From contig CBDEUS010000001.1 of NCBI GenBank assembly GCA_965243395.1, positions 1,215,211-1,279,210 of the forward strand: DNA of 64,000 nt, read 5' to 3'. Source of the DNA: Gammaproteobacteria bacterium (GTDB taxonomy: Bacteria > Pseudomonadota > Gammaproteobacteria > UBA4575). The notes beneath the pieces are model-generated. The model searched no databases. It was not told the origin of the DNA and saw only the letters and a list, made by a program, of their open reading frames with translations. Shown here in pieces: positions 1-64,000 of the stretch. Every line of letters starts with the position of its first letter. Positions within the stretch are counted from its first letter, which is position 1. The translations under genes were made by a program, and so were the position numbers.

Positions 1-645
1 TTTTTCTAATTGCATAAACAATCGTTCGCCATGTGCGCTAGATTCAACCATATTGCTTAATATATGAAATTTTTGATTAACGCTTTTTTTGCTTAATACT
101 TTTATCATTGCATAAGCATCAGCGATTGAGGCAGGTTCGTCACATACAACGACCAAGATATTATTGGCTAAATGACTAAATAATGAAACATCATCACTTA
201 TACCGGCAGCAGTATCGATAATGAAATAATTAAGCAAAGGATTAAGTTCTGCAATCGAATCAATTATTCCCATATGCTGACGGGCATCTAAGTTTGCCAT
301 CTCCTTAACACCAGAAGCAGAAGGAATAATTTGTATGCCTCGCGGGCCAGTAATTACTATGTCTTCAACTCTACATTCATTTTTTAAAACATTATGTAAT
401 GTTTTTCTTGCACGAAGACCTAACATTACATCAACATTTGATAAGCCGAAATCAGCATCTAATAACATTACTTTATTATTTAGATCCGCAAGAGCAATTG
501 CTAAATTAATTGCTACATTCGTCTTGCCTACTCCACCTTTCCCACCTGTTATCGCTAAAACATTAACTTCGTCAATAGTATTTATTCTTCTCAGCGAAGA
601 AGCCTGATCAATAGGTGTTACATTTTCGTTAACTTGTTCAAACAT
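1..645 (-). CDS. flhG: MinD/ParA-like ATPase FlhG/FleN (runs off the left edge; not in the ORF track)
   Basis: Manual translation from ATG at 645 gives MFEQVNENVTPIDQASSLRR...LAITGGKGGVGKTN...LLDADFGLSNVDVMLGL, with a deviant Walker A and the DQA motif; overlaps the flhF stop. Confidence 0.93.
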   Translation of the reverse strand, partial: MFEQVNENVTPIDQASSLRRINTIDEVNVLAITGGKGGVGKTNVAINLAIALADLNNKVMLLDADFGLSNVDVMLGLRARKTLHNVLKNECRVEDIVITGPRGIQIIPSASGVKEMANLDARQHMGIIDSIAELNPLLNYFIIDTAAGISDDVSLFSHLANNILVVVCDEPASIADAYAMIKVLSKKSVNQKFHILSNMVESSAHGERLFMQLEK

Positions 646-1825
646 TTTTTATAAGCTCGCTATATAATTCAGTTGAGTGTATAGATTCCATACTTCCAAA
701 TCTTTCACCCAAAACTAACGCTTTAGTTAATATTTGTTCTTGATTTGGTCGAGCAATATCTTCTGGTACTCTTTGTCCAGTAGTCTCATAAGCTATTGGC
801 AAATTTTGCTCGATTAGCGAAGTCAAAATCCCTCCAATCTGCGATGCCTCATCAGTTTTACTCATTACTACGCCATTAAGATTGTCTGACATAAAATTAT
901 TTATAACTTCTTTTTGGACGCACAGCTGAGTATTAGCAGAGACAACTAAATAAGTAGTTAAATCTTTAGATAACTTGCTTAATGCTTGCATGATTTCTTT
1001 TATACGCGTATCACGTTGGCTCAAGCCAGCAGTATCTATCAAAACAAGCTTTTTATTTTTTACAACATTAAGTGCTTTACGAAGCTCCGGCTCATTGTTA
1101 GCTATAACTACCGGAACATTTAGTATGCTCCCATATATGCTTATTTGATCATGAGCTCCAATTCTAAAATGATCTGTACTGATAATCGCAATATCGCTAT
1201 TACTGTTTTGCATAGCATATTGAGCTGCGATCTTCGCAATAGTAGTTGTTTTACCAACACCAGTAGGTCCAACTAAAGCAACCATTCCGCCTTCATTAAT
1301 AATATTTTCTTGAGTAATAGAAATATTTCTTTTTAAATCTTTTTCTATTTCGTTCCATGCATGATTAAAATCTTTTATTTTTTTCACATTCCCTAATAGT
1401 TTTTTACTCAGATTAAAACCAAACCCACATATAGATAACTTTTGCAACAACTTTCTTGATGCTGTGTTTTGTGCTATGAGCTTTCTCCAACTTATAAGCT
1501 CGGTTTGTGATTCAATCATTGCGCGTAATTGACTTATTTCATTTTGTAAACCAACCGCGTCATTTACAGAGATACTTTTTTCAGTCATTTTGCTTTGTTT
1601 AATTTCTGAATTAGAATGTTGCACAGCTTGTGAACTATCGCCATGTGTTTCAATGTTTGATACAAAATCACTATTTGCAACCGCTTCATAGTCGGTTGCG
1701 GCAACGACTTCAACCCCACTTAAACTTTGGTTAGATGAAATGATTACTGCATCTTCCCCTAATTTTTCACGGATCTTTTGTAATGCTGCATGCATATTTT
1801 TTTCATGAAATCGTTTCATATTCAT
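638..1825 (-). CDS. flhF: SRP-family GTPase FlhF
   Basis: GPTGVGKTTTIAK, DHFRIGA, DTAG, GQRVPED; N-terminal 'REKLGEDAVIIS'. Confidence 0.97.
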   Translation of the reverse strand: MNMKRFHEKNMHAALQKIREKLGEDAVIISSNQSLSGVEVVAATDYEAVANSDFVSNIETHGDSSQAVQHSNSEIKQSKMTEKSISVNDAVGLQNEISQLRAMIESQTELISWRKLIAQNTASRKLLQKLSICGFGFNLSKKLLGNVKKIKDFNHAWNEIEKDLKRNISITQENIINEGGMVALVGPTGVGKTTTIAKIAAQYAMQNSNSDIAIISTDHFRIGAHDQISIYGSILNVPVVIANNEPELRKALNVVKNKKLVLIDTAGLSQRDTRIKEIMQALSKLSKDLTTYLVVSANTQLCVQKEVINNFMSDNLNGVVMSKTDEASQIGGILTSLIEQNLPIAYETTGQRVPEDIARPNQEQILTKALVLGERFGSMESIHSTELYSELIKNV

Positions 1826-1868
1826 ATTTTTTACCTTTAATTCTTTAACTAATTTATATTCAATTTAG

Positions 1869-3983
1869 TTAAGCTGCACTTGCAGGCAATTGTTGTATAT
1901 CATCATGCTGGTCACCAACACTTGCTATGATATTGATTCTTTTACTTTCTGGTATTTCATCAAAAGATAAAATATGCAAATTTTTAACACTGGTTTTAAA
2001 TAATTTAGACAACATAATGCGCAAACCACTAGTGACTAAAAGTACAGGTGGCAATCCTACTGCCTCTTGTTGCTCCGCTAACTCTCGTACTGAATCTTGC
2101 ATTTTTTCAGCTAATGTCGGTTCTAAAGCAAAATAACTTTCGGGTCCTTCATGTATAGTCTTTTGCAATAACTGTTCCAACTTTGGTGACAGCGTAAAAA
2201 CAGACAAATCTTTACGCATGCCATTGATTTCTTGGACAATTGCCCTTCTCAATGCAACTCGAACAATCGCGGTTAAGGCGTCAGTATTTTGGCTAGTGTT
2301 TGCCGCTTCCGCCAAAGTTTCAACAATCGTTCGTATATCTCTAATCGGAACACCTTCTTGCAATAGATTTTGCATAACCTTAACTATTGCACTCATGGGC
2401 AAGGTTTTCGGCACAAGATCTTCTACTAGTTGCGGAGAACGCTCTGCTAATTTATCCAAGAGCTGTTTAGTTTCGTCATAACCTAAGAAGTAATGGGCGC
2501 TTTCACGTAATATTTTGCTAAGGTGAGTAGCAACCACAGTACTAGGATCTACAACGGTATAACCTAATGTCTGTGCTTGATCGCGTTGGCTAGGCTCAAT
2601 CCAAATCGCTTCCATCTCAAATGCAGGATCTTTAGTTACGATACCTTCTATCTTGCCGTTTACATTACCCGGATTAATGGCTAGCTCTCGCTCAGGATAA
2701 ATCTCACCTTCACCTTCAGTTACTCCTTGAATCACAATGCGGTAATTATTTGCCGGCAAATCTAGATTATCGCGAATATGCACAGGTTGAAGTAGGAAAC
2801 CAAGGTCTTGTGAAACTTTTTTACGCACACCTTTTATGCGCCCTATAAGTTCACCTTGCTGTTCTTTATCAACTAGTGAGATAAGCCGATAGCCTACTTC
2901 CAATCGAATAACATCAACGCTCTGCATATCACTCCAACCCAATTCAACATCCTCTGGTACCGTTTCTGTTTCTTCATCTATTTCAGGCTCAGTGCCTTCT
3001 TCTTCCTGTGATTTATTTAACGTAATTCGTGAGAAAATAACGCAAATACCTGCAATCGTTAAAAACACAACATTTGGCATACCTGGAATTAAACCCATAC
3101 CACCAATAATTGCTGCCGTAACAGTCCATACGCGTTTGTCACTGAAAACTTGGTTTACGACGGTATCACCCATATTCTGAGATGCAGAAACACGTGTAAC
3201 AATAATTGCTGTAGCAGTGGACAATAGTAATGATGGAATTTGTGCAACTAAACCATCACCGATGGATAACAATAAATAGTTTTGCGTAGCAACACTGAAA
3301 CTTAAATTATGCTGACCTATACCCACTGCTAAGCCACCAATAATATTTATAAAAATGATTAAAACGCCTGCAATTGCATCACCACGAACAAACTTGCTTG
3401 CGCCATCCATAGAACCATAAAAATCAGCTTCCCTCGAAATATCTTCTCTTCTTCGCAAAGCCTCTTCTTGAGAAATTAATCCAGAATTTAAATCTGCATC
3501 AATTGCCATTTGCTTACCGGGCATCGCATCCAAAGTGAATCGTGCACTCACTTCCGACACACGTCCTGCGCCTTTAGTCACCACTACAAAATTGATGATG
3601 ACTAAGATAGCAAACACAACAAAGCCTACGGCATAGTTACCTCCAACGACAAAGTTCCCAAATGATTCAATAACATTACCTGCTGCGCCCGTACCAGTAT
3701 GACCGTGTAACAACACCACACGCGTAGATGCAACGTTAAGCGCCAAACGCAACATTGTTGCTATAAGAAGTACTGTAGGAAACACTGCAAAATCAAGTGG
3801 CCTCAAAGTGTAAATGCTCACTAAAATAATGATCAATGCCAGTGCAATATTAAAAGTAAATGCAAGATCTAATGCGAAGGGTGGTAATGGCACAATCATC
3901 ATGCTAAACATCATGACCACTAATAGTGGTGTGCCAAGACCATTTTTAGTGAATTCTCTGAAGGTATTTAAAACATTATCCAC
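1869..3983 (-). CDS. flhA: Flagellar export gate protein FlhA
   Basis: FHIPEP motifs RVSEVSARFTLDAMPGKQMAIDADL and FYGSMDGASKFVRGDAIAG. Confidence 0.98.
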   Translation of the reverse strand: MDNVLNTFREFTKNGLGTPLLVVMMFSMMIVPLPPFALDLAFTFNIALALIIILVSIYTLRPLDFAVFPTVLLIATMLRLALNVASTRVVLLHGHTGTGAAGNVIESFGNFVVGGNYAVGFVVFAILVIINFVVVTKGAGRVSEVSARFTLDAMPGKQMAIDADLNSGLISQEEALRRREDISREADFYGSMDGASKFVRGDAIAGVLIIFINIIGGLAVGIGQHNLSFSVATQNYLLLSIGDGLVAQIPSLLLSTATAIIVTRVSASQNMGDTVVNQVFSDKRVWTVTAAIIGGMGLIPGMPNVVFLTIAGICVIFSRITLNKSQEEEGTEPEIDEETETVPEDVELGWSDMQSVDVIRLEVGYRLISLVDKEQQGELIGRIKGVRKKVSQDLGFLLQPVHIRDNLDLPANNYRIVIQGVTEGEGEIYPERELAINPGNVNGKIEGIVTKDPAFEMEAIWIEPSQRDQAQTLGYTVVDPSTVVATHLSKILRESAHYFLGYDETKQLLDKLAERSPQLVEDLVPKTLPMSAIVKVMQNLLQEGVPIRDIRTIVETLAEAANTSQNTDALTAIVRVALRRAIVQEINGMRKDLSVFTLSPKLEQLLQKTIHEGPESYFALEPTLAEKMQDSVRELAEQQEAVGLPPVLLVTSGLRIMLSKLFKTSVKNLHILSFDEIPESKRINIIASVGDQHDDIQQLPASAA

Positions 3984-4000
3984 TTTACTATCGTCCTTAA

Positions 4001-5128
4001 TTAGTTCGTCCTAAATTCATTTGGAATTTCTAATTCATCTGGAGGGTTTGGATAATTTCCAGGAACAGCATTCTTAAGCTGAAACACATATGCCAAAACT
4101 TTTGCTACAGAAATATATAAACCTGAAGGTATTTCTTTATCGACTTCTGTACTGTAATAAACTGCTCTGGCGAGTGCCGGTGCACAATACACACTTACTT
4201 CATTATTTAACGCAATCTCTTTAATTTTCTCAGCTACAAAATCGATGCCTTTTGCAACCACTATAGGAGCACTTGACATATCCGCATCATATTTAAGAGC
4301 TACAGCAAAATGTGTTGGATTTGTTATTACTACATCAGCATCAGGAACTGCTTCCATCATCCTCTTCTGTGCAAGTTCTCTTTGTAAATTACGTAAACGA
4401 CCTTTATTCTCAGGATTTCCCTCTGTCTCCTTAAATTCGTCTTTGACTTCTTGCAATGACATACGTAATTGCTTTTTGTGTTGCCAAAACTGATATGGCG
4501 CATCAACGAGTGCTACTATTATTAAACCAGCTGAAGAAACAGTAAAAATTATCAATAATAATTTATACGCATGAGCAATACTTTCTTGTGTTGGTTCAAA
4601 TCCTAAATTTAAAATTTCTGTAATAAAAACATTGAGCAACAAGTAAACAATGGAACCGATCAACGCAACTTTTAACAATGCTTTTACAAGTTCTACAAGG
4701 CCCTTCAAGCCAAACATGCGTTTCAAACCAGAAAGAGGGTTCATACGATTCATTTTGAATGCCATCGCACTTAACGAAAATGACATACCACCAATAAGCA
4801 TAGGGCCAAATAAAGCTACTATAAACATCAAAACTAAATATGGAGTAATCCCAACTAAGGCATGCATACCACTCTCAGTAAAATGTGGAATAAGATAACT
4901 CTTATCCATAATATGAGAAATTGGTAATTGAAAATTATGCAAGAATATTCCATGCAAATGTTGCGCAATGTATTCTGTTGTAAATATCAATCCAATCGCA
5001 CCAATAAAAGTTACTAACATGGTGTTTAATTCACGAGACCTTGGAATTTGACCTTTTTTACGTGCATCTTGAAGCCGTTTCTGCGTAGGCTCCTGAGTTT
5101 TATCATATTGTGAATTTTGATCGGCCAT
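4001..5128 (-). CDS. flhB: Flagellar export switch protein FlhB
   Basis: NPTH autocleavage site; N-terminal KTQEPT...KGQIPRSREL. Confidence 0.98.
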   Translation of the reverse strand: MADQNSQYDKTQEPTQKRLQDARKKGQIPRSRELNTMLVTFIGAIGLIFTTEYIAQHLHGIFLHNFQLPISHIMDKSYLIPHFTESGMHALVGITPYLVLMFIVALFGPMLIGGMSFSLSAMAFKMNRMNPLSGLKRMFGLKGLVELVKALLKVALIGSIVYLLLNVFITEILNLGFEPTQESIAHAYKLLLIIFTVSSAGLIIVALVDAPYQFWQHKKQLRMSLQEVKDEFKETEGNPENKGRLRNLQRELAQKRMMEAVPDADVVITNPTHFAVALKYDADMSSAPIVVAKGIDFVAEKIKEIALNNEVSVYCAPALARAVYYSTEVDKEIPSGLYISVAKVLAYVFQLKNAVPGNYPNPPDELEIPNEFRTN

Positions 5129-5135
5129 TTTTTAA

Positions 5136-5903
5136 TTAGTTGATTAATGGCATTTGCTCAAATGCATTATTTAATAAATTCTGAAATACAGTCGTAATAC
5201 TCGGTAGAGTTAACGCAATTACTGCAAGTCCAAGCATGATTGTGATTGGAAAACCCACTGAAAAAACATTTAATTGAGGAGCTGCACGTGTCATCAATGC
5301 TAGAGCTGAATTTGCAACCAGTAACGCGGTTATTGCTGGTATAGCCACCATCAGCGCCCCTGAAAACATATTCGTCCCCCAACTAACTACATCCCATATA
5401 GCTGTTTGAAATTCAAATGTGTAACCAACCGGAATATAAGTAAAGCTATCAAATAGCATGTTTATTAATGCTAAATGTCCATCAAGAGCCAAAAATATTA
5501 ATGTTGCAGTTATTGTTAAAAACTGGCTAACAATAGGTACTGTAACTCCATTCACAGGATCAGTGATTTGTGCAAAACCAAGTCCCATTGTCACAGCAAT
5601 ATTTTCGCCTGCTATTGTAAGTGCTGAAAAAACTAAACGTAAAATAAAACCCATCAACAGACCAATTAACAAATTAATGCCGATCTGAATAAACCCAGCG
5701 GATGAAAATAACTCAATCGTCTGAGTTTGTTCTAATAGCGGTACGATAAATATTGTAATTACAGAAGCTATTGCTATTTTTATTCTGGTAGGTAAAAAAG
5801 GACTACTTAGGACTGGTGCTACCGAAAATAATGCTGCGACACGCGTAAATGGCATTATAAATTGATGCAGGTTCGCCAATATTTCGTTTAATTGAAAGAA
5901 CAT
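5136..5903 (-). CDS. fliR: FliR
   Basis: Hydrophobic; MGLGFA..DP, RAAPQLNVFSVGFP. Confidence 0.96.
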   Translation of the reverse strand: MFFQLNEILANLHQFIMPFTRVAALFSVAPVLSSPFLPTRIKIAIASVITIFIVPLLEQTQTIELFSSAGFIQIGINLLIGLLMGFILRLVFSALTIAGENIAVTMGLGFAQITDPVNGVTVPIVSQFLTITATLIFLALDGHLALINMLFDSFTYIPVGYTFEFQTAIWDVVSWGTNMFSGALMVAIPAITALLVANSALALMTRAAPQLNVFSVGFPITIMLGLAVIALTLPSITTVFQNLLNNAFEQMPLIN

Positions 5904-5924
5904 ATGGAATTTCTTGACACAATC

Positions 5925-6194
5925 TTAAATAAGAAAGTTTGGGATATTAGTTATTAAGTTCGTAACGTAGTTAACCAATGTTTTTAACATCCAAGGCCCT
6001 GCAAACAACAACGCGAGAAAAAGTACAATAAGCTTTGGAATAAAACTCAGTGTCATCTCATTAATTTGTGTAGCAGCTTGTATCATTCCGACAAATACAC
6101 CGATTACTAACACTGAAATCAGCAATGGTGCTGAGATGATTACTGTTATCCATAAGGCATTGTTTAATAATGTCAATGTTGCTTCAGAGGTCAT
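5925..6194 (-). CDS. fliQ: FliQ (probable start ATG at 6194)
   Basis: QAATQINEMTLSFIPK; the ATG at 6194 gives 89 aa and avoids overlap with fliP. Confidence 0.95.
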   Translation of the reverse strand: MTSEATLTLLNNALWITVIISAPLLISVLVIGVFVGMIQAATQINEMTLSFIPKLIVLFLALLFAGPWMLKTLVNYVTNLITNIPNFLI

Positions 6195-6205
6195 ACAAAT
6201 TCCCT

Positions 6206-6946
6206 TTATACAATATAAAAACTCGAAGCTAGCATTCCTAATACTAGCGACCACCCATCAACCAGTACAAATAACATTAGTTTAAATGGTAACGAGATAA
6301 TTAAAGGCGATAACATCATCATACCCATCGACATTAATACGCTGGCAACGACTAAATCGATAATCAAAAAAGGAATAAACAAAATAAATCCTATTTGAAA
6401 AGCTGTCTTTAACTCACTTGTAATAAACGCAGGTAATAAAACTGACATTGATATATCTTCAGGTTTTTCAATTTCTGCCCCACCAGAAAGCTCCACAAAT
6501 AGAGAAACATCATTCTCTCGCGTTTGTGCAATCATAAATTTCTTTATTGGATCTATAGCATTGTGAACTGCCGTCTGTGCATCGATATCCTCAGAAATAT
6601 ATGGTTGGAGTGAGTTCGTATAGACCTCGGTTAAGACAGGAGTCATAACAAAAAATGTTATAAATAATGCCAATCCGAGCAATATTTGATTAGATGGTGT
6701 TTGAGCTGTTCCTAATGCTTGTCTCAATATTGCTAAAACAATGATAATGCGTGTAAACGAGGTCATAGTGAGTAGCAGACCTGGTAACAACGTGATAACT
6801 GTCATCAATACCAGCACTTGTAAACTCAACGAGTATGATTTACCCCCACTATCAGTAGACTCTATTGTTAATGCGGGTAACCCAGATTCAGCGAACACAT
6901 CTGGCGCAATCATGAAAATAAAAGCTATTAAAATGTATTTAAGCAT
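6206..6946 (-). CDS. fliP: FliP
   Basis: [40 protein letters not shown]. Confidence 0.98.
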
Positions 6947-7397
6947 TTCGATGTTTGCCTACTATATTCATTAATACATTTGCAAAGTCATTCGATTTAA
7001 TATTTTTTTCAGAGGTTATTTTATGAATGTAATCATTATCCAAAACGTGTAACTTCCTTATTCCTGTGTTGGATACCCCCAATAACAAATACTCCTTCCC
7101 TATTTTGGCAATAAGTAATTTATCTCTTGAGTTAATAGCATAGTTATAGACAATATCGATAAGACCCGTGTTGTCTGGGTTGCTTAAATTCGATTTCTTT
7201 ACTAAAAACAAACCAACAACGACTAGTATTATTAAAAATAATACTGCGTAGATAATTTGTTCATAATCAATTACGGGCTTCCCGAAACTATCAGCAAACT
7301 GCTCACCGGAGAGCTCTTGTGAATAGGAATTTGTTGTTATTAAGAGCAATATAATCAGATGTAAACCTGATATTGCTATCTTTGAATATCTATTCAT
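6939..7397 (-). CDS. fliO: FliO
   Basis: Lies between fliN and fliP; TM segment followed by '[18 protein letters not shown]'. Confidence 0.8.
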
Positions 7398-7754
7398 TTA
7401 ATTTGGCTTATTCTTTAGCTTCTCAACACGCTTCTCTGGACTTACAATGCTTGTTACACGCGCACCAAATTTATTATCAACTACGACTACTTCTGCTTTC
7501 GCAACAAGTTTCCCATTCACTAATACATCTACTGGTTCATCAACTAATCGATTTAGCTCAATAACGGATCCTTGGCTCAATTCAATCAAGCTTTCTAAAT
7601 CTACTGTTGCACGCCCAAGTTCGAGCGAAACATCTACAGGAATGTTTAAGACAACATCCAAATTATTTACGCCAGGCAACGCTTTTGCGGGCACATCATT
7701 GGATTGTCCTGCTTGTGCAGCATCGGTCTGTTCGTTTATTTGCTCATCACTCAT
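7398..7754 (-). CDS. fliN: C-ring protein FliN
   Basis: SpoA domain IPVDVSLELG...GSVIEL...VLVNGKLVAKAEVVVV. Confidence 0.96.
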   Translation of the reverse strand: MSDEQINEQTDAAQAGQSNDVPAKALPGVNNLDVVLNIPVDVSLELGRATVDLESLIELSQGSVIELNRLVDEPVDVLVNGKLVAKAEVVVVDNKFGARVTSIVSPEKRVEKLKNKPN

Positions 7755-7773
7755 ATTTCTACCTTAATAAAAT

Positions 7774-8892
7774 TTAGCTTTTATTGTTTTTAATCCATGA
7801 ATTAATACTTACTGCAACAGAATCATTAACTGATCCTATCTTGCCAGTGAAAATTGGGGTTGTGCTTGAGTACACGGTGACTGAATCAGGCATAGAAAAT
7901 GGAATTACGTCACCTGTCTTAAGCTTAATAACTTCATCGACTGTGAGATTAAATTCTGTGAGAACAGTATTTAATTCAATAGGTGCTGCTTTGACACTGT
8001 TAAAAAGCTGCTTTTTCCATTGCATATCAGCTTCACTATCTTGTGCAGGAACCATACTTCTTAGGCTATGCTTTATTGGCTCCAGTGCTTTATATGGATA
8101 CGCTATCCTTATATAACTAGCTTCTTCATTTAAGGAAATTTTAAACTGAGATATGACAACAAGATCAGATTCATCTATCAAATTTATAAGTTTCGGTTGC
8201 AATTCTCTCTGTACAAATTGAAACTCTAGTGGTTCTGTTTTCTCCCACGCATTTTTATTCGCTTGCAGGAAAATTTCTAACATTTTATTGCTTAAATTTA
8301 TTTCTGTTCCTGTAAATGTCTGTTTCTCATTTATATCGCCTAACTTTCCTTCGCCTCCAAAATATGAATCCATAATGATTTCAATAAGTGCGCCATCTAT
8401 ACAAACTAATGCCTGTGCATCAATTTTGCTAACATTAATAATGGTTGTATCTGTAAGAGTTGGTAACGAATAAATAAAATCACTATATCGATTTATTTCG
8501 ATATCATTTACTGTTACCTCTATTTCTCTTTGTAATAGGTTCGTAAAATCTTCGCTAATAATTTCAATTATCTTTTCATTGATAATCGCTAAAGCTGGAA
8601 GACTAGACTTATTTATATGCGCAGGCGAATAAAAGTCATAAGTCATTACACCGGCTTCATCCGTTAATTCTTCAACATCACCTGATAATGCTTCGCGTTC
8701 TTCAGGACTCAGTACTTCATCATCATTCTTTTCTGTATCACTCCAAGGGCGATCTTTTGAGCGTCGCTCCTCCCCATCCCACTCACCATCACTATTTTTT
8801 GCATGCTCTTTTTTTGTTTCGTTAGAATCATCAGTCTTAAGGTCTTTTTCACCTTCTGGCTCTTGATTAGCTTGTTCTTCGGCAGTACTCAT
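7774..8892 (-). CDS. fliM: C-ring protein FliM with an extra ~55-aa N-terminal extension
   Basis: Variant CheY-binding peptide VLSPEEREALS at about residue 60; YDF motif; C-terminal SpoA domain (LKTGDVIP). Confidence 0.93.
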   Translation of the reverse strand: MSTAEEQANQEPEGEKDLKTDDSNETKKEHAKNSDGEWDGEERRSKDRPWSDTEKNDDEVLSPEEREALSGDVEELTDEAGVMTYDFYSPAHINKSSLPALAIINEKIIEIISEDFTNLLQREIEVTVNDIEINRYSDFIYSLPTLTDTTIINVSKIDAQALVCIDGALIEIIMDSYFGGEGKLGDINEKQTFTGTEINLSNKMLEIFLQANKNAWEKTEPLEFQFVQRELQPKLINLIDESDLVVISQFKISLNEEASYIRIAYPYKALEPIKHSLRSMVPAQDSEADMQWKKQLFNSVKAAPIELNTVLTEFNLTVDEVIKLKTGDVIPFSMPDSVTVYSSTTPIFTGKIGSVNDSVAVSINSWIKNNKS

Positions 8893-8916
8893 GATGATTT
8901 TTTAGGATATTTACTT

Positions 8917-9378
8917 TTATTGCATTACAAGCTTAGTAAAATAAATATCTTCTACTAAATTCTCCCCGTAAATATCCTGCATTACTGACTGAGCAGTCAT
9001 AAGTGCATCTTTTCGCAATTTCTCTTTTGACTCCATCGTAGACAACTCATCACTATTTCTTCCAGACATAAGCATAAGTAAGTTATTACGCACAACTGGC
9101 ATATGCATTTTGAATTGATCTCTTGCTTGCATGTCATAGAATTTTGCGACCATGTAGACCTGCATAAATTTTTTCTTTGAGTCATCATTGAAATTCACAG
9201 TGAATGCTGGGTGCAAATCTTCATAAATGGCTTCTTTAACCTCTTGTTCCATTTCTTCTTCTGCAATCATCTCTTCACCATCAGGTGTTTCCGGTGACTT
9301 CAGAAAAAACATTGCACCACCAATACCTGCACCTACTAATACAATTCCCGCAACCGCAAAAATAATAATTTTTTTCAT
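8917..9378 (-). CDS. fliL: FliL
   Basis: N-terminal TM; FTVN, HMPVVRNNLL, VEDIYFTKLVMQ. Confidence 0.93.
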   Translation of the reverse strand: MKKIIIFAVAGIVLVGAGIGGAMFFLKSPETPDGEEMIAEEEMEQEVKEAIYEDLHPAFTVNFNDDSKKKFMQVYMVAKFYDMQARDQFKMHMPVVRNNLLMLMSGRNSDELSTMESKEKLRKDALMTAQSVMQDIYGENLVEDIYFTKLVMQ

Positions 9379-9421
9379 TTGTAAACCTTCATATCAGAAA
9401 CGTTTATTCACATTTAACTTT

Positions 9422-9437
9422 TGCAACCAACGTGCCA
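9422..9437 (-). promoter_or_regulatory. sigma54 promoter of the fliL-flhG operon
   Basis: TGGCAC-GTTGG-TTGCA, a perfect -24/-12 consensus, 43 bp upstream of fliL. Confidence 0.9.
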
Positions 9438-9497
9438 ACTTTTCATAGTCATTTAAGACTATAAATTTCAAGCACTTATATGGAGTGTTATTAAAAA

Positions 9498-9511
9498 GCC
9501 AATAAATTGAC
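9498..9511. promoter_or_regulatory. Putative FleQ box (enhancer for the fliL promoter)
   Basis: GCCAATAAATTGAC, one mismatch to the Pseudomonas FleQ consensus GTCAATAAATTGAC; a second partial site GTCAAAGATTTG starts at 9541. Confidence 0.6.
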
Positions 9512-9583
9512 TAAAAGAATTGGAAACTATTTTGACTAGCGTCAAAGATTTGTACTTATTTGATTACAAACGATGTGAAACCC

Positions 9584-11011
9584 TCAGGCATATGCATCAA
9601 GCAAATATAATGACGAAGGAATATCAGATGCTTTACCCCACCCGACAATATCTTCTTCCTGTGCCGTGAAACTAGAATTCTCACTAATAGGACTTTCCGT
9701 ATTATCACTCAAGTCAGAAAACTGGGAGCTTTGATCCGTTTGACTTGAGAAATGTGTCTCAACATTTACTTCTTTTAGATTTATACCGCTTTCATGAAAA
9801 TGATTACGTAAATTAGAAACACTGGTCTCAATAAGCTCTTTTGTAATGTTGCTGCTTGCTAAAAAGTTGATTTTTAGATTTGAATCTTCAAGGCTTAGCG
9901 CAATATTCACTTGCCCCAACGATTCTGGATAGACGTTAATTTTTGCATTCTGTGTATTATTATTAATTAACCATTTAATATTTTGTGTGATGGATTGATC
10001 CACACTTTTCTGCACCTGCTCTAAACCTAATCCTTGTTTAATTTGCAATGGTATAGGTGCCTCAATGCTTTTATTACTCAACCCTAAAGTGTTCAGATGA
10101 TTATAGGTATCAACACCGGTATTAGCATTTACGTTTTGTGCTACCGGATCAGATTTTATGGCGCTGATGTTTTGCTGAAATACTTCTGTATTTATAGCAA
10201 AATTTTTCGTAATTTTTCTGTTTATATTATCTTCCGAAAATAATGTGGTTACAAAATCATTTAACTTATCTATTTTATTTTCTTTTACACCAAGCTTTTG
10301 ATCAGTTGTATAAATCACAGGTTCTTCAGATTCAACTTGAAAACTGTTAGCAAGACTATTAAGTTTTTCAATGCCCTTGGACTGTTCATCAATTATTGTA
10401 TTTAGTTGAGAATTAACTAGATTGGCTATTGAACTTAAGTTATCAACTTGTGCGGGTTTTGCAGAGATATTATTTGTTTGTATAGCTGGATTTGAGGGAT
10501 TTAATTCGCTATCAAGTAGTTTTGCTATAAGTTCGTTTGCATTTAAAGATGTTTGGGGAATTACATTCTGGATCGATTGAATAATATCTGATAAATCTCT
10601 TTGGTTCAGAATTGCCTGTAGTTGGCTTTCTGTCACAGGCAGATGTTCGAGCTGTAGTCCAAGATTGGCTAAATTTGAGCTAGGTCTTGTGTTAATGGCT
10701 TCATCAATAGATTCCGTTATGATATCTGTCTCAATATCACCGGTTTGAAGCTCATTTGCTAATGATTGTAATTTTAATCTATAGTCATTGAATAAATGCG
10801 GCAATGTTACCTGCGGCAAACTATTGCCATCATCAGGCAATACTTGCCCGCTATTGGAATCAATACTCTGCTTGAGTGAGTTATGCAAAAACTCACCAAA
10901 ATTGCCGTTTACACCTTGATTTGAACCAAAAGTTTCAGGATGAATACAGTTTTCACATAAACCAGGGGTAATTTGCAAATTACTATTCAATAATATTTGT
11001 GTTTCTGCCAT
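9584..11011 (-). CDS. fliK: Hook-length control protein FliK
   Basis: Low-complexity N-terminus; C-terminal 'AKINVYPESLGQVNI...LRNHFHESGINL' and LLDAYA end. Confidence 0.9.
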   Translation of the reverse strand: MAETQILLNSNLQITPGLCENCIHPETFGSNQGVNGNFGEFLHNSLKQSIDSNSGQVLPDDGNSLPQVTLPHLFNDYRLKLQSLANELQTGDIETDIITESIDEAINTRPSSNLANLGLQLEHLPVTESQLQAILNQRDLSDIIQSIQNVIPQTSLNANELIAKLLDSELNPSNPAIQTNNISAKPAQVDNLSSIANLVNSQLNTIIDEQSKGIEKLNSLANSFQVESEEPVIYTTDQKLGVKENKIDKLNDFVTTLFSEDNINRKITKNFAINTEVFQQNISAIKSDPVAQNVNANTGVDTYNHLNTLGLSNKSIEAPIPLQIKQGLGLEQVQKSVDQSITQNIKWLINNNTQNAKINVYPESLGQVNIALSLEDSNLKINFLASSNITKELIETSVSNLRNHFHESGINLKEVNVETHFSSQTDQSSQFSDLSDNTESPISENSSFTAQEEDIVGWGKASDIPSSLYLLDAYA

Positions 11012-11038
11012 ATCTAAACAATTCCTTGCATTAGATAC

Positions 11039-11054
11039 TGCATTATTCGGGCCA
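11039..11054 (-). promoter_or_regulatory. sigma54 promoter of fliK
   Basis: TGGCCC-GAATA-ATGCA with correct GG-N10-GC spacing. Confidence 0.7.
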
Positions 11055-11099
11055 ATTTAGGTGTAATTATTAATAATTATTCTATTTATTTTTATACAC

Positions 11100-11528
11100 T
11101 CATTTTTTTAACATCGTAAGAATCTGGCTATCTAATTCTTTTTGTTCATTACGCTCTTTTACTTCTAATTCCTGTTTATGATAGCGTTTAACAAGTGCTC
11201 CAAGGGCACTATTTTGAGCACGATCTTTTTGCAATAATGAAATCTGCTGGTTAACTTTATAATCTAGTTCTTGCACCACCTTTTCCTGAATATCGATCGC
11301 TTCTTCTAATTTGCTCATCAGCTTATGATGAATTTGTATTTCAGAAATTGTTTGGCTAGTTTTATTTTTTTGAATTAATTCATAATTAGCCTGATAATTT
11401 AATAAGCCTTGTAATTTTTGATCGTTCTCAATTTTATGATGCATAAGTTCTACTAAAGACGAGAATTGCTTATTTAACTTGAAATCTAAGACCTCTAGCG
11501 CTGCATTAAGTTTTTCTGAACGTGTCAT
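11100..11528 (-). CDS. fliJ: FliJ
   Basis: Coiled coil downstream of fliI; 'LLNYQANY', 'EQKELD'. Confidence 0.85.
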   Translation of the reverse strand: MTRSEKLNAALEVLDFKLNKQFSSLVELMHHKIENDQKLQGLLNYQANYELIQKNKTSQTISEIQIHHKLMSKLEEAIDIQEKVVQELDYKVNQQISLLQKDRAQNSALGALVKRYHKQELEVKERNEQKELDSQILTMLKK

Positions 11529-11540
11529 GGAAATATATTA

Positions 11541-12920
11541 CTAATTTTCTTGCGTATCGGGTTGTAAGGCTAAACCCATCTCTTGTACTGAGGACTGATA
11601 GTCAAAAGGTTGCAGCATGTCTTGTTTAAGGAAATTCATTAATTTTGGATAATATGTAATTGCTTGATCAATACTTGCATCTGTACCTAGTTGGTAAACA
11701 CCTAAATTAATCATATCCTCATGTTTTTTATAGCGTCCATAAATCTCTCTAAACTGCTGTGCTAAATTAACTTGTTCTGTATCGCATACAGTATGAAATA
11801 ATCTACTCACTGAAGTTTCAACATCAATAGCTGGAAAATGACCGGTCTCAGCTAGCGTCCTTGATAAGGTAATATGCCCATCTAAAATTGCGCGAGATGC
11901 GTCGGCAATAGGATCATTTTGGTCATCTCCTTCTACTAATACTGTATAAAATGCAGTGATCGAACCACCTAAAGTACTCGAATTACCTGCGCGTTCTACT
12001 AATGCTGGTAATCTGGTAAATACAGATGGCGGATAACCTTTTGTTGCAGGCGGTTCACCAATGGCAAGTGCAATCTCTCTATAAGACTGTGCTACACGAG
12101 TAAGTGAATCCATTAACAACAAAACTTGCTTGCCTTGATCGCGAAAATATTCAGCAATCGTAGTGGAATACTTTGCTGCATGAACTCTTTGTAAAGGTGA
12201 GCAATCGGCTGGTGCTGCAACTACTACGGTCTTTGTTAAGCCTTGTTCACCCAAAATCTGGTCAATGAATTCTTTTACCTCTCTACCACGCTCACCAATT
12301 AAACCAACAACAATGACATCTGCTGCAGTGAATTTTGTCATCATACCCAACAAAACACTTTTACCTACTCCACTGCCAGCAAATAAACCCATGCGTTGGC
12401 CAGTACCTATACTCAATAAAGCATTTATGGCTTTCACACCTACATCTAGAGGTTTTTCAATAGGCATACGCTCAAATGGATTAATATTTTTACCTTCTAA
12501 GTCACGAAATTCTTTCGCTTGTACCGGACCTTTCTTATCTAATGGCTGTCCTGCTCCATCAATCACACGACCTAATAATTCCTGGCCTACTGGTAATTTA
12601 TGATTGTCTTTTGTTGGAATTACACGTGCTCCAGGAACAGCGCCCTGCATATTCTCAATAGGCATTAAATAACTTTTAGTCCCAGAAAAACCGACTACCT
12701 CGGCTTCCATTTTCTGTTCGTTTGGAGAAACAATTAAACAACGACCGCCAATATTTACCTGACAACCTTGAGCTTCAATTGTCAAACCAACTAAGCGTGT
12801 CAATCTTCCTTCAACTGTATAAGTATAAGGCGATAGTGACTGTCCTGATTGATTGATCGCATCAATCCAATGTTGTTTTCGTTTAGAAAAATATGGTAAC
12901 GAACGAAGTAATTCAGTCAT
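11541..12920 (-). CDS. fliI: Flagellar export ATPase FliI
   Basis: AGSGVGKS, GLIGERGREV, GEPPATKGYPPSVF. Confidence 0.98.
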   Translation of the reverse strand: MTELLRSLPYFSKRKQHWIDAINQSGQSLSPYTYTVEGRLTRLVGLTIEAQGCQVNIGGRCLIVSPNEQKMEAEVVGFSGTKSYLMPIENMQGAVPGARVIPTKDNHKLPVGQELLGRVIDGAGQPLDKKGPVQAKEFRDLEGKNINPFERMPIEKPLDVGVKAINALLSIGTGQRMGLFAGSGVGKSVLLGMMTKFTAADVIVVGLIGERGREVKEFIDQILGEQGLTKTVVVAAPADCSPLQRVHAAKYSTTIAEYFRDQGKQVLLLMDSLTRVAQSYREIALAIGEPPATKGYPPSVFTRLPALVERAGNSSTLGGSITAFYTVLVEGDDQNDPIADASRAILDGHITLSRTLAETGHFPAIDVETSVSRLFHTVCDTEQVNLAQQFREIYGRYKKHEDMINLGVYQLGTDASIDQAITYYPKLMNFLKQDMLQPFDYQSSVQEMGLALQPDTQEN

Positions 12921-13515
12921 CAGTACGATCTGTTGTGCGTTGACTGCCTAATAATTTCGCTGCAATTTGGGCTACTTGTGAATCGATAGTTGCATCAATA
13001 AGTGAATCATCAGTCGCTAGCTTACAACCTCCTCTTTGAATAGAAGGGTCTTCGATTAGTGAATAACTATGTTCAATATCGTCTTGATTAAAGACTTTTT
13101 GTACAACACTAATATCATTAGGATTCAAATGAATAATTAAACGACCCTTTTCTAATGGCAATAGTTTAATTGCTTCGCGCACTACAGAAACAACTTGTTC
13201 TGAATTAATTTGAAGTTCTCTTCTAATAATTTGTTTGGATATAGAAACAGCTAGCTGTGTTATTGATTGGATAATATCTTCATCAATCACTTTTAGTGCA
13301 TGGTCAAAACTAGAGAATATTTCTTCAAAAGTTTGCTGATATTCATTTATAGTTTGTTGTGCCTGTTTAAGGCCATCTTCATAGCCATTTTTTAATTTTT
13401 CATCATAAGAATTTTGCGAGCCTGAAACTGATAAATCTCGATCCAGATAAGGTCCTTCCTTGTTTATTGAAAACGTGCTTAATGAAGCTGGCTGCCATGA
13501 TTCTTGATTACCCAT
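12913..13515 (-). CDS. fliH: FliH
   Basis: GYEDG repeat, IHLNPND, EDPSIQRGGC. Confidence 0.92.
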   Translation of the reverse strand: MGNQESWQPASLSTFSINKEGPYLDRDLSVSGSQNSYDEKLKNGYEDGLKQAQQTINEYQQTFEEIFSSFDHALKVIDEDIIQSITQLAVSISKQIIRRELQINSEQVVSVVREAIKLLPLEKGRLIIHLNPNDISVVQKVFNQDDIEHSYSLIEDPSIQRGGCKLATDDSLIDATIDSQVAQIAAKLLGSQRTTDRTDD

Positions 13516-13530
13516 AACTTTGTTTATACT

Positions 13531-14550
13531 CTAAAGAAAATCATCGCCTTTCCCGCCTAGCATAATAGTTCCTTCTTCGGCGAGTCTTAGTGCAACTTCT
13601 AATATTTCTTTCTGCGCATCTTCCACCTCAGCTAGACGCACAGGACCTGCTGTTTCAAGATCATCTTTGAGTAACTCAGCTGCACGTTTGGACATATTCT
13701 TAAATATTTTATTTGCAATTTCCGCACTAGCTCCTTTAAGTGCAACCACTAATTTATCCTGAGGCGCTTCTCTTAATATAGTTTGCATACCTCGATCATC
13801 TACAGTGAGTAAATTATCAAATACAAACATTTTTCCTTTAATTTCTTCACATAGCTCTTTATCTATTCCGTTTAAAGCTTCTACAATATTATTTTCAGTA
13901 TCTTTATCGACATTATTTAAAATATCAGCTGCAGCTTTAATACCTCCAAGGTTTTTAATTTTGCTATCTGTTTCCTGAGAAAATCTATTTTCAATTAGAA
14001 GTTCGAGTTCTTTCAAAGCAGAAGAATTGACATCCCCTAATCTTGCAATTCTCATGACTACATTTGCTTTTTTTTCCTCATCTAATAGTTCTAAAATATT
14101 TCCTGCTTGTTCATCTTTTAAATGTACTAACAAGATAGCAATTAATTGTGGATGTTCGTCTTTAATCGCATCAGCTATAACAGAAGGATCTATCCACTTG
14201 AGCGTTTCGATTCCACTAGCATTTGGGCCTAGTTCTATTCTAGACATTATGCTATTGGCTTTTTGCGGTCCTATCGCCTGGAATAAAATTTTCTTGAGAT
14301 AGTCTTGTGCGCCAATATCAAGTGGCGTGTGTTTAGTATTGACTTCACTAAAGTCATTTAAAACATCATAGATGTTATGTTGTGTAACATCTTTTAACGC
14401 ACTAATTGCGGTGCCAATAAGTTCAAGTTCTTCAGGATCCATGAACTTTAGTACTTTAGAAGCTTCCGTCTCTCCCAACACCATCATGAGAATGGCGGCA
14501 CGTTGTGCACCATCTAATGGACTAGCTTGTACTGCTTCTTCACTCGCCAC
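13531..14550 (-). CDS. fliG: Rotor protein FliG
   Basis: EHPQ, GGIKAAADILN, MFVFDNL, NMSKRAA. Confidence 0.98.
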   Translation of the reverse strand: MASEEAVQASPLDGAQRAAILMMVLGETEASKVLKFMDPEELELIGTAISALKDVTQHNIYDVLNDFSEVNTKHTPLDIGAQDYLKKILFQAIGPQKANSIMSRIELGPNASGIETLKWIDPSVIADAIKDEHPQLIAILLVHLKDEQAGNILELLDEEKKANVVMRIARLGDVNSSALKELELLIENRFSQETDSKIKNLGGIKAAADILNNVDKDTENNIVEALNGIDKELCEEIKGKMFVFDNLLTVDDRGMQTILREAPQDKLVVALKGASAEIANKIFKNMSKRAAELLKDDLETAGPVRLAEVEDAQKEILEVALRLAEEGTIMLGGKGDDFL

Positions 14551-16186
14551 TTGGAGCTACCCAGCTTTTAACTATCTTGGCCACTTGCTTAGGGTCCTGT
14601 GATACGAGTTCTTTAGCCATAGCAAGTTGTTGTACATAATTTGGATAACTTCCTGCAGCGCTAGCAGGCAGGGCTGCTTGTCCAGAAGTACCTTCTAATA
14701 ATGGTTGTGATGCAGAACTTGTACTTGATGCCCCAGATTTGTGTTTACCCATTAAGGTTTTCATTGCGGGACGTACAAACATAAACAATATGATCAATAC
14801 AGATATTCCTGCAAACACTTGTTTGATAATGGCTAACAACCATGGTTGTTTCCAAATAGGAGTTGCTTCGGGCTCTTCTAAAACTTCTTCTGGAAGGAAA
14901 CTACTATTGTATACAGTGATACTATCACCACGTTCTTCATTAAATCCTATTGCACCACCCACAATACCTCGAATTAAATCAAAATCCTCTTCGGCAAGTG
15001 GCGTTTTAACTGTTTCACCTGCTTCGTTAACAACTTCTTTATCATCTACAACAATTGCCACTGATATTCGATTTATTAAGCTTTTCGCTTCCTGTGTATA
15101 GCGCATGGTCTTATCTAATTCGTAATTTCTGGTGGTATTTTGCGAAGTTGACACCGGTGTTGAATTAGAAGAAGCACTTTCGTCACCTTCTTGCGTATCA
15201 TCTTGCTGAACGGTGCCAGCTGCGGGAGGTTGATTAGTTAATGCACCAGGGATGCCTATTGCAGCAGTAGAACTTCCTTGGTTACGTTGATCAGAAATTT
15301 GTTCGCTACGAACCTGACTCTCTCCGGGATCATATAGTTCTTCTGCACTCTCGCTTTTTGTAAATTCTATATCGGCATTCACTTGTGCTTTGATTTTATT
15401 ACGCCCATAAATAGGCGAAAGTAATTCTTCTATACGGCTTGCATAAGTTTGTTCTACAGATTTTTTATAGGCTAACTGCTTATTAGATTGTGCAATTACA
15501 TCATCGTCATTCGTAGAACTAAGTAGTTGTCCCCATTGGTCTACAATCGTTACGCTGGAAGCCTCTAAATAAGGAACGCTTGATGCTACTAGATGAGTAA
15601 TAGATGCGACTTGTCCTGATTCCAGTACTCTTCCAGGCATCAACTTAATCATGACGGAAGCAGAAGTCAGCCCCCGGTTTCTCACGAAGACTGATTGTTT
15701 CGGAGTTGCGATATGCACTCTAGCATTTTCAATATTTCTCATACCTGCAATGGTACGACTCAGCTCTGTTTCTAGAGCATGTTGGTATCGTGCAGTTTCC
15801 ATGAATTGGCTGGTACCTAAAGCTGGCTTATCTTTTAGCACTTCATAACCTGTTCCATTGGATTGAGGTAATCCTTCTGAAGCAAGCAGAATTTTTGCTT
15901 CGCCGATTTTATCATTTGCTACCAATATCATTCCCGACGAAGAATCAATTCGAAACGGAATGTTAGATGTACGCAAAACATCAGCCACCATACTTACATC
16001 GGATTGTGTTAAGTTTGAATACACAGGGGTGTACTCTGGTTTTATAGACCAAAGCGTCACGCCCACGCCAAGTGCTAACACTGCCGCTAAACTAAAAATT
16101 AATCCTAAATGTGAAAATAGTGAACGTAGAAACTCGCCAAAATTAAATGAATTAGGAACTTGATTCGCCTCTAATGTAGCATCCAT
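14540..16186 (-). CDS. fliF: MS-ring protein FliF
   Basis: ALETELSRTI, ARVHIATP, SASV, GIPGALTNQPP, TRNYELD. Confidence 0.97.
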   Translation of the reverse strand: MDATLEANQVPNSFNFGEFLRSLFSHLGLIFSLAAVLALGVGVTLWSIKPEYTPVYSNLTQSDVSMVADVLRTSNIPFRIDSSSGMILVANDKIGEAKILLASEGLPQSNGTGYEVLKDKPALGTSQFMETARYQHALETELSRTIAGMRNIENARVHIATPKQSVFVRNRGLTSASVMIKLMPGRVLESGQVASITHLVASSVPYLEASSVTIVDQWGQLLSSTNDDDVIAQSNKQLAYKKSVEQTYASRIEELLSPIYGRNKIKAQVNADIEFTKSESAEELYDPGESQVRSEQISDQRNQGSSTAAIGIPGALTNQPPAAGTVQQDDTQEGDESASSNSTPVSTSQNTTRNYELDKTMRYTQEAKSLINRISVAIVVDDKEVVNEAGETVKTPLAEEDFDLIRGIVGGAIGFNEERGDSITVYNSSFLPEEVLEEPEATPIWKQPWLLAIIKQVFAGISVLIILFMFVRPAMKTLMGKHKSGASSTSSASQPLLEGTSGQAALPASAAGSYPNYVQQLAMAKELVSQDPKQVAKIVKSWVAPSGE

Positions 16187-16214
16187 ATAAACTTATTCTC
16201 TTTTTTAAATAAAA

Positions 16215-16541
16215 TTAAACCGGCATACGCATTACTTCTTGGTACGCATTTACTAACTGATTGCGCACCTGTTTAACTGCCTCAAATGAAACTCGTGCCT
16301 TTTGCATTTCAATCATAACTCTGGATAATTCAACACTGGAATCGCCGCGTTCAAACCGATCTCTTAATTCACCTGCGTGCATTTGTTGATCATTTACATT
16401 ATCAATTGAGTTTTTTAATAAAGAAGAAAATTTTTCACTTTCATTATCGTTTTGATTGATATTTATATTCGGTTCTAGCTGACTTGAAATACTTCTAATC
16501 TGTGAAAGCAATTCATTTATTTTTATATCGCTCATAGTCAC
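16215..16541 (-). CDS. fliE: FliE
   Basis: VMIEMQKARVSF..VRNQLVNAYQEVMRMPV. Confidence 0.96.
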   Translation of the reverse strand: MTMSDIKINELLSQIRSISSQLEPNININQNDNESEKFSSLLKNSIDNVNDQQMHAGELRDRFERGDSSVELSRVMIEMQKARVSFEAVKQVRNQLVNAYQEVMRMPV

Positions 16542-16555
16542 ATCCTTATTTATTT

Positions 16556-17914
16556 TTACGCGCTTCTATATGCAGAGGGCACAGGAACACCCTGATCTTT
16601 CATTTTTGCAATTTTATATCTAAGTGTTCTTGGACTAATTCCCAGACGTTCTGCAACAAGCTTTCTATTCCCATGTTCTGCCACTAATGCTTGCAATATC
16701 AATTCTTGCTCATGTGACTTTAGATCTGTATTTAAATTTGTAACCGTTTTTTCATTAGTTAAATCTTGTTCTTCAAGTTCTAATAAGTCTTCCTCTATAA
16801 CATTATTACTGCATAATACTATTGCTCGTTGTATGACATTTTCTAACTCTCTAACGTTACCGGGCCAATGACTCCTGATTAAACGCTCACGTGCTTTTTC
16901 AGAAAGCTCTAATGATTTATTCGGAGAATGCTTGTTCAATATCATATAAGCCAAAGGTAAAATATCATCTACGCGTTCACGCAAAGGAGGCAACGTAATT
17001 GGGAAAACATTTAGTCGATAAAATAAATCTTCTCTAAAAGTTCCTTTCTTCACTTCATCTTTTAAGTTTCTATTAGAAGTAGCAATAATTCTTACATCCA
17101 GGTCAATGACCTTTTTACCTCCTAATCTTTCGACCTGTTTTTCCTGCAATACTCTTAAGAGCTTTGCTTGTAGCCCTAGATCCATCTCAGAGATCTCATC
17201 CAACAACAAAGTCCCTTGTTGTGCTTCTTCAAATTTACCTGCTTTAGATTGATGAGCGCCTGTATAAGCCCCTTTTTCATGACCAAATAAAACAGCTTCG
17301 AGCATATTTTCCGGTATAGCAGCACAGTTGATGGCAACAAACGGGTGATTACTACGCGGAGAATTTGCATGGATAAATCGTGCCAATACTTCTTTACCGG
17401 TACCACTTTCTCCACGTATGAATACTGAAACAGCAGTAGTAGCAACACGTCTAGCAATTTTTTTAGTTTCAATTGATTTTTTATCTACTGAAATATAGTT
17501 ACTAGTGTCTGTTTTCTTTGAGAACTTTACTTGGATATTACTTTTAATAATATTCAATAGAAGATCTACATCGAAAGGTTTTACTAGGTAATCACTTGCT
17601 CCACTTTTAATACATGTAACTGCTTTTTCTATCGTTCCATAAGCAGTCATTAAGACAACTGGTAAAGATAGATATTTTTGTTTGATTGCTTCTAATAATT
17701 CGTATCCATCAGCGATAGGATCATTTTCACTGTCTGTGTTATCAAATTGTATATCGCTAAGCACCATATCTATTTTCTCTCTTCCAAGAAGCCCCATCGC
17801 ACTCATAGGTGTTGCTGACTCAAATGCATTAAACCCATGATCACGTATCGTTCCAGCTATGGCATGACTAAGCTTCATGTCATCTTCAACAATCAATATA
17901 TTTTTTCCCTGCAT
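16556..17914 (-). CDS. fleR: sigma54-dependent response regulator FleR/FlrC
   Basis: REC + AAA+ ([14 protein letters not shown]) + HTH 'LGISPRTLRYK'. Confidence 0.93.
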   Translation of the reverse strand: MQGKNILIVEDDMKLSHAIAGTIRDHGFNAFESATPMSAMGLLGREKIDMVLSDIQFDNTDSENDPIADGYELLEAIKQKYLSLPVVLMTAYGTIEKAVTCIKSGASDYLVKPFDVDLLLNIIKSNIQVKFSKKTDTSNYISVDKKSIETKKIARRVATTAVSVFIRGESGTGKEVLARFIHANSPRSNHPFVAINCAAIPENMLEAVLFGHEKGAYTGAHQSKAGKFEEAQQGTLLLDEISEMDLGLQAKLLRVLQEKQVERLGGKKVIDLDVRIIATSNRNLKDEVKKGTFREDLFYRLNVFPITLPPLRERVDDILPLAYMILNKHSPNKSLELSEKARERLIRSHWPGNVRELENVIQRAIVLCSNNVIEEDLLELEEQDLTNEKTVTNLNTDLKSHEQELILQALVAEHGNRKLVAERLGISPRTLRYKIAKMKDQGVPVPSAYRSA

Positions 17915-17959
17915 GATTTACCCTTTATTATTTATTTAATTTCAATAAGCCTCAAAAAT

Positions 17960-19141
17960 TTATGAGTTCGAACTGGATATTGGAGAAAATTCTGAGTATT
18001 TAGGAATCCGCATGTCTACACATAAGCCTTGTGGCACTTCTTCTTTAGCTTCAACCGTTCCTCCATGTGCTTCCATAATAGATTTAACAACAGATAAACC
18101 TAAACCAGTTCCACCTGCTTTAGTTGTAAAAAAAGGCTCAAATATTTTTTCTTTAAGTTCATTTGATATGCCCTTACCTTTATCATGTATGGAGAACACA
18201 ATATCTTTTCCTTCAGATTTAATTTCGATCAAAACTTTTGTATCAAACTCACTTGCCTGGATAGCATTGTGGACTACATTTTTGAGCGCTCCCCAAAAAG
18301 CAATATAATTAACCGAAATTTTCATTTCGTTACTAGAAATTTTTTCATCTATATCAATTAAGTAATTACCAAATTCCCGTTGAATATCTTTACGAAGCTT
18401 ACTAACTAGCTGTTTTACTTCAATTTGGTCATTTAACTGCCACTCTCCTTTTGCAAAAGACAGCATGTCATTCACCGTTTCCTCTAAGTTATGTAAGCAG
18501 TGCTTTACATTTTCAACTAATTGAAAAGAAAGCTCATGTTTGTTAATGCGTTTTTCTAGGCTTGATAAATAAAGAAAAGCTGCTGATAACGGTGTGCGAA
18601 CTTGATGAGCCAGTGAAGCCACCATGTTTCCTAGAGATTCAAGCCTCTCTTTTCGATTAAGAGATTCGTGATAATTATATTCAGCAGTAACATCGTTAAT
18701 AATTATGACTTTTCCTTCACTGCGTTGCTGAGATTCAATTTTTAGTGATATACGGTTTCCATTTTTTAAACAAATTTCACTATTTCCGGAATATCCTGCT
18801 GCTAGGTATTTTTTAGCTACTTCGCTCCAAATTTGACCCTTTAAAAATGTCCCAATTAATTTGTCTGCGATTTCATTGTTCTCAATGATAGTTCCATAAT
18901 CATCAAGTACGACAATTCCAACAGGCAAGGTGCGAAGTAGGACAGATAATCTATCAGCAAGCTTTTCTTTTTCGACCAACTGATGAAACTTCTCATTTCT
19001 TGTTTCAATCAGTTCTTTTTGGAGACTTTCTACTCGACCTTCGAGTTGATCGTAAGCAGAAGTTAAATCTTCTGAAAGACGATTAAAATTATCGAATGCA
19101 CTCTCTAGTGCTAGCTTCCTATTATCAACAGCAACATCCAT
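17960..19141 (-). CDS. fleS: Sensor kinase FleS/FlrB
   Basis: Coiled coil + PAS-like + LAHQVRTPL H-box + HATPase (FEPFFTTK, GTGLGL). Confidence 0.92.
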   Translation of the reverse strand: MDVAVDNRKLALESAFDNFNRLSEDLTSAYDQLEGRVESLQKELIETRNEKFHQLVEKEKLADRLSVLLRTLPVGIVVLDDYGTIIENNEIADKLIGTFLKGQIWSEVAKKYLAAGYSGNSEICLKNGNRISLKIESQQRSEGKVIIINDVTAEYNYHESLNRKERLESLGNMVASLAHQVRTPLSAAFLYLSSLEKRINKHELSFQLVENVKHCLHNLEETVNDMLSFAKGEWQLNDQIEVKQLVSKLRKDIQREFGNYLIDIDEKISSNEMKISVNYIAFWGALKNVVHNAIQASEFDTKVLIEIKSEGKDIVFSIHDKGKGISNELKEKIFEPFFTTKAGGTGLGLSVVKSIMEAHGGTVEAKEEVPQGLCVDMRIPKYSEFSPISSSNS

Positions 19142-19202
19142 CTGGCATATCCTTACATAGTAATTTTTTAATACGCATTAATTTGACGCGTATTAACTAC
19201 TA

Positions 19203-19218
19203 TGCAAACAATATGCCT
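19203..19218 (-). promoter_or_regulatory. sigma54 promoter of fleSR(-fliEFGHIJ)
   Basis: AGGCAT-ATTGT-TTGCA. Confidence 0.8.
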
Positions 19219-19271
19219 ATTTTTGTTTTACTATATTTAACAGGAACTTAAGAAAATATTAAGTTTGTGAA

Positions 19272-19285
19272 GTCAATATTATGAC
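19272..19285. promoter_or_regulatory. Putative FleQ box upstream of the fleS promoter
   Basis: GTCAATATTATGAC (GTCA-N6-TGAC), overlapping the fleQ stop codon, about 55 bp upstream of the -24 element. Confidence 0.6.
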
Positions 19286-20394
19286 GGAGTGGCACGTTGA
19301 AATTGATGTTTTTTCAATTTTTCGACGAGTGTAGTTCTCCGTAAACCAAGTAACTTTGCAGCTTGCGCCACGACACCATTAGCAAGATCCAAAGCTTGCT
19401 GAATGTAAAACTGTTCTACAGAGGCAATATGTGATTTTAAATCTACGCCTTCTTGAGTAAGCAACGGTAAACCAACTGTTCTATTCATTAGGCTGGTTTC
19501 AGTAACATCCATTTCTGGAAATGAGTCGATATGCATTTCTTCGTTTACGGAATTATTATTTTGCGTGTTTTTTATAGCACCATACTTACTTGGAAGTTTA
19601 GTTACATCAACAACTTTATCAGGATACAGGATACTTAATCTTTCAAGTAAATTAGAAAGCTCGCGCACATTCCCAGGCCAGGTATAACGTGCTAAAGCCG
19701 ACATAGCATCAGAAGTTACTTTTACATCTGTACCTGTTTCTTGTTTAATTTTATCTGTGATGGCATATACCAAAGATGGTAAATCTTCAGCTCGTCTGCG
19801 TAATGGCGGTAACTCAATTGGATATACATGTAAACGATAATAAAGGTCCTCTCGGAATTCACCTTTTTTCACCATCTCTTCTAAGTTTCGATGTGTCGCA
19901 GCAATTACCCGAACATTAGCACTAATCGATTTGCCGCTTCCCACGCGCTCATAGACTTTTTCTTGCAGCACTCTCAAAAGTTTGGCTTGCATATTGAGGT
20001 CCATATCGCCTATTTCATCAAGAAACAGCGTTCCTCCTTCAGCTAATTCAAATCTGCCTTTTCGGTCTGTTATCGCACCCGTAAAAGCGCCTTTGACATG
20101 GCCAAATAGCTCGCTTTCGAGCAGTTCCTGAGGAATCGCGGCACAATTGACGGGGACAAAATATTTAGATGCTCGATTTGAAATTGTATGAATACTGCGG
20201 GCAACCACTTCTTTGCCCGTACCAGATTCACCAAGAATTAAAACATTAGCATTCGTATTGGCTACACGCTCGATAAGCTCACTTACTTGCTGAATAGCTT
20301 GACTATGCCCATCTAAAAGTAATTTATTATTTTTACGACGACCTAGATTTTCTCTAGTATCAGAATAGAGGTTCTGTGTGGATTCAACCTGCAT
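19279..20394 (-). CDS. fleQ: FleQ/FlrA-type sigma54 activator, N-terminally short
   Basis: AAA+ with GAFTGA; C-terminal '[23 protein letters not shown]' typical of FleQ; position upstream of fleS. Confidence 0.9.
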
Positions 20395-20475
20395 TACTCT
20401 AACCAGCCTTTTTAATAAAAAATTTTCTAAAGCTTGAGACTAAGAGATTGTGCGCACTCCACAAGATTATTGCGC

Positions 20476-20496
20476 TGACAGCATCCTTGTCTGTCA
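20476..20496 (-). promoter_or_regulatory. GGA-loop hairpin (CsrA/Rsm-type) in the fleQ upstream region
   Basis: UGACAG-ACAAGGAUG-CUGUCA. Confidence 0.55.
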
Positions 20497-20551
20497 TTTC
20501 CCCTTTAAAATCATATGTAAGCTAATTAATTCTACCTTAAATAACTAATTT

Positions 20552-20582
20552 TTTTCGGACTAAAGTTATTTTCGGACTAAAG
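20552..20582. repeat. Direct repeat TTTTCGGACTAAAG x2 (17-bp period)
   Basis: Copies at 20552-20565 and 20569-20582. Confidence 0.85.
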
Positions 20583-20749
20583 ATACAATACTTTTTCTAA
20601 GGATACAAAAGTATTCGCTGCTAATGTATGTTTAAAAACAAACAATTATAAAATTAATTATTTTGTAAAGTACAAGCAAATTAGATAACAAAATATTCGT
20701 GCTTAACACGCATTTGTTAAAAAATTAAACAACTTAATTTTGTAAAGTA

Positions 20750-21055
20750 TTAATAATTATTGTTATATTGCTGAATAGCTGTTTGTGTGTGTTTATTATT
20801 TTGTATTTGCGTCAAAACTTTGGCGCGTAGATCAATTACTTGATCTTTTATTATGGTATTTGTCTCGGTAATTTTTTCGATATCACTACTCATCGTAATA
20901 AATTGTTCAGCAGTTAAACTATTAATAAATGCACGTACATCTGCATCCCATTTCTGACTCAGCTCTATAGCTTCATCCCATGACTCATTATTTATAGTCA
21001 TGAGCAGCTCTTCTGCCAAGTATTTGACTTGTGATAACTGCTTTTGAGTACTCAT
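20750..21055 (-). CDS. fliT: FliT-like chaperone
   Basis: Downstream of fliS; helical, 'ESWDEAIEL', ends 'AIQQY'. Confidence 0.65.
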   Translation of the reverse strand: MSTQKQLSQVKYLAEELLMTINNESWDEAIELSQKWDADVRAFINSLTAEQFITMSSDIEKITETNTIIKDQVIDLRAKVLTQIQNNKHTQTAIQQYNNNY

Positions 21056-21077
21056 CTAAAGGCCAATTGAACAATTT

Positions 21078-21479
21078 CTATACACGTGCTTCCTCAGGTA
21101 TAGAGTTCCACGCTTCTTGAATCTCTCGTAGTAAATCCATTACCTCGTCAGTAATTTTTGTATCATCATCTGCATTCGCAACAACAAGACGTCTTTGCAT
21201 ATAGTCATATAAATCATCTAAATTTTGTGCAATTTCGCCACCCTCTACAATATTAAGGCTGGATCTTAAACCATCTAATATTGCGATAGCCTTTGAAATT
21301 CTAATCGCTTTTTCTTGCTTCTGATTTCGCTCAATATGCCCATTTGCAGCTAACAAATGATCAATTGCGCCTTTGAAAAGTAAGTTTACAAGACCATGTG
21401 CATCAGATCGTTCAACGCTACCTAACACCCCGCTACTTCTATATTCACCTATCGCCAGTGCTGCTGCTGTCGTGTTCAT
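21078..21479 (-). CDS. fliS: Flagellin chaperone FliS
   Basis: GGEIAQNLDDLYDYM, EIQEAW. Confidence 0.96.
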   Translation of the reverse strand: MNTTAAALAIGEYRSSGVLGSVERSDAHGLVNLLFKGAIDHLLAANGHIERNQKQEKAIRISKAIAILDGLRSSLNIVEGGEIAQNLDDLYDYMQRRLVVANADDDTKITDEVMDLLREIQEAWNSIPEEARV

Positions 21480-21504
21480 ATCTAGTTTCCTTTCATGTAA
21501 TAAG

Positions 21505-22893
21505 TTAAGAGTTATCCCTTCGATTCAATATATTATTTGTCGGCAGATTTGCGAGTTGTTGAGTTAAAAATGTACTGGTTGCATTCAATTGGCCGACCAA
21601 GCTGTCAAGTGCAGTATATTGTCTGCGTAGTCTTTGCTCAGTTAGCGCAACGCGGTCTTCTATTCGCTCAATATCATCATCAATTTGAGAGCGACTTTCA
21701 CTCAAACCATCTGTGCGCGCTTCGATGAGACCTCCAGTCTCTACATAACTTGACAAAACGGTATCAAGAGCTTGTGCAAAACCATTTTCAGGATCTGTAA
21801 ATAACTGAACAACACCGTTGAAGTCATCTGCAGTGACTTGATCAAATTTATCGCTATCTAAACTAAGTATTCCATCACGATCAAACGTGATTCCAACATC
21901 AAATAAATATTGCAAGTTGCTTCCTGCAACATTAAATCTATTTCCAAGAACTTGCCTCACACGTGTTTCGATACCAAGCAACAATGACTCACCTTGTAAT
22001 GTAGATTCACGTTGAGTATTCAAACTGATGATTAAGTCGTTATAGGCTGTAATGAAAGCTTCAACAGCATTTTTACCTACTGAGCGATCTTCACTGATAG
22101 ATAATGATGCAGTACCTATATCTTTCAAAGTCAAAGTTACCCCTTCAATAACATCGGATATTTCATTTGAAGAGCGCGTGACACTAAACCCATCCACAAT
22201 GAATGTAGCATCTTGTGCCACATCAATTTCTTGTAAATTTTGTGTGCCCCCTTCAACGAATACTAAATTTGAAAGACCTGCAGCGTCATTATCATTCCCA
22301 TCACTATCACCGGTAACCGTTACACTTAATGCATTTGCTGTTCCGCTTTCTTCAGATGTTAGTATTAAATGACTTCCATCATCTGCAGAAATAATAGATG
22401 CAGAGACACCTATATTATTTAAATTGTCATTAATAGCGTTACGAATACCCTCCAAAGTATTGTTATTATCATCAATGCTAATAGAGAATGATTCAGCACC
22501 TACAGATATATTTAATTGCCCATTACCGACAATACTTCCACCACTAGCAAATGCAGATGACGCTAGTTTATTTTTTTGTGCTAGCGTCAATACTTCAATA
22601 TCACTAGAGATAGGAACAGAACCCTCACCTGCTTCTGCAGTAAGAACTTCATCGTCACTTGATGTTACCGAGAAGGATTGAAATCCACTAGTAAGTTCTA
22701 ATCCCGAAATACTGGATTGAAAATTTGATACAGATTCTTGTACTAATCCCAAGGAACTAATCTGAATATCGATCTCAGCTTGACGAGATTCCAGAAACTG
22801 AATAGGCCGACGTTCAACCGCAACTAATTGATTAACGATTGATTCGATATCAATACCTGAACCAATACCTAACGATGTTATTGAACCTGCCAT
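21505..22893 (-). CDS. fliD: Filament cap FliD
   Basis: SLGIGSGIDI, AQDA..VDG...RSSN, RLRRQYTALD. Confidence 0.97.
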   Translation of the reverse strand: MAGSITSLGIGSGIDIESIVNQLVAVERRPIQFLESRQAEIDIQISSLGLVQESVSNFQSSISGLELTSGFQSFSVTSSDDEVLTAEAGEGSVPISSDIEVLTLAQKNKLASSAFASGGSIVGNGQLNISVGAESFSISIDDNNNTLEGIRNAINDNLNNIGVSASIISADDGSHLILTSEESGTANALSVTVTGDSDGNDNDAAGLSNLVFVEGGTQNLQEIDVAQDATFIVDGFSVTRSSNEISDVIEGVTLTLKDIGTASLSISEDRSVGKNAVEAFITAYNDLIISLNTQRESTLQGESLLLGIETRVRQVLGNRFNVAGSNLQYLFDVGITFDRDGILSLDSDKFDQVTADDFNGVVQLFTDPENGFAQALDTVLSSYVETGGLIEARTDGLSESRSQIDDDIERIEDRVALTEQRLRRQYTALDSLVGQLNATSTFLTQQLANLPTNNILNRRDNS

Positions 22894-22906
22894 ATTTGTT
22901 TAAAAT

Positions 22907-22923
22907 TCATCAATCCTTGATGA
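22907..22923 (-). promoter_or_regulatory. GGA-loop hairpin in the fliD leader
   Basis: UCAUCAA-GGA-UUGAUGA, a perfect 7-bp stem 13 nt upstream of the ATG. Confidence 0.55.
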
Positions 22924-22952
22924 TTGTTAGGCAATTTTAATGCCAGTTTTAT

Positions 22953-23351
22953 TTAGCCTTGTGCTGCCAGTAATAATCCAACTTTTTCTACATCAGATGA
23001 AGTAGATTCACGGATTAAATTTGCCACAGCAAGGACTTCTTTTGCCGGAATTTGACGTATGACTTCCCCACTTTGAGTATCAATAACGGTAATTATTGAT
23101 CGACCACTAGCTTCGTCAACCGAAAAGCTCAAATTTGTTTGAATTTTTTGTGCGAATTCATTTAAATCTTTAGCAGCTTCACGCACAACTTCAATATTTT
23201 GTGCTGCTTGTTTAGCCAGTTCTTTAGCTTTTGCACGATCTGCTTGAATATTTTCTGAAGTAGTAGCCACTACTTTCGCTGCCGAACCAGACTGTCCGGT
23301 TTGAAAATTATTTGTTGCTACAGAAGATAATTTAACTACTTGTGCAACCAT
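22953..23351 (-). CDS. flaG: FlaG
   Basis: LSFSVDEASGR..VIDTQSGEVIRQIP. Confidence 0.93.
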   Translation of the reverse strand: MVAQVVKLSSVATNNFQTGQSGSAAKVVATTSENIQADRAKAKELAKQAAQNIEVVREAAKDLNEFAQKIQTNLSFSVDEASGRSIITVIDTQSGEVIRQIPAKEVLAVANLIRESTSSDVEKVGLLLAAQG

Positions 23352-23379
23352 GCTAAATCTCCTATCAACACCCTTCGGC

Positions 23380-23416
23380 TATGCATCCAGAATGATAAAA
23401 ACATTCCAGATGCATA
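23380..23416 (-). other. Long stem-loop after the fliC stop (mRNA stabiliser or attenuator)
   Basis: 15-bp stem UAUGCAUCUGGAAUG/CAUUCUGGAUGCAUA pairs fully, with 2 G-U pairs, only on the minus strand. Confidence 0.7.
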
Positions 23417-23437
23417 AACACGAAAGTTAAGTATCCA

Positions 23438-24787
23438 CTACTGAAGTAGTGACAATACGTTCTGAGGCAAAGAGTTTGCCTGTGCAACGATTGCAAGACC
23501 CGCCTGTTGCAGAATCTGAGCACGAGTTAAGTTCGCAGTTTCTGCCGCAAAGTCAGCATCTTGAATACGTGAACGTGCAGCCGTTAAGTTCTCTACTGTA
23601 ACTTGTAGATTTGAAATAGTGGATTCAAATCGAGTTTGAACAGCACCTAGCTCAGATCGCAAAGTGTTGATTTGGTCTAAAGCAAAATCAACTGTTAACA
23701 ATGCGGAAGTAGATGAGCTTTGCGTAAGAACGTCCGTACCATTTACAGTTTGATCCGCTTGAGACGCACCTAGAGCGGTTTGCCCTGTTTCAACTGCAAA
23801 TGTACCTGTAGCTGTAAATGCAGTGCCAACTTCACCAGCTAAGGTAATACCAGCACGGAAAGTTTCGGCAGCACCACCGTTAAGGTTTGCACCACCTACT
23901 GCAATTGCAGAACCATCAGTATTTGCTAATTGAATATTGGCTCCACTTACAGAAGCTGTTACACCAGTTTGAGCACTTAATGCATTAATAGTTGCCACAT
24001 CCGTTGCAGCTGTACCGGTTAATGCAACTTGTACACCATTAATAGTACCTGAACCTACAGCAACAGCAATGTCACCAGTTTGTACGGTAGTATTAAGTTG
24101 TGCAGTTACACCACTTTGTGCTGTAACCTGGTTAATAGCATTTACAATTTGCTGGGTAGTATCACCCGCTGACAATCCAGAAAGATCAACTGAAATACCC
24201 TGTATGACCAAGTTATCTGCAGCAATTGATGCGTCAATAGCAGTCTGATCAATTGAACCACTCACAGATACTCGTGCACCCAAAATTTCACCACGTGCAT
24301 CAACACCATCAACACTGATAGTCTGATTTTGGTTTGCACCTACTTGAAACACTAACGTACTAGAAGTTCCATCAAGTACATTCTGGCCGTTAAATTGTGT
24401 GCTGTTAGCAATACGATTAATTTCAGCTACTAATTGCTGTACTTCGTTATTGAGAGCTTGACGATCTGATGATGAGTTTGTGTCATTAGCAGATTGTACA
24501 GATAGCTCACGAATACGTTGTAAAGCATTAGTTGCAGTTGATAATGCGCCTTCAGCAGTTTGCGAAAATGAAATACCATCATTAGCATTTCGAATTGCTT
24601 GGTTTAGACCGCGAATCTGTGCGGTAAATCTTTCGGCAATCGCAAGGCCTGCGGCGTCGTCCTTTGCGCTGTTTACTCGCAAACCTGAAGACAAACGCTG
24701 TAATGAGGTCTGTAACGAACTCTGCGTTGTATTTAGGTTTCGCTGAGCATTCAACGAGAACAGGTTAGTATTAATAATTTGAGGCAT
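23438..24787 (-). CDS. fliC: Flagellin (only copy in the window)
   Basis: [24 protein letters not shown]; [12 protein letters not shown]; VLSLLQ. Confidence 0.99.
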
Positions 24788-24889
24788 TTTACTTACTCCT
24801 TAGTAGTAATCCATCCTTAAAAAGTCTGAAATCTCAAAATGAGATTTCGACACCGCAAAGAACCAAGCCTCTACGTTGTCCTGCTATGC

Positions 24890-24916
24890 TTATCGGCGTT
24901 AATTTAGATTACTTTA
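24890..24916 (-). promoter_or_regulatory. sigma28 promoter of fliC
   Basis: TAAA-N15-GCCGATAA, perfect consensus. Confidence 0.93.
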
Positions 24917-25038
24917 AGGATTTATTGAAAAATATCTAAGAAATTCAAACAACTACACATGGCAGCAAGCTCAATTTCTTTAATGGTGAAACTAATAGAA
25001 AGCAGATTTACCCGATGAAGGGTCGAACTGAAATAAAT

Positions 25039-26241
25039 TTAAAGTAAGTTAAATAAACTTTGACCACGAACTTGCGCAAACGCACCTTGAATGGCTTGCA
25101 ATGTAGTTTGCTGTAGCTGCAATTGTGTAATCGCTTGAGCAAAATCTAAGTCTTCTATTTGTGAGCGCGTGGTTTGTAGCTCAATTTTAGCCCCTTCATT
25201 TTCAATATTCGCGCTATCTATTGAATTTTGTCGTGTACCGATAAATGTACGCGTATTCAGGATATTCTGTAATGCCTGATCGACATCGCTAATAGTGCGA
25301 TCTAATGCTTGTGTTAATTGCGCTTGATCGGCTGGGTTTGCAGGATCAATATCTAAAGCATTAATAAAGGTTTGCAAAGTTGTAAAGACATCCTGCCTAC
25401 GACTTGCATTCACTGAAAACTCATCGCCGGTTTGTGGATCTCCTGATATCGCTACCTCAACACCATTGAAGTTAATCGCTTGGTCCGGAACATAAGTCTG
25501 ACCTGCCAAAATTGTAGTAGCAGTAGTGTTGTTAACAACATCAAATGTCGTAGGAGAAGTAAAAATAATACTGAAATCATTAGCTTGAAAAGCGCCATTA
25601 TCTATAACCGAACCTACTGTTATTACACCATCACCTGTATTGCCAGCATTAGATGAAGTTACAAAACTCCCATTACCATTTTTTATATTTACAAAAATAT
25701 CGTAACCGGATTCAGACGCAACAATCGTACGATTACCTGAAATTTTCAGTGACAATTGATTTTGGTCACCGTTGTAAGCCACTCCTGCTGCAGTTTGCGT
25801 AAATGGTTCTGTACGGTTTTTAGAGCCAGCAAACAAATAATTTCCATTACCATCTCGAGCATTCGCAAAATCAAGTAATTCTTGCAGCCGTTCCTCTACT
25901 TCGGCCTTAATAATTGCACGTGTATCAGCAGTTTGACTTCCACTATTTGCTTGCAATGCAAGTTCACGCACTCTTTGAAGCGAATTGTTCACGCTCGACA
26001 AGGTCGCATCTTCCAAACCTAAACGTTGATTGGCAAAAATACTATTACGTTGAAATTGATCTATTCTGCCAATAGCTTGATTTAAATCGATGATACGTGC
26101 CGTTTCAGCAGGGCCATCAGATGGTTTGTTAATACGTTTACCTGTACCAATCTGATTTTGAATTTGTGCAATTTCAAACTGTTTTTGAGCGATATCTACC
26201 GCAGTCTTTTGAAACAAGTAAGCTGTAGTAATTCTAGTCAT
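25039..26241 (-). CDS. flgL: Hook-filament junction FlgL
   Basis: TGKRINKPSD, GNYLFAG, YNGD, SLFNLL. Confidence 0.96.
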   Translation of the reverse strand: MTRITTAYLFQKTAVDIAQKQFEIAQIQNQIGTGKRINKPSDGPAETARIIDLNQAIGRIDQFQRNSIFANQRLGLEDATLSSVNNSLQRVRELALQANSGSQTADTRAIIKAEVEERLQELLDFANARDGNGNYLFAGSKNRTEPFTQTAAGVAYNGDQNQLSLKISGNRTIVASESGYDIFVNIKNGNGSFVTSSNAGNTGDGVITVGSVIDNGAFQANDFSIIFTSPTTFDVVNNTTATTILAGQTYVPDQAINFNGVEVAISGDPQTGDEFSVNASRRQDVFTTLQTFINALDIDPANPADQAQLTQALDRTISDVDQALQNILNTRTFIGTRQNSIDSANIENEGAKIELQTTRSQIEDLDFAQAITQLQLQQTTLQAIQGAFAQVRGQSLFNLL

Positions 26242-26251
26242 AATGTATTTA

Positions 26252-28153
26252 CTATCTAATTGCCGCTAAGAATGTATCAAATAGCCTATTTGCAGTAGAA
26301 ATTACTTGTGCTGCCGCTTGATATGCCTGCTGATATCTCAGCAAATCAACCGCTTCTTCATCTAAATTAACACCTGATACATTATCACGCGCCTGCACCG
26401 CGTCTTCGTATAATGCTTGCTGAGTTTGGCTACTGATACTGGTTTGACGACTCACTGTACCAACTTGACTCACCAAAGAACCATAGCCTTCTTGTAAAGT
26501 TGCCGTGCCACCAACTGTCTGAGAAGTTTGTAATCCAAGCAACGCTACTACATTAGAGTTATCTCCTACACCTCCAGAATTACGTTCAATCGTAAATACA
26601 TCACCTGCTTCGGGTTGATTCTGAACTTGTACGCGAATGCCATTAAAATCAATGTTTGCATTATTAGTATAAGTAACTCCTGCAGCAATTACGCTGGCAT
26701 CTGTTACGTTAAAAATATCGAAAGTAGTTGGAGGGGTATTAAATCGAATTTCTACAGTGTCAAATATATCTGGATTATTGATATCCAAAATTTGTGGGTT
26801 ACCTACCACGCCATCTCCCAAATTCGCTGCACTTTCAAGGCTACGCACGGGTGATGCCGCCGCGATTTGACTGGTATTGTTAAGCAACACACCAATGCCC
26901 GACGCACCATTAATTGTAGGCTGCACTAAAAAGCGATCGCCCGCAGCAGCTGCACCAACAATATCAACTTGAATTCCATCTATATTTAATGGACCCGCTG
27001 CACCACTAACATTAACTCCATCACTTAATCTGGTTAATGTGTAATTCGCACCATCATAACTTAACTCGTAATCCGAACTGCTCAGCTGAGTAACATCAGT
27101 AATGCTCGTCGTTACAGTAGCAGCTCCAGTGTTATTCTGGTTTGCTGTCGTTTCAGGACCAGCGATAGAAAAATACTGTGTGCCTAGTGCACCATTAGTA
27201 TCTAATCCTGACTGATGTTGTGCATTAAATTGATCTGCTAATACTAATGCTAAACGTCCAGTTTGATTGCGGATTTCACTTAGTTGCTCAGATCTAAAAT
27301 CTAACAATCCGCTTACACTGCCACCCGTAATTTTATCTGTGATATCAAATGAACTTGAACCTACTTCAATACCCACTCTTAATTGGCCCGGATTTGCAGG
27401 ATCATTTGTAGTCAGTAAATTTCTTGATAAGCTTCCGATTACAATGGATTCACCACCACCGATGAAAACATTAACCGAACCATCACTAAGCTCTACTGTA
27501 TTCACCGCAACACGCTCAGATAAACGACCTAGCAATACATTTCTTTGATCTACTAAATCATTAGGCAAACTCTCACCGGAGGATGAGGCCGCTTTAGCCT
27601 CAACAATTGACCTATTTAAATCAGCAATTCCACTCGTAATGCTATTGATGTCATTTATATCGCCCCTTAATCGCGTATTAATTTCTTGATTAATACTATT
27701 GTAGCTATCATCCAAATCTCTAAAACGTGCTACCAAGGTCTCCGAATTACTTAACACAACTTGTCTAGCTGGTATGGATGCAGGATTATTACTGAGATCT
27801 TGTAAGCTATTAAAAAAGTTCTGTAATGCAGTATCTAAACCACTTTGAGATCCTGATACCAAGTTTTCTACACGTTGTATAAGACTTAAATAGGAATCTA
27901 ATCGAGCAACATCGCCTGCACTTGACTGTACACGTGCATTAAGAAACTGATCTTCAATGCGTTGAACCCCTGAAACTCTGGAGCCACTACCAAAAAACCC
28001 ATCACCAAAGGTTTGTGATGGTCGTGTAACAATATCTACGCGTTGACGCGTATACCCCTCAGTACCTGCATTGGCGACATTATTTGCAGTAGTTGCAATC
28101 GCACGCTGAAATACCTGCAATCCTGTTATCGCTACTCTTGACGGGTCAGTCAC
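26252..28153 (-). CDS. flgK: Hook-filament junction FlgK
   Basis: NVANAGTEGYTRQRV, SGVNLDEEAVDLLRYQQAYQA. Confidence 0.97.
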   Translation of the reverse strand: MTDPSRVAITGLQVFQRAIATTANNVANAGTEGYTRQRVDIVTRPSQTFGDGFFGSGSRVSGVQRIEDQFLNARVQSSAGDVARLDSYLSLIQRVENLVSGSQSGLDTALQNFFNSLQDLSNNPASIPARQVVLSNSETLVARFRDLDDSYNSINQEINTRLRGDINDINSITSGIADLNRSIVEAKAASSSGESLPNDLVDQRNVLLGRLSERVAVNTVELSDGSVNVFIGGGESIVIGSLSRNLLTTNDPANPGQLRVGIEVGSSSFDITDKITGGSVSGLLDFRSEQLSEIRNQTGRLALVLADQFNAQHQSGLDTNGALGTQYFSIAGPETTANQNNTGAATVTTSITDVTQLSSSDYELSYDGANYTLTRLSDGVNVSGAAGPLNIDGIQVDIVGAAAAGDRFLVQPTINGASGIGVLLNNTSQIAAASPVRSLESAANLGDGVVGNPQILDINNPDIFDTVEIRFNTPPTTFDIFNVTDASVIAAGVTYTNNANIDFNGIRVQVQNQPEAGDVFTIERNSGGVGDNSNVVALLGLQTSQTVGGTATLQEGYGSLVSQVGTVSRQTSISSQTQQALYEDAVQARDNVSGVNLDEEAVDLLRYQQAYQAAAQVISTANRLFDTFLAAIR

Positions 28154-28170
28154 GTTACCATCCCTTAACT

Positions 28171-29223
28171 TTAATGAGAGTTCCTAGTTTCGACATTCGA
28201 AACCAGTTTTTCTGCTGTTTCTGTTTCATGCAATGAATAAATAGCATTCTTCAATATGCTTCCATTCAATATAGAATTTACCTTTTTTGCATAATTTGGG
28301 TCTGTTGCGTAACCTGCTTTTTGCAATTCCGCAACAAAAGCTTTGCTATCACTACTATGACTAACTGCATCTTCATAGCGTGGATTTGTTAACAAAAAAT
28401 CAACAAAATCATTAAAAGAATCTGCTGGAGATTGATAAGCTCTAAAATTATCTTTAATCATAATCATTTTTTCGCCATCAAATTCTTGGGTCATATTTGT
28501 TACTGTCTGACCTTGCCAATTTTTTGCCTTAATCCCAAAATAATTAAAAGATTCTTGGCCAGAATTTGCTTTGGGCGTATGTGCACCCCAGCCTGTTTCT
28601 AAAGCCGCTATAGCTACTAATACATCGGCAGATGTGTTCAATTTTGAAGCCGCTTGTTTTGCATATGGATAAACCTGTTGAACAAACTGTTGCGGTGTAG
28701 AAATATCGGATGAATGTGAAACTTTAGTGTTTTCTGATATTTTTTTAGTAACTAGTTGTTTTAACTTGGTTTTGACTGGATCAATGCCATTCGTTGCAGT
28801 TGCTCCTAAGGAAGCCACTACCGTCGCATCAGCAGAATCGTTGGACCTGCCTATAGCAGCAAAAGAACTACGCTTGAAAAGTGCATCGCTACCCAAACTA
28901 GTACTTGGTATCGGTGATTTGTTATTACCTGGAAATTGTTTTCGTAGTAATTTTGCTACCGCAAAAGTTTCCTTTGAAGCCAGATTTCCAGCAAGTTGCT
29001 GATCATGCCAGTCCTGGTAAAAGTTAGATTTATCGCTATCTAACAAACCTGTTGACAACGATGCGCTACGCATACTTTTCAGCATGGACTGAATAAAAAA
29101 CGCTTCAAACTTTTGTACCGCATCCACTAAAGATGAGGATTTTGTTAGTCCAGTCAAAGTATTCAATTGATTGGGTTGCAATAAACTACCGAAAGTTTTA
29201 GCTACATTTACGTGCGATTCCAT
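28171..29223 (-). CDS. flgJ: FlgJ (rod-capping + glucosaminidase domains)
   Basis: FEAFFIQSMLKSMR; AALETGWG, NYFGIKA, GYATDPNY. Confidence 0.95.
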   Translation of the reverse strand: MESHVNVAKTFGSLLQPNQLNTLTGLTKSSSLVDAVQKFEAFFIQSMLKSMRSASLSTGLLDSDKSNFYQDWHDQQLAGNLASKETFAVAKLLRKQFPGNNKSPIPSTSLGSDALFKRSSFAAIGRSNDSADATVVASLGATATNGIDPVKTKLKQLVTKKISENTKVSHSSDISTPQQFVQQVYPYAKQAASKLNTSADVLVAIAALETGWGAHTPKANSGQESFNYFGIKAKNWQGQTVTNMTQEFDGEKMIMIKDNFRAYQSPADSFNDFVDFLLTNPRYEDAVSHSSDSKAFVAELQKAGYATDPNYAKKVNSILNGSILKNAIYSLHETETAEKLVSNVETRNSH

Positions 29224-29239
29224 TGCACCGATCTTTTAT

Positions 29240-30352
29240 TTAGATAATGACAAGCTCTGCACGCAAAGCACCTGCTTGTTTCAGAGCTTCCAAGATTGCA
29301 ACCAAATCTCCTGGAGCTGCACCCACTTGATTTACCGCATTAACTATTTCATTAAGTGTTATACCAGGCGCAAACACAAACATTCGATTTGATTGCTGTT
29401 CTACTTCAATATTTGTTCGATCCACAACAACTGTTTCGCCTAATGAAAGCTCATTAGGCTGACTGACTATTGGATCTGAAGTGATCGTAACCGCGAGACT
29501 ACCATGAGTTACCGCAGCTGGTGTAACACTAACGTTGGAACCTATTACTACTGTACCCGTTCTGGAGTTGACGATAACTTTTGCTGGTGCTTCACCAGGT
29601 GTTAATTCAATATTCTCAATATCTGCAACAAATGCCACTTTTGATACTTGATCAAAAGGCGCATTAACTTTTACCGTTACTGCATCAATTGCTTGTGCAA
29701 GATTTTGCTTGAAGTGTTTGTTAATTTGGTTTTGTACTCGTCGAGCAGTTGTAAAATCTGCTGCATGTAAGTTCAAGTACAGCTCATCACTCGAAACGAA
29801 TGGAGATGGAACTGCACGTTCTACTGTTGCACCGTTTGGTATTCGCCCCGCGCTTGGAATATTGATACTAATACTTGAACCATCGCTTCCTTGTACTCCT
29901 AAGCCCCCTACTACAAGATTACCCTGTGCAATGGCATACACTTGGCCATCGATACCGCGCAAAGGAGTAATTAATAAACTTCCTCCACGTAAACTCTTAG
30001 CATTACCGAGTGAGGAAACCGTTATATCAATAGTTTGTCCGGGTTTAGCAAAAGGCGATAAATCTGCATGCACCGTAACAGCAGCCACATTTTTTAGCTG
30101 CGGATTAACATCAGGCGGAATAGTTACACCGTATTGCTTTAAAAAACTTTTTAAGCTTTGAATAGTAAACGGAGTTTGTGAGGTTTGATCACCCGTACCA
30201 TCTAATCCAACAACTAATCCATAACCTAATAATTGATTACTCCGCACACCTGCAAAAGACGAAATGTCTTTAATTCTTTCGGCATGAACATTACCTGAAA
30301 TTATTAGCACAGCTATAGCAGTGCATAAAACTATTGTTTTTTTAATTTTCAT
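29240..30352 (-). CDS. flgI: P-ring protein FlgI (probable start 30352)
   Basis: [33 protein letters not shown]. Confidence 0.98.
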
Positions 30353-30357
30353 AATGA

Positions 30358-31020
30358 TTAATATGGCCAAATCGCGCTGTAGAAAAATCTAGTTAGCCAT
30401 CCTGCTTTACTACTGTCACTCACAATGCCTTTTCCTTTATAAGTTATTTGTGCATTAGCTACTTGGTTTGAAAGTACAGTGTTATCTGTTGTTACATCTG
30501 TTGGACGAACAATCCCGGAAACTCTGACGATTTCACTACCTTCATTAAGCTCAATTAATTTTTCCCCCATTACTAATAAATTACCATTTGGATAAACTTT
30601 ATGAACCATCACGGTAATATTGCCTTCAATACTATTTTCTTGAGTAGTTTCACCTTCACCTTCAAACTCTCGAGTTGAATCAATATCATTTACTATTTCA
30701 TTTAAACGATTATCTCTACCAAATAATGTTGGATTTGGAAGATCAATCGAAGAGTCTTTGTCTGCTTCTGTACTTGCAGATTTAGATGCATTAATACTTT
30801 CTTCTAAAACAATTGTAATCAAATCACCTACTCTTCTTGCTTTTACATCTTCAAACAAAAATAAGTTATATGAGGGATCATAGATAGCACCATCTACAGT
30901 CTCTTTTGCCTCAGGTATCACAGCTTCACTAGGCGCATAATCGGGATCTTTAAGACTACCCACACTAGAACATGCCGTGGCAAACAAGCAAAAAATAAGG
31001 ATTGTAAAATTACATTTCAT
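30358..31020 (-). CDS. flgH: L-ring lipoprotein FlgH
   Basis: Lipobox ATAC; [12 protein letters not shown]; SGIVRPTD. Confidence 0.96.
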
Positions 31021-31027
31021 AATTTAA

Positions 31028-31813
31028 TTAAAGCGTGTTATTTGCGAATTCAAGCATGCTGCTAATCGTTTCAATTGCACGTGAATTTACTTCATACACA
31101 CGCTGTGTTTCGATCATGTTAATCAAATCTTCAACGATATTTACATTTGAGGTTTCTAAAGAACCTTGTTCCAAAGTCCCTAACCCGTTTTGCCCGGGTG
31201 TACTCACTTGTGGTGTTCCTGATGCGGCAGTTTCAAATAACAAGTTACCACCACGCGCTTGTAAGCCAGTTGGGTTTACAAAATCAACTAATTGTATGTT
31301 ACCAACCTGTGTAGGCGTGGCGCTCCCACTCGTTTGAGCAGATACGGTTCCATCTGCACCAATAGTAATATTAATTACATTCGGCGGAATCGTTATGGAT
31401 GGCTGTAAAACATAACCACTTGAATTAACAATTTGTCCAGTAGAGTCTAGAGTAAATGTACCATCGCGCGTGTAGCCAATTGTTCCATCGGGTTGTAAAA
31501 TTTGGAAAAACCCATTACCTTGAATAGCAAGATCTAAAGCACCTTCTGTTCTTGTAAGATTACCTTGTGTAAATAACTTTTCTGTCGCCACCAAACGAAC
31601 ACCCGTGCCAACTTGTAATCCAGTTGGAAATTGAGTGTCTTGCGAAGATTGTGCACCTGGTTGACGAACTGTTTGATAGATTAGATCTTCAAATACAGCG
31701 CGATCACGTTTAAAACCAGTGGTGTTTGCATTCGCTAGATTGTTTGCGATAACAGCAATACGAGTTTGTTGTGTATCCAAACCTGTTTTTGCATTCCAAA
31801 GTGCTGTAGACAT
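31028..31813 (-). CDS. flgG: Distal rod FlgG
   Basis: ANNLANANTTGFKR, FEDLIYQ, LETSNVNIVE. Confidence 0.97.
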   Translation of the reverse strand: MSTALWNAKTGLDTQQTRIAVIANNLANANTTGFKRDRAVFEDLIYQTVRQPGAQSSQDTQFPTGLQVGTGVRLVATEKLFTQGNLTRTEGALDLAIQGNGFFQILQPDGTIGYTRDGTFTLDSTGQIVNSSGYVLQPSITIPPNVINITIGADGTVSAQTSGSATPTQVGNIQLVDFVNPTGLQARGGNLLFETAASGTPQVSTPGQNGLGTLEQGSLETSNVNIVEDLINMIETQRVYEVNSRAIETISSMLEFANNTL

Positions 31814-31837
31814 ACTAATTCCTTGCTATCTTATATC

Positions 31838-32578
31838 TTAGTTAATTCTTAATAATTGTGATGTTGCTGAATCATTTTCTTCAATTGATCGCATCATCTT
31901 AATGTGCATTTCAAAGTTACGCGTTAATTCAATCATGTCTAATAACTCTGCTACCGTATTGACATTACTAGATTCCAAAATACCAGAAGTAACAGTAACC
32001 GATGCATCCGCCTCAATAGATGCATCGGGAACCGCCCTTAACAAACCATCTTCACCTTTGTAAAGATCTTCTGGTTTTGCGTTTACTAATTTAATGCGGT
32101 CAATGGTTGCAAGTGTTGTCGCTTCCTGACCTACAGGTAATATCGAAATGGTTCCATCTGCTGCAATTTCGAGTTTTTCAAAAGGTGGTAAAGCGATGGG
32201 CCCATCATTACCTAATACTGGGTGACCTGCCCCAGTTTCTAACAATCCTGTAGAAGTGGTATGTAAATCTCCCGCTCGTGTATAGGCTGTGTTCCCATCA
32301 GGTGCTTGAATTTCAATAAAACCGTTCCCGCTTACAGCAATGTCAAGCTCTCTACCGGTTTGTTGCAGTGCACCACTTGAAAAATCTACGCCGCTGTGTT
32401 CGTCCTGACTATAAATACGACTTTCATATCCTGGACCTTGTACAGGCAAACTATTTATCGCATTAAAGTCAGCACGAAAACCAGTAGTGCTTGCATTGGC
32501 AAGATTATTTGTATTTGTGGCTTGATGCAGTTGTACTTGTTTTGCACCATTCATTGCCACATACAATGCGCGATCCAT
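31838..32578 (-). CDS. flgF: Proximal rod FlgF
   Basis: MDRALYVAM, NLANASTTGFRAD, TGRELD, LESSNVN. Confidence 0.97.
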   Translation of the reverse strand: MDRALYVAMNGAKQVQLHQATNTNNLANASTTGFRADFNAINSLPVQGPGYESRIYSQDEHSGVDFSSGALQQTGRELDIAVSGNGFIEIQAPDGNTAYTRAGDLHTTSTGLLETGAGHPVLGNDGPIALPPFEKLEIAADGTISILPVGQEATTLATIDRIKLVNAKPEDLYKGEDGLLRAVPDASIEADASVTVTSGILESSNVNTVAELLDMIELTRNFEMHIKMMRSIEENDSATSQLLRIN

Positions 32579-32600
32579 TTTGATAATTCCTTAAATTTTA

Positions 32601-33830
32601 TTAACGAATATTAATAATGGTTTGCGTAATGGTATCTGCTGTACCAATTACCTGTGCGTTCGCCTGAAAGTTACGTTGAGTTTGAATCAGGTTGATCAAC
32701 TCACCTGTAACATCCACATTTGATTCTTCTAGTGAACCAGATTGAATCAATCCTAAATCTGCAGAGCCAGGCGCACCAATTAACGGTTGACCTGATGCAA
32801 ATGATTCTGACCATGATGAATTACCTGTTGGTCTTAAGCCTTGTGCATTAGCAAAATTGGCTAGTGCTACTTGTCCCAGTACCAGAGATTGACCATTGGT
32901 ATAACGTGCAAACAGAGTTCCAGATGGATCAAAGTCAAGCGAACTTAATCGACCTGTTGCAAAACCATTTTGATCAATCGCACTAATACCAAATCCACCA
33001 CCAAACTGAGTAATATCAGAATAATCGACTGTAAAAGTTGTCGGTGCACCTACTCCACCGGGTACAAACGCACCAGATGTCGTAGTGGACTGGCCTGCTG
33101 TACCATTAATTGCAGTTAATGCGCCGAATGCATCAAAAGTTAAAACATCTGGTCCAGAAACTTGTACATTATCGACAAACTGAAAAACCTGCCAATCCGT
33201 CGCATTATCTTTTCTGAAATAGTTAGTGGTTACATGCTCACCACCTAATGAATCAAAAACTGTATAAGAGGTTGCATGATTATAAGTAGCAGGATCAGGT
33301 CCAGTTGGCCCAACTAAAAACGCTGGTAAAATTGGCTCTGATGCATCGATATTGGCATCAATATCAATGGTGCTTGTTACATTGGGTGCAATATTACCTC
33401 GGCTGATAGCTAGAGGACCTTGTGCACCTGTTAAATTTCCTGCTGAATCTGCTTGAAACCCAACGAGCTGGCTGCCCGATGAATTGACGATATTTCCTAC
33501 GTTGTCAACTTGAAATGCTCCGGCACGCGTAAAAGTTTGTGAACCACCATCACTCAGTACAAAAAATCCTTGCCCAGTTATAGCTAAATCAAGTGAGTTA
33601 TCTGTAAAAGTAATGTCACCATCGGTAAACTGTTGCGTAATTGCTGCTACTTCAACGCCTTGACCAATCGCATTACTCGAAGTTCCAAATTGAGAGGTTG
33701 CATATAAATCTGCAAACTCTGTTCTAGAACGTTTGAAACCGCTCGTTTCGCTATTGGCAATATTGTTTGAAATAACCTGCAAATCATTTTGCGCTGCATT
33801 TAATCCTGTAAGTGCAATATCAAATGGCAT
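32601..33830 (-). CDS. flgE: Hook protein FlgE
   Basis: NNIANSETSGFK, LEESNVD, QRNFQANAQ. Confidence 0.97.
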   Translation of the reverse strand: MPFDIALTGLNAAQNDLQVISNNIANSETSGFKRSRTEFADLYATSQFGTSSNAIGQGVEVAAITQQFTDGDITFTDNSLDLAITGQGFFVLSDGGSQTFTRAGAFQVDNVGNIVNSSGSQLVGFQADSAGNLTGAQGPLAISRGNIAPNVTSTIDIDANIDASEPILPAFLVGPTGPDPATYNHATSYTVFDSLGGEHVTTNYFRKDNATDWQVFQFVDNVQVSGPDVLTFDAFGALTAINGTAGQSTTTSGAFVPGGVGAPTTFTVDYSDITQFGGGFGISAIDQNGFATGRLSSLDFDPSGTLFARYTNGQSLVLGQVALANFANAQGLRPTGNSSWSESFASGQPLIGAPGSADLGLIQSGSLEESNVDVTGELINLIQTQRNFQANAQVIGTADTITQTIINIR

Positions 33831-33869
33831 AACTATTCTCCCTATTTAAAATAATTAACGTTTAAATTT

Positions 33870-34535
33870 TTATTCAATCTTTAAAATTTCAGAAATCTTC
33901 AATTCTCCACCGTTTTCTATATTCAAACGAACAGAATTGGAATTTTCCCCGAATGAAATACTTTCAATTTGTTTATATGCATATGTATCCAATGCAACAC
34001 CGTCTTCACCTTGCGAACCAACAACAGATAAGAAATATTGTCCTTGTGCAACTTGGCTTCCACTTGCATCCGTGCCATCCCAGGTAAACTCTTGCAGATT
34101 ATCATTAACCACCCCCAGTGAAATGGTTTGCACTAGATTCCCTGCTGCATCAAAAATACTTACCGCAACGTTATTTGCTGGGGCGTTGGTGCCTACTGCA
34201 CCCTTAACAACTTCACCTTCATTTAAATTCAAACTATCCGATGCAACCAATGCATTTTTACCAATCAAATTAGTTGCCCCAAGTGACTGACTGGAAATTA
34301 AAGAACTGGCAAGGTCATTAACAGAAGAATTTAATTCCTCTATACCCGTTACCGTACCGAATTGAGCAAGTTGGCCTATGAACTCACCGCTTTGCAATGG
34401 CTCAAATGGATCCTGATTTCGAATCTGCGTAATCATAAGTTCAAGGAAATCTTGTTGATTTAATTCATTTGAATTTTCTTCCTGCTTACTAGGAGAATTG
34501 ATTAAACTCAATATGTCGGATGAAATTGCTTGCAT
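33870..34535 (-). CDS. flgD: Hook cap FlgD
   Basis: FLELMITQIRNQDP, FTWDG. Confidence 0.96.
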   Translation of the reverse strand: MQAISSDILSLINSPSKQEENSNELNQQDFLELMITQIRNQDPFEPLQSGEFIGQLAQFGTVTGIEELNSSVNDLASSLISSQSLGATNLIGKNALVASDSLNLNEGEVVKGAVGTNAPANNVAVSIFDAAGNLVQTISLGVVNDNLQEFTWDGTDASGSQVAQGQYFLSVVGSQGEDGVALDTYAYKQIESISFGENSNSVRLNIENGGELKISEILKIE

Positions 34536-34550
34536 AATGTTTTACCTTAT

Positions 34551-34976
34551 TTAGAACCTGCCCAATCGTAATGTTTGTAATAATAATTCTTTTGATGTGT
34601 TTAAGACTTCGATATTTGTTTGATAACTACTTGAAGCTGACATCATGTTTGTCATCTCTTCAATAACATTCACGTTAGAAAGATAGATATAACCTTCTTC
34701 ATTCGCGAGTGGATTACCCGGCTGATATTGAGCAACATTCTCTGCTTTACTTTCCACCACTCCAACCGTTTGAACACCTGCACTCGCAGAATTATTGATA
34801 TTGTTTAACTGACCTTGATATGTCGTAGCAAATACAGGTTGTTTAGATCTGTATGCAGCTTCAGGGGTGCTTGCAATAGATTCAGCATTTGCCAGATTAC
34901 TTGCTACAGTATTCAAACGTGTATTCTGTGCGCTTAAACCACTTCCTGCGATATCAAAAATATTAAATAGTGACAT
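34551..34976 (-). CDS. flgC: Rod FlgC
   Basis: RLNTVASNLANA, PLANEEGY..SNVN. Confidence 0.97.
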   Translation of the reverse strand: MSLFNIFDIAGSGLSAQNTRLNTVASNLANAESIASTPEAAYRSKQPVFATTYQGQLNNINNSASAGVQTVGVVESKAENVAQYQPGNPLANEEGYIYLSNVNVIEEMTNMMSASSSYQTNIEVLNTSKELLLQTLRLGRF

Positions 34977-34978
34977 AG

Positions 34979-35383
34979 TTATTCGCCCTTCAGTGTGTTG
35001 ATCAAACCTTGGATTTTGTTATTAAGCATTGACAAACTAATTTGATAGCGCACCGCGTTCTCTGCAAATTTTCCTTTTTCAATATGACTGTCCACAGTAT
35101 TACCATCTAATGAAGCATTCTCTGGTATGCGATATTTGGTTTGCAAAGAGAATGCATTGTTTATGTCATTAGAAAGGTGATTGCTATGACTTGTTTTTAA
35201 AGAAACAGGCTTAACAGATGGTGCGTTTTTATTTAGATTGAAAATTTCATTAAAATCTAAATCCTTAGCTTTATAATTTGGTGTGTCTGCATTGATAATA
35301 TTGGATGCTAATATTTCTGCACGCTGAGCTCGTGCTAACACGGACTGTGCATTTATACCAAAATGATTATCAAGTATTTTCAC
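34979..35383 (-). CDS. flgB: Rod FlgB
   Basis: SNIINADTPNYKAKD, DGNTVD. Confidence 0.96.
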   Translation of the reverse strand: MKILDNHFGINAQSVLARAQRAEILASNIINADTPNYKAKDLDFNEIFNLNKNAPSVKPVSLKTSHSNHLSNDINNAFSLQTKYRIPENASLDGNTVDSHIEKGKFAENAVRYQISLSMLNNKIQGLINTLKGE

Positions 35384-35419
35384 TGTTACATCTTCACAAT
35401 TAACGACATGTATTCATAA

Positions 35420-35435
35420 AGCAAATGCCATGCCA
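35420..35435 (-). promoter_or_regulatory. sigma54 promoter of the flgB operon
   Basis: TGGCAT-GGCAT-TTGCT. Confidence 0.88.
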
Positions 35436-35499
35436 ATTGTAAAAAATACAGACTTAACTCATATTGGTTTAAAAATTTGAGGAGAAAAGGTGATTGTAG

Positions 35500-35525
35500 C
35501 GGCAACAATTGCCGTCGTACGGCAA
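35500..35525. promoter_or_regulatory. Cluster of CGGCAA half-sites (candidate FleR/FlrC enhancer)
   Basis: CGGCAA at 35500, TTGCCG at 35509, CGGCAA at 35520; a GC-rich island between the divergent sigma54 promoters. Confidence 0.55.
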
Positions 35526-35575
35526 AAATATCTCAATAAAATTTTTAATTGGCTTAAATTGCGTATAGATAACTT

Positions 35576-35591
35576 TGGTATGTTATTTGCA
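35576..35591 (+). promoter_or_regulatory. sigma54 promoter of flgA
   Basis: TGGTAT-GTTAT-TTGCA. Confidence 0.78.
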
Positions 35592-35680
35592 GATTAATAT
35601 TCATTTAATGATTAAAAAAAGGATCTTGCTATACAACAAATGGAATTAACTTCTATTTAACTTATTAAAGATAACAAGTC

Positions 35681-36376
35681 ATGCCAAAATATTTCTTATT
35701 TATATTTATAATCAGCACGCTTTTATGCATTAATAATGCACATGCCAATAGTCAAAGCCAAGAAAGCTTAAAAAAAGCGGTTTTCAGCTTTTTAAACTCA
35801 GAAATCAAAGATATCCCCGATGCTAAGGTCAGTGTAAGAGAGTTTGATAAACGGCTGCGATTACATCAGTGTTCAATACCGCTACAAGCGTTTTGGCCAT
35901 TGGGTAATAAGCGTCTCGGTAATACGACTGTTGGAATTCGATGCAATGGTGATAAGCCTTGGAAAATTTATGTAGGCGCTCACATACATATATATAAGTA
36001 TGTTTGGGTTTCCAAATTAGGCTTAAATCGCCACCAACTCATTGATTTAGCATCAGTTAGCAAGGAAAAACGTGATGTTACGCAACTCACAACCGGCTAT
36101 TTACTCGCTAACACTCCAATTGAAGGTTTACAGATAAGGCGAAATATACCTGCAAATCAGGTACTTACAAAAACAATGTTAGATTCACAAAAAATGGTAA
36201 AACGTGGAGACCGAATCACAATTATCTCTAAATATGCCGGAGTCGAGGTACGTGCCAAGGGTATTGCTTTGAATGATGGTAGCAAAGGAGAAAAAATAAG
36301 GGTGAAGAACACCAGCTCTAAGCGCGAAATTGAGGCCTATGTCTCAGATAGACAGCGTGTTTTGGTAACTCTTTGA
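35681..36376 (+). CDS. flgA: P-ring chaperone FlgA
   Basis: Signal peptide; 'DKRLRLHQC', 'VKRGDRI', 'GEKIRVKNTSSKR'. Confidence 0.95.
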   Translation: MPKYFLFIFIISTLLCINNAHANSQSQESLKKAVFSFLNSEIKDIPDAKVSVREFDKRLRLHQCSIPLQAFWPLGNKRLGNTTVGIRCNGDKPWKIYVGAHIHIYKYVWVSKLGLNRHQLIDLASVSKEKRDVTQLTTGYLLANTPIEGLQIRRNIPANQVLTKTMLDSQKMVKRGDRITIISKYAGVEVRAKGIALNDGSKGEKIRVKNTSSKREIEAYVSDRQRVLVTL

Positions 36377-36408
36377 CATATATCACATGAATTTTTTAGG
36401 TAAACTAC

Positions 36409-36435
36409 TCAAGTTAATATGAAAACTGCCGATAA
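36409..36435 (+). promoter_or_regulatory. sigma28 promoter of flgMN
   Basis: TCAA-N15-GCCGATAA. Confidence 0.88.
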
Positions 36436-36464
36436 GCAGCTTAGTGAAAACGAGAAAAGCGAAT

Positions 36465-36767
36465 ATGACTGACAAAATCAACAATATCAATAGCCCGATA
36501 AGCGGTGCTAACCTGCAGAATACGTCTAAAGGCGCAAAAAATAGCAATGTTAGTGGAGGCGAATCTGCTGCAGTTGTTAATGTAGGAGATGTTGACATTT
36601 CTTCAGCCCAGACCCTTGATAAAATCCGCGAAAGCTTGGCTTCACAACCCGTTGTAGATCGACAAAAAGTTGATGCTATCAAACAAGCGTTACAAGATGG
36701 AACTTACAAAATTGATTCGGAGAATATCGCTACAAAGCTAATTGAGTATGAACAATTATTAAAGTAG
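36465..36767 (+). CDS. flgM: Anti-sigma28 FlgM (probable start ATG 36465)
   Basis: VDRQKVDAIKQALQDGTYKIDSENIATKLI. Confidence 0.95.
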   Translation: MTDKINNINSPISGANLQNTSKGAKNSNVSGGESAAVVNVGDVDISSAQTLDKIRESLASQPVVDRQKVDAIKQALQDGTYKIDSENIATKLIEYEQLLK

Positions 36768-36773
36768 TAGTTC

Positions 36774-37292
36774 ATGCCAACATCTGATCAAAGTATAAAT
36801 ACGGGTATACACGCTGATCCGTATGAAACTTCAACATTACAAGACTTTTTAGTGCGCTTTAATAGAAAGTTAGAGTTATTCGTTGAGTTATTACAACTTG
36901 AACAACAAACTCTAATGCAGGGAAGTGCTGATGAAATCAGTCACGCAGCTCAATCTAAATTAGATCACATACAAAAACTGTCTCAGTTTATCGCAAATTA
37001 TTTCAACAATATTCCAGGGCATACAAATAATGATCTCGAGCAATCACTCAAAATGATGAATGTGATCTGTGTCGAAAAAGAAATAAAACAGTGGACTGAA
37101 TCACAAGAATTAATTCGATTCTGCCGAGATTTATCAGATGAGAACAGTATACTCCTGGCAAATCGATTAAAATCTACAAACAGCGCATTAGATACTCTTT
37201 ACTCATTGACTGGCTCCCAACCAAATAAAACATATGACGATAACGGTCATTCAAAACATTCACACATCTCAAGGCAGCTAGCCTCGGTTTAA
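36774..37292 (+). CDS. flgN: FlgN chaperone
   Basis: Follows flgM; 'LEQQTL', 'CRDLSDENSILL', 'TYDDNG'. Confidence 0.8.
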   Translation: MPTSDQSINTGIHADPYETSTLQDFLVRFNRKLELFVELLQLEQQTLMQGSADEISHAAQSKLDHIQKLSQFIANYFNNIPGHTNNDLEQSLKMMNVICVEKEIKQWTESQELIRFCRDLSDENSILLANRLKSTNSALDTLYSLTGSQPNKTYDDNGHSKHSHISRQLASV

Positions 37293-37630
37293 TTGAAGGC
37301 ATATAAAGCACTATAAATAGCTATTTTGCATAGATAACGAATTATTCTATGCGTGACAGACCATTTCCAATCCCAGTTCTCAATATCTACATATGCGAAT
37401 GTAGACTATAAATTTGCCCTTTTTTAGTTGAATTGCAAACAAATGTGTCCTGTACATTGAAGGTTTGTTAAATCTTGTTACACACCCCACCAAAACATAA
37501 AAATATCTACGAAATTAACATTTGAGCTGTCTAAATTTCTAGATAATAACCCTACAGTTAGTCTAATTACTAAGAAAAACCACTAGGTTTTAAATACATA
37601 AATTGTAAAAACTCTGAGGAGAGAGAAATT

Positions 37631-38557
37631 ATGAATAGCTCCAATGTGGAGAAATTCACCGCAGGCTCAAATAATGCACTGGAAATAGCCACTGCTATTT
37701 CTGCCAATAAGCCTATAGATAGGCATATAACTGCACTTATACTAAAGCTACAAACTACTCTTAGCATCAGTCATATCATTGAGACTTTTTATCTGTCCCT
37801 TAATTCTGATATGTCTATATGTGGTCTTGAGTATGATTACCCATTACTTTATACACATATAATTCAGGGAGAAAAAACAAATTTTTCTTATAGCTATCTT
37901 ATTGAAGTAGAAAATGATACTTGGGGAAATATTACGATATTTACTGATAGCGAGCTCAGCACTAATAATAAGTCAAGATTAGATGAATATATATCTGCAG
38001 TTATCTTTCCTTTACGAAATGCAATTCAACATGAAAGCGCAATTACACTTGCAGCAAATGAATCGAATCTCGGGTTGCCAAACTGGGGATTGTTAGAAAG
38101 TCAAATTACCAGAGAAGCCAAATTAGCTATTAGACAAAAACAACCTCTCAGTTTATTACTGATTGATATAGATCGCTTCACGACACTAAAAGAGAAAAAC
38201 GGATCATTATTTAGCGACATTATAATTAGACATGTATATGAAACATTGCAAAACTCACTCAGAGATACCGACATACTATACCGATTTGGTTATGATCAGT
38301 TTTCATTAATTTTAAGTGATGTAGTTGAAACTGATGCAGCAGAAATTGCCGAACGCATTAAAAATGATGTCTCTAATCATGAATTATTAGATCACAACAA
38401 CAACAAAGTTCGATTGACAATTAGTATTGGTATTACAGATTTAAAAAATGATGACTCTGTAGATACGCTCTATGAAAGAGCATATAGTGCCTTAAGACTT
38501 GCAAAGAATTCTGGAAGAAATCAAATAAAAGTAGCTGACGGGAAATTTTTGCGTTAA
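37631..38557 (+). CDS. Degenerate GGDEF-domain protein (GYDQF; intact RxxD I-site)
   Basis: LLIDIDRF, LRDTDILYRFGYDQF, TISIG, AKNSGRN. Confidence 0.88.
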   Translation: MNSSNVEKFTAGSNNALEIATAISANKPIDRHITALILKLQTTLSISHIIETFYLSLNSDMSICGLEYDYPLLYTHIIQGEKTNFSYSYLIEVENDTWGNITIFTDSELSTNNKSRLDEYISAVIFPLRNAIQHESAITLAANESNLGLPNWGLLESQITREAKLAIRQKQPLSLLLIDIDRFTTLKEKNGSLFSDIIIRHVYETLQNSLRDTDILYRFGYDQFSLILSDVVETDAAEIAERIKNDVSNHELLDHNNNKVRLTISIGITDLKNDDSVDTLYERAYSALRLAKNSGRNQIKVADGKFLR

Positions 38558-39972
38558 CTCTGTTGCGATGGAAAACTTATTTTTACTCTGTTACGGCCTT
38601 CCTCTTTAGCCTCATAAAGCGCTTTATCTGCTCGCTCAAACATAGCTTGAGCATTATCACCATCTTGTAAACTGGTAATTCCACAAGATATTGTGATTTT
38701 GATTTGCTTGCCTTTTACTAAAAATGTAATTCCCGAAACCTCACTACGTACCTGATCAGCAAATTCTTCAGAATCTTCAATTGCCAACCCTGGCAATAAC
38801 ATGGCGAACTCCTCACCCCCATATCTTGCCAAGAAGTAATCATCCTTGAGTGCTTGACTTAGCTTCTCTGCAACTGCTTTTAGCACCCTGTCACCAACTA
38901 CATGCCCGTATTGATCGTTAAATTTTTTGAAATGATCAATATCCCAAATCAGTAAGCACAAATTTTTGTTAGTATTACCATTAACAGAAATTAAGTCTAC
39001 AAGCTTATCGTTGTACGCTTGTCTGTTATATAAACCTGTAAGAGGGTCACGCAGTGCTTGTTCCTTTTCACGCTTGACTTTATTTCTAAGTTCTTCGGCT
39101 TCAAGCTTTAACTCATTCACTTGATTAGCAAGCGCTTTTACATTTTTTTGAATACGCACTTCTTGTGCTTTAACTACTTTTCTTTCTTCTTCAACAATAT
39201 TTTGCAAACTATCTAGCTGTTCTTTTACAGTATTTTTTAATGATGAAAGGTCATTTCCAGAGAAAATATTATTACTAATAAGCATGACAGTGTCATTCAT
39301 TTTAGAATTCAAATCACTTTGAATTTTCAAATCAGATACTTGCTCTTCAGTAACAGTATGTAATTTATCACCTATACGGCTTATTTGTGCGCCAATGTTA
39401 AATAAGAAATTTTCTAATTCTTCTTTATCTGAATAAGCATCCTGGTATACGTTGTAGAAAAGCTCATAGACGGCCTGTAAGGAAGAATTTAAATCTTGAA
39501 CTGATTTTATATTTTTACATTTTTTCTGTAGAACAGAAGATTCTTTTTGATATTGGTTAGAAAATTTAAATCTTTTTAATATGTCCAGTGGTAACTCAAA
39601 TATAAAATCTTGCTTTTCTACTATATAGTCACTACTTAAATTCTTTATTACACTGATCAGTGCAATTAAAACATGATTTTCTTCAATTGGTTCATTTATC
39701 TCATATACTAATTTTTTTACTGAATCAAAAGCCTCATCATTATGAAATAATTTTTTTATATGACTTACAAGACTAAGTAATGACTTGCTAGCTTCACTGA
39801 GTTCTTGCTTGCTCTCCTGCTCAACTAATTCAGATTCTGCTAACTGGTCTTGTGGATGGTCGTATGAAGACTCAGAATTTGAGTAGAGTTTTTTTAATAA
39901 TGCAGCCGGTAGAGAGAATAACCCTGATGCCTTATTCTCATGAACTTCATTCTCGGCGTCCTGTTGATCCAT
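38554..39972 (-). CDS. Diguanylate cyclase (coiled coil + GGEEF, no I-site)
   Basis: DPLTGLYNR, DIDHFKKFNDQYGHVVGD, ARYGGEEF, RADKALYEAK. Confidence 0.95.
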   Translation of the reverse strand: MDQQDAENEVHENKASGLFSLPAALLKKLYSNSESSYDHPQDQLAESELVEQESKQELSEASKSLLSLVSHIKKLFHNDEAFDSVKKLVYEINEPIEENHVLIALISVIKNLSSDYIVEKQDFIFELPLDILKRFKFSNQYQKESSVLQKKCKNIKSVQDLNSSLQAVYELFYNVYQDAYSDKEELENFLFNIGAQISRIGDKLHTVTEEQVSDLKIQSDLNSKMNDTVMLISNNIFSGNDLSSLKNTVKEQLDSLQNIVEEERKVVKAQEVRIQKNVKALANQVNELKLEAEELRNKVKREKEQALRDPLTGLYNRQAYNDKLVDLISVNGNTNKNLCLLIWDIDHFKKFNDQYGHVVGDRVLKAVAEKLSQALKDDYFLARYGGEEFAMLLPGLAIEDSEEFADQVRSEVSGITFLVKGKQIKITISCGITSLQDGDNAQAMFERADKALYEAKEEGRNRVKISFPSQQS

Positions 39973-39986
39973 TATTAATAAATAGA

Positions 39987-41612
39987 TTAAATTTTATCGC
40001 CAAGCTGTTTCAGTGGCACCTTAATAACCGTATTCTCTAATTCTTCAAATTCATGATGCTTTCCTGACCATGGGCGTGTAGCAAGATTTCTGCGTTCAAT
40101 TTTAGGAGCACTAGAGGAAGGGTATAAAACATTTAAAGGTATAGATAAGCCATTGGATTGAACAACACGTGCATGCCTACGATCTAATTCGCGAGGATGC
40201 TTTACTCCACATGAATGAGCAATCATACCTACCTCATGAACAATGTTATTAACATAGTTCATCACTCGAATAGATTTAAGATGTGGGTTTAAACCACGCT
40301 GAAGTCTTTTATTATGTGTAGTAATACCCGTAGGACACGTGTCTTTGTTACATTGCAATGCTTGAATACATCCTAGTGCAAACATAAAGCCACGAGCTGA
40401 AGCTATAAAATGTGCCCCTAAACATAATGCCCATGCAACGTCTGCTGGAGTAACCAATTTTCCTGAAGCAACTACCTTTATGCGGTCATAAAGACCATAT
40501 TCTTTTAGTTTGTTTACTAACATCGGCAAACTTTCGTTTAATGGTAGCCCCATGTCATCTAACAATGGCATGGGTGCAGCTCCAGTGCCGCCATCAGCAC
40601 TATCTACGGTTATAAAATCAGGAGCAGAAGATTCACCGCGTGAGCAAATTAATCTAAATAAATGATCTAACCAATCTTCAGAACCAATAACACTTTTAAT
40701 ACCTACTGGTTTTCCCGTTACATCACGTATGAAACTAATCATATCTAGCAAATCTGCATCACAACTGATATCAGGATGACGGTTTGGACTAATTGCCGCT
40801 TCGCCTATACGTACACCTCGTATTTCAGCAATTTCTTTCGTAACTTTTGCACCAGGAAGTATTCCCCCTTTACCGGGTTTACCGCCTTGGCTTAATTTAA
40901 TCTCAAACATTCTTACTTGATCATGCGCAGCCACTTCGCTCAATTTTGATTCACTCAGCTTGCCGCTAATTGGATCTCTTACTCCATATTTGGCAGTGCC
41001 TATTTGAAAAACAAGGTCACACCCACTCCTTAGATGAAATTTAGATAGACCGCCCTCACCTGTATTTAACCAACAACCAGATCTTTTAGCGCCTTCAGCT
41101 AGCGCAAGCACGGCTGGCTTTGAAATGGCTCCATAACTCATACCTGAAATATTGAATATAGATTTTGTTGTATATGGAAACCTACACTCTTGACCAATAG
41201 TTTGCTCACTTACCGGTGCAGCATCTTCACCAAGGGTTGGATACGGACAATTAGCAAAAAGTACAGTACCTACTTTTTTGAGATCTCTAGAAGATCCAAA
41301 CGCGATAGTATTACTAATATCTTTTGCAGCTCGATAAACCCAAGAGCGTTGCGCACGATTGAATGGCAACTCTTCGCGATCCATAGAGAAGAAGTACTGC
41401 CTAAAAAATTCACCTATATGTTCAAAGAAATATCGAAAACGCCCAATTACAGGAAAGTTTCGTCTTACTGCATGCTTAGATTGGGTAATATCTGTTATGT
41501 ATAAGATTGGAATACAAACTAGGAGAATTAAAAATAGTATTGAAAACAGGTCTTGTGATATTTCAAGACCGTAGGATATCCATGTCTTACCAATTTGCAA
41601 AAAACCATCCAT
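39987..41612 (-). CDS. FMN-binding glutamate synthase family protein (stand-alone, YerD-like)
   Basis: N-terminal TM; SGMSYGAIS, NTGEGG, EIKLSQGGKPGKGG, DGGTGAAP, CIQALQCNKDTCP 3Fe-4S motif. Confidence 0.93.
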   Translation of the reverse strand: MDGFLQIGKTWISYGLEISQDLFSILFLILLVCIPILYITDITQSKHAVRRNFPVIGRFRYFFEHIGEFFRQYFFSMDREELPFNRAQRSWVYRAAKDISNTIAFGSSRDLKKVGTVLFANCPYPTLGEDAAPVSEQTIGQECRFPYTTKSIFNISGMSYGAISKPAVLALAEGAKRSGCWLNTGEGGLSKFHLRSGCDLVFQIGTAKYGVRDPISGKLSESKLSEVAAHDQVRMFEIKLSQGGKPGKGGILPGAKVTKEIAEIRGVRIGEAAISPNRHPDISCDADLLDMISFIRDVTGKPVGIKSVIGSEDWLDHLFRLICSRGESSAPDFITVDSADGGTGAAPMPLLDDMGLPLNESLPMLVNKLKEYGLYDRIKVVASGKLVTPADVAWALCLGAHFIASARGFMFALGCIQALQCNKDTCPTGITTHNKRLQRGLNPHLKSIRVMNYVNNIVHEVGMIAHSCGVKHPRELDRRHARVVQSNGLSIPLNVLYPSSSAPKIERRNLATRPWSGKHHEFEELENTVIKVPLKQLGDKI

Positions 41613-41645
41613 ATTGGAATAAACTAGTAGTGTCCGATTACTATT

Positions 41646-41672
41646 TTATCGGCCAAAGCGTGCTGTTCTTTA
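41646..41672 (-). promoter_or_regulatory. sigma28 promoter of the glutamate-synthase-like/DGC operon
   Basis: TAAA-N15-GCCGATAA, perfect consensus, 33 bp upstream of the ATG. Confidence 0.88.
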
Positions 41673-41726
41673 GATAAATTCAAGATAAGTAACTGAATAT
41701 AATAAATATCTACTTAGATCCACTAT

Positions 41727-42335
41727 TTAGGCAAGATTCTTTTCCCGAATCAGCCTTATCTCTTTCCCTCTAACATGTGTATGTATAGCCTCACGATCCT
41801 CAAGATTGATATGAGTAAACTCTACCCCTATGGTAAATTGGCCTTTATTTTCTTTATCTAAATCACATCGAGCGATCTTTCCATAAGCGAGAATAAAGTT
41901 AGATATTTGCGATAACTGAAGTCTTAGTTCTAAGTATGAGCCAATATTTATCTGCTCATCATATTTAAACCGTATTCCACTAGCACTAATATTTACCTCA
42001 TGCCAGTTCAAATCTGGGATCATTGAGCATGAAGAAAACTGTCTCCTTGCTAAAGTATTAATTTTTTCGTCGAGTATCTTTAAATATTTAGCAACTTCAG
42101 GATAGCGTCTTCGCAGTAACGCAAATTGGTCTGTAAGTGCTTTAGAGGAATCACTGAAGCTATTTAATAATTGTAATTCAGCATTATTCTCGGGATATTT
42201 TTTTAATACTTCATTAATCTGTTCATCCGGTATAATACGTAATGACAATAAAATATTGTCATCAATTCTAAATGCGCTACGATTTTCAATCGCCGAATCA
42301 TTTATTTTTTCATTTTTTCCGCTTACATTTTCCAT
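41727..42335 (-). CDS. PilZ-domain protein
   Basis: RSAFR (RxxxR) and NISASG (D/NxSxxG); 'IGVEF'. Confidence 0.9.
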   Translation of the reverse strand: MENVSGKNEKINDSAIENRSAFRIDDNILLSLRIIPDEQINEVLKKYPENNAELQLLNSFSDSSKALTDQFALLRRRYPEVAKYLKILDEKINTLARRQFSSCSMIPDLNWHEVNISASGIRFKYDEQINIGSYLELRLQLSQISNFILAYGKIARCDLDKENKGQFTIGVEFTHINLEDREAIHTHVRGKEIRLIREKNLA

Positions 42336-42346
42336 ATCGTTAAACT

Positions 42347-43237
42347 TTAGTATTCGCTATCAACATTTGACATTACTTCTTCATATTCATAGAACAAGCT
42401 TTTATTTCCTAATATCGATATCTCTACTCTTCTATTTTTTGAACGACTATTTTCAGTGTAGTTAGTAAATATGGGCTTGGTATCACCATGCGCTCTGATT
42501 TGAAGTCGGTCTGGGTCTATATTTTCTTCTGCCTCGAGATGATGTACTACTGCCGCTGCACGAGCAGCAGATAGAACCCAATTTGATGGAAATCTTGAGG
42601 TACTAATTGGACGGTTATCTGTATGACCAGAAACAATAATTTTCCCTTCTACAGACTTTAAGGCTAATGCTATCTTTTTTAACAATGCTGCAAAGTTCTG
42701 ATTAATTTTGTCGTCACCCGATGAAAAAGTACCACGTTCTCTAATTCGAATAATAATCTCCCGATCTGTCCACTCCACTTCAACTGTTCCAGAGTCAATT
42801 TCGGCTTGCAAAATTTGAGTAATCTTCTTAGCCTCATCTTCCATACGCTTTACCGCAGCTAAATAAATTTCTTTTGCAATTTCTTTTTTATTTAAATCGC
42901 CTTCACCACTACTGAAATCTAGATTATCTTTACTTTCATCTGTTGTTTGTTGACGCATTATTTTTAATAATGTCTCGTTATCAGGCTTACCAGGGCTGAA
43001 TTCAGTAGTGACTACACTGGTACCTTTTGGCAACTCGTTTGCGGGCACATCTCTTTGCACACCAAACGCCCTGGATAATGAACCTGCAAGCTCTTTGAAT
43101 TTTGCCGCATCCATTTCTGAAAAAGCTAAAAGCAAAACAAAAAAGCACATCAACAAAGACATTAAGTCGGCAAAAGTTGCCATCCATGCCGGTGCACCAG
43201 AAGATTCTTGTGCTTTTGCAGGAGGAGTGTCAGACAT
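42347..43237 (-). CDS. motB: Stator B subunit (PomB/MotB-like)
   Basis: PAWMATFADLMSLLMCFFVLL; OmpA-like GHTDN, SNWVLSAARA, KNRRVEI. Confidence 0.95.
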   Translation of the reverse strand: MSDTPPAKAQESSGAPAWMATFADLMSLLMCFFVLLLAFSEMDAAKFKELAGSLSRAFGVQRDVPANELPKGTSVVTTEFSPGKPDNETLLKIMRQQTTDESKDNLDFSSGEGDLNKKEIAKEIYLAAVKRMEDEAKKITQILQAEIDSGTVEVEWTDREIIIRIRERGTFSSGDDKINQNFAALLKKIALALKSVEGKIIVSGHTDNRPISTSRFPSNWVLSAARAAAVVHHLEAEENIDPDRLQIRAHGDTKPIFTNYTENSRSKNRRVEISILGNKSLFYEYEEVMSNVDSEY

Positions 43238-43249
43238 TCTTAAATAAAG

Positions 43250-44032
43250 CTATGCAGCTTCTTTCTCTTCAGCAGATTCACTCGCTTTACCGCGTAAATT
43301 ATCTGGCAAATAAGTAGCAAGAATTTGTTCAACCACTCTAGGATTTGTGCCTGCTTGAATAGCTGAAACAGATTCAAGAATTAAATCTTTACTAAGGCGT
43401 TCATCAAGTGCAATTTTTTTAAGCTTGTCTGCAATGGGAAGCGCAATAGCATTTGCGATAATCGCTCCATAAAGTGTTGTTAATAATGCAACTGCCATTG
43501 CTGGACCAATTGCTTTAGGGTCATCCATATTTGACAACATTTGAACTAAACCAATCAAAGTACCAATCATTCCCATTGCTGGAGCCGCATCTCCAATAGA
43601 CTTGAACATCTCTCTACCTGTTTCATGACGTTCAATTGATAAATTAATATCTTTATTCAACATTTTTTGTACAACTTCAGTTGGGTGCCCATCAATGCAA
43701 AGATTGATACCTTGTTCTAAAAAAGGGTGCCCAATCTCTTTGCCTTCTAGTGCGAGCACACCCTCTTTACGAGCTACATCTGCAAGCTCTACTGCTTCTT
43801 CAATAAGCTTGGTAAGACTGACTGCTTTATGCAGAAACGTAGATAAAACTAATTTAAACGAACCAAAAAAATCTCCTAGAGAAATACGTGTAAGTGTTGC
43901 GGCAAATGTTCCTCCTATGACCACAGCAAGTGACGGCACATTAACAAAAGTTCCTGCCGAACCCCCCAAGACGATCGCTAATACGATTACCGCAATTGCT
44001 CCCAGCAAACCCAGTAGAGTTGCTAAATCCAT
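43250..44032 (-). CDS. motA: Stator A subunit (PomA-like)
   Basis: MDLATLLG, ARKEGVLALE, APAMGMIGTLIGLV.MLSNMDDPKAIGPAMAVALLTTLYG. Confidence 0.96.
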   Translation of the reverse strand: MDLATLLGLLGAIAVIVLAIVLGGSAGTFVNVPSLAVVIGGTFAATLTRISLGDFFGSFKLVLSTFLHKAVSLTKLIEEAVELADVARKEGVLALEGKEIGHPFLEQGINLCIDGHPTEVVQKMLNKDINLSIERHETGREMFKSIGDAAPAMGMIGTLIGLVQMLSNMDDPKAIGPAMAVALLTTLYGAIIANAIALPIADKLKKIALDERLSKDLILESVSAIQAGTNPRVVEQILATYLPDNLRGKASESAEEKEAA

Positions 44033-44140
44033 TTATAAACGCTCCTTGTTTAACTTATTCTCAATGAGTACATACACTGTAACTTACTGATTTATAGAAT
44101 ATATTTTTTATATCGAAGATAGACTCTTATGACACTGTTT

Positions 44141-44167
44141 GTAACGGCCAAAAGCAGCAAATATTTA
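44141..44167 (-). promoter_or_regulatory. sigma28 promoter of motA-motB-pilZ
   Basis: TAAA-N15-GCCGTTAC. Confidence 0.75.
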
Positions 44168-44246
44168 GGAATTTGCGCTTAAACGGAGGATTGGCAGACA
44201 AGAGAACAGGGGCTGGATTCGAATCTGAAAAAAGCTGAAAAAATGC

Positions 44247-44273
44247 TTAAAAATCAAGCAAATATGCCGATAA
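44247..44273 (+). promoter_or_regulatory. sigma28 promoter of the CheY-like gene
   Basis: TTAA-N15-GCCGATAA. Confidence 0.8.
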
Positions 44274-44327
44274 ACAGCTTAAGGGAAAGTGTTTTTAGCA
44301 TGAGATTTTGAATATCAAAAACCCAGC

Positions 44328-44687
44328 ATGAAAATCTTAATAGTAGATGACAGTCAGGCTATGCGGAAAATCATTCAGTGGAATCTCCGTCATGCCGGGA
44401 TTTGCGTAGAAAAAATCTTCGAGGCCTCATGCGTGCAAGATGCATTTCAGATCATCGAAAGTAAAAGGCCTGACTTAGTAATTACAGATTGGAATATGCC
44501 CGAGATGGGAGGTTTACAGTTATTGAAAGCCGTACGCGATGTTCAAAATTCAGTACGGTTTGGATTTGTTATTACACAAACTTCTACAAATATACGAAAC
44601 TTAGTTAAAGATGCTGGTGCTAATTTTATTGTTTCAAATCCTGCTTCTCCAAATTCATTTAAAGCTCAAATTAGCCAAACTCTGTAA
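44328..44687 (+). CDS. Single-domain CheY-like response regulator
   Basis: ILIVDDS, PDLVITDWNMPEMGG; conserved KP replaced by NP. Confidence 0.9.
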   Translation: MKILIVDDSQAMRKIIQWNLRHAGICVEKIFEASCVQDAFQIIESKRPDLVITDWNMPEMGGLQLLKAVRDVQNSVRFGFVITQTSTNIRNLVKDAGANFIVSNPASPNSFKAQISQTL

Positions 44688-44755
44688 TACATATTGGAAA
44701 GTTTATTAGTTAGCGAGTTATCATTCTGATTAATCGCTCTATTTAAAACTAAACC

Positions 44756-44769
44756 GTCAATTAATTGAC
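44756..44769. promoter_or_regulatory. Perfect palindrome GTCAATTAATTGAC (FleQ-box-like)
   Basis: 14-bp palindrome, 13/14 match to GTCAATAAATTGAC, upstream of the SBP-HK-RR operon. Confidence 0.65.
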
Positions 44770-44893
44770 TATTATTAAAAATTTATACATTGATTTTTAA
44801 AGATAGTTCAATTTTTCTGCTATCTTACTATTTGGATTATATGTCGTTTATTTGACATCCATTTATCAATTATATTTTTCAAAAAACACATAT

Positions 44894-45880
44894 ATGTCAC
44901 AGAATTTATCTGGAACTAGAAACATTATTCTATTTTTACTAGCTTCAGCTGTTTTAATAATTCTAATTTATTTATCTCCCAAATCTATCGAGGAAAAATC
45001 AGAAGTAATACGAATCGGTATAACCCAATGGCCTGGATTTGAATACTTATTCATTGCCAAAAAGCAAGGCTTTTTTAAACAAGCAGGTTTGAATATCGAA
45101 TTAGTTGAACTGAGTTCACTTGCTGAAGTACGTAGAGCCTTTGAACGTAACAAAATTGATGGAATGACAACAACATTAGTAGAAGTATTAGAGGCGTATA
45201 AATACTCTTCAAATATTGCACAACCTATACTGGTTACAAACTATTCAAAAGGAGCAGATGAGATACTGGCAACTGAGAAAATTAACAATGTAAAAGACCT
45301 GAAGGGTAAAAAAATTGGTATTGAAGCCGGAAGTATGAGCACATATCTAGTTTACTCAGCACTCGATATGTATGACATAAAGCATTCCGAGGTTGTTTTA
45401 ATCCCAATGGAAGTACATAAGCTGGCTAAGGCTCTAAAAACAAAAAAAGTTGATGCGATAACTTCATATCCACCCATTTCTATATCAATTAAAAAGCAAC
45501 TTGAGGTCAAAACAATATTCGATAGTTCGCAAATTTCGCAAATAATACTGGATGTAGTTGCAATAAATTCAAAATCTGTAGCTAAACATCCTAATCTTCA
45601 AGAGAAATTAAGAGAAGTATGGAAACTTACGCTTGATTATGTAAATGAACATCCAGATGACTCATATATTACTTTAACAGAAAGAATTCCGATTTCCATT
45701 CAAGAGTTTAAAGACTCAATGAAATCAATAATGATAGTGAGCGCTGATGAACAAGAAACATACTTTGAGCAAGATGGAGTAATACTCAAAAATCTAGTTG
45801 AAATAGGAGATTTTGTCTTCATGAGTACTGATAAAAAAGATATTGATTATTCAAAATTTATATATCAAAGCTCGGATTAA
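44894..45880 (+). CDS. NMT1/SsuA-like periplasmic substrate-binding protein, membrane-anchored (probable start ATG 44894)
   Basis: N-terminal TM; IGITQWPGF, AKKQGFF, SKGADEI, VKDLKGKKIG, VDAITSYPP. Confidence 0.88.
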   Translation: MSQNLSGTRNIILFLLASAVLIILIYLSPKSIEEKSEVIRIGITQWPGFEYLFIAKKQGFFKQAGLNIELVELSSLAEVRRAFERNKIDGMTTTLVEVLEAYKYSSNIAQPILVTNYSKGADEILATEKINNVKDLKGKKIGIEAGSMSTYLVYSALDMYDIKHSEVVLIPMEVHKLAKALKTKKVDAITSYPPISISIKKQLEVKTIFDSSQISQIILDVVAINSKSVAKHPNLQEKLREVWKLTLDYVNEHPDDSYITLTERIPISIQEFKDSMKSIMIVSADEQETYFEQDGVILKNLVEIGDFVFMSTDKKDIDYSKFIYQSSD

Positions 45881-45888
45881 TTACTACA

Positions 45889-48234
45889 ATGAATTATTCG
45901 AATAAAACATCCTCTCAAAAACGAATTATATTATCTTTTATTATTGTTTTTTTCATCGCTGTGCTAACTATCTGTGTGCTGATGTATCAAGTATTTAGCA
46001 AAAATTTAACTGAAAGTTTACATACACGCGCAATTGAAATTATAGATATAATTGATTATATGGCTCAAACCACTGGGGAATCACCTGAGCTAGTAAGAGG
46101 TATTAAAACATTAGCTGCGAATCGCGATATAAAACTCATTATCGTAAGAATTAACGAGCCTCAAGTAGTAATCGCTTCAAATAAAGAAGCATTAATTGGC
46201 TTGCCAACTAATGAAATATTTAATGACATCGGAACTAAACAATCCTTTAAACTGGACTCAAGTAATGATCGATATACTGCAGTTTCTTCTATTTGGTTAG
46301 AAAATAAATTTCACGATGGGCAGTTCACACAAGCCTTTGTTGGTGTTGTTTTCGATACGTATAAAACAAGAATTTTGTTGCAAAAAAAGATATTAAACAC
46401 TTCTTTATATTTGATATTAACGACCATTTTTGCAATTGGAATCATTTATTTACTAACTAATAAATATATTTTTAAACCATTAGAAGTAATTAATTCAACG
46501 TTAAAGAGCAATAATTCAAAAAATGAATTCTCACCTATTCCATTAATAAATAATGATGAAATTGGTGCCGTAGCAAGCACATTGAATAAATTGTTTACTG
46601 AACTTTATACATCTAAGAAAAATCTTCGTGAAACCACTGAACGATATGATTTAGCTATTCAAGGAACAAAAGTAGGTTTAATTGACTGGGATATAGTAAA
46701 TAATGACTTATATTGCTCATCTACACTAATGGACTTACTTGGGTATGATAAAAATAATTTTTCTCCAAGTTCAAGTTGGATTGAAAAACATTCGCATCCT
46801 GATGACAAAGAATCTGCGAAATCAGCATTAATCTCTCATTTAAAATTTAATACCGAATATGATGTCGAAGGTAGATTACAACATAAAAACGGAGAATATA
46901 TATGGATACGCGCGCGAGGACAATCGGTACGCGACGAGAGAGGTAAGGCGATACGCATGGTTGGTTACTATGTAGATATTAGCAAACAAAAAGAACATGA
47001 GCATTTTATGAATTCACTCTATCTATTAAGTGCAGATGCAACCATGTCTATTGAGAACAAACTGAACGCAATTTTAAGCGAAGCAACGGATTTCCTAAAA
47101 TTATCTGGTGGTGTAATTAGCCATATTGTTAACGATAAAGTTATGTTTGACTCATGTATTTGCAAAGAAGAATTAGAGTTTTGTTACTCAAATAAATTAA
47201 ACATTAAAGACACTCTTTACCAATATGTAATTGATAAAAACGATATAGTTTGCTTACACAATATTAATTCTTCAGAACTCAAACACGTTCATGAGCATAA
47301 TGAATATGGTATTAATACATACATTGGCATGCCTTTATATGTACATGGAAGAATTTATGGAACCGTGAGTTTTTTCGATAAAAAAATTAAGCTTAAAGCA
47401 TTTAATGATCGCGAAAAATCGTTTGTACGCTTGCTTTGCCAGTGGATAGGCAATGAAATGATGCGTGCGCAATACATAGATTATCTGCACGATACAGAAA
47501 GCAGATTAGAAGAAGCTGTAGAAGAACTTACAAATATAAATTCTGAATTAGAAAGCTTTACTTATGTTGCATCACATGACTTACAAGAGCCTTTAAGAAT
47601 GATCACAAATTTTACTGGACTTCTAAAAAGAAACTATGGAAATGAATTAGAAAATGAAGCTAAAGAATACTTAGATATATTATATAAGTCTGCAGGACAA
47701 ATGCGCTCATTAATCAATGATCTATTAGACTATGCGCGTGCAAGCAAAGAAAATGAAACCGTAAAAAACATAGATCTCAATGAAATAATCAATCACGTTT
47801 ATGCGAATTTAGAAAAACAAATACGTGAGTCTGGTGCAGAAATTATAATAGGAGACCTTCCAGTAGTTCAGGCTAATAAAGCGAGCATGATCAGCTTACT
47901 GCAAAACTTAATTAGTAACGGTTTAAAGTTTCAGAAAGAAGATCAACATCCCATAATTAAAGTTAACGCTTTTCAATATAGTGATGCTTGGGTAATCGCA
48001 GTACATGACAATGGTATAGGAATAGACAGTGAATATCAGTCCAAAGTTTTTGAACCATTTATAAGGTTGCATCCAAAAAGTGAATATATTGGTACTGGAA
48101 TAGGTTTGACTGTATGCAAGAAAATCGTTGCCAGAATGGGAGGCACATTATGGATAGAATCTGAAATAGGTTTAGGAAGTACTTTTTACATTTCCATTCC
48201 AAATTTTTCTAATCAAACAGGTAAAGCAGCATGA
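45889..48234 (+). CDS. Sensor histidine kinase (2 TM, HAMP, PAS, GAF, Cph1-like HisKA-HATPase)
   Basis: DEIG (HAMP), HPDD/WIRARG (PAS), YIGMPL (GAF), FTYVASHDLQEPLR, GTGIGL. Confidence 0.92.
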   Translation: MNYSNKTSSQKRIILSFIIVFFIAVLTICVLMYQVFSKNLTESLHTRAIEIIDIIDYMAQTTGESPELVRGIKTLAANRDIKLIIVRINEPQVVIASNKEALIGLPTNEIFNDIGTKQSFKLDSSNDRYTAVSSIWLENKFHDGQFTQAFVGVVFDTYKTRILLQKKILNTSLYLILTTIFAIGIIYLLTNKYIFKPLEVINSTLKSNNSKNEFSPIPLINNDEIGAVASTLNKLFTELYTSKKNLRETTERYDLAIQGTKVGLIDWDIVNNDLYCSSTLMDLLGYDKNNFSPSSSWIEKHSHPDDKESAKSALISHLKFNTEYDVEGRLQHKNGEYIWIRARGQSVRDERGKAIRMVGYYVDISKQKEHEHFMNSLYLLSADATMSIENKLNAILSEATDFLKLSGGVISHIVNDKVMFDSCICKEELEFCYSNKLNIKDTLYQYVIDKNDIVCLHNINSSELKHVHEHNEYGINTYIGMPLYVHGRIYGTVSFFDKKIKLKAFNDREKSFVRLLCQWIGNEMMRAQYIDYLHDTESRLEEAVEELTNINSELESFTYVASHDLQEPLRMITNFTGLLKRNYGNELENEAKEYLDILYKSAGQMRSLINDLLDYARASKENETVKNIDLNEIINHVYANLEKQIRESGAEIIIGDLPVVQANKASMISLLQNLISNGLKFQKEDQHPIIKVNAFQYSDAWVIAVHDNGIGIDSEYQSKVFEPFIRLHPKSEYIGTGIGLTVCKKIVARMGGTLWIESEIGLGSTFYISIPNFSNQTGKAA

Positions 48235-48695
48235 ATTTAATTAATACCAAAGACAAAACAGCTGAAATATTATTAATAGAAGATAATGCAGGCGATGTTT
48301 TGTTAACGAAAGAAGCTTTTCGCCATACTCATTTCAAATATAATTTACGAGTAGCTAGAGATGGAGACGAGGCATTAAAAATTTTAAATAGACAAGGCAA
48401 GTATAATAGTTTTCCTATGCCTGATCTTATATTATTAGATCTCAACCTACCTAAAATAGATGGCATAGAAGTATTAGAAAAAATTAAAACTAATTCTGAA
48501 TTAAAAGATATACCAGTAATTATATTGTCTGGATCACAAGCTGAAACTGACATGACTTCTAGCTATGATCTACACGCAAACTCATATGTCATTAAGCCTG
48601 ACAATTTTGATGACTTTAAAGAAATTATAGCTTCAATTGAAAACTTTTGGTTTGAAAAATATGACTCAAATACGGAAGGCAAAACTCTTCACTAA
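48231..48695 (+). CDS. Rcp1-like single-domain response regulator
   Basis: LIEDNAGD, PDLILLDLNLPKIDG, YDLHANSYVIKP, FW; 4-bp overlap with the kinase. Confidence 0.92.
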   Translation: MNLINTKDKTAEILLIEDNAGDVLLTKEAFRHTHFKYNLRVARDGDEALKILNRQGKYNSFPMPDLILLDLNLPKIDGIEVLEKIKTNSELKDIPVIILSGSQAETDMTSSYDLHANSYVIKPDNFDDFKEIIASIENFWFEKYDSNTEGKTLH

Positions 48696-48707
48696 ACTTA
48701 ATTAGAA

Positions 48708-50063
48708 TTATCTTTCTTGAAATGCATTTTGGAAACCACGATAAATAGGCTTTAATAAGTAATCTAAAACAGATTTCTCCCCTGTCTTTATATCTGCTTG
48801 TACAGTCATGCCTGGAATAATGCGATACTTATTGGCGTAACTACCTACATAATCTTTATCTAATGCTATTTTAGCTTGGAAATAAGGATTGTGTTGTTCA
48901 TCTAAGAAAGTAGATGCACTGATTTGTTCTACTTTACCCATGACCGTTCCAAATCTATGTGGATCATAGCTGTTTATTTTAACTTCGGCAGGTTGCCCAA
49001 TACTTACATGCCCAATATCCGATGTTGCCACCCTTGACTCTACAATTAGAATATCTCCTGCTGGAACAATTTCCATAATTGTTTCTCCAGGCTTAATGAC
49101 ACTCTGTATGGTATTCACTGCCAAACCTTTGACAATACCTGATACGGGTGCGGTTATTTCCAATCTTTTTACGCGGTCTTGAAACTTCAGCAAATTCTTA
49201 TCCAGCTCTGCTAGTTCACCAGATACTTGCCCGATTTCCTTTTTAATTGTTTCATTGAACTTACTGTCTAATTCATCAAAAGATGCATATGCCTCTTCTT
49301 TAGCCTCTGTGGCTACGCGTATATTTGATAAAGTTTGCTGATATTGTGTTTCCGTTTCTGCCATATTAGTTTGTCTATCTAAGTATTCAGCGCGTGAAAT
49401 CAACCCTCGCTTAACTAAATCCTTCCTCATTTCTACCTGTTGTTGAAGCACATTAAGCTCTCGCTTTAAATATTTTGCATTACTGTTTTCTCTTCGAAGC
49501 TCTTGTTCACGCTGTTTAATTTTTGTTTGAGCCACGTCAGACTGAGCTAGATAACTTTTTAGTTGTGCCTTGTAAATATTTATTTCACTTTCAACTAATC
49601 CTGGATAATTATTCGTATATTTAGAAAAATCTGGCTCGACGCCAGTTAATATTGAATTTAGTCTTATGAGTTGTATTTTTAGTACTGCATGGCGTGCTTC
49701 TACTTGTTGTAAGTCAGACTTTGAAGCCGTAGGTGAAATGAGTATTAACACATCACCTTTGTTAACTAACTCACCATCGTTAACATTTATCGCCTTAACG
49801 ATACCTCCTTCTAAATGTTGAACTACATGATTTCGTCCACTTGGCACAACTTCACCTGTAGTGACAGCAACTTCATTAACAGGCGTCACGTAAGCCCATA
49901 TCACAGCAGCGACACATAAAAATGTCATTGTCATGATTCCAATGCTTACAGCACCCGGCGCATCTGACTCTTCAAGCTGTATTGATTGAGCAATAAAACG
50001 AGCTCGCGCCCTAGGTACTTCCGACTTAACTTTATCGGACAAAGATAAACTTTCTTCTGTCAT
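48708..50063 (-). CDS. HlyD-family T1SS membrane fusion protein
   Basis: VQHLEGGIV, ITAPVSGIV, PGMTVQADIKTG.KSVLDYLLKP..FQER. Confidence 0.96.
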   Translation of the reverse strand: MTEESLSLSDKVKSEVPRARARFIAQSIQLEESDAPGAVSIGIMTMTFLCVAAVIWAYVTPVNEVAVTTGEVVPSGRNHVVQHLEGGIVKAINVNDGELVNKGDVLILISPTASKSDLQQVEARHAVLKIQLIRLNSILTGVEPDFSKYTNNYPGLVESEINIYKAQLKSYLAQSDVAQTKIKQREQELRRENSNAKYLKRELNVLQQQVEMRKDLVKRGLISRAEYLDRQTNMAETETQYQQTLSNIRVATEAKEEAYASFDELDSKFNETIKKEIGQVSGELAELDKNLLKFQDRVKRLEITAPVSGIVKGLAVNTIQSVIKPGETIMEIVPAGDILIVESRVATSDIGHVSIGQPAEVKINSYDPHRFGTVMGKVEQISASTFLDEQHNPYFQAKIALDKDYVGSYANKYRIIPGMTVQADIKTGEKSVLDYLLKPIYRGFQNAFQER

Positions 50064-52249
50064 CTTTTCATCTCCGTTAGATATTTAATTGCTTCACCTG
50101 GAGTTCCAACATGAGCGACCATGCCATTCACCATAACAATAGCTCGATCTGCTAATTGAATATGTGAAGGTCTATGGCTCACCATTAAAATAGTTTGTTT
50201 GCCACGCATTTTTTCTAGATGATTCATTAAATTTTGATCAGTAATTTTATCTAATGAAGTACCCGGCTCATCCATTAAAAAAATAGGCGCTTGACGAATA
50301 TATGAACGTGCTAAACAAATCCCATTAACCAATCCGGAAGGTAAACGTGAAGTAGTATGATCACCTACTAATGTTTCAAATCCCTCTGGAAGTTTATTGA
50401 TTGAATTTAATATGCCAGCCTGATCAGCTGCTTGTATTAATTGCTTATCAGTTGCCAATGGTTGATTCAAACGAATGTTTTGCCCAATCGTCCCATAAAA
50501 TAAATTAGGTTTTTGAGGCATATACGCAATCACGCGGCGAAGATCTGTAGCATTCATTTGTCGCACATCTGTATCATCAATAGATAACATCCCCGCTTGC
50601 GTACGATACATTCCTGCCACTAACTTTAGAACTGTAGATTTGCCTGATCCGTTGCCACCCACAATAGCTACAAACTCCCCAGGATTAATTGTGAATGACG
50701 CACCGATTAGTGCCGGATCATCATTTTGAGCGTATCGAAACGTAACACGATCAAAAACAATTTTTCCGGAAATTTTCGGCATGATTAATCCAGCTTTATA
50801 ACTATTTTGTTCCGATGGAACTCGCATAAGTTGATTCAATTGTTTTATGCTTTGTGTTATCTGATCAATTTGAAGCATGGCTAGACAAACTCCTTGCAAT
50901 GGTGCAAGTACTCGCCAAATCAGTGCCATGACTGCAATTAATGCGCCTATCGTCATATCACCAGCCATAACTTTCAAAGTACCTAAAGTTAAAACTGAAA
51001 TACCAGCTATAGTCATCAATGATTGTGCAACACTATTAATTAAAGCATGGCTTGTAGAAGTCCTATAAGTGCGCATCATAGCTTCACCTGATGACTCCCG
51101 ATAAAGCTCCAACCATGCGCCTTCTGCACCTAGAGATTTTAATTCCCGCAAACCCGAAAAAGTTTCCATTAACATTCGTTGCCTCGCAGAACGTGCATGC
51201 CCTGCATGAACTAGCTTTTTATTTAAACCAGGAAACCATAACCAACCAAAGATAAAATAAATAGCAATCATGACAATAGGCACAAATGCAATGCTCCCTC
51301 CCAGTAAAAATAGCAAAGCGATAAATAGTAATACGAATGGAAGTTCCAAAAATAAAGTTGCGCTTGGACCAGTAAAAAAATCTCGGATGGATTCAAATTG
51401 CCTTAAACGAGATAATTGTGAAATTACTGTTGAGCGTTCAGTTAATCCTGGAGGCAACGAAAGAATTTTTTTAAACGTTTCAACCCCGATGATATAATCA
51501 AGCCTGCCTGCAAGAAGGCCTAGTGTTTTTGAACGTACAAGACGAAAAATTAATTCGCACATTAGTGCAATACCAATTCCCGCCATTAGAAATGGTATGC
51601 TATTAGTAGATCTTGCTCCTATTACATTGTCATACACCACCATGATAAATAACGGTACAAACATAGCGATGATATTTAACATAAAAGTCATTGCCACCAA
51701 ATGTTTAACAAGCTTTCGAAACCGTTTTAATATCTGGATAAACCATTGATCTGCTGACTGTTCTTGCCCAGTCATGGCATGGGTTGGATGCATATCTGTG
51801 AATAAATATGCAGTGCCCTTTTCGTTTAAGATATTCCCTGCAAAATAATCATTTTTGTGAGCATCAAAATACGTAACTTCACTACTCTCTTTCTTTGAAA
51901 TTACATATAACCCGCCTGAATCTGATTCAAACAAACAGGGCAGTAATGATGAATTTAATTTACTAATAGTAGTTTTTTTCTCGTCACTCTCATAACCCAA
52001 TGTCACTAACATGTTACGCAAATCTACTAAATCTAGATGATCAGCAAAATGTGGGATCGCTTCAATTAACTCGCGTTTATAAGATCGCCAACCTAACTCA
52101 GAGAGTATCGGCATAATACAAGCTGCATAAGGAGAAATTTCTGCAGCTTTTGCAAAAGTGCTATTGCGTATAGAGTTTGCTAAACGCTCCGATAAAGGGA
52201 GACGTTTCTCATCTACTAATCTTTTTATATCTCCTACAGTAACACTCAT
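50060..52249 (-). CDS. T1SS ABC transporter subunit with N-terminal C39-like domain
   Basis: PLFIMVVYDNVI, GGNGSGKST, FLMDEP, SHRPS; non-canonical signature LPSG. Confidence 0.93.
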   Translation of the reverse strand: MSVTVGDIKRLVDEKRLPLSERLANSIRNSTFAKAAEISPYAACIMPILSELGWRSYKRELIEAIPHFADHLDLVDLRNMLVTLGYESDEKKTTISKLNSSLLPCLFESDSGGLYVISKKESSEVTYFDAHKNDYFAGNILNEKGTAYLFTDMHPTHAMTGQEQSADQWFIQILKRFRKLVKHLVAMTFMLNIIAMFVPLFIMVVYDNVIGARSTNSIPFLMAGIGIALMCELIFRLVRSKTLGLLAGRLDYIIGVETFKKILSLPPGLTERSTVISQLSRLRQFESIRDFFTGPSATLFLELPFVLLFIALLFLLGGSIAFVPIVMIAIYFIFGWLWFPGLNKKLVHAGHARSARQRMLMETFSGLRELKSLGAEGAWLELYRESSGEAMMRTYRTSTSHALINSVAQSLMTIAGISVLTLGTLKVMAGDMTIGALIAVMALIWRVLAPLQGVCLAMLQIDQITQSIKQLNQLMRVPSEQNSYKAGLIMPKISGKIVFDRVTFRYAQNDDPALIGASFTINPGEFVAIVGGNGSGKSTVLKLVAGMYRTQAGMLSIDDTDVRQMNATDLRRVIAYMPQKPNLFYGTIGQNIRLNQPLATDKQLIQAADQAGILNSINKLPEGFETLVGDHTTSRLPSGLVNGICLARSYIRQAPIFLMDEPGTSLDKITDQNLMNHLEKMRGKQTILMVSHRPSHIQLADRAIVMVNGMVAHVGTPGEAIKYLTEMKR

Positions 52250-52257
52250 AATTGACT

Positions 52258-54021
52258 CTATTCGTTCACCGCTTGGTTAATTGATGGAGAACAATTCTCT
52301 AAATCTTTTTGACTAGCTTTAAATTTAATTGGTTTTAATATTCCTTCAGTAAGCTCAAAATGCCGGTCACAGATAGCTAAAAGAGATGGTCGATGTGAAA
52401 TAACAACCATCGTTAATCCTTTATGATTCTCAGAGAGATATTTATGTAAACGTGCTTCATTGCCAAAGTCTAAACACGAATTTGCATCATCAAATAAGAG
52501 TATTTTTGGCGCACCATGTACAGCATCACCAATCATCGAACGTACTAAAATTATTTGTTGTCGCACGCCAGCAGGTATTGAATCTACATTCGCCCCACCA
52601 ATTCGCGTATCAAGTCCATTTGGTAACTTGGTAATCGCTTTTGTTAGCCCAAATATTTCAGCAAGCTCTATCGCTTGATCAACTGCATATCCTTCACGGA
52701 ATAAAGTAAGGTTATCAAGAATAGTTCCCTCGTAAATTGTTCCCTGTTGCGGCATAAGTGCAGTTTGTGCGCGCACCGAAGAGCCGTCTAGCGATTTAAT
52801 ATTTTTACCATCAAGTAAAACTTCACCTTGCGTAGGATTAACAAATCCCATTATTAAATTAATTAAGGTTGTTTTACCAACACCATTCGCACCAATAATT
52901 CCAATAGCTTCACCCGGTTTAACATGCAAAGAAATTCCAGATAGTAATTCAGAATTACTTCCTTCATGCTTAAAATGTACATCTCGTATTTCGATTTCAC
53001 CTTTTAAAGTTGTTGGAAGTGAGCTTTCCTTCAATGCTTCAGAGGGTAATGAAAGCATTTCATTTATCTTTTCACCTGCAATATTTACAGCTTGCAACTG
53101 CGTCCATAGTCCCATAGCTTTAAGTGCTGGTTGAAGAACACGACCTGAAAGCATTGTACCCGCTGCCAATGCTCCTACAGTCAGATCACCCGAAACTACA
53201 TATATACTTCCAATACCAACGAAACTCACCATTACAATTTGCGAGAATGTTGCACCCAACCCAGACACTACACTGTTAATACGACTGACTTCATATACAC
53301 TTGCAGCAGATTGTGATTGTAATCTTTCGTACCGACGCAGCATCAGCGCTTCCATCGCCATAGCTTTAACGGTATGGATACCTTGTAATATTTCGATTAG
53401 GAAATCTTGTCTACGTTGATCTGCTGAGGAACGTTGCTCTAGTGCAACTTTTAGTTTTTTTCCTGTGAAATATGAAATCACAATAAATATACCTATTACT
53501 GTGATTGGAATTAAAACCATCCCTCCCGCAAACACAAAAATCAAAATAAGAAAAACCAAGACAAAAGGAAGATCTACTAACATCAAAATGTTCTGCCCAG
53601 AATAAAATTCTCGGACTTTTTTAAGACTCTCCATCTTATCTAAATAAGAACCAATCGAATCACTTTCAAATTTAACTAAATCTGAGTGCACGACTTTATC
53701 AATAGAATTTATCCCTTCTGTGTGTTCATACTGCACACCCTTCCAAGTAAGAATAGCTGAGCGTGCTACACGTAATACACCATCCAATAGAGCTGCGATT
53801 AATAAACCAAAAACTAATAATGCAAAAGTGTCGATTGCCTGATTTGGTAGAATACGGTCATAAACTTGTAAAATAACTAAAGGCAATGCCAAGGTAGCAA
53901 GATTGATAAACAATGATGCAAGCAAAACATCCCAACGTTTCCACGCCGTTGGAACACGATGCATACCCTCTTCACTATTATCTTTCGCTATTAGTTGCTG
54001 ACTCATAACCTGAGCTTCCAA
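52258..54021 (-). CDS. Second T1SS ABC transporter subunit
   Basis: PLVILQVYDRIL, GANGVGKTT, signature IPAG, Walker B LLFDDA, SHRPS. Confidence 0.93.
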   Translation of the reverse strand: MEAQVMSQQLIAKDNSEEGMHRVPTAWKRWDVLLASLFINLATLALPLVILQVYDRILPNQAIDTFALLVFGLLIAALLDGVLRVARSAILTWKGVQYEHTEGINSIDKVVHSDLVKFESDSIGSYLDKMESLKKVREFYSGQNILMLVDLPFVLVFLILIFVFAGGMVLIPITVIGIFIVISYFTGKKLKVALEQRSSADQRRQDFLIEILQGIHTVKAMAMEALMLRRYERLQSQSAASVYEVSRINSVVSGLGATFSQIVMVSFVGIGSIYVVSGDLTVGALAAGTMLSGRVLQPALKAMGLWTQLQAVNIAGEKINEMLSLPSEALKESSLPTTLKGEIEIRDVHFKHEGSNSELLSGISLHVKPGEAIGIIGANGVGKTTLINLIMGFVNPTQGEVLLDGKNIKSLDGSSVRAQTALMPQQGTIYEGTILDNLTLFREGYAVDQAIELAEIFGLTKAITKLPNGLDTRIGGANVDSIPAGVRQQIILVRSMIGDAVHGAPKILLFDDANSCLDFGNEARLHKYLSENHKGLTMVVISHRPSLLAICDRHFELTEGILKPIKFKASQKDLENCSPSINQAVNE

Positions 54022-54051
54022 TTCCTTTTACGAAATTACATACGAATACGG

Positions 54052-54074
54052 CCCATCAACTTCCTATTGATAGG
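54052..54074 (-). promoter_or_regulatory. GGA-loop hairpin in the T1SS leader
   Basis: CCUAUCAA-UAGGAAG-UUGAUGGG. Confidence 0.5.
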
Positions 54075-54097
54075 CTTGAACTAGTTCTATGAAAAAT

Positions 54098-54124
54098 ATA
54101 TCGGCTAAAGAATTAAACTCTTTA
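54098..54124 (-). promoter_or_regulatory. sigma28 promoter of the T1SS operon
   Basis: TAAA-N15-GCCGATAT, 76 bp upstream of the first ABC gene. Confidence 0.82.
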
Positions 54125-54200
54125 GAAATCAGAAAGTTGCTGGCTCGCAGTGGATAAAAGACGCCTATTTAAGGATAAAGGGCGTTGACGGGAGCATAGA

Positions 54201-54233
54201 TGTGGATTAGCCATCAGAAATAGCTAATCCACA
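54201..54233 (-). terminator. Stem-loop between the adhesin/small ORF and the T1SS promoter
   Basis: Perfect 11-bp inverted repeat TGTGGATTAGC/GCTAATCCACA; no clear U-tract. Confidence 0.5.
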
Positions 54234-54330
54234 CCAAATATTAATTTGAAAAGTCTTATCAGACTGAATATCAAATGCTTTAACTAGTAGAGTAAAAGCA
54301 AATATAAATTAAAATAAGTTCTACACGATT

Positions 54331-54432
54331 TTACTTACTTTTTAATAAATATTTTTTCATGCCTTGCAAAAACCAAATTTGCATTAAAACTACTACCATA
54401 GCTAACGTCATCATCCATATAGATGTCATCAT
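54331..54432 (-). CDS. Unannotated 33-aa single-TM small protein
   Basis: GGAGGT SD 7 nt before ATG; MMTSIWMMTLAMVVVLMQIWFLQGMKKYLLKSK*; starts 27 bp after the adhesin stop. Confidence 0.6.
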   Translation of the reverse strand: MMTSIWMMTLAMVVVLMQIWFLQGMKKYLLKSK

Positions 54433-54459
54433 TTTATTTACCTCCATGTAGTTAATAAT

Positions 54460-57400
54460 TTACCACTGAATTTGTTCAACACCATCGAATGTAATTTCAC
54501 TACCATCATCGAATGTAATTACACCAGAGACATCAGAACCAACATCTAAAAATCCTTGATCAAGGTCATAACTCACTTCGTTACCATCTACTGTTATCGT
54601 CCATGGGTTATCGGGATCTGGTTGCGATGCGATATCAACATCCAATTCGACCACATCAGTCCAACCCCCACCATTACCACCACTAAATGAATCGCTGTCG
54701 CCAAGTGCTTCGAAAATATAAACATCGTCCCCTGCACCACCGACTGCTATATCATCTCCTTCACCACCAATTAAAACATCATTACCATCACCGCCTTGTA
54801 ACGTATCATCTCCTGCACCACCATAAATAACATCGTCACCATCATCACCACGCAAGAAGTCATTTCCTTCCCCGCCAAATAACAAATCGGCATCATCACC
54901 ACCCGAAATTCGATCATCTCCATCACCACCGAATAGAGAATCTTGACCTGCATCACCACTTAGAGAATCATTATCACTACCACCATAAATAGTGTCGTCT
55001 CCAGCATCGCCCCTTATGGTGTCAGAACCTGCACCACCATATAAAGTATCATCACCAATGGTTCCATTTAAATTGTCATTAGAGGACGAACCTAAAGCAT
55101 CAAAGTTTTCATCATTTGAAACAATAGTCATAGATAATGTATCAGAAACTGTAGCGGTATCCCCTGTACTTGTTTCTGTAGAAGTTACACTTACCCCGAT
55201 ATCTATATCGCCAGTAAAACCATCTTTCATATTAAAAGTAAGACTACCTAACTGAGAAGCATCAACCTGCGCTACACCATTTACTATTGCAATACTTGAC
55301 CCACCGCTTGCTAATTCCGCGCCTGTAGGAATTCCCGTTAGTTCAATTGACATTGATTCAGATCCATCAGTGTCAACAAGAGAGGCATTAATCAATGAGG
55401 ACAAATCGATATCCTGCCCTGCAACATATCCACTTGATTCATTAAATTGTAAATCATCAATAAATGCACCACGTCCATAAGCGTGCACTGCACCAACGTC
55501 TTGGAGTTGTAGTCGAACATCACCACCTGTTCCAACAAATTGAATTGAATGTGTTTGCCAAGTCAATTCGCTGACAGTATTGCCATCCCAATCAATCGAA
55601 ACTGTTTTGATAATATCTCCAGTACTTTCATCAATAACATTTACATTAAAGTCCATGTAAGATTCAAATCCTGGTCGCGGCGAAACTTTAAATGACAATT
55701 CGTATGCAGTATCTGTAGTTGTGGTTTCTACTCGTTCCAATAAACCTGCATCTGGGTAAGTACCGGCTGATTGATCATCTAATTCAATAAACATATCACC
55801 TTGTGCAGCATCACCTGCAATGTCATTTTCATGCCAAACTTCAATAGAATTACCTGCAGGTGCGCTCCATCCATCAATCGGGCCAGTTTCAAATCCTGAC
55901 GAAGTAGAACCAATTTCGAAATCTGCAGTCGCCAAATTGGTAACCCCATCTGCATCAGTAACAACTAATGTCGGCGCATCCACAACAGCGTCAACCGTTA
56001 CATCAATACTGTTGTTATAACTTTCAGTAACACCATCTTCAGTGATGTCAGTTTGAACAGTTAAAGTAAAGTCATCATCACTGTGAGAAGGTGGTGTGAT
56101 GGTTAAACCTGATAGATCTGATTGATCTAATGTCCAAGTTCCATCGCCATTATCAGTACCAGCTGACAATACCGCCCCTGCTGGTACAGCGCCTATAGTA
56201 ACTACTACTGTGGCACCTACTTCAACATTTGAAACCTGTATATCTAGTGCGATTGCACTATCTTCATTGCCTAACGAATTAGTGGTTAATACCAAACCAC
56301 CTTCGTTTGCATCGGTAATAGCAATATCAAATGATGCATTGGATGTTGAACCATCACTACTCGTTGCAGTAACTTCAATTTGCATGCTTGATGCAGTCTC
56401 GAAATCAAGCCCGCTAGGATCTGCTACCGTTACTTCACCAGTATTTGCATCAATTGCAAAGGCGTTGTTTGGATTAATGCTTAAACTATATGTAACACTA
56501 TCACTAGCATCCAGATCTTCTGCGAAAGCAGTGATCCCAACACTGTCACCTACAGATGCAATTTCAGACACAGTATTATTATTCTCTGCACTGGTTACAT
56601 CACCTGAAAGTTCAATATTATCTATTCGATAAGTCTCAGTGCCAAAACTAACCATTGACTCTACTTCTATAATTAAATTAGAGCCTTCTGGTATGCTTGA
56701 AAAACTGAAATTTGGTCCACCGTCAACATTGCCATCATCAGTTAAAAGTGTATGACGCACACCATCTACATTTGCAATGATTACAATACTATCTTGTGCA
56801 CTACCACTGTCTTCCAGACTTCCAATACTTGTAATATCTAAACTCAATGACAGATTTTCTGCATTGGATATGTCGATAGATTCGCTTTGCCATACTAAGT
56901 CACCTTGCGTACCACCTGCGGAATATGATTGTGAAAATTCATATGCGTCATTATTAACACCATGGTTACCAGTAATGATTGCGCCACTTTCATCTACAGA
57001 CCATGACGTATCTCCAGTATCAGCTTGTGTACCGTCTGCAAAACCATCAAAGTTTTCAGTCCATATTATTTGGTTACTTGTACCTTCATCTAAATCAACA
57101 ATTGGACCAATACTGAATTCGCTATTATCATCGCTGATGCTGATGTTGAACGTCGCAGACGAACTCGAACCGTCATCCGACGTCGCCGTCACTTCGATGC
57201 TCATGGTCGGATTGGTTTCAAAGTCTAACGCCGAGGGATCGTTCACCGTCACTTCACCCGTGGTCGCATCAATCGCAAACGCATTCCCAGGGTTGTTACT
57301 TAAACTGTAAGTAACGTCATCACCAATATCTAAATCTTCCGCAAACGCGGTCACGCCCACACTGTCACCGACATTCGCACTTTCGTTCACCGTGTTGCTC

Positions 57401-60400
57401 GCCGCATCACTGTCGCTCACCGCACTGATGTCGTACTCGTCCGCATCATCACTGATGCTGATGTTGAACGTCGCAGACGAACTCGAACCGTCATCCGACG
57501 TCGCCGTCACTTCGATGCTCATGGTCGGATTGGTTTCAAAGTCTAACGCCGAGGGATCGTTCACCGTCACTTCACCCGTGGTCGCATCAATCGCAAACGC
57601 ATTCCCAGGGTTGTTACTTAAACTGTAAGTAACGTCATCACCAATATCTAAATCTTCCGCAAACGCGGTCACGCCCACACTGTCACCGACATTCGCACTT
57701 TCGTTCACCGTGTTGCTCGCCGCATCACTGTCGCTCACCGCACTGATGTCGTACTCGTCCGCATCATCACTGATGCTGATGTTGAACGTCGCAGACGAAC
57801 TCGAACCGTCATCCGACGTCGCCGTCACTTCGATGCTCATGGTCGGATTGGTTTCAAAGTCTAACGCCGAGGGATCGTTCACCGTCACTTCACCCGTGGT
57901 CGCATCAATCGCAAACGCATTCCCAGGGTTGTTACTTAAACTGTAAGTAACGTCATCACCAATATCTAAATCTTCCGCAAACGCGGTCACGCCCACACTG
58001 TCACCGACATTCGCACTTTCGTTCACCGTGTTGCTCGCCGCATCACTGTCGCTCACCGCACTGATGTCGTACTCGTCCGCATCATCACTGATGCTGATGT
58101 TGAACGTCGCAGACGAACTCGAACCGTCATCCGACGTCGCCGTCACTTCGATGCTCATGGTCGGATTGGTTTCAAAGTCTAACGCCGAGGGATCGTTCAC
58201 CGTCACTTCACCCGTGGTCGCATCAATCGCAAACGCATTCCCAGGGTTGTTACTTAAACTGTAAGTAACGTCATCACCAATATCTAAATCTTCCGCAAAC
58301 GCGGTCACGCCCACACTGTCACCGACATTCGCACTTTCGTTCACCGTGTTGCTCGCCGCATCACTGTCGCTCACCGCACTGATGTCGTACTCGTCCGCAT
58401 CATCACTGATGCTGATGTTGAACGTCGCAGACGAACTCGAACCGTCATCCGACGTCGCCGTCACTTCGATGCTCATGGTCGGATTGGTTTCAAAGTCTAA
58501 CGCCGAGGGATCGTTCACCGTCACTTCACCCGTGGTCGCATCAATCGCAAACGCATTCCCAGGGTTGTTACTTAAACTGTAAGTAACGTCATCACCAATA
58601 TCTAAATCTTCCGCAAACGCGGTCACGCCCACACTGTCACCGACATTCGCACTTTCGTTCACCGTGTTGCTCGCCGCATCACTGTCGCTCACCGCACTGA
58701 TGTCGTACTCGTCCGCATCATCACTGATGCTGATGTTGAACGTCGCAGACGAACTCGAACCGTCATCCGACGTCGCCGTCACTTCGATGCTCATGGTCGG
58801 ATTGGTTTCAAAGTCTAACGCCGAGGGATCGTTCACCGTCACTTCACCCGTGGTCGCATCAATCGCAAACGCATTCCCAGGGTTGTTACTTAAACTGTAA
58901 GTAACGTCATCACCAATATCTAAATCTTCCGCAAACGCGGTCACGCCCACACTGTCACCGACATTCGCACTTTCGTTCACCGTGTTGCTCGCCGCATCAC
59001 TGTCGCTCACCGCACTGATGTCGTACTCGTCCGCATCATCACTGATGCTGATGTTGAACGTCGCAGACGAACTCGAACCGTCATCCGACGTCGCCGTCAC
59101 TTCGATGCTCATGGTCGGATTGGTTTCAAAGTCTAACGCCGAGGGATCGTTCACCGTCACTTCACCCGTGGTCGCATCAATCGCAAACGCATTCCCAGGG
59201 TTGTTACTTAAACTGTAAGTAACGTCATCACCAATATCTAAATCTTCCGCAAACGCGGTCACGCCCACACTGTCACCGACATTCGCACTTTCGTTCACCG
59301 TGTTGCTCGCCGCATCACTGTCGCTCACCGCACTGATGTCGTACTCGTCCGCATCATCACTGATGCTGATGTTGAACGTCGCAGACGAACTCGAACCGTC
59401 ATCCGACGTCGCCGTCACTTCGATGCTCATGGTCGGATTGGTTTCAAAGTCTAACGCCGAGGGATCGTTCACCGTCACTTCACCCGTGGTCGCATCAATC
59501 GCAAACGCATTCCCAGGGTTGTTACTTAAACTGTAAGTAACGTCATCACCAATATCTAAATCTTCCGCAAACGCGGTCACGCCCACACTGTCACCGACAT
59601 TCGCACTTTCGTTCACCGTGTTGCTCGCCGCATCACTGTCGCTCACCGCACTGATGTCGTACTCGTCCGCATCATCACTGATGCTGATGTTGAACGTCGC
59701 AGACGAACTCGAACCGTCATCCGACGTCGCCGTCACTTCGATGCTCATGGTCGGATTGGTTTCAAAGTCTAACGCCGAGGGATCGTTCACCGTCACTTCA
59801 CCCGTGGTCGCATCAATCGCAAACGCATTCCCAGGGTTGTTACTTAAACTGTAAGTAACGTCATCACCAATATCTAAATCTTCCGCAAACGCGGTCACGC
59901 CCACACTGTCACCGACATTCGCACTTTCGTTCACCGTGTTGCTCGCCGCATCACTGTCGCTCACCGCACTGATGTCGTACTCGTCCGCATCATCACTGAT
60001 GCTGATGTTGAACGTCGCAGACGAACTCGAACCGTCATCCGACGTCGCCGTCACTTCGATGCTCATGGTCGGATTGGTTTCAAAGTCTAACGCCGAGGGA
60101 TCGTTCACCGTCACTTCACCCGTGGTCGCATCAATCGCAAACGCATTCCCAGGGTTGTTACTTAAACTGTAAGTAACGTCATCACCAATATCTAAATCTT
60201 CCGCAAACGCGGTCACGCCCACACTGTCACCGACATTCGCACTTTCGTTCACCGTGTTGCTCGCCGCATCACTGTCGCTCACCGCACTGATGTCGTACTC
60301 GTCCGCATCATCACTGATGCTGATGTTGAACGTCGCAGACGAACTCGAACCGTCATCCGACGTCGCCGTCACTTCGATGCTCATGGTCGGATTGGTTTCA

Positions 60401-63400
60401 AAGTCTAACGCCGAGGGATCGTTCACCGTCACTTCACCCGTGGTCGCATCAATCGCAAACGCATTCCCAGGGTTGTTACTTAAACTGTAAGTAACGTCAT
60501 CACCAATATCTAAATCTTCCGCAAACGCGGTCACGCCCACACTGTCACCGACATTCGCACTTTCGTTCACCGTGTTGCTCGCCGCATCACTGTCGCTCAC
60601 CGCACTGATGTCGTACTCGTCCGCATCATCACTGATGCTGATGTTGAACGTCGCAGACGAACTCGAACCGTCATCCGACGTCGCCGTCACTTCGATGCTC
60701 ATGGTCGGATTGGTTTCAAAGTCTAACGCCGAGGGATCGTTCACCGTCACTTCACCCGTGGTCGCATCAATCGCAAACGCATTCCCAGGGTTGTTACTTA
60801 AACTGTAAGTAACGTCATCACCAATATCTAAATCTTCCGCAAACGCGGTCACGCCCACACTGTCACCGACATTCGCACTTTCGTTCACCGTGTTGCTCGC
60901 CGCATCACTGTCGCTCACCGCACTGATGTCGTACTCGTCCGCATCATCACTGATGCTGATGTTGAACGTCGCAGACGAACTCGAACCGTCATCCGACGTC
61001 GCCGTCACTTCGATGCTCATGGTCGGATTGGTTTCAAAGTCTAACGCCGAGGGATCGTTCACCGTCACTTCACCCGTGGTCGCATCAATCGCAAACGCAT
61101 TCCCAGGGTTGTTACTTAAACTGTAAGTAACGTCATCACCAATATCTAAATCTTCCGCAAACGCGGTCACGCCCACACTGTCACCGACATTCGCACTTTC
61201 GTTCACCGTGTTGCTCGCCGCATCACTGTCGCTCACCGCACTGATGTCGTACTCGTCCGCATCATCACTGATGCTGATGTTGAACGTCGCAGACGAACTC
61301 GAACCGTCATCCGACGTCGCCGTCACTTCGATGCTCATGGTCGGATTGGTTTCAAAGTCTAACGCCGAGGGATCGTTCACCGTCACTTCACCCGTGGTCG
61401 CATCAATCGCAAACGCATTCCCAGGGTTGTTACTTAAACTGTAAGTAACGTCATCACCAATATCTAAATCTTCCGCAAACGCGGTCACGCCCACACTGTC
61501 ACCGACATTCGCACTTTCGTTCACCGTGTTGCTCGCCGCATCACTGTCGCTCACCGCACTGATGTCGTACTCGTCCGCATCATCACTGATGCTGATGTTG
61601 AACGTCGCAGACGAACTCGAACCGTCATCCGACGTCGCCGTCACTTCGATGCTCATGGTCGGATTGGTTTCAAAGTCTAACGCCGAGGGATCGTTCACCG
61701 TCACTTCACCCGTGGTCGCATCAATCGCAAACGCATTCCCAGGGTTGTTACTTAAACTGTAAGTAACGTCATCACCAATATCTAAATCTTCCGCAAACGC
61801 GGTCACGCCCACACTGTCACCGACATTCGCACTTTCGTTCACCGTGTTGCTCGCCGCATCACTGTCGCTCACCGCACTGATGTCGTACTCGTCCGCATCA
61901 TCACTGATGCTGATGTTGAACGTCGCAGACGAACTCGAACCGTCATCCGACGTCGCCGTCACTTCGATGCTCATGGTCGGATTGGTTTCAAAGTCTAACG
62001 CCGAGGGATCGTTCACCGTCACTTCACCCGTGGTCGCATCAATCGCAAACGCATTCCCAGGGTTGTTACTTAAACTGTAAGTAACGTCATCACCAATATC
62101 TAAATCTTCCGCAAACGCGGTCACGCCCACACTGTCACCGACATTCGCACTTTCGTTCACCGTGTTGCTCGCCGCATCACTGTCGCTCACCGCACTGATG
62201 TCGTACTCGTCCGCATCATCACTGATGCTGATGTTGAACGTCGCAGACGAACTCGAACCGTCATCCGACGTCGCCGTCACTTCGATGCTCATGGTCGGAT
62301 TGGTTTCAAAGTCTAACGCCGAGGGATCGTTCACCGTCACTTCACCCGTGGTCGCATCAATCGCAAACGCATTCCCAGGGTTGTTACTTAAACTGTAAGT
62401 AACGTCATCACCAATATCTAAATCTTCCGCAAACGCGGTCACGCCCACACTGTCACCGACATTCGCACTTTCGTTCACCGTGTTGCTCGCCGCATCACTG
62501 TCGCTCACCGCACTGATGTCGTACTCGTCCGCATCATCACTGATGCTGATGTTGAACGTCGCAGACGAACTCGAACCGTCATCCGACGTCGCCGTCACTT
62601 CGATGCTCATGGTCGGATTGGTTTCAAAGTCTAACGCCGAGGGATCGTTCACCGTCACTTCACCCGTGGTCGCATCAATCGCAAACGCATTCCCAGGGTT
62701 GTTACTTAAACTGTAAGTAACGTCATCACCAATATCTAAATCTTCCGCAAACGCGGTCACGCCCACACTGTCACCGACATTCGCACTTTCGTTCACCGTG
62801 TTGCTCGCCGCATCACTGTCGCTCACCGCACTGATGTCGTACTCGTCCGCATCATCACTGATGCTGATGTTGAACGTCGCAGACGAACTCGAACCGTCAT
62901 CCGACGTCGCCGTCACTTCGATGCTCATGGTCGGATTGGTTTCAAAGTCTAACGCCGAGGGATCGTTCACCGTCACTTCACCCGTGGTCGCATCAATCGC
63001 AAACGCATTCCCAGGGTTGTTACTTAAACTGTAAGTAACGTCATCACCAATATCTAAATCTTCCGCAAACGCGGTCACGCCCACACTGTCACCGACATTC
63101 GCACTTTCGTTCACCGTGTTGCTCGCCGCATCACTGTCGCTCACCGCACTGATGTCGTACTCGTCCGCATCATCACTGATGCTGATGTTGAACGTCGCAG
63201 ACGAACTCGAACCGTCATCCGACGTCGCCGTCACTTCGATGCTCATGGTCGGATTGGTTTCAAAGTCTAACGCCGAGGGATCGTTCACCGTCACTTCACC
63301 CGTGGTCGCATCAATCGCAAACGCATTCCCAGGGTTGTTACTTAAACTGTAAGTAACGTCATCACCAATATCTAAATCTTCCGCAAACGCGGTCACGCCC

Positions 63401-64000
63401 ACACTGTCACCGACATTCGCACTTTCGTTCACCGTGTTGCTCGCCGCATCACTGTCGCTCACCGCACTGATGTCGTACTCGTCCGCATCATCACTGATGC
63501 TGATGTTGAACGTCGCAGACGAACTCGAACCGTCATCCGACGTCGCCGTCACTTCGATGCTCATGGTCGGATTGGTTTCAAAGTCTAACGCCGAGGGATC
63601 GTTCACCGTCACTTCACCCGTGGTCGCATCAATCGCAAACGCATTCCCAGGGTTGTTACTTAAACTGTAAGTAACGTCATCACCAATATCTAAATCTTCC
63701 GCAAACGCGGTCACGCCCACACTGTCACCGACATTCGCACTTTCGTTCACCGTGTTGCTCGCCGCATCACTGTCGCTCACCGCACTGATGTCGTACTCGT
63801 CCGCATCATCACTGATGCTGATGTTGAACGTCGCAGACGAACTCGAACCGTCATCCGACGTCGCCGTCACTTCGATGCTCATGGTCGGATTGGTTTCAAA
63901 GTCTAACGCCGAGGGATCGTTCACCGTCACTTCACCCGTGGTCGCATCAATCGCAAACGCATTCCCAGGGTTGTTACTTAAACTGTAAGTAACGTCATCA
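54460..64000 (-). CDS. Giant RTX/cadherin-repeat adhesin, T1SS substrate (5' end beyond the window)
   Basis: >3150 aa open frame; cadherin motifs (LDFE, AEDLD, FAIDATTGEVTV); ~14 GGxGxD-type nonapeptides; C-terminal FDGVEQIQW. Confidence 0.95.
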   Translation of the reverse strand, partial: DDVTYSLSNNPGNAFAIDATTGEVTVNDPSALDFETNPTMSIEVTATSDDGSSSSATFNISISDDADEYDISAVSDSDAASNTVNESANVGDSVGVTAFAEDLDIGDDVTYSLSNNPGNAFAIDATTGEVTVNDPSALDFETNPTMSIEVTATSDDGSSSSATFNISISDDADEYDISAVSDSDAASNTVNESANVGDSVGVTAFAEDLDIGDDVTYSLSNNPGNAFAIDATTGEVTVNDPSALDFETNPTMSIEVTATSDDGSSSSATFNISISDDADEYDISAVSDSDAASNTVNESANVGDSVGVTAFAEDLDIGDDVTYSLSNNPGNAFAIDATTGEVTVNDPSALDFETNPTMSIEVTATSDDGSSSSATFNISISDDADEYDISAVSDSDAASNTVNESANVGDSVGVTAFAEDLDIGDDVTYSLSNNPGNAFAIDATTGEVTVNDPSALDFETNPTMSIEVTATSDDGSSSSATFNISISDDADEYDISAVSDSDAASNTVNESANVGDSVGVTAFAEDLDIGDDVTYSLSNNPGNAFAIDATTGEVTVNDPSALDFETNPTMSIEVTATSDDGSSSSATFNISISDDADEYDISAVSDSDAASNTVNESANVGDSVGVTAFAEDLDIGDDVTYSLSNNPGNAFAIDATTGEVTVNDPSALDFETNPTMSIEVTATSDDGSSSSATFNISISDDADEYDISAVSDSDAASNTVNESANVGDSVGVTAFAEDLDIGDDVTYSLSNNPGNAFAIDATTGEVTVNDPSALDFETNPTMSIEVTATSDDGSSSSATFNISISDDADEYDISAVSDSDAASNTVNESANVGDSVGVTAFAEDLDIGDDVTYSLSNNPGNAFAIDATTGEVTVNDPSALDFETNPTMSIEVTATSDDGSSSSATFNISISDDADEYDISAVSDSDAASNTVNESANVGDSVGVTAFAEDLDIGDDVTYSLSNNPGNAFAIDATTGEVTVNDPSALDFETNPTMSIEVTATSDDGSSSSATFNISISDDADEYDISAVSDSDAASNTVNESANVGDSVGVTAFAEDLDIGDDVTYSLSNNPGNAFAIDATTGEVTVNDPSALDFETNPTMSIEVTATSDDGSSSSATFNISISDDADEYDISAVSDSDAASNTVNESANVGDSVGVTAFAEDLDIGDDVTYSLSNNPGNAFAIDATTGEVTVNDPSALDFETNPTMSIEVTATSDDGSSSSATFNISISDDADEYDISAVSDSDAASNTVNESANVGDSVGVTAFAEDLDIGDDVTYSLSNNPGNAFAIDATTGEVTVNDPSALDFETNPTMSIEVTATSDDGSSSSATFNISISDDADEYDISAVSDSDAASNTVNESANVGDSVGVTAFAEDLDIGDDVTYSLSNNPGNAFAIDATTGEVTVNDPSALDFETNPTMSIEVTATSDDGSSSSATFNISISDDADEYDISAVSDSDAASNTVNESANVGDSVGVTAFAEDLDIGDDVTYSLSNNPGNAFAIDATTGEVTVNDPSALDFETNPTMSIEVTATSDDGSSSSATFNISISDDADEYDISAVSDSDAASNTVNESANVGDSVGVTAFAEDLDIGDDVTYSLSNNPGNAFAIDATTGEVTVNDPSALDFETNPTMSIEVTATSDDGSSSSATFNISISDDADEYDISAVSDSDAASNTVNESANVGDSVGVTAFAEDLDIGDDVTYSLSNNPGNAFAIDATTGEVTVNDPSALDFETNPTMSIEVTATSDDGSSSSATFNISISDDADEYDISAVSDSDAASNTVNESANVGDSVGVTAFAEDLDIGDDVTYSLSNNPGNAFAIDATTGEVTVNDPSALDFETNPTMSIEVTATSDDGSSSSATFNISISDDADEYDISAVSDSDAASNTVNESANVGDSVGVTAFAEDLDIGDDVTYSLSNNPGNAFAIDATTGEVTVNDPSALDFETNPTMSIEVTATSDDGSSSSATFNISISDDADEYDISAVSDSDAASNTVNESANVGDSVGVTAFAEDLDIGDDVTYSLSNNPGNAFAIDATTGEVTVNDPSALDFETNPTMSIEVTATSDDGSSSSATFNISISDDADEYDISAVSDSDAASNTVNESANVGDSVGVTAFAEDLDIGDDVTYSLSNNPGNAFAIDATTGEVTVNDPSALDFETNPTMSIEVTATSDDGSSSSATFNISISDDADEYDISAVSDSDAASNTVNESANVGDSVGVTAFAEDLDIGDDVTYSLSNNPGNAFAIDATTGEVTVNDPSALDFETNPTMSIEVTATSDDGSSSSATFNISISDDNSEFSIGPIVDLDEGTSNQIIWTENFDGFADGTQADTGDTSWSVDESGAIITGNHGVNNDAYEFSQSYSAGGTQGDLVWQSESIDISNAENLSLSLDITSIGSLEDSGSAQDSIVIIANVDGVRHTLLTDDGNVDGGPNFSFSSIPEGSNLIIEVESMVSFGTETYRIDNIELSGDVTSAENNNTVSEIASVGDSVGITAFAEDLDASDSVTYSLSINPNNAFAIDANTGEVTVADPSGLDFETASSMQIEVTATSSDGSTSNASFDIAITDANEGGLVLTTNSLGNEDSAIALDIQVSNVEVGATVVVTIGAVPAGAVLSAGTDNGDGTWTLDQSDLSGLTITPPSHSDDDFTLTVQTDITEDGVTESYNNSIDVTVDAVVDAPTLVVTDADGVTNLATADFEIGSTSSGFETGPIDGWSAPAGNSIEVWHENDIAGDAAQGDMFIELDDQSAGTYPDAGLLERVETTTTDTAYELSFKVSPRPGFESYMDFNVNVIDESTGDIIKTVSIDWDGNTVSELTWQTHSIQFVGTGGDVRLQLQDVGAVHAYGRGAFIDDLQFNESSGYVAGQDIDLSSLINASLVDTDGSESMSIELTGIPTGAELASGGSSIAIVNGVAQVDASQLGSLTFNMKDGFTGDIDIGVSVTSTETSTGDTATVSDTLSMTIVSNDENFDALGSSSNDNLNGTIGDDTLYGGAGSDTIRGDAGDDTIYGGSDNDSLSGDAGQDSLFGGDGDDRISGGDDADLLFGGEGNDFLRGDDGDDVIYGGAGDDTLQGGDGNDVLIGGEGDDIAVGGAGDDVYIFEALGDSDSFSGGNGGGWTDVVELDVDIASQPDPDNPWTITVDGNEVSYDLDQGFLDVGSDVSGVITFDDGSEITFDGVEQIQW
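54715..55095 (-). repeat. RTX Ca2+-binding nonapeptide repeats (~14)
   Basis: GGAGSDTIR, GDAGDDTIY, GGDGDDRIS, GGEGNDFLR, GGAGDDTLQ and others. Confidence 0.93.
57127..64000 (-). repeat. Tandem 318-bp repeat (106-aa cadherin unit), ~21.6 apparently identical copies
   Basis: Exact 318-bp periodicity, also shown by identical antisense ORFs every 318 bp. Confidence 0.98.

Follow-up and report, generated by a model that had tools for sequence, protein, structure and literature searches.

A candidate sigma-28-type promoter before the type I secretion operon of a giant cadherin-repeat RTX protein in a gammaproteobacterial flagellar gene block

The right end of the window (the 64,000-nucleotide stretch of DNA from an uncultured gammaproteobacterium analysed here) carries, on the minus strand, three genes for a type I secretion system (T1SS) behind the gene of a giant protein. 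The first of the three, ABC1 (52258..54006, 582 aa), encodes a T1SS permease/ATPase without an N-terminal C39-like domain. The ORF listing gives it as 52258-54021; the start used here, a conserved ATG at 54006-54004 behind GGAAGC, was chosen from the ortholog alignment. Its Walker A motif is GANGVGKT, its Walker B motif (ILLFDD) is without the catalytic Glu, and it has no LSGGQ signature. ABC2 (50060..52249, 729 aa; Walker B IFLMDE) is an LssB/HlyB-like T1SS permease/ATPase with about 150 additional N-terminal residues, 27% identical to ABC1. The third gene (48708..50063) encodes an HlyD-family periplasmic adaptor (TIGR01843, 398.9 bits against a cut-off of 208.65). With a gap of 8 nt between ABC1 and ABC2 and an overlap of 4 nt between ABC2 and hlyD, the three genes form a single operon; a TolC-like channel is encoded at another place in the genome. 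Two different ABC proteins with one membrane fusion protein (MFP), and TolC encoded elsewhere, recall by description the atypical four-component T1SS of MARTX toxins, RtxB-RtxD-RtxE plus TolC (PMC3034196). However, the MARTX order is B-D-E and the order here ABC-ABC-MFP, the substrate there is the MARTX toxin and here a cadherin-repeat adhesin, and it is ABC1 of this locus that has neither the N-terminal domain nor the catalytic Glu.

The neighbouring giant gene is an open-ended frame (54460..64000, minus strand) encoding the C-terminal 3,179 aa of the protein, with 23 Cadherin and 4 HemolysinCabind stretches. The contig break splits the gene, and its 5' part, for 2,602 aa, ends another contig (G000:C2:1291507-1299313); the two parts add up to an RTX protein with cadherin repeats that is at least 5,781 aa long. 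The C-terminal part consists of at least 21 identical 106-aa cadherin-like repeats, a jelly-roll-like domain, one cadherin repeat, a second jelly-roll-like domain flanked by two repeat modules, RTX nonapeptide repeats and a C-terminal tail. Two jelly-roll binding domains near the C-terminus are probable; support for the fold is weak, a DUF642 match at E 0.034 and atlas scores of 0.82-0.85 that are leads only. As read from its sequence, the plan is the usual one of RTX adhesins, extender repeats followed by probable binding domains near the distal end, which suggests an adhesive function and a location at the cell surface. All four HemolysinCabind matches of the genome fall in this frame, making it the genome's only RTX protein, and the T1SS operon is presumably dedicated to it.

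The N-terminus of the protein matched no Pfam or NCBIfam family and contains no known retention module. It is clade-specific: when 399 other genomes from across the class were scored, none had it. Residues 1-60 are conserved and are followed by an acidic low-complexity linker; 49 columns are invariant over 240 aligned aa, mostly within residues 1-60. The structure model, of low confidence (pLDDT 48), has one helix and otherwise no confident fold. LapG was not found. This absence, the short conserved segment running into a linker and the poorly folded model would also suit a fully released protein, a secreted calcium-binding matrix or aggregation factor rather than a cell-anchored adhesin. We consider that unlikely, since the strong conservation of residues 1-60 suggests a specific interaction that may be an anchoring one, a missing fold cannot be concluded from a model of low confidence, and some RTX adhesins, such as SiiE, are retained without LapG.

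In its general composition the system resembles LapA/LapBCE of Pseudomonas fluorescens and relatives: a giant T1SS-exported repeat adhesin with C-terminal RTX repeats, an adjoining dedicated ABC protein and MFP, and a requirement for a TolC-type channel. A LapA-type system uses a single ABC protein, its adhesin carries an N-terminal retention module with a di-alanine site for LapG, and c-di-GMP controls it by way of LapD/LapG; such systems are generally favoured in sessile cells with high c-di-GMP. The locus described here differs: it encodes two ABC proteins and an adhesin whose N-terminus is clade-specific, its promoter is predicted to be one of the motility phase, and LapG was not found.

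That promoter, TAAAGAGTTTAATTCTTTAGCCGATAT, lies at 54098-54124 on the minus strand, 92 nt 5' of the ATG of ABC1, the first in the operon. It comprises TAAA at 54124-54121 (within the -35 element TAAAG), a 15-nt spacer and the -10 element GCCGATAT at 54105-54098, and the transcription start would be expected at about 54090-54092. The sequence-only reading had placed a sigma-28 motif directly before the ABC-ABC-HlyD genes, and position and spacing are exactly as it claimed. It had also likened the motif to the fliC, motA and flgM promoters of the window. The likeness holds for fliC, whose exact site (24890..24916, minus strand, before the flagellin gene at 23438-24787) serves as the reference promoter, and for the site before motA-motB-pilZ (TAAA-N15-GCCGTTAC, 44141..44167, minus strand). 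It is only partial for flgM (TCAA-N15-GCCGATAA, 36409..36435, plus strand), where TCAA matches three of the four positions of the -35 element; in G011 the flgM site is a 12/12 match. Two further sites of this type are present. An exact one (41646..41672, minus strand) precedes an operon that encodes a 541-aa GltS-like FMN protein and a 472-aa GGDEF diguanylate cyclase, and TTAA-N15-GCCGATAA (44247..44273, plus strand) precedes an operon that converges on hlyD and encodes a CheY-like regulator, an NMT1-like binding protein, a PAS/GAF histidine kinase and a second regulator.

Statistically, the motif stands out both in the window and in the genome. The strict pattern TAAA-N15-GCCGATAW occurs three times in the window against 0.01 expected, a count reached in none of 100 shuffles, and seven times in the 2.58-Mb genome against about 1.1 estimated from base composition; the T1SS site (GCCGATAT) is the least perfect of the strict matches. 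Among the 16 genomic sites of TAAA-N15-GCCGAT, nine are intergenic, whereas intergenic DNA makes up about 10% of the genome by crude gene calls. Full 12/12 matches to the sigma-28 pattern are intergenic in five cases and coding in one; at 11/12 the numbers are 7 and 18. A weight matrix built from 14 sites that do not include the T1SS site gives the latter a score of 15.83, which places it only 28th among all sites and 14th among the intergenic ones; of the 64 sites that reach a score of 14, 21 are intergenic.

The T1SS site is also conserved, as checked upstream of the orthologous two-ABC loci. Its position is kept in 10 of the 11 loci that have upstream DNA, from at least two genera, and in these 10 the elements TAAAG and GCCG(A/T)TA are invariant; the flanking intergenic DNA is variable and does not align. 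More distant ABC1 homologues (33-53% identity) have the motif in none of five cases. Within the genus the spacer and about 13 nt 5' of the -35 element are conserved as well, perhaps in part for the sake of another factor. As this exceeds what a sigma-28 promoter needs, the motif might be no promoter at all, being kept as the binding site of an unrelated factor or by plain low divergence. We regard this as very improbable: intergenic DNA holds far more of the strict and near-strict matches than its share of the genome would predict, orientation and distance to the start codon suit a promoter, the spacer diverges in G022 and L049 while both elements persist, and the island contains five more conserved sites of this type. 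These observations support in silico the assignment of 54098-54124 as a sigma-28-type promoter of the T1SS operon.

The sigma factor itself is encoded just left of the window (fliA, C1:1214250-1214900; 262.5 bits, above cut-off), and FliA scores above cut-off in all 11 genomes of the genus that carry flagellar genes, this one (G000) included. A second FliA-like sigma is seen only in G000 and G012 and cannot explain the conservation of the promoter. FliA is thus the probable factor recognizing the T1SS site and setting its timing. The order adhesin-T1SS-two-component genes-motAB-pilZ-diguanylate cyclase-flgM is conserved, with a sigma-28-type site before every unit, and synteny extends from the adhesin through to flgB. 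The locus, noted earlier as adjoining a flagellar/c-di-GMP block, is by this synteny a conserved extension of it. In G011 and G022 (another genus) sites are kept before flgM, the diguanylate cyclase operon, motA, the CheY-like operon, the T1SS operon and the adhesin gene, with differing spacers.

The region between the adhesin gene and ABC1 has features of its own. A conserved block, GTCAACGCCCTTTATC (54174..54189, minus strand), lies about 50 nt 5' of the -35 element and adjoins the T1SS promoter in all orthologs; the exact sequence occurs once in the genome, with four more matches when up to two mismatches are allowed. A stem-loop in the T1SS leader (54051..54075, minus strand), about 15-40 nt past the predicted start, has seven pairs, four of them with compensatory changes among the 11 sequences compared, and no Rfam match. 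Between the adhesin stop and the promoter sits a hydrophobic 33-aa ORF (54331..54432, minus strand) with a GGAGG ribosome-binding site, present in four of 11 genomes (G000, G012, G003 and G005). A search of 53800-54700 for sigma-70-like sites found none, against an average of 4.0 in shuffles, hence none between the adhesin gene and ABC1.

Before the adhesin gene, TAAA-N15-GCCGAA scores 9.21 by the weight matrix, in the background range, and this class shows no intergenic enrichment (2 of 8 sites), so the substrate may be made independently of FliA. Nor was an intrinsic terminator found between the adhesin stop and ABC1, so that read-through from upstream may also supply the T1SS operon. Adhesin and T1SS could then be mainly one long unit from a non-FliA promoter 5' of the adhesin gene, where further conserved blocks occur; the sigma-28 site would merely top up the exporter in motile cells, and adhesin production would not be limited to the motile phase. 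We give this a small but real chance. However, no sigma-70-like site was found on the coding strand 5' of the adhesin gene either, the core TAAA-N15-GCCGA is retained there in 10 of 11 genomes, and the two units are set apart, in G000 and G012, by a strong hairpin as well as by the separate small ORF.

Across the family (25 genomes including G000), Flagellin_N is present in 13 genomes and the T1SS ortholog in 12, all of them among the 13; none of the 12 genomes without flagellin has the ortholog. The single flagellin genome without it is G002, whose contig breaks inside the neighbouring kinase gene. The counts come from related genomes that are not independent, and the co-occurrence may reflect only physical linkage and block loss; one relative, G014, retains a 252-aa stump of the adhesin.

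Two precedents cited in the sequence-only reading agree with the published accounts. Vibrio cholerae frhA is described as a class IV gene dependent on FliA and the diguanylate cyclase CdgD (PMC6890996, PMC6504787). Likeness to FrhA is by description: a giant cadherin-repeat RTX adhesin under the flagellar hierarchy and dependent on FliA, in a circuit that includes the FliA-dependent CdgD, as here a GGDEF operon has an exact sigma-28 site. The V. cholerae link is described as running via CdgD by an unclear mechanism, whereas here consensus-type sigma-28 elements stand directly before the exporter and, more weakly, before the adhesin gene. The locus here is also physically within the flagellar block. 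FrhA, moreover, carries a LapG-type site at its N-terminus and is controlled by LapG/LapD.

The second precedent is the MO-1 sheath, built in a calcium-dependent manner from a glycoprotein larger than 350 kDa (PMC7175107); the likeness, again by description, is a very large secreted calcium-dependent protein tied to the flagellar apparatus. The giant protein had been proposed to coat or bundle the flagellum, or else to serve attachment of swimming cells. In the first case it would be exported together with flagellin and form a filament sheath, coat or bundling matrix rather than a surface adhesin. An exporter predicted to be under the same sigma factor as flagellin, inheritance of the locus with the flagellar block, the missing LapG and a clade-specific N-terminus with no known retention module would all be compatible with this. 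We nevertheless find it highly unlikely, and none of the results supports it: the domain plan matches an RTX adhesin, the FrhA precedent already explains flagellar co-regulation without a sheath, and the genome has one flagellin gene and an ordinary polar flagellar set, with nothing like the MO-1 apparatus and no sign of a sheath, of glycosylation or of bundled flagella.

We therefore favor, at a probability of roughly 0.6, a T1SS operon transcribed from a FliA promoter and dedicated to the giant RTX protein as a first-contact adhesin of motile cells, a reading built on the observed motif, genomic enrichment, conservation, synteny, gene families and co-occurrence with flagella. On completion of the hook-basal body FlgM would leave the cell, and free FliA would transcribe flagellin, motAB-pilZ, the diguanylate cyclase operon, the CheY-like two-component operon and the exporter, so that the giant protein would reach the surface only in cells building or having a working flagellum. 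It would exit through the TolC-like channel; outside, calcium would stiffen its cadherin and RTX parts, and the two jelly-roll-like domains near the distal end would bind ligand. The protein would thus act in an FrhA-like manner with a direct promoter and no LapG/LapD release switch. The most likely interpretation is an adhesin that FliA gates in motile cells, a variation by direct promoter on the theme of FrhA in V. cholerae. With its exporter behind a conserved sigma-28-type promoter in a late flagellar block, the adhesin is probably exported by swimming rather than settled cells.

The T1SS operon consists of adjacent, dedicated ABC and MFP genes beside the gene of the giant cadherin/RTX adhesin, all on the minus strand: ABC1, a permease/ATPase (52258-54021 in the ORF list, with a conserved ATG at 54006-54004 behind GGAAGC), the 729-aa ABC2 (50060-52249), and an HlyD-family adaptor (48708-50063). 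The gap between ABC1 and ABC2 is 8 nt, and ABC2 overlaps HlyD by 4 nt. A sigma-28-type motif had been claimed by the sequence-only reading to precede these genes, and it is found there as described: TAAA at 54124-54121 on the minus strand, 15 nt, and then GCCGATAT at 54105-54098. The class is defined by a -35 element TAAA(G) and a -10 element GCCGATAA, 15 nt apart, and the site, taken as TAAAG-N14-GCCGATAT, matches 11 of the 12 consensus positions. It is intergenic, between the adhesin stop (54460) and ABC1, and faces ABC1; 92 nt separate its -10 element from the ABC1 ATG. Transcription is predicted to start at 54090-54092. No sigma-70-like site was found in 53800-54700 (shuffles gave a mean of 4.0), and no Rfam family in 48000-55000 at E <= 1. 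The genome has the corresponding regulators: in profile searches the fliA product scored 262.5 bits and the anti-sigma factor FlgM 68.6 bits, each above its cut-off.

The motif occurs more often than chance would give. The strict pattern TAAA-N15-GCCGATAW occurs three times in the window against 0.01 expected, and seven times in the genome of 2,578,523 bases against about 1.1 estimated from base composition. The shorter TAAA-N15-GCCGAT is intergenic in 9 of its 16 occurrences in the genome. With about 90% of the genome covered by crude gene calls, full (12/12) consensus matches divide into 5 intergenic and 1 coding, 11/12 matches into 7 and 18, and 10/12 matches into 19 and 131. A weight matrix was also trained on 14 sites from the source genome (G000), a genome of the same genus (G011) and one of another genus (G022). 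The training sites precede fliC, flgM, motA, the diguanylate cyclase operon, the CheY-like operon and a channel gene; both tested sites, those of the T1SS and the adhesin gene, were left out. The T1SS site scores 15.83, which places it 28th overall and 14th when only intergenic positions are counted; of the 64 sites that score 14 or more, 21 are intergenic.

Conservation of the motif at orthologous two-ABC loci, which the sequence-only reading had offered as a check, was borne out among close relatives. ABC1 orthologs (58-95% identity) are present in 11 of 40 related genomes and, at 79% identity, at one further locus from a public collection (L049); DNA upstream is available at 11 of these 12 loci. 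The form TAAAG(A/G)GTTT-N9-GCCG(A/T)TA is found at 10 of the 11, at a constant distance from the start codon. Of the 11 sequences aligned, one of them from G000, seven have GCCGATA as the -10 element and four GCCGTTA, the form that also precedes motA in G000. Spacer positions differ in G022 and L049, and the DNA further upstream does not align among the orthologs. In the relative with 58% identity (G024), GCCGTTAA is kept, but TAAT stands where the 15-nt spacing would put the -35 element, and TAAAG lies 24 nt away. Under a relaxed pattern the motif was found at none of five distant ABC1 homologues (33-53% identity; Sedimenticola, alphaproteobacterial and other MAGs); one of them, L053, has GCCGATTA with no TAAA at the right spacing. 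Judged from these motifs, sigma-28 control of the exporter appears well supported, and we put the probability that the exporter is FliA-dependent at about 0.8.

A different reader of the motifs was considered. A second FliA/WhiG-family sigma factor of 233 aa is encoded on the other contig of the source genome, C2 (C2:831031-831732; L076:4032-4733), with a score of 170 bits, under the cut-off. Its gene is followed by a 109-aa ORF in a context that is not flagellar. An exact sigma-28 motif lies 3 kb from it (C2:835017-835043), before the gene of a DnaJ-domain protein. This factor was seen only in G000 and one relative (G012), and we rejected it as the real reader because the motifs are kept in genomes that have FliA alone.

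Other elements accompany the T1SS promoter. The leader contains a stem-loop (54051-54075, minus strand) with compensatory changes in four of its seven pairs across 11 sequences; its loop carries GGA in some genomes, and it has no Rfam match. A conserved block, GTCAACGCCCTTTATC and then TTTTATC (54174-54189, minus strand), stands beside the promoter in all orthologs and may be a regulator site. The block is kept with or without a small ORF, and no second exact copy was found in the genome. Directly after the adhesin stop, 4 of 11 genomes have a hydrophobic ORF of 33 aa that carries a strong ribosome-binding site (54331-54432, minus strand).

The locus was said to adjoin a flagellar and c-di-GMP block, and gene order confirms this. 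From the adhesin gene the order is ABC1, ABC2, HlyD, response regulator, PAS/GAF kinase, binding protein, CheY-like regulator, motA, motB, PilZ, GltS-like protein, GGDEF, GGDEF, flgN-like, flgM, flgA and flgB, and it is identical in G000, G011 and G022. In these three genomes sigma-28-type sites precede flgM, the GltS-like/GGDEF operon, motA, the CheY-like operon, the T1SS and the adhesin gene, and the spacers of the six sites differ among the genomes. Two of the sites stand back to back, 80 nt apart and in opposite directions (44141-44273); one faces motA-motB-pilZ and the other an operon of the CheY-like regulator, an NMT1-like binding protein, the PAS/GAF kinase and a second regulator. The flagellar set of the window is of polar type, with FlhF, a MinD-like ATPase, two sigma-54 activators and a kinase, one flagellin and FlaG, together with flgA, flgM, motAB and a PilZ gene, and two GGDEF genes. 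The fliA gene (C1:1214250-1214900) lies 300 nt left of the window on the same contig, C1. An exact sigma-28 motif is also present about 2 kb left of the window (C1:1213146-1213172, L032), 122 nt before a 343-aa voltage-gated K+ channel-like gene directly downstream of fliA; this ion channel gene may belong to the late flagellar regulon.

The T1SS and the flagellum are also found in the same genomes. In the family (25 genomes, G000 included), Flagellin_N is present in 13 and a T1SS ortholog in 12, all of them within those 13; none of the 12 genomes lacking flagellin has the T1SS. The only flagellate genome without it, G002, has a contig break within the neighbouring kinase gene. Since the genomes are related and the genes linked, the pattern shows co-inheritance and not function. 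In the 92%-complete G014, flagellin, FliA and T1SS were not found by these searches; a 252-aa stump of the adhesin gene is kept with its upstream motif (L039; C4:145325-148165). It looks like a deletion took the body of the adhesin along with the flagellar island. The stump abuts a gene whose product, as read from its translation, has a GGDEF-like domain at its end. A FliW/CsrA checkpoint was considered as an additional timing link and rejected, since FliW was not found in the genome by a search whose control was positive.

The adhesin gene is split between contig ends. The part in the window (54460-63999) is a single open frame in which 23 stretches match Cadherin and 4 match HemolysinCabind (the latter at 87.8-96.2 bits), and the right end of the window is the end of C1. 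The frame resumes at the end of C2, where it runs from an ATG at C2:1291507 for 2,602 aa to the contig end, so that the adhesin has at least 5,781 aa. The break falls inside an array of cadherin-like repeats; at least 21 copies share an identical 106-aa period, and the array runs on into C2. Toward the C-terminus the repeats give way to an all-beta region without repeats, a further cadherin repeat and then a second all-beta region with a repeat module on either side; RTX repeats and a C-terminal tail complete the protein. Weak leads suggest that the all-beta regions may be galactose-binding-like jelly rolls, which makes them candidate ligand-binding domains near the distal end: atlas leads of 0.82-0.85 name Cleaved_Adhesin, CBM_4_9, DUF642 and GalBD-like families, and the DUF642 match (E 0.034) is under its cut-off. 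A single-sequence model of the second domain is of low confidence (pLDDT 54.3), and Foldseek with it against the PDB gave nothing at E <= 0.001, only generic Ig-like rows. Searched against 1.84 billion representatives, the C-terminal 676 aa gave 6,093 hits, mostly to repeats common to other giant proteins; the sources carry generic names ('Ca2+-binding RTX toxin-like protein'), with no named close relative among them. By sequence the PDB gave no more than RTX blocks, cadherins and a single fragment of a 'Large adhesion protein'. The adhesin is the only protein in the genome with RTX repeats.

The N-terminus is distinctive. Residues 1-60 are nearly invariant in nine genomes and an acidic low-complexity linker follows; no Pfam or NCBIfam family was found in the first 240 aa beyond the start of the first cadherin repeat, and none of the 399 other genomes that were scored throughout the class was found to have the module. 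A structure model from the nine sequences is of low confidence (pLDDT 47.9), with a helix at residues 2-17. These residues enter into a more radical reading, in which the protein would be no substrate adhesin but a calcium-dependent structure of the flagellum (a sheath, coat or tether), with export timed by FliA to coincide with filament growth and the clade-specific 60-aa N-terminus docking at the flagellar pole. The precedent that the sequence-only reading cited for this, the proteinaceous flagellar sheath of the magnetotactic strain MO-1, which lies around the filaments and depends on calcium for its assembly, is real, going by an excerpt of the report (PMC7175107). An architecture like that of adhesins, a single flagellin and an ordinary set of flagellar genes count mildly against a sheath here, and we consider it very improbable. 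If true, this would make it the first structure of its kind, magnetotactic cocci aside, whose genetic and regulatory basis is mapped.

The adhesin also differs from the LapA-type subfamily, whose LapG and N-terminal retention module with cleavage site were not found. LapG (PF06035) had no match in the 100%-complete genome, with a positive control in Caulobacter; LapD (PF16448) also had none, in a search whose control was positive in 0 of 14 genomes. The retention cleavage motif is (T/A/P)AA(G/V). It is absent from the first 200 residues, in which the only AA is in DAAD.

The evidence for a promoter on the adhesin gene itself is more ambiguous. TAAATTTTTAAGTGTATTGGCCGAATT lies 55 nt before its ATG, and 10 of 11 genomes retain the core TAAA-N15-GCCGA (G008 has TCAA). 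No sigma-70-like site was found upstream on the coding strand of the gene. The motif matches 9 of the 12 consensus positions, has a matrix score of 9.21, in the background range, and belongs to a class that is intergenic in only two of eight cases. A 110-nt upstream region is conserved throughout, so conservation cannot single out the TAAA and GCCGA elements. We regard the chances for and against FliA dependence of the adhesin gene as roughly balanced; under FliA control the transcript would be expected to start about 7 nt after GCCGAATT on C2. Further conserved blocks are AATCACGAACTTGGTCACA (C2:1291380-1291398), upstream of the promoter-like core, and TCTTAATGCGGATAAGTACGTATTT (C2:1291453-1291480), in the leader. 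A role as genome-wide regulatory motifs was rejected for both conserved upstream blocks and for the leader of the adhesin gene, the exact form of each occurring only at its own locus. A membrane-protein ORF of about 40 aa (C2:1291100-1291225, L031) is divergent from the adhesin gene, and its start region is conserved in relatives.

The exporter resembles MARTX-type systems, which, in the portion of the source available, have two ABC proteins, RtxB and RtxE, with TolC elsewhere (PMC3034196). The likeness is in gene content: two distinct ABC genes (27% identical here) and one MFP gene, in the order ABC1-ABC2-HlyD as against rtxBDE. The four TolC-like genes are all elsewhere in the genome, and none of the four loci is near a site matching at least 11 of 12 positions. 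Unlike the MARTX pair, ABC1 has no catalytic glutamate (its Walker B is ILLFDD) and no N-terminal domain. The missing glutamate, with the absence of a canonical LSGGQ signature from both nucleotide-binding domains, suggests that ABC1 and ABC2 form an asymmetric heterodimeric exporter.

In the textbook picture, large RTX adhesins are produced in the sessile state, when c-di-GMP is high. FrhA of V. cholerae is known as the exception, and how it connects to the flagellar hierarchy is reportedly still described as unclear. According to extracts of two studies, frhA behaves as a class IV gene dependent on FliA and on the cyclase CdgD, itself FliA-dependent (PMC6890996, PMC6504787), in agreement with the flagellar control cited in the sequence-only reading. 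The adhesin shares with FrhA the combination of cadherin and RTX repeats in a giant protein; flagellar control of the adhesin is predicted from promoter motifs only. The counterpart of the FliA-CdgD link is an exact sigma-28 site (41646-41672), kept in G011 and G022, before an operon at 38554-41612 that encodes a GltS-like FMN protein of 541 aa and a GGDEF cyclase of 472 aa. The difference from V. cholerae is the direct promoter on the exporter; searches of the open-access full-text literature for a direct sigma-28 promoter on an RTX adhesin or T1SS led to nothing beyond FrhA. The best reading is that the locus would be a variation on the FrhA-type theme, with coupling by a direct promoter. 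FliA would gate export of the adhesin, perhaps also its synthesis, and the adhesin would then be displayed on motile cells, as in V. cholerae.

The organism's lineage is uncultured and is represented by metagenome-assembled genomes under the label Gammaproteobacteria or Thiotrichales, and the case is known from sequence alone. The locus would be a clean natural case of hard-wired coupling, with a consensus-type sigma-28 promoter on the exporter, lying within the late flagellar island and inherited with it, apparently without a LapG/LapD switch. If this is confirmed, the signature of a two-ABC T1SS with a sigma-28 box could find such systems in other genomes, and FliA regulons could include a whole secretion system for swimming-cell attachment.
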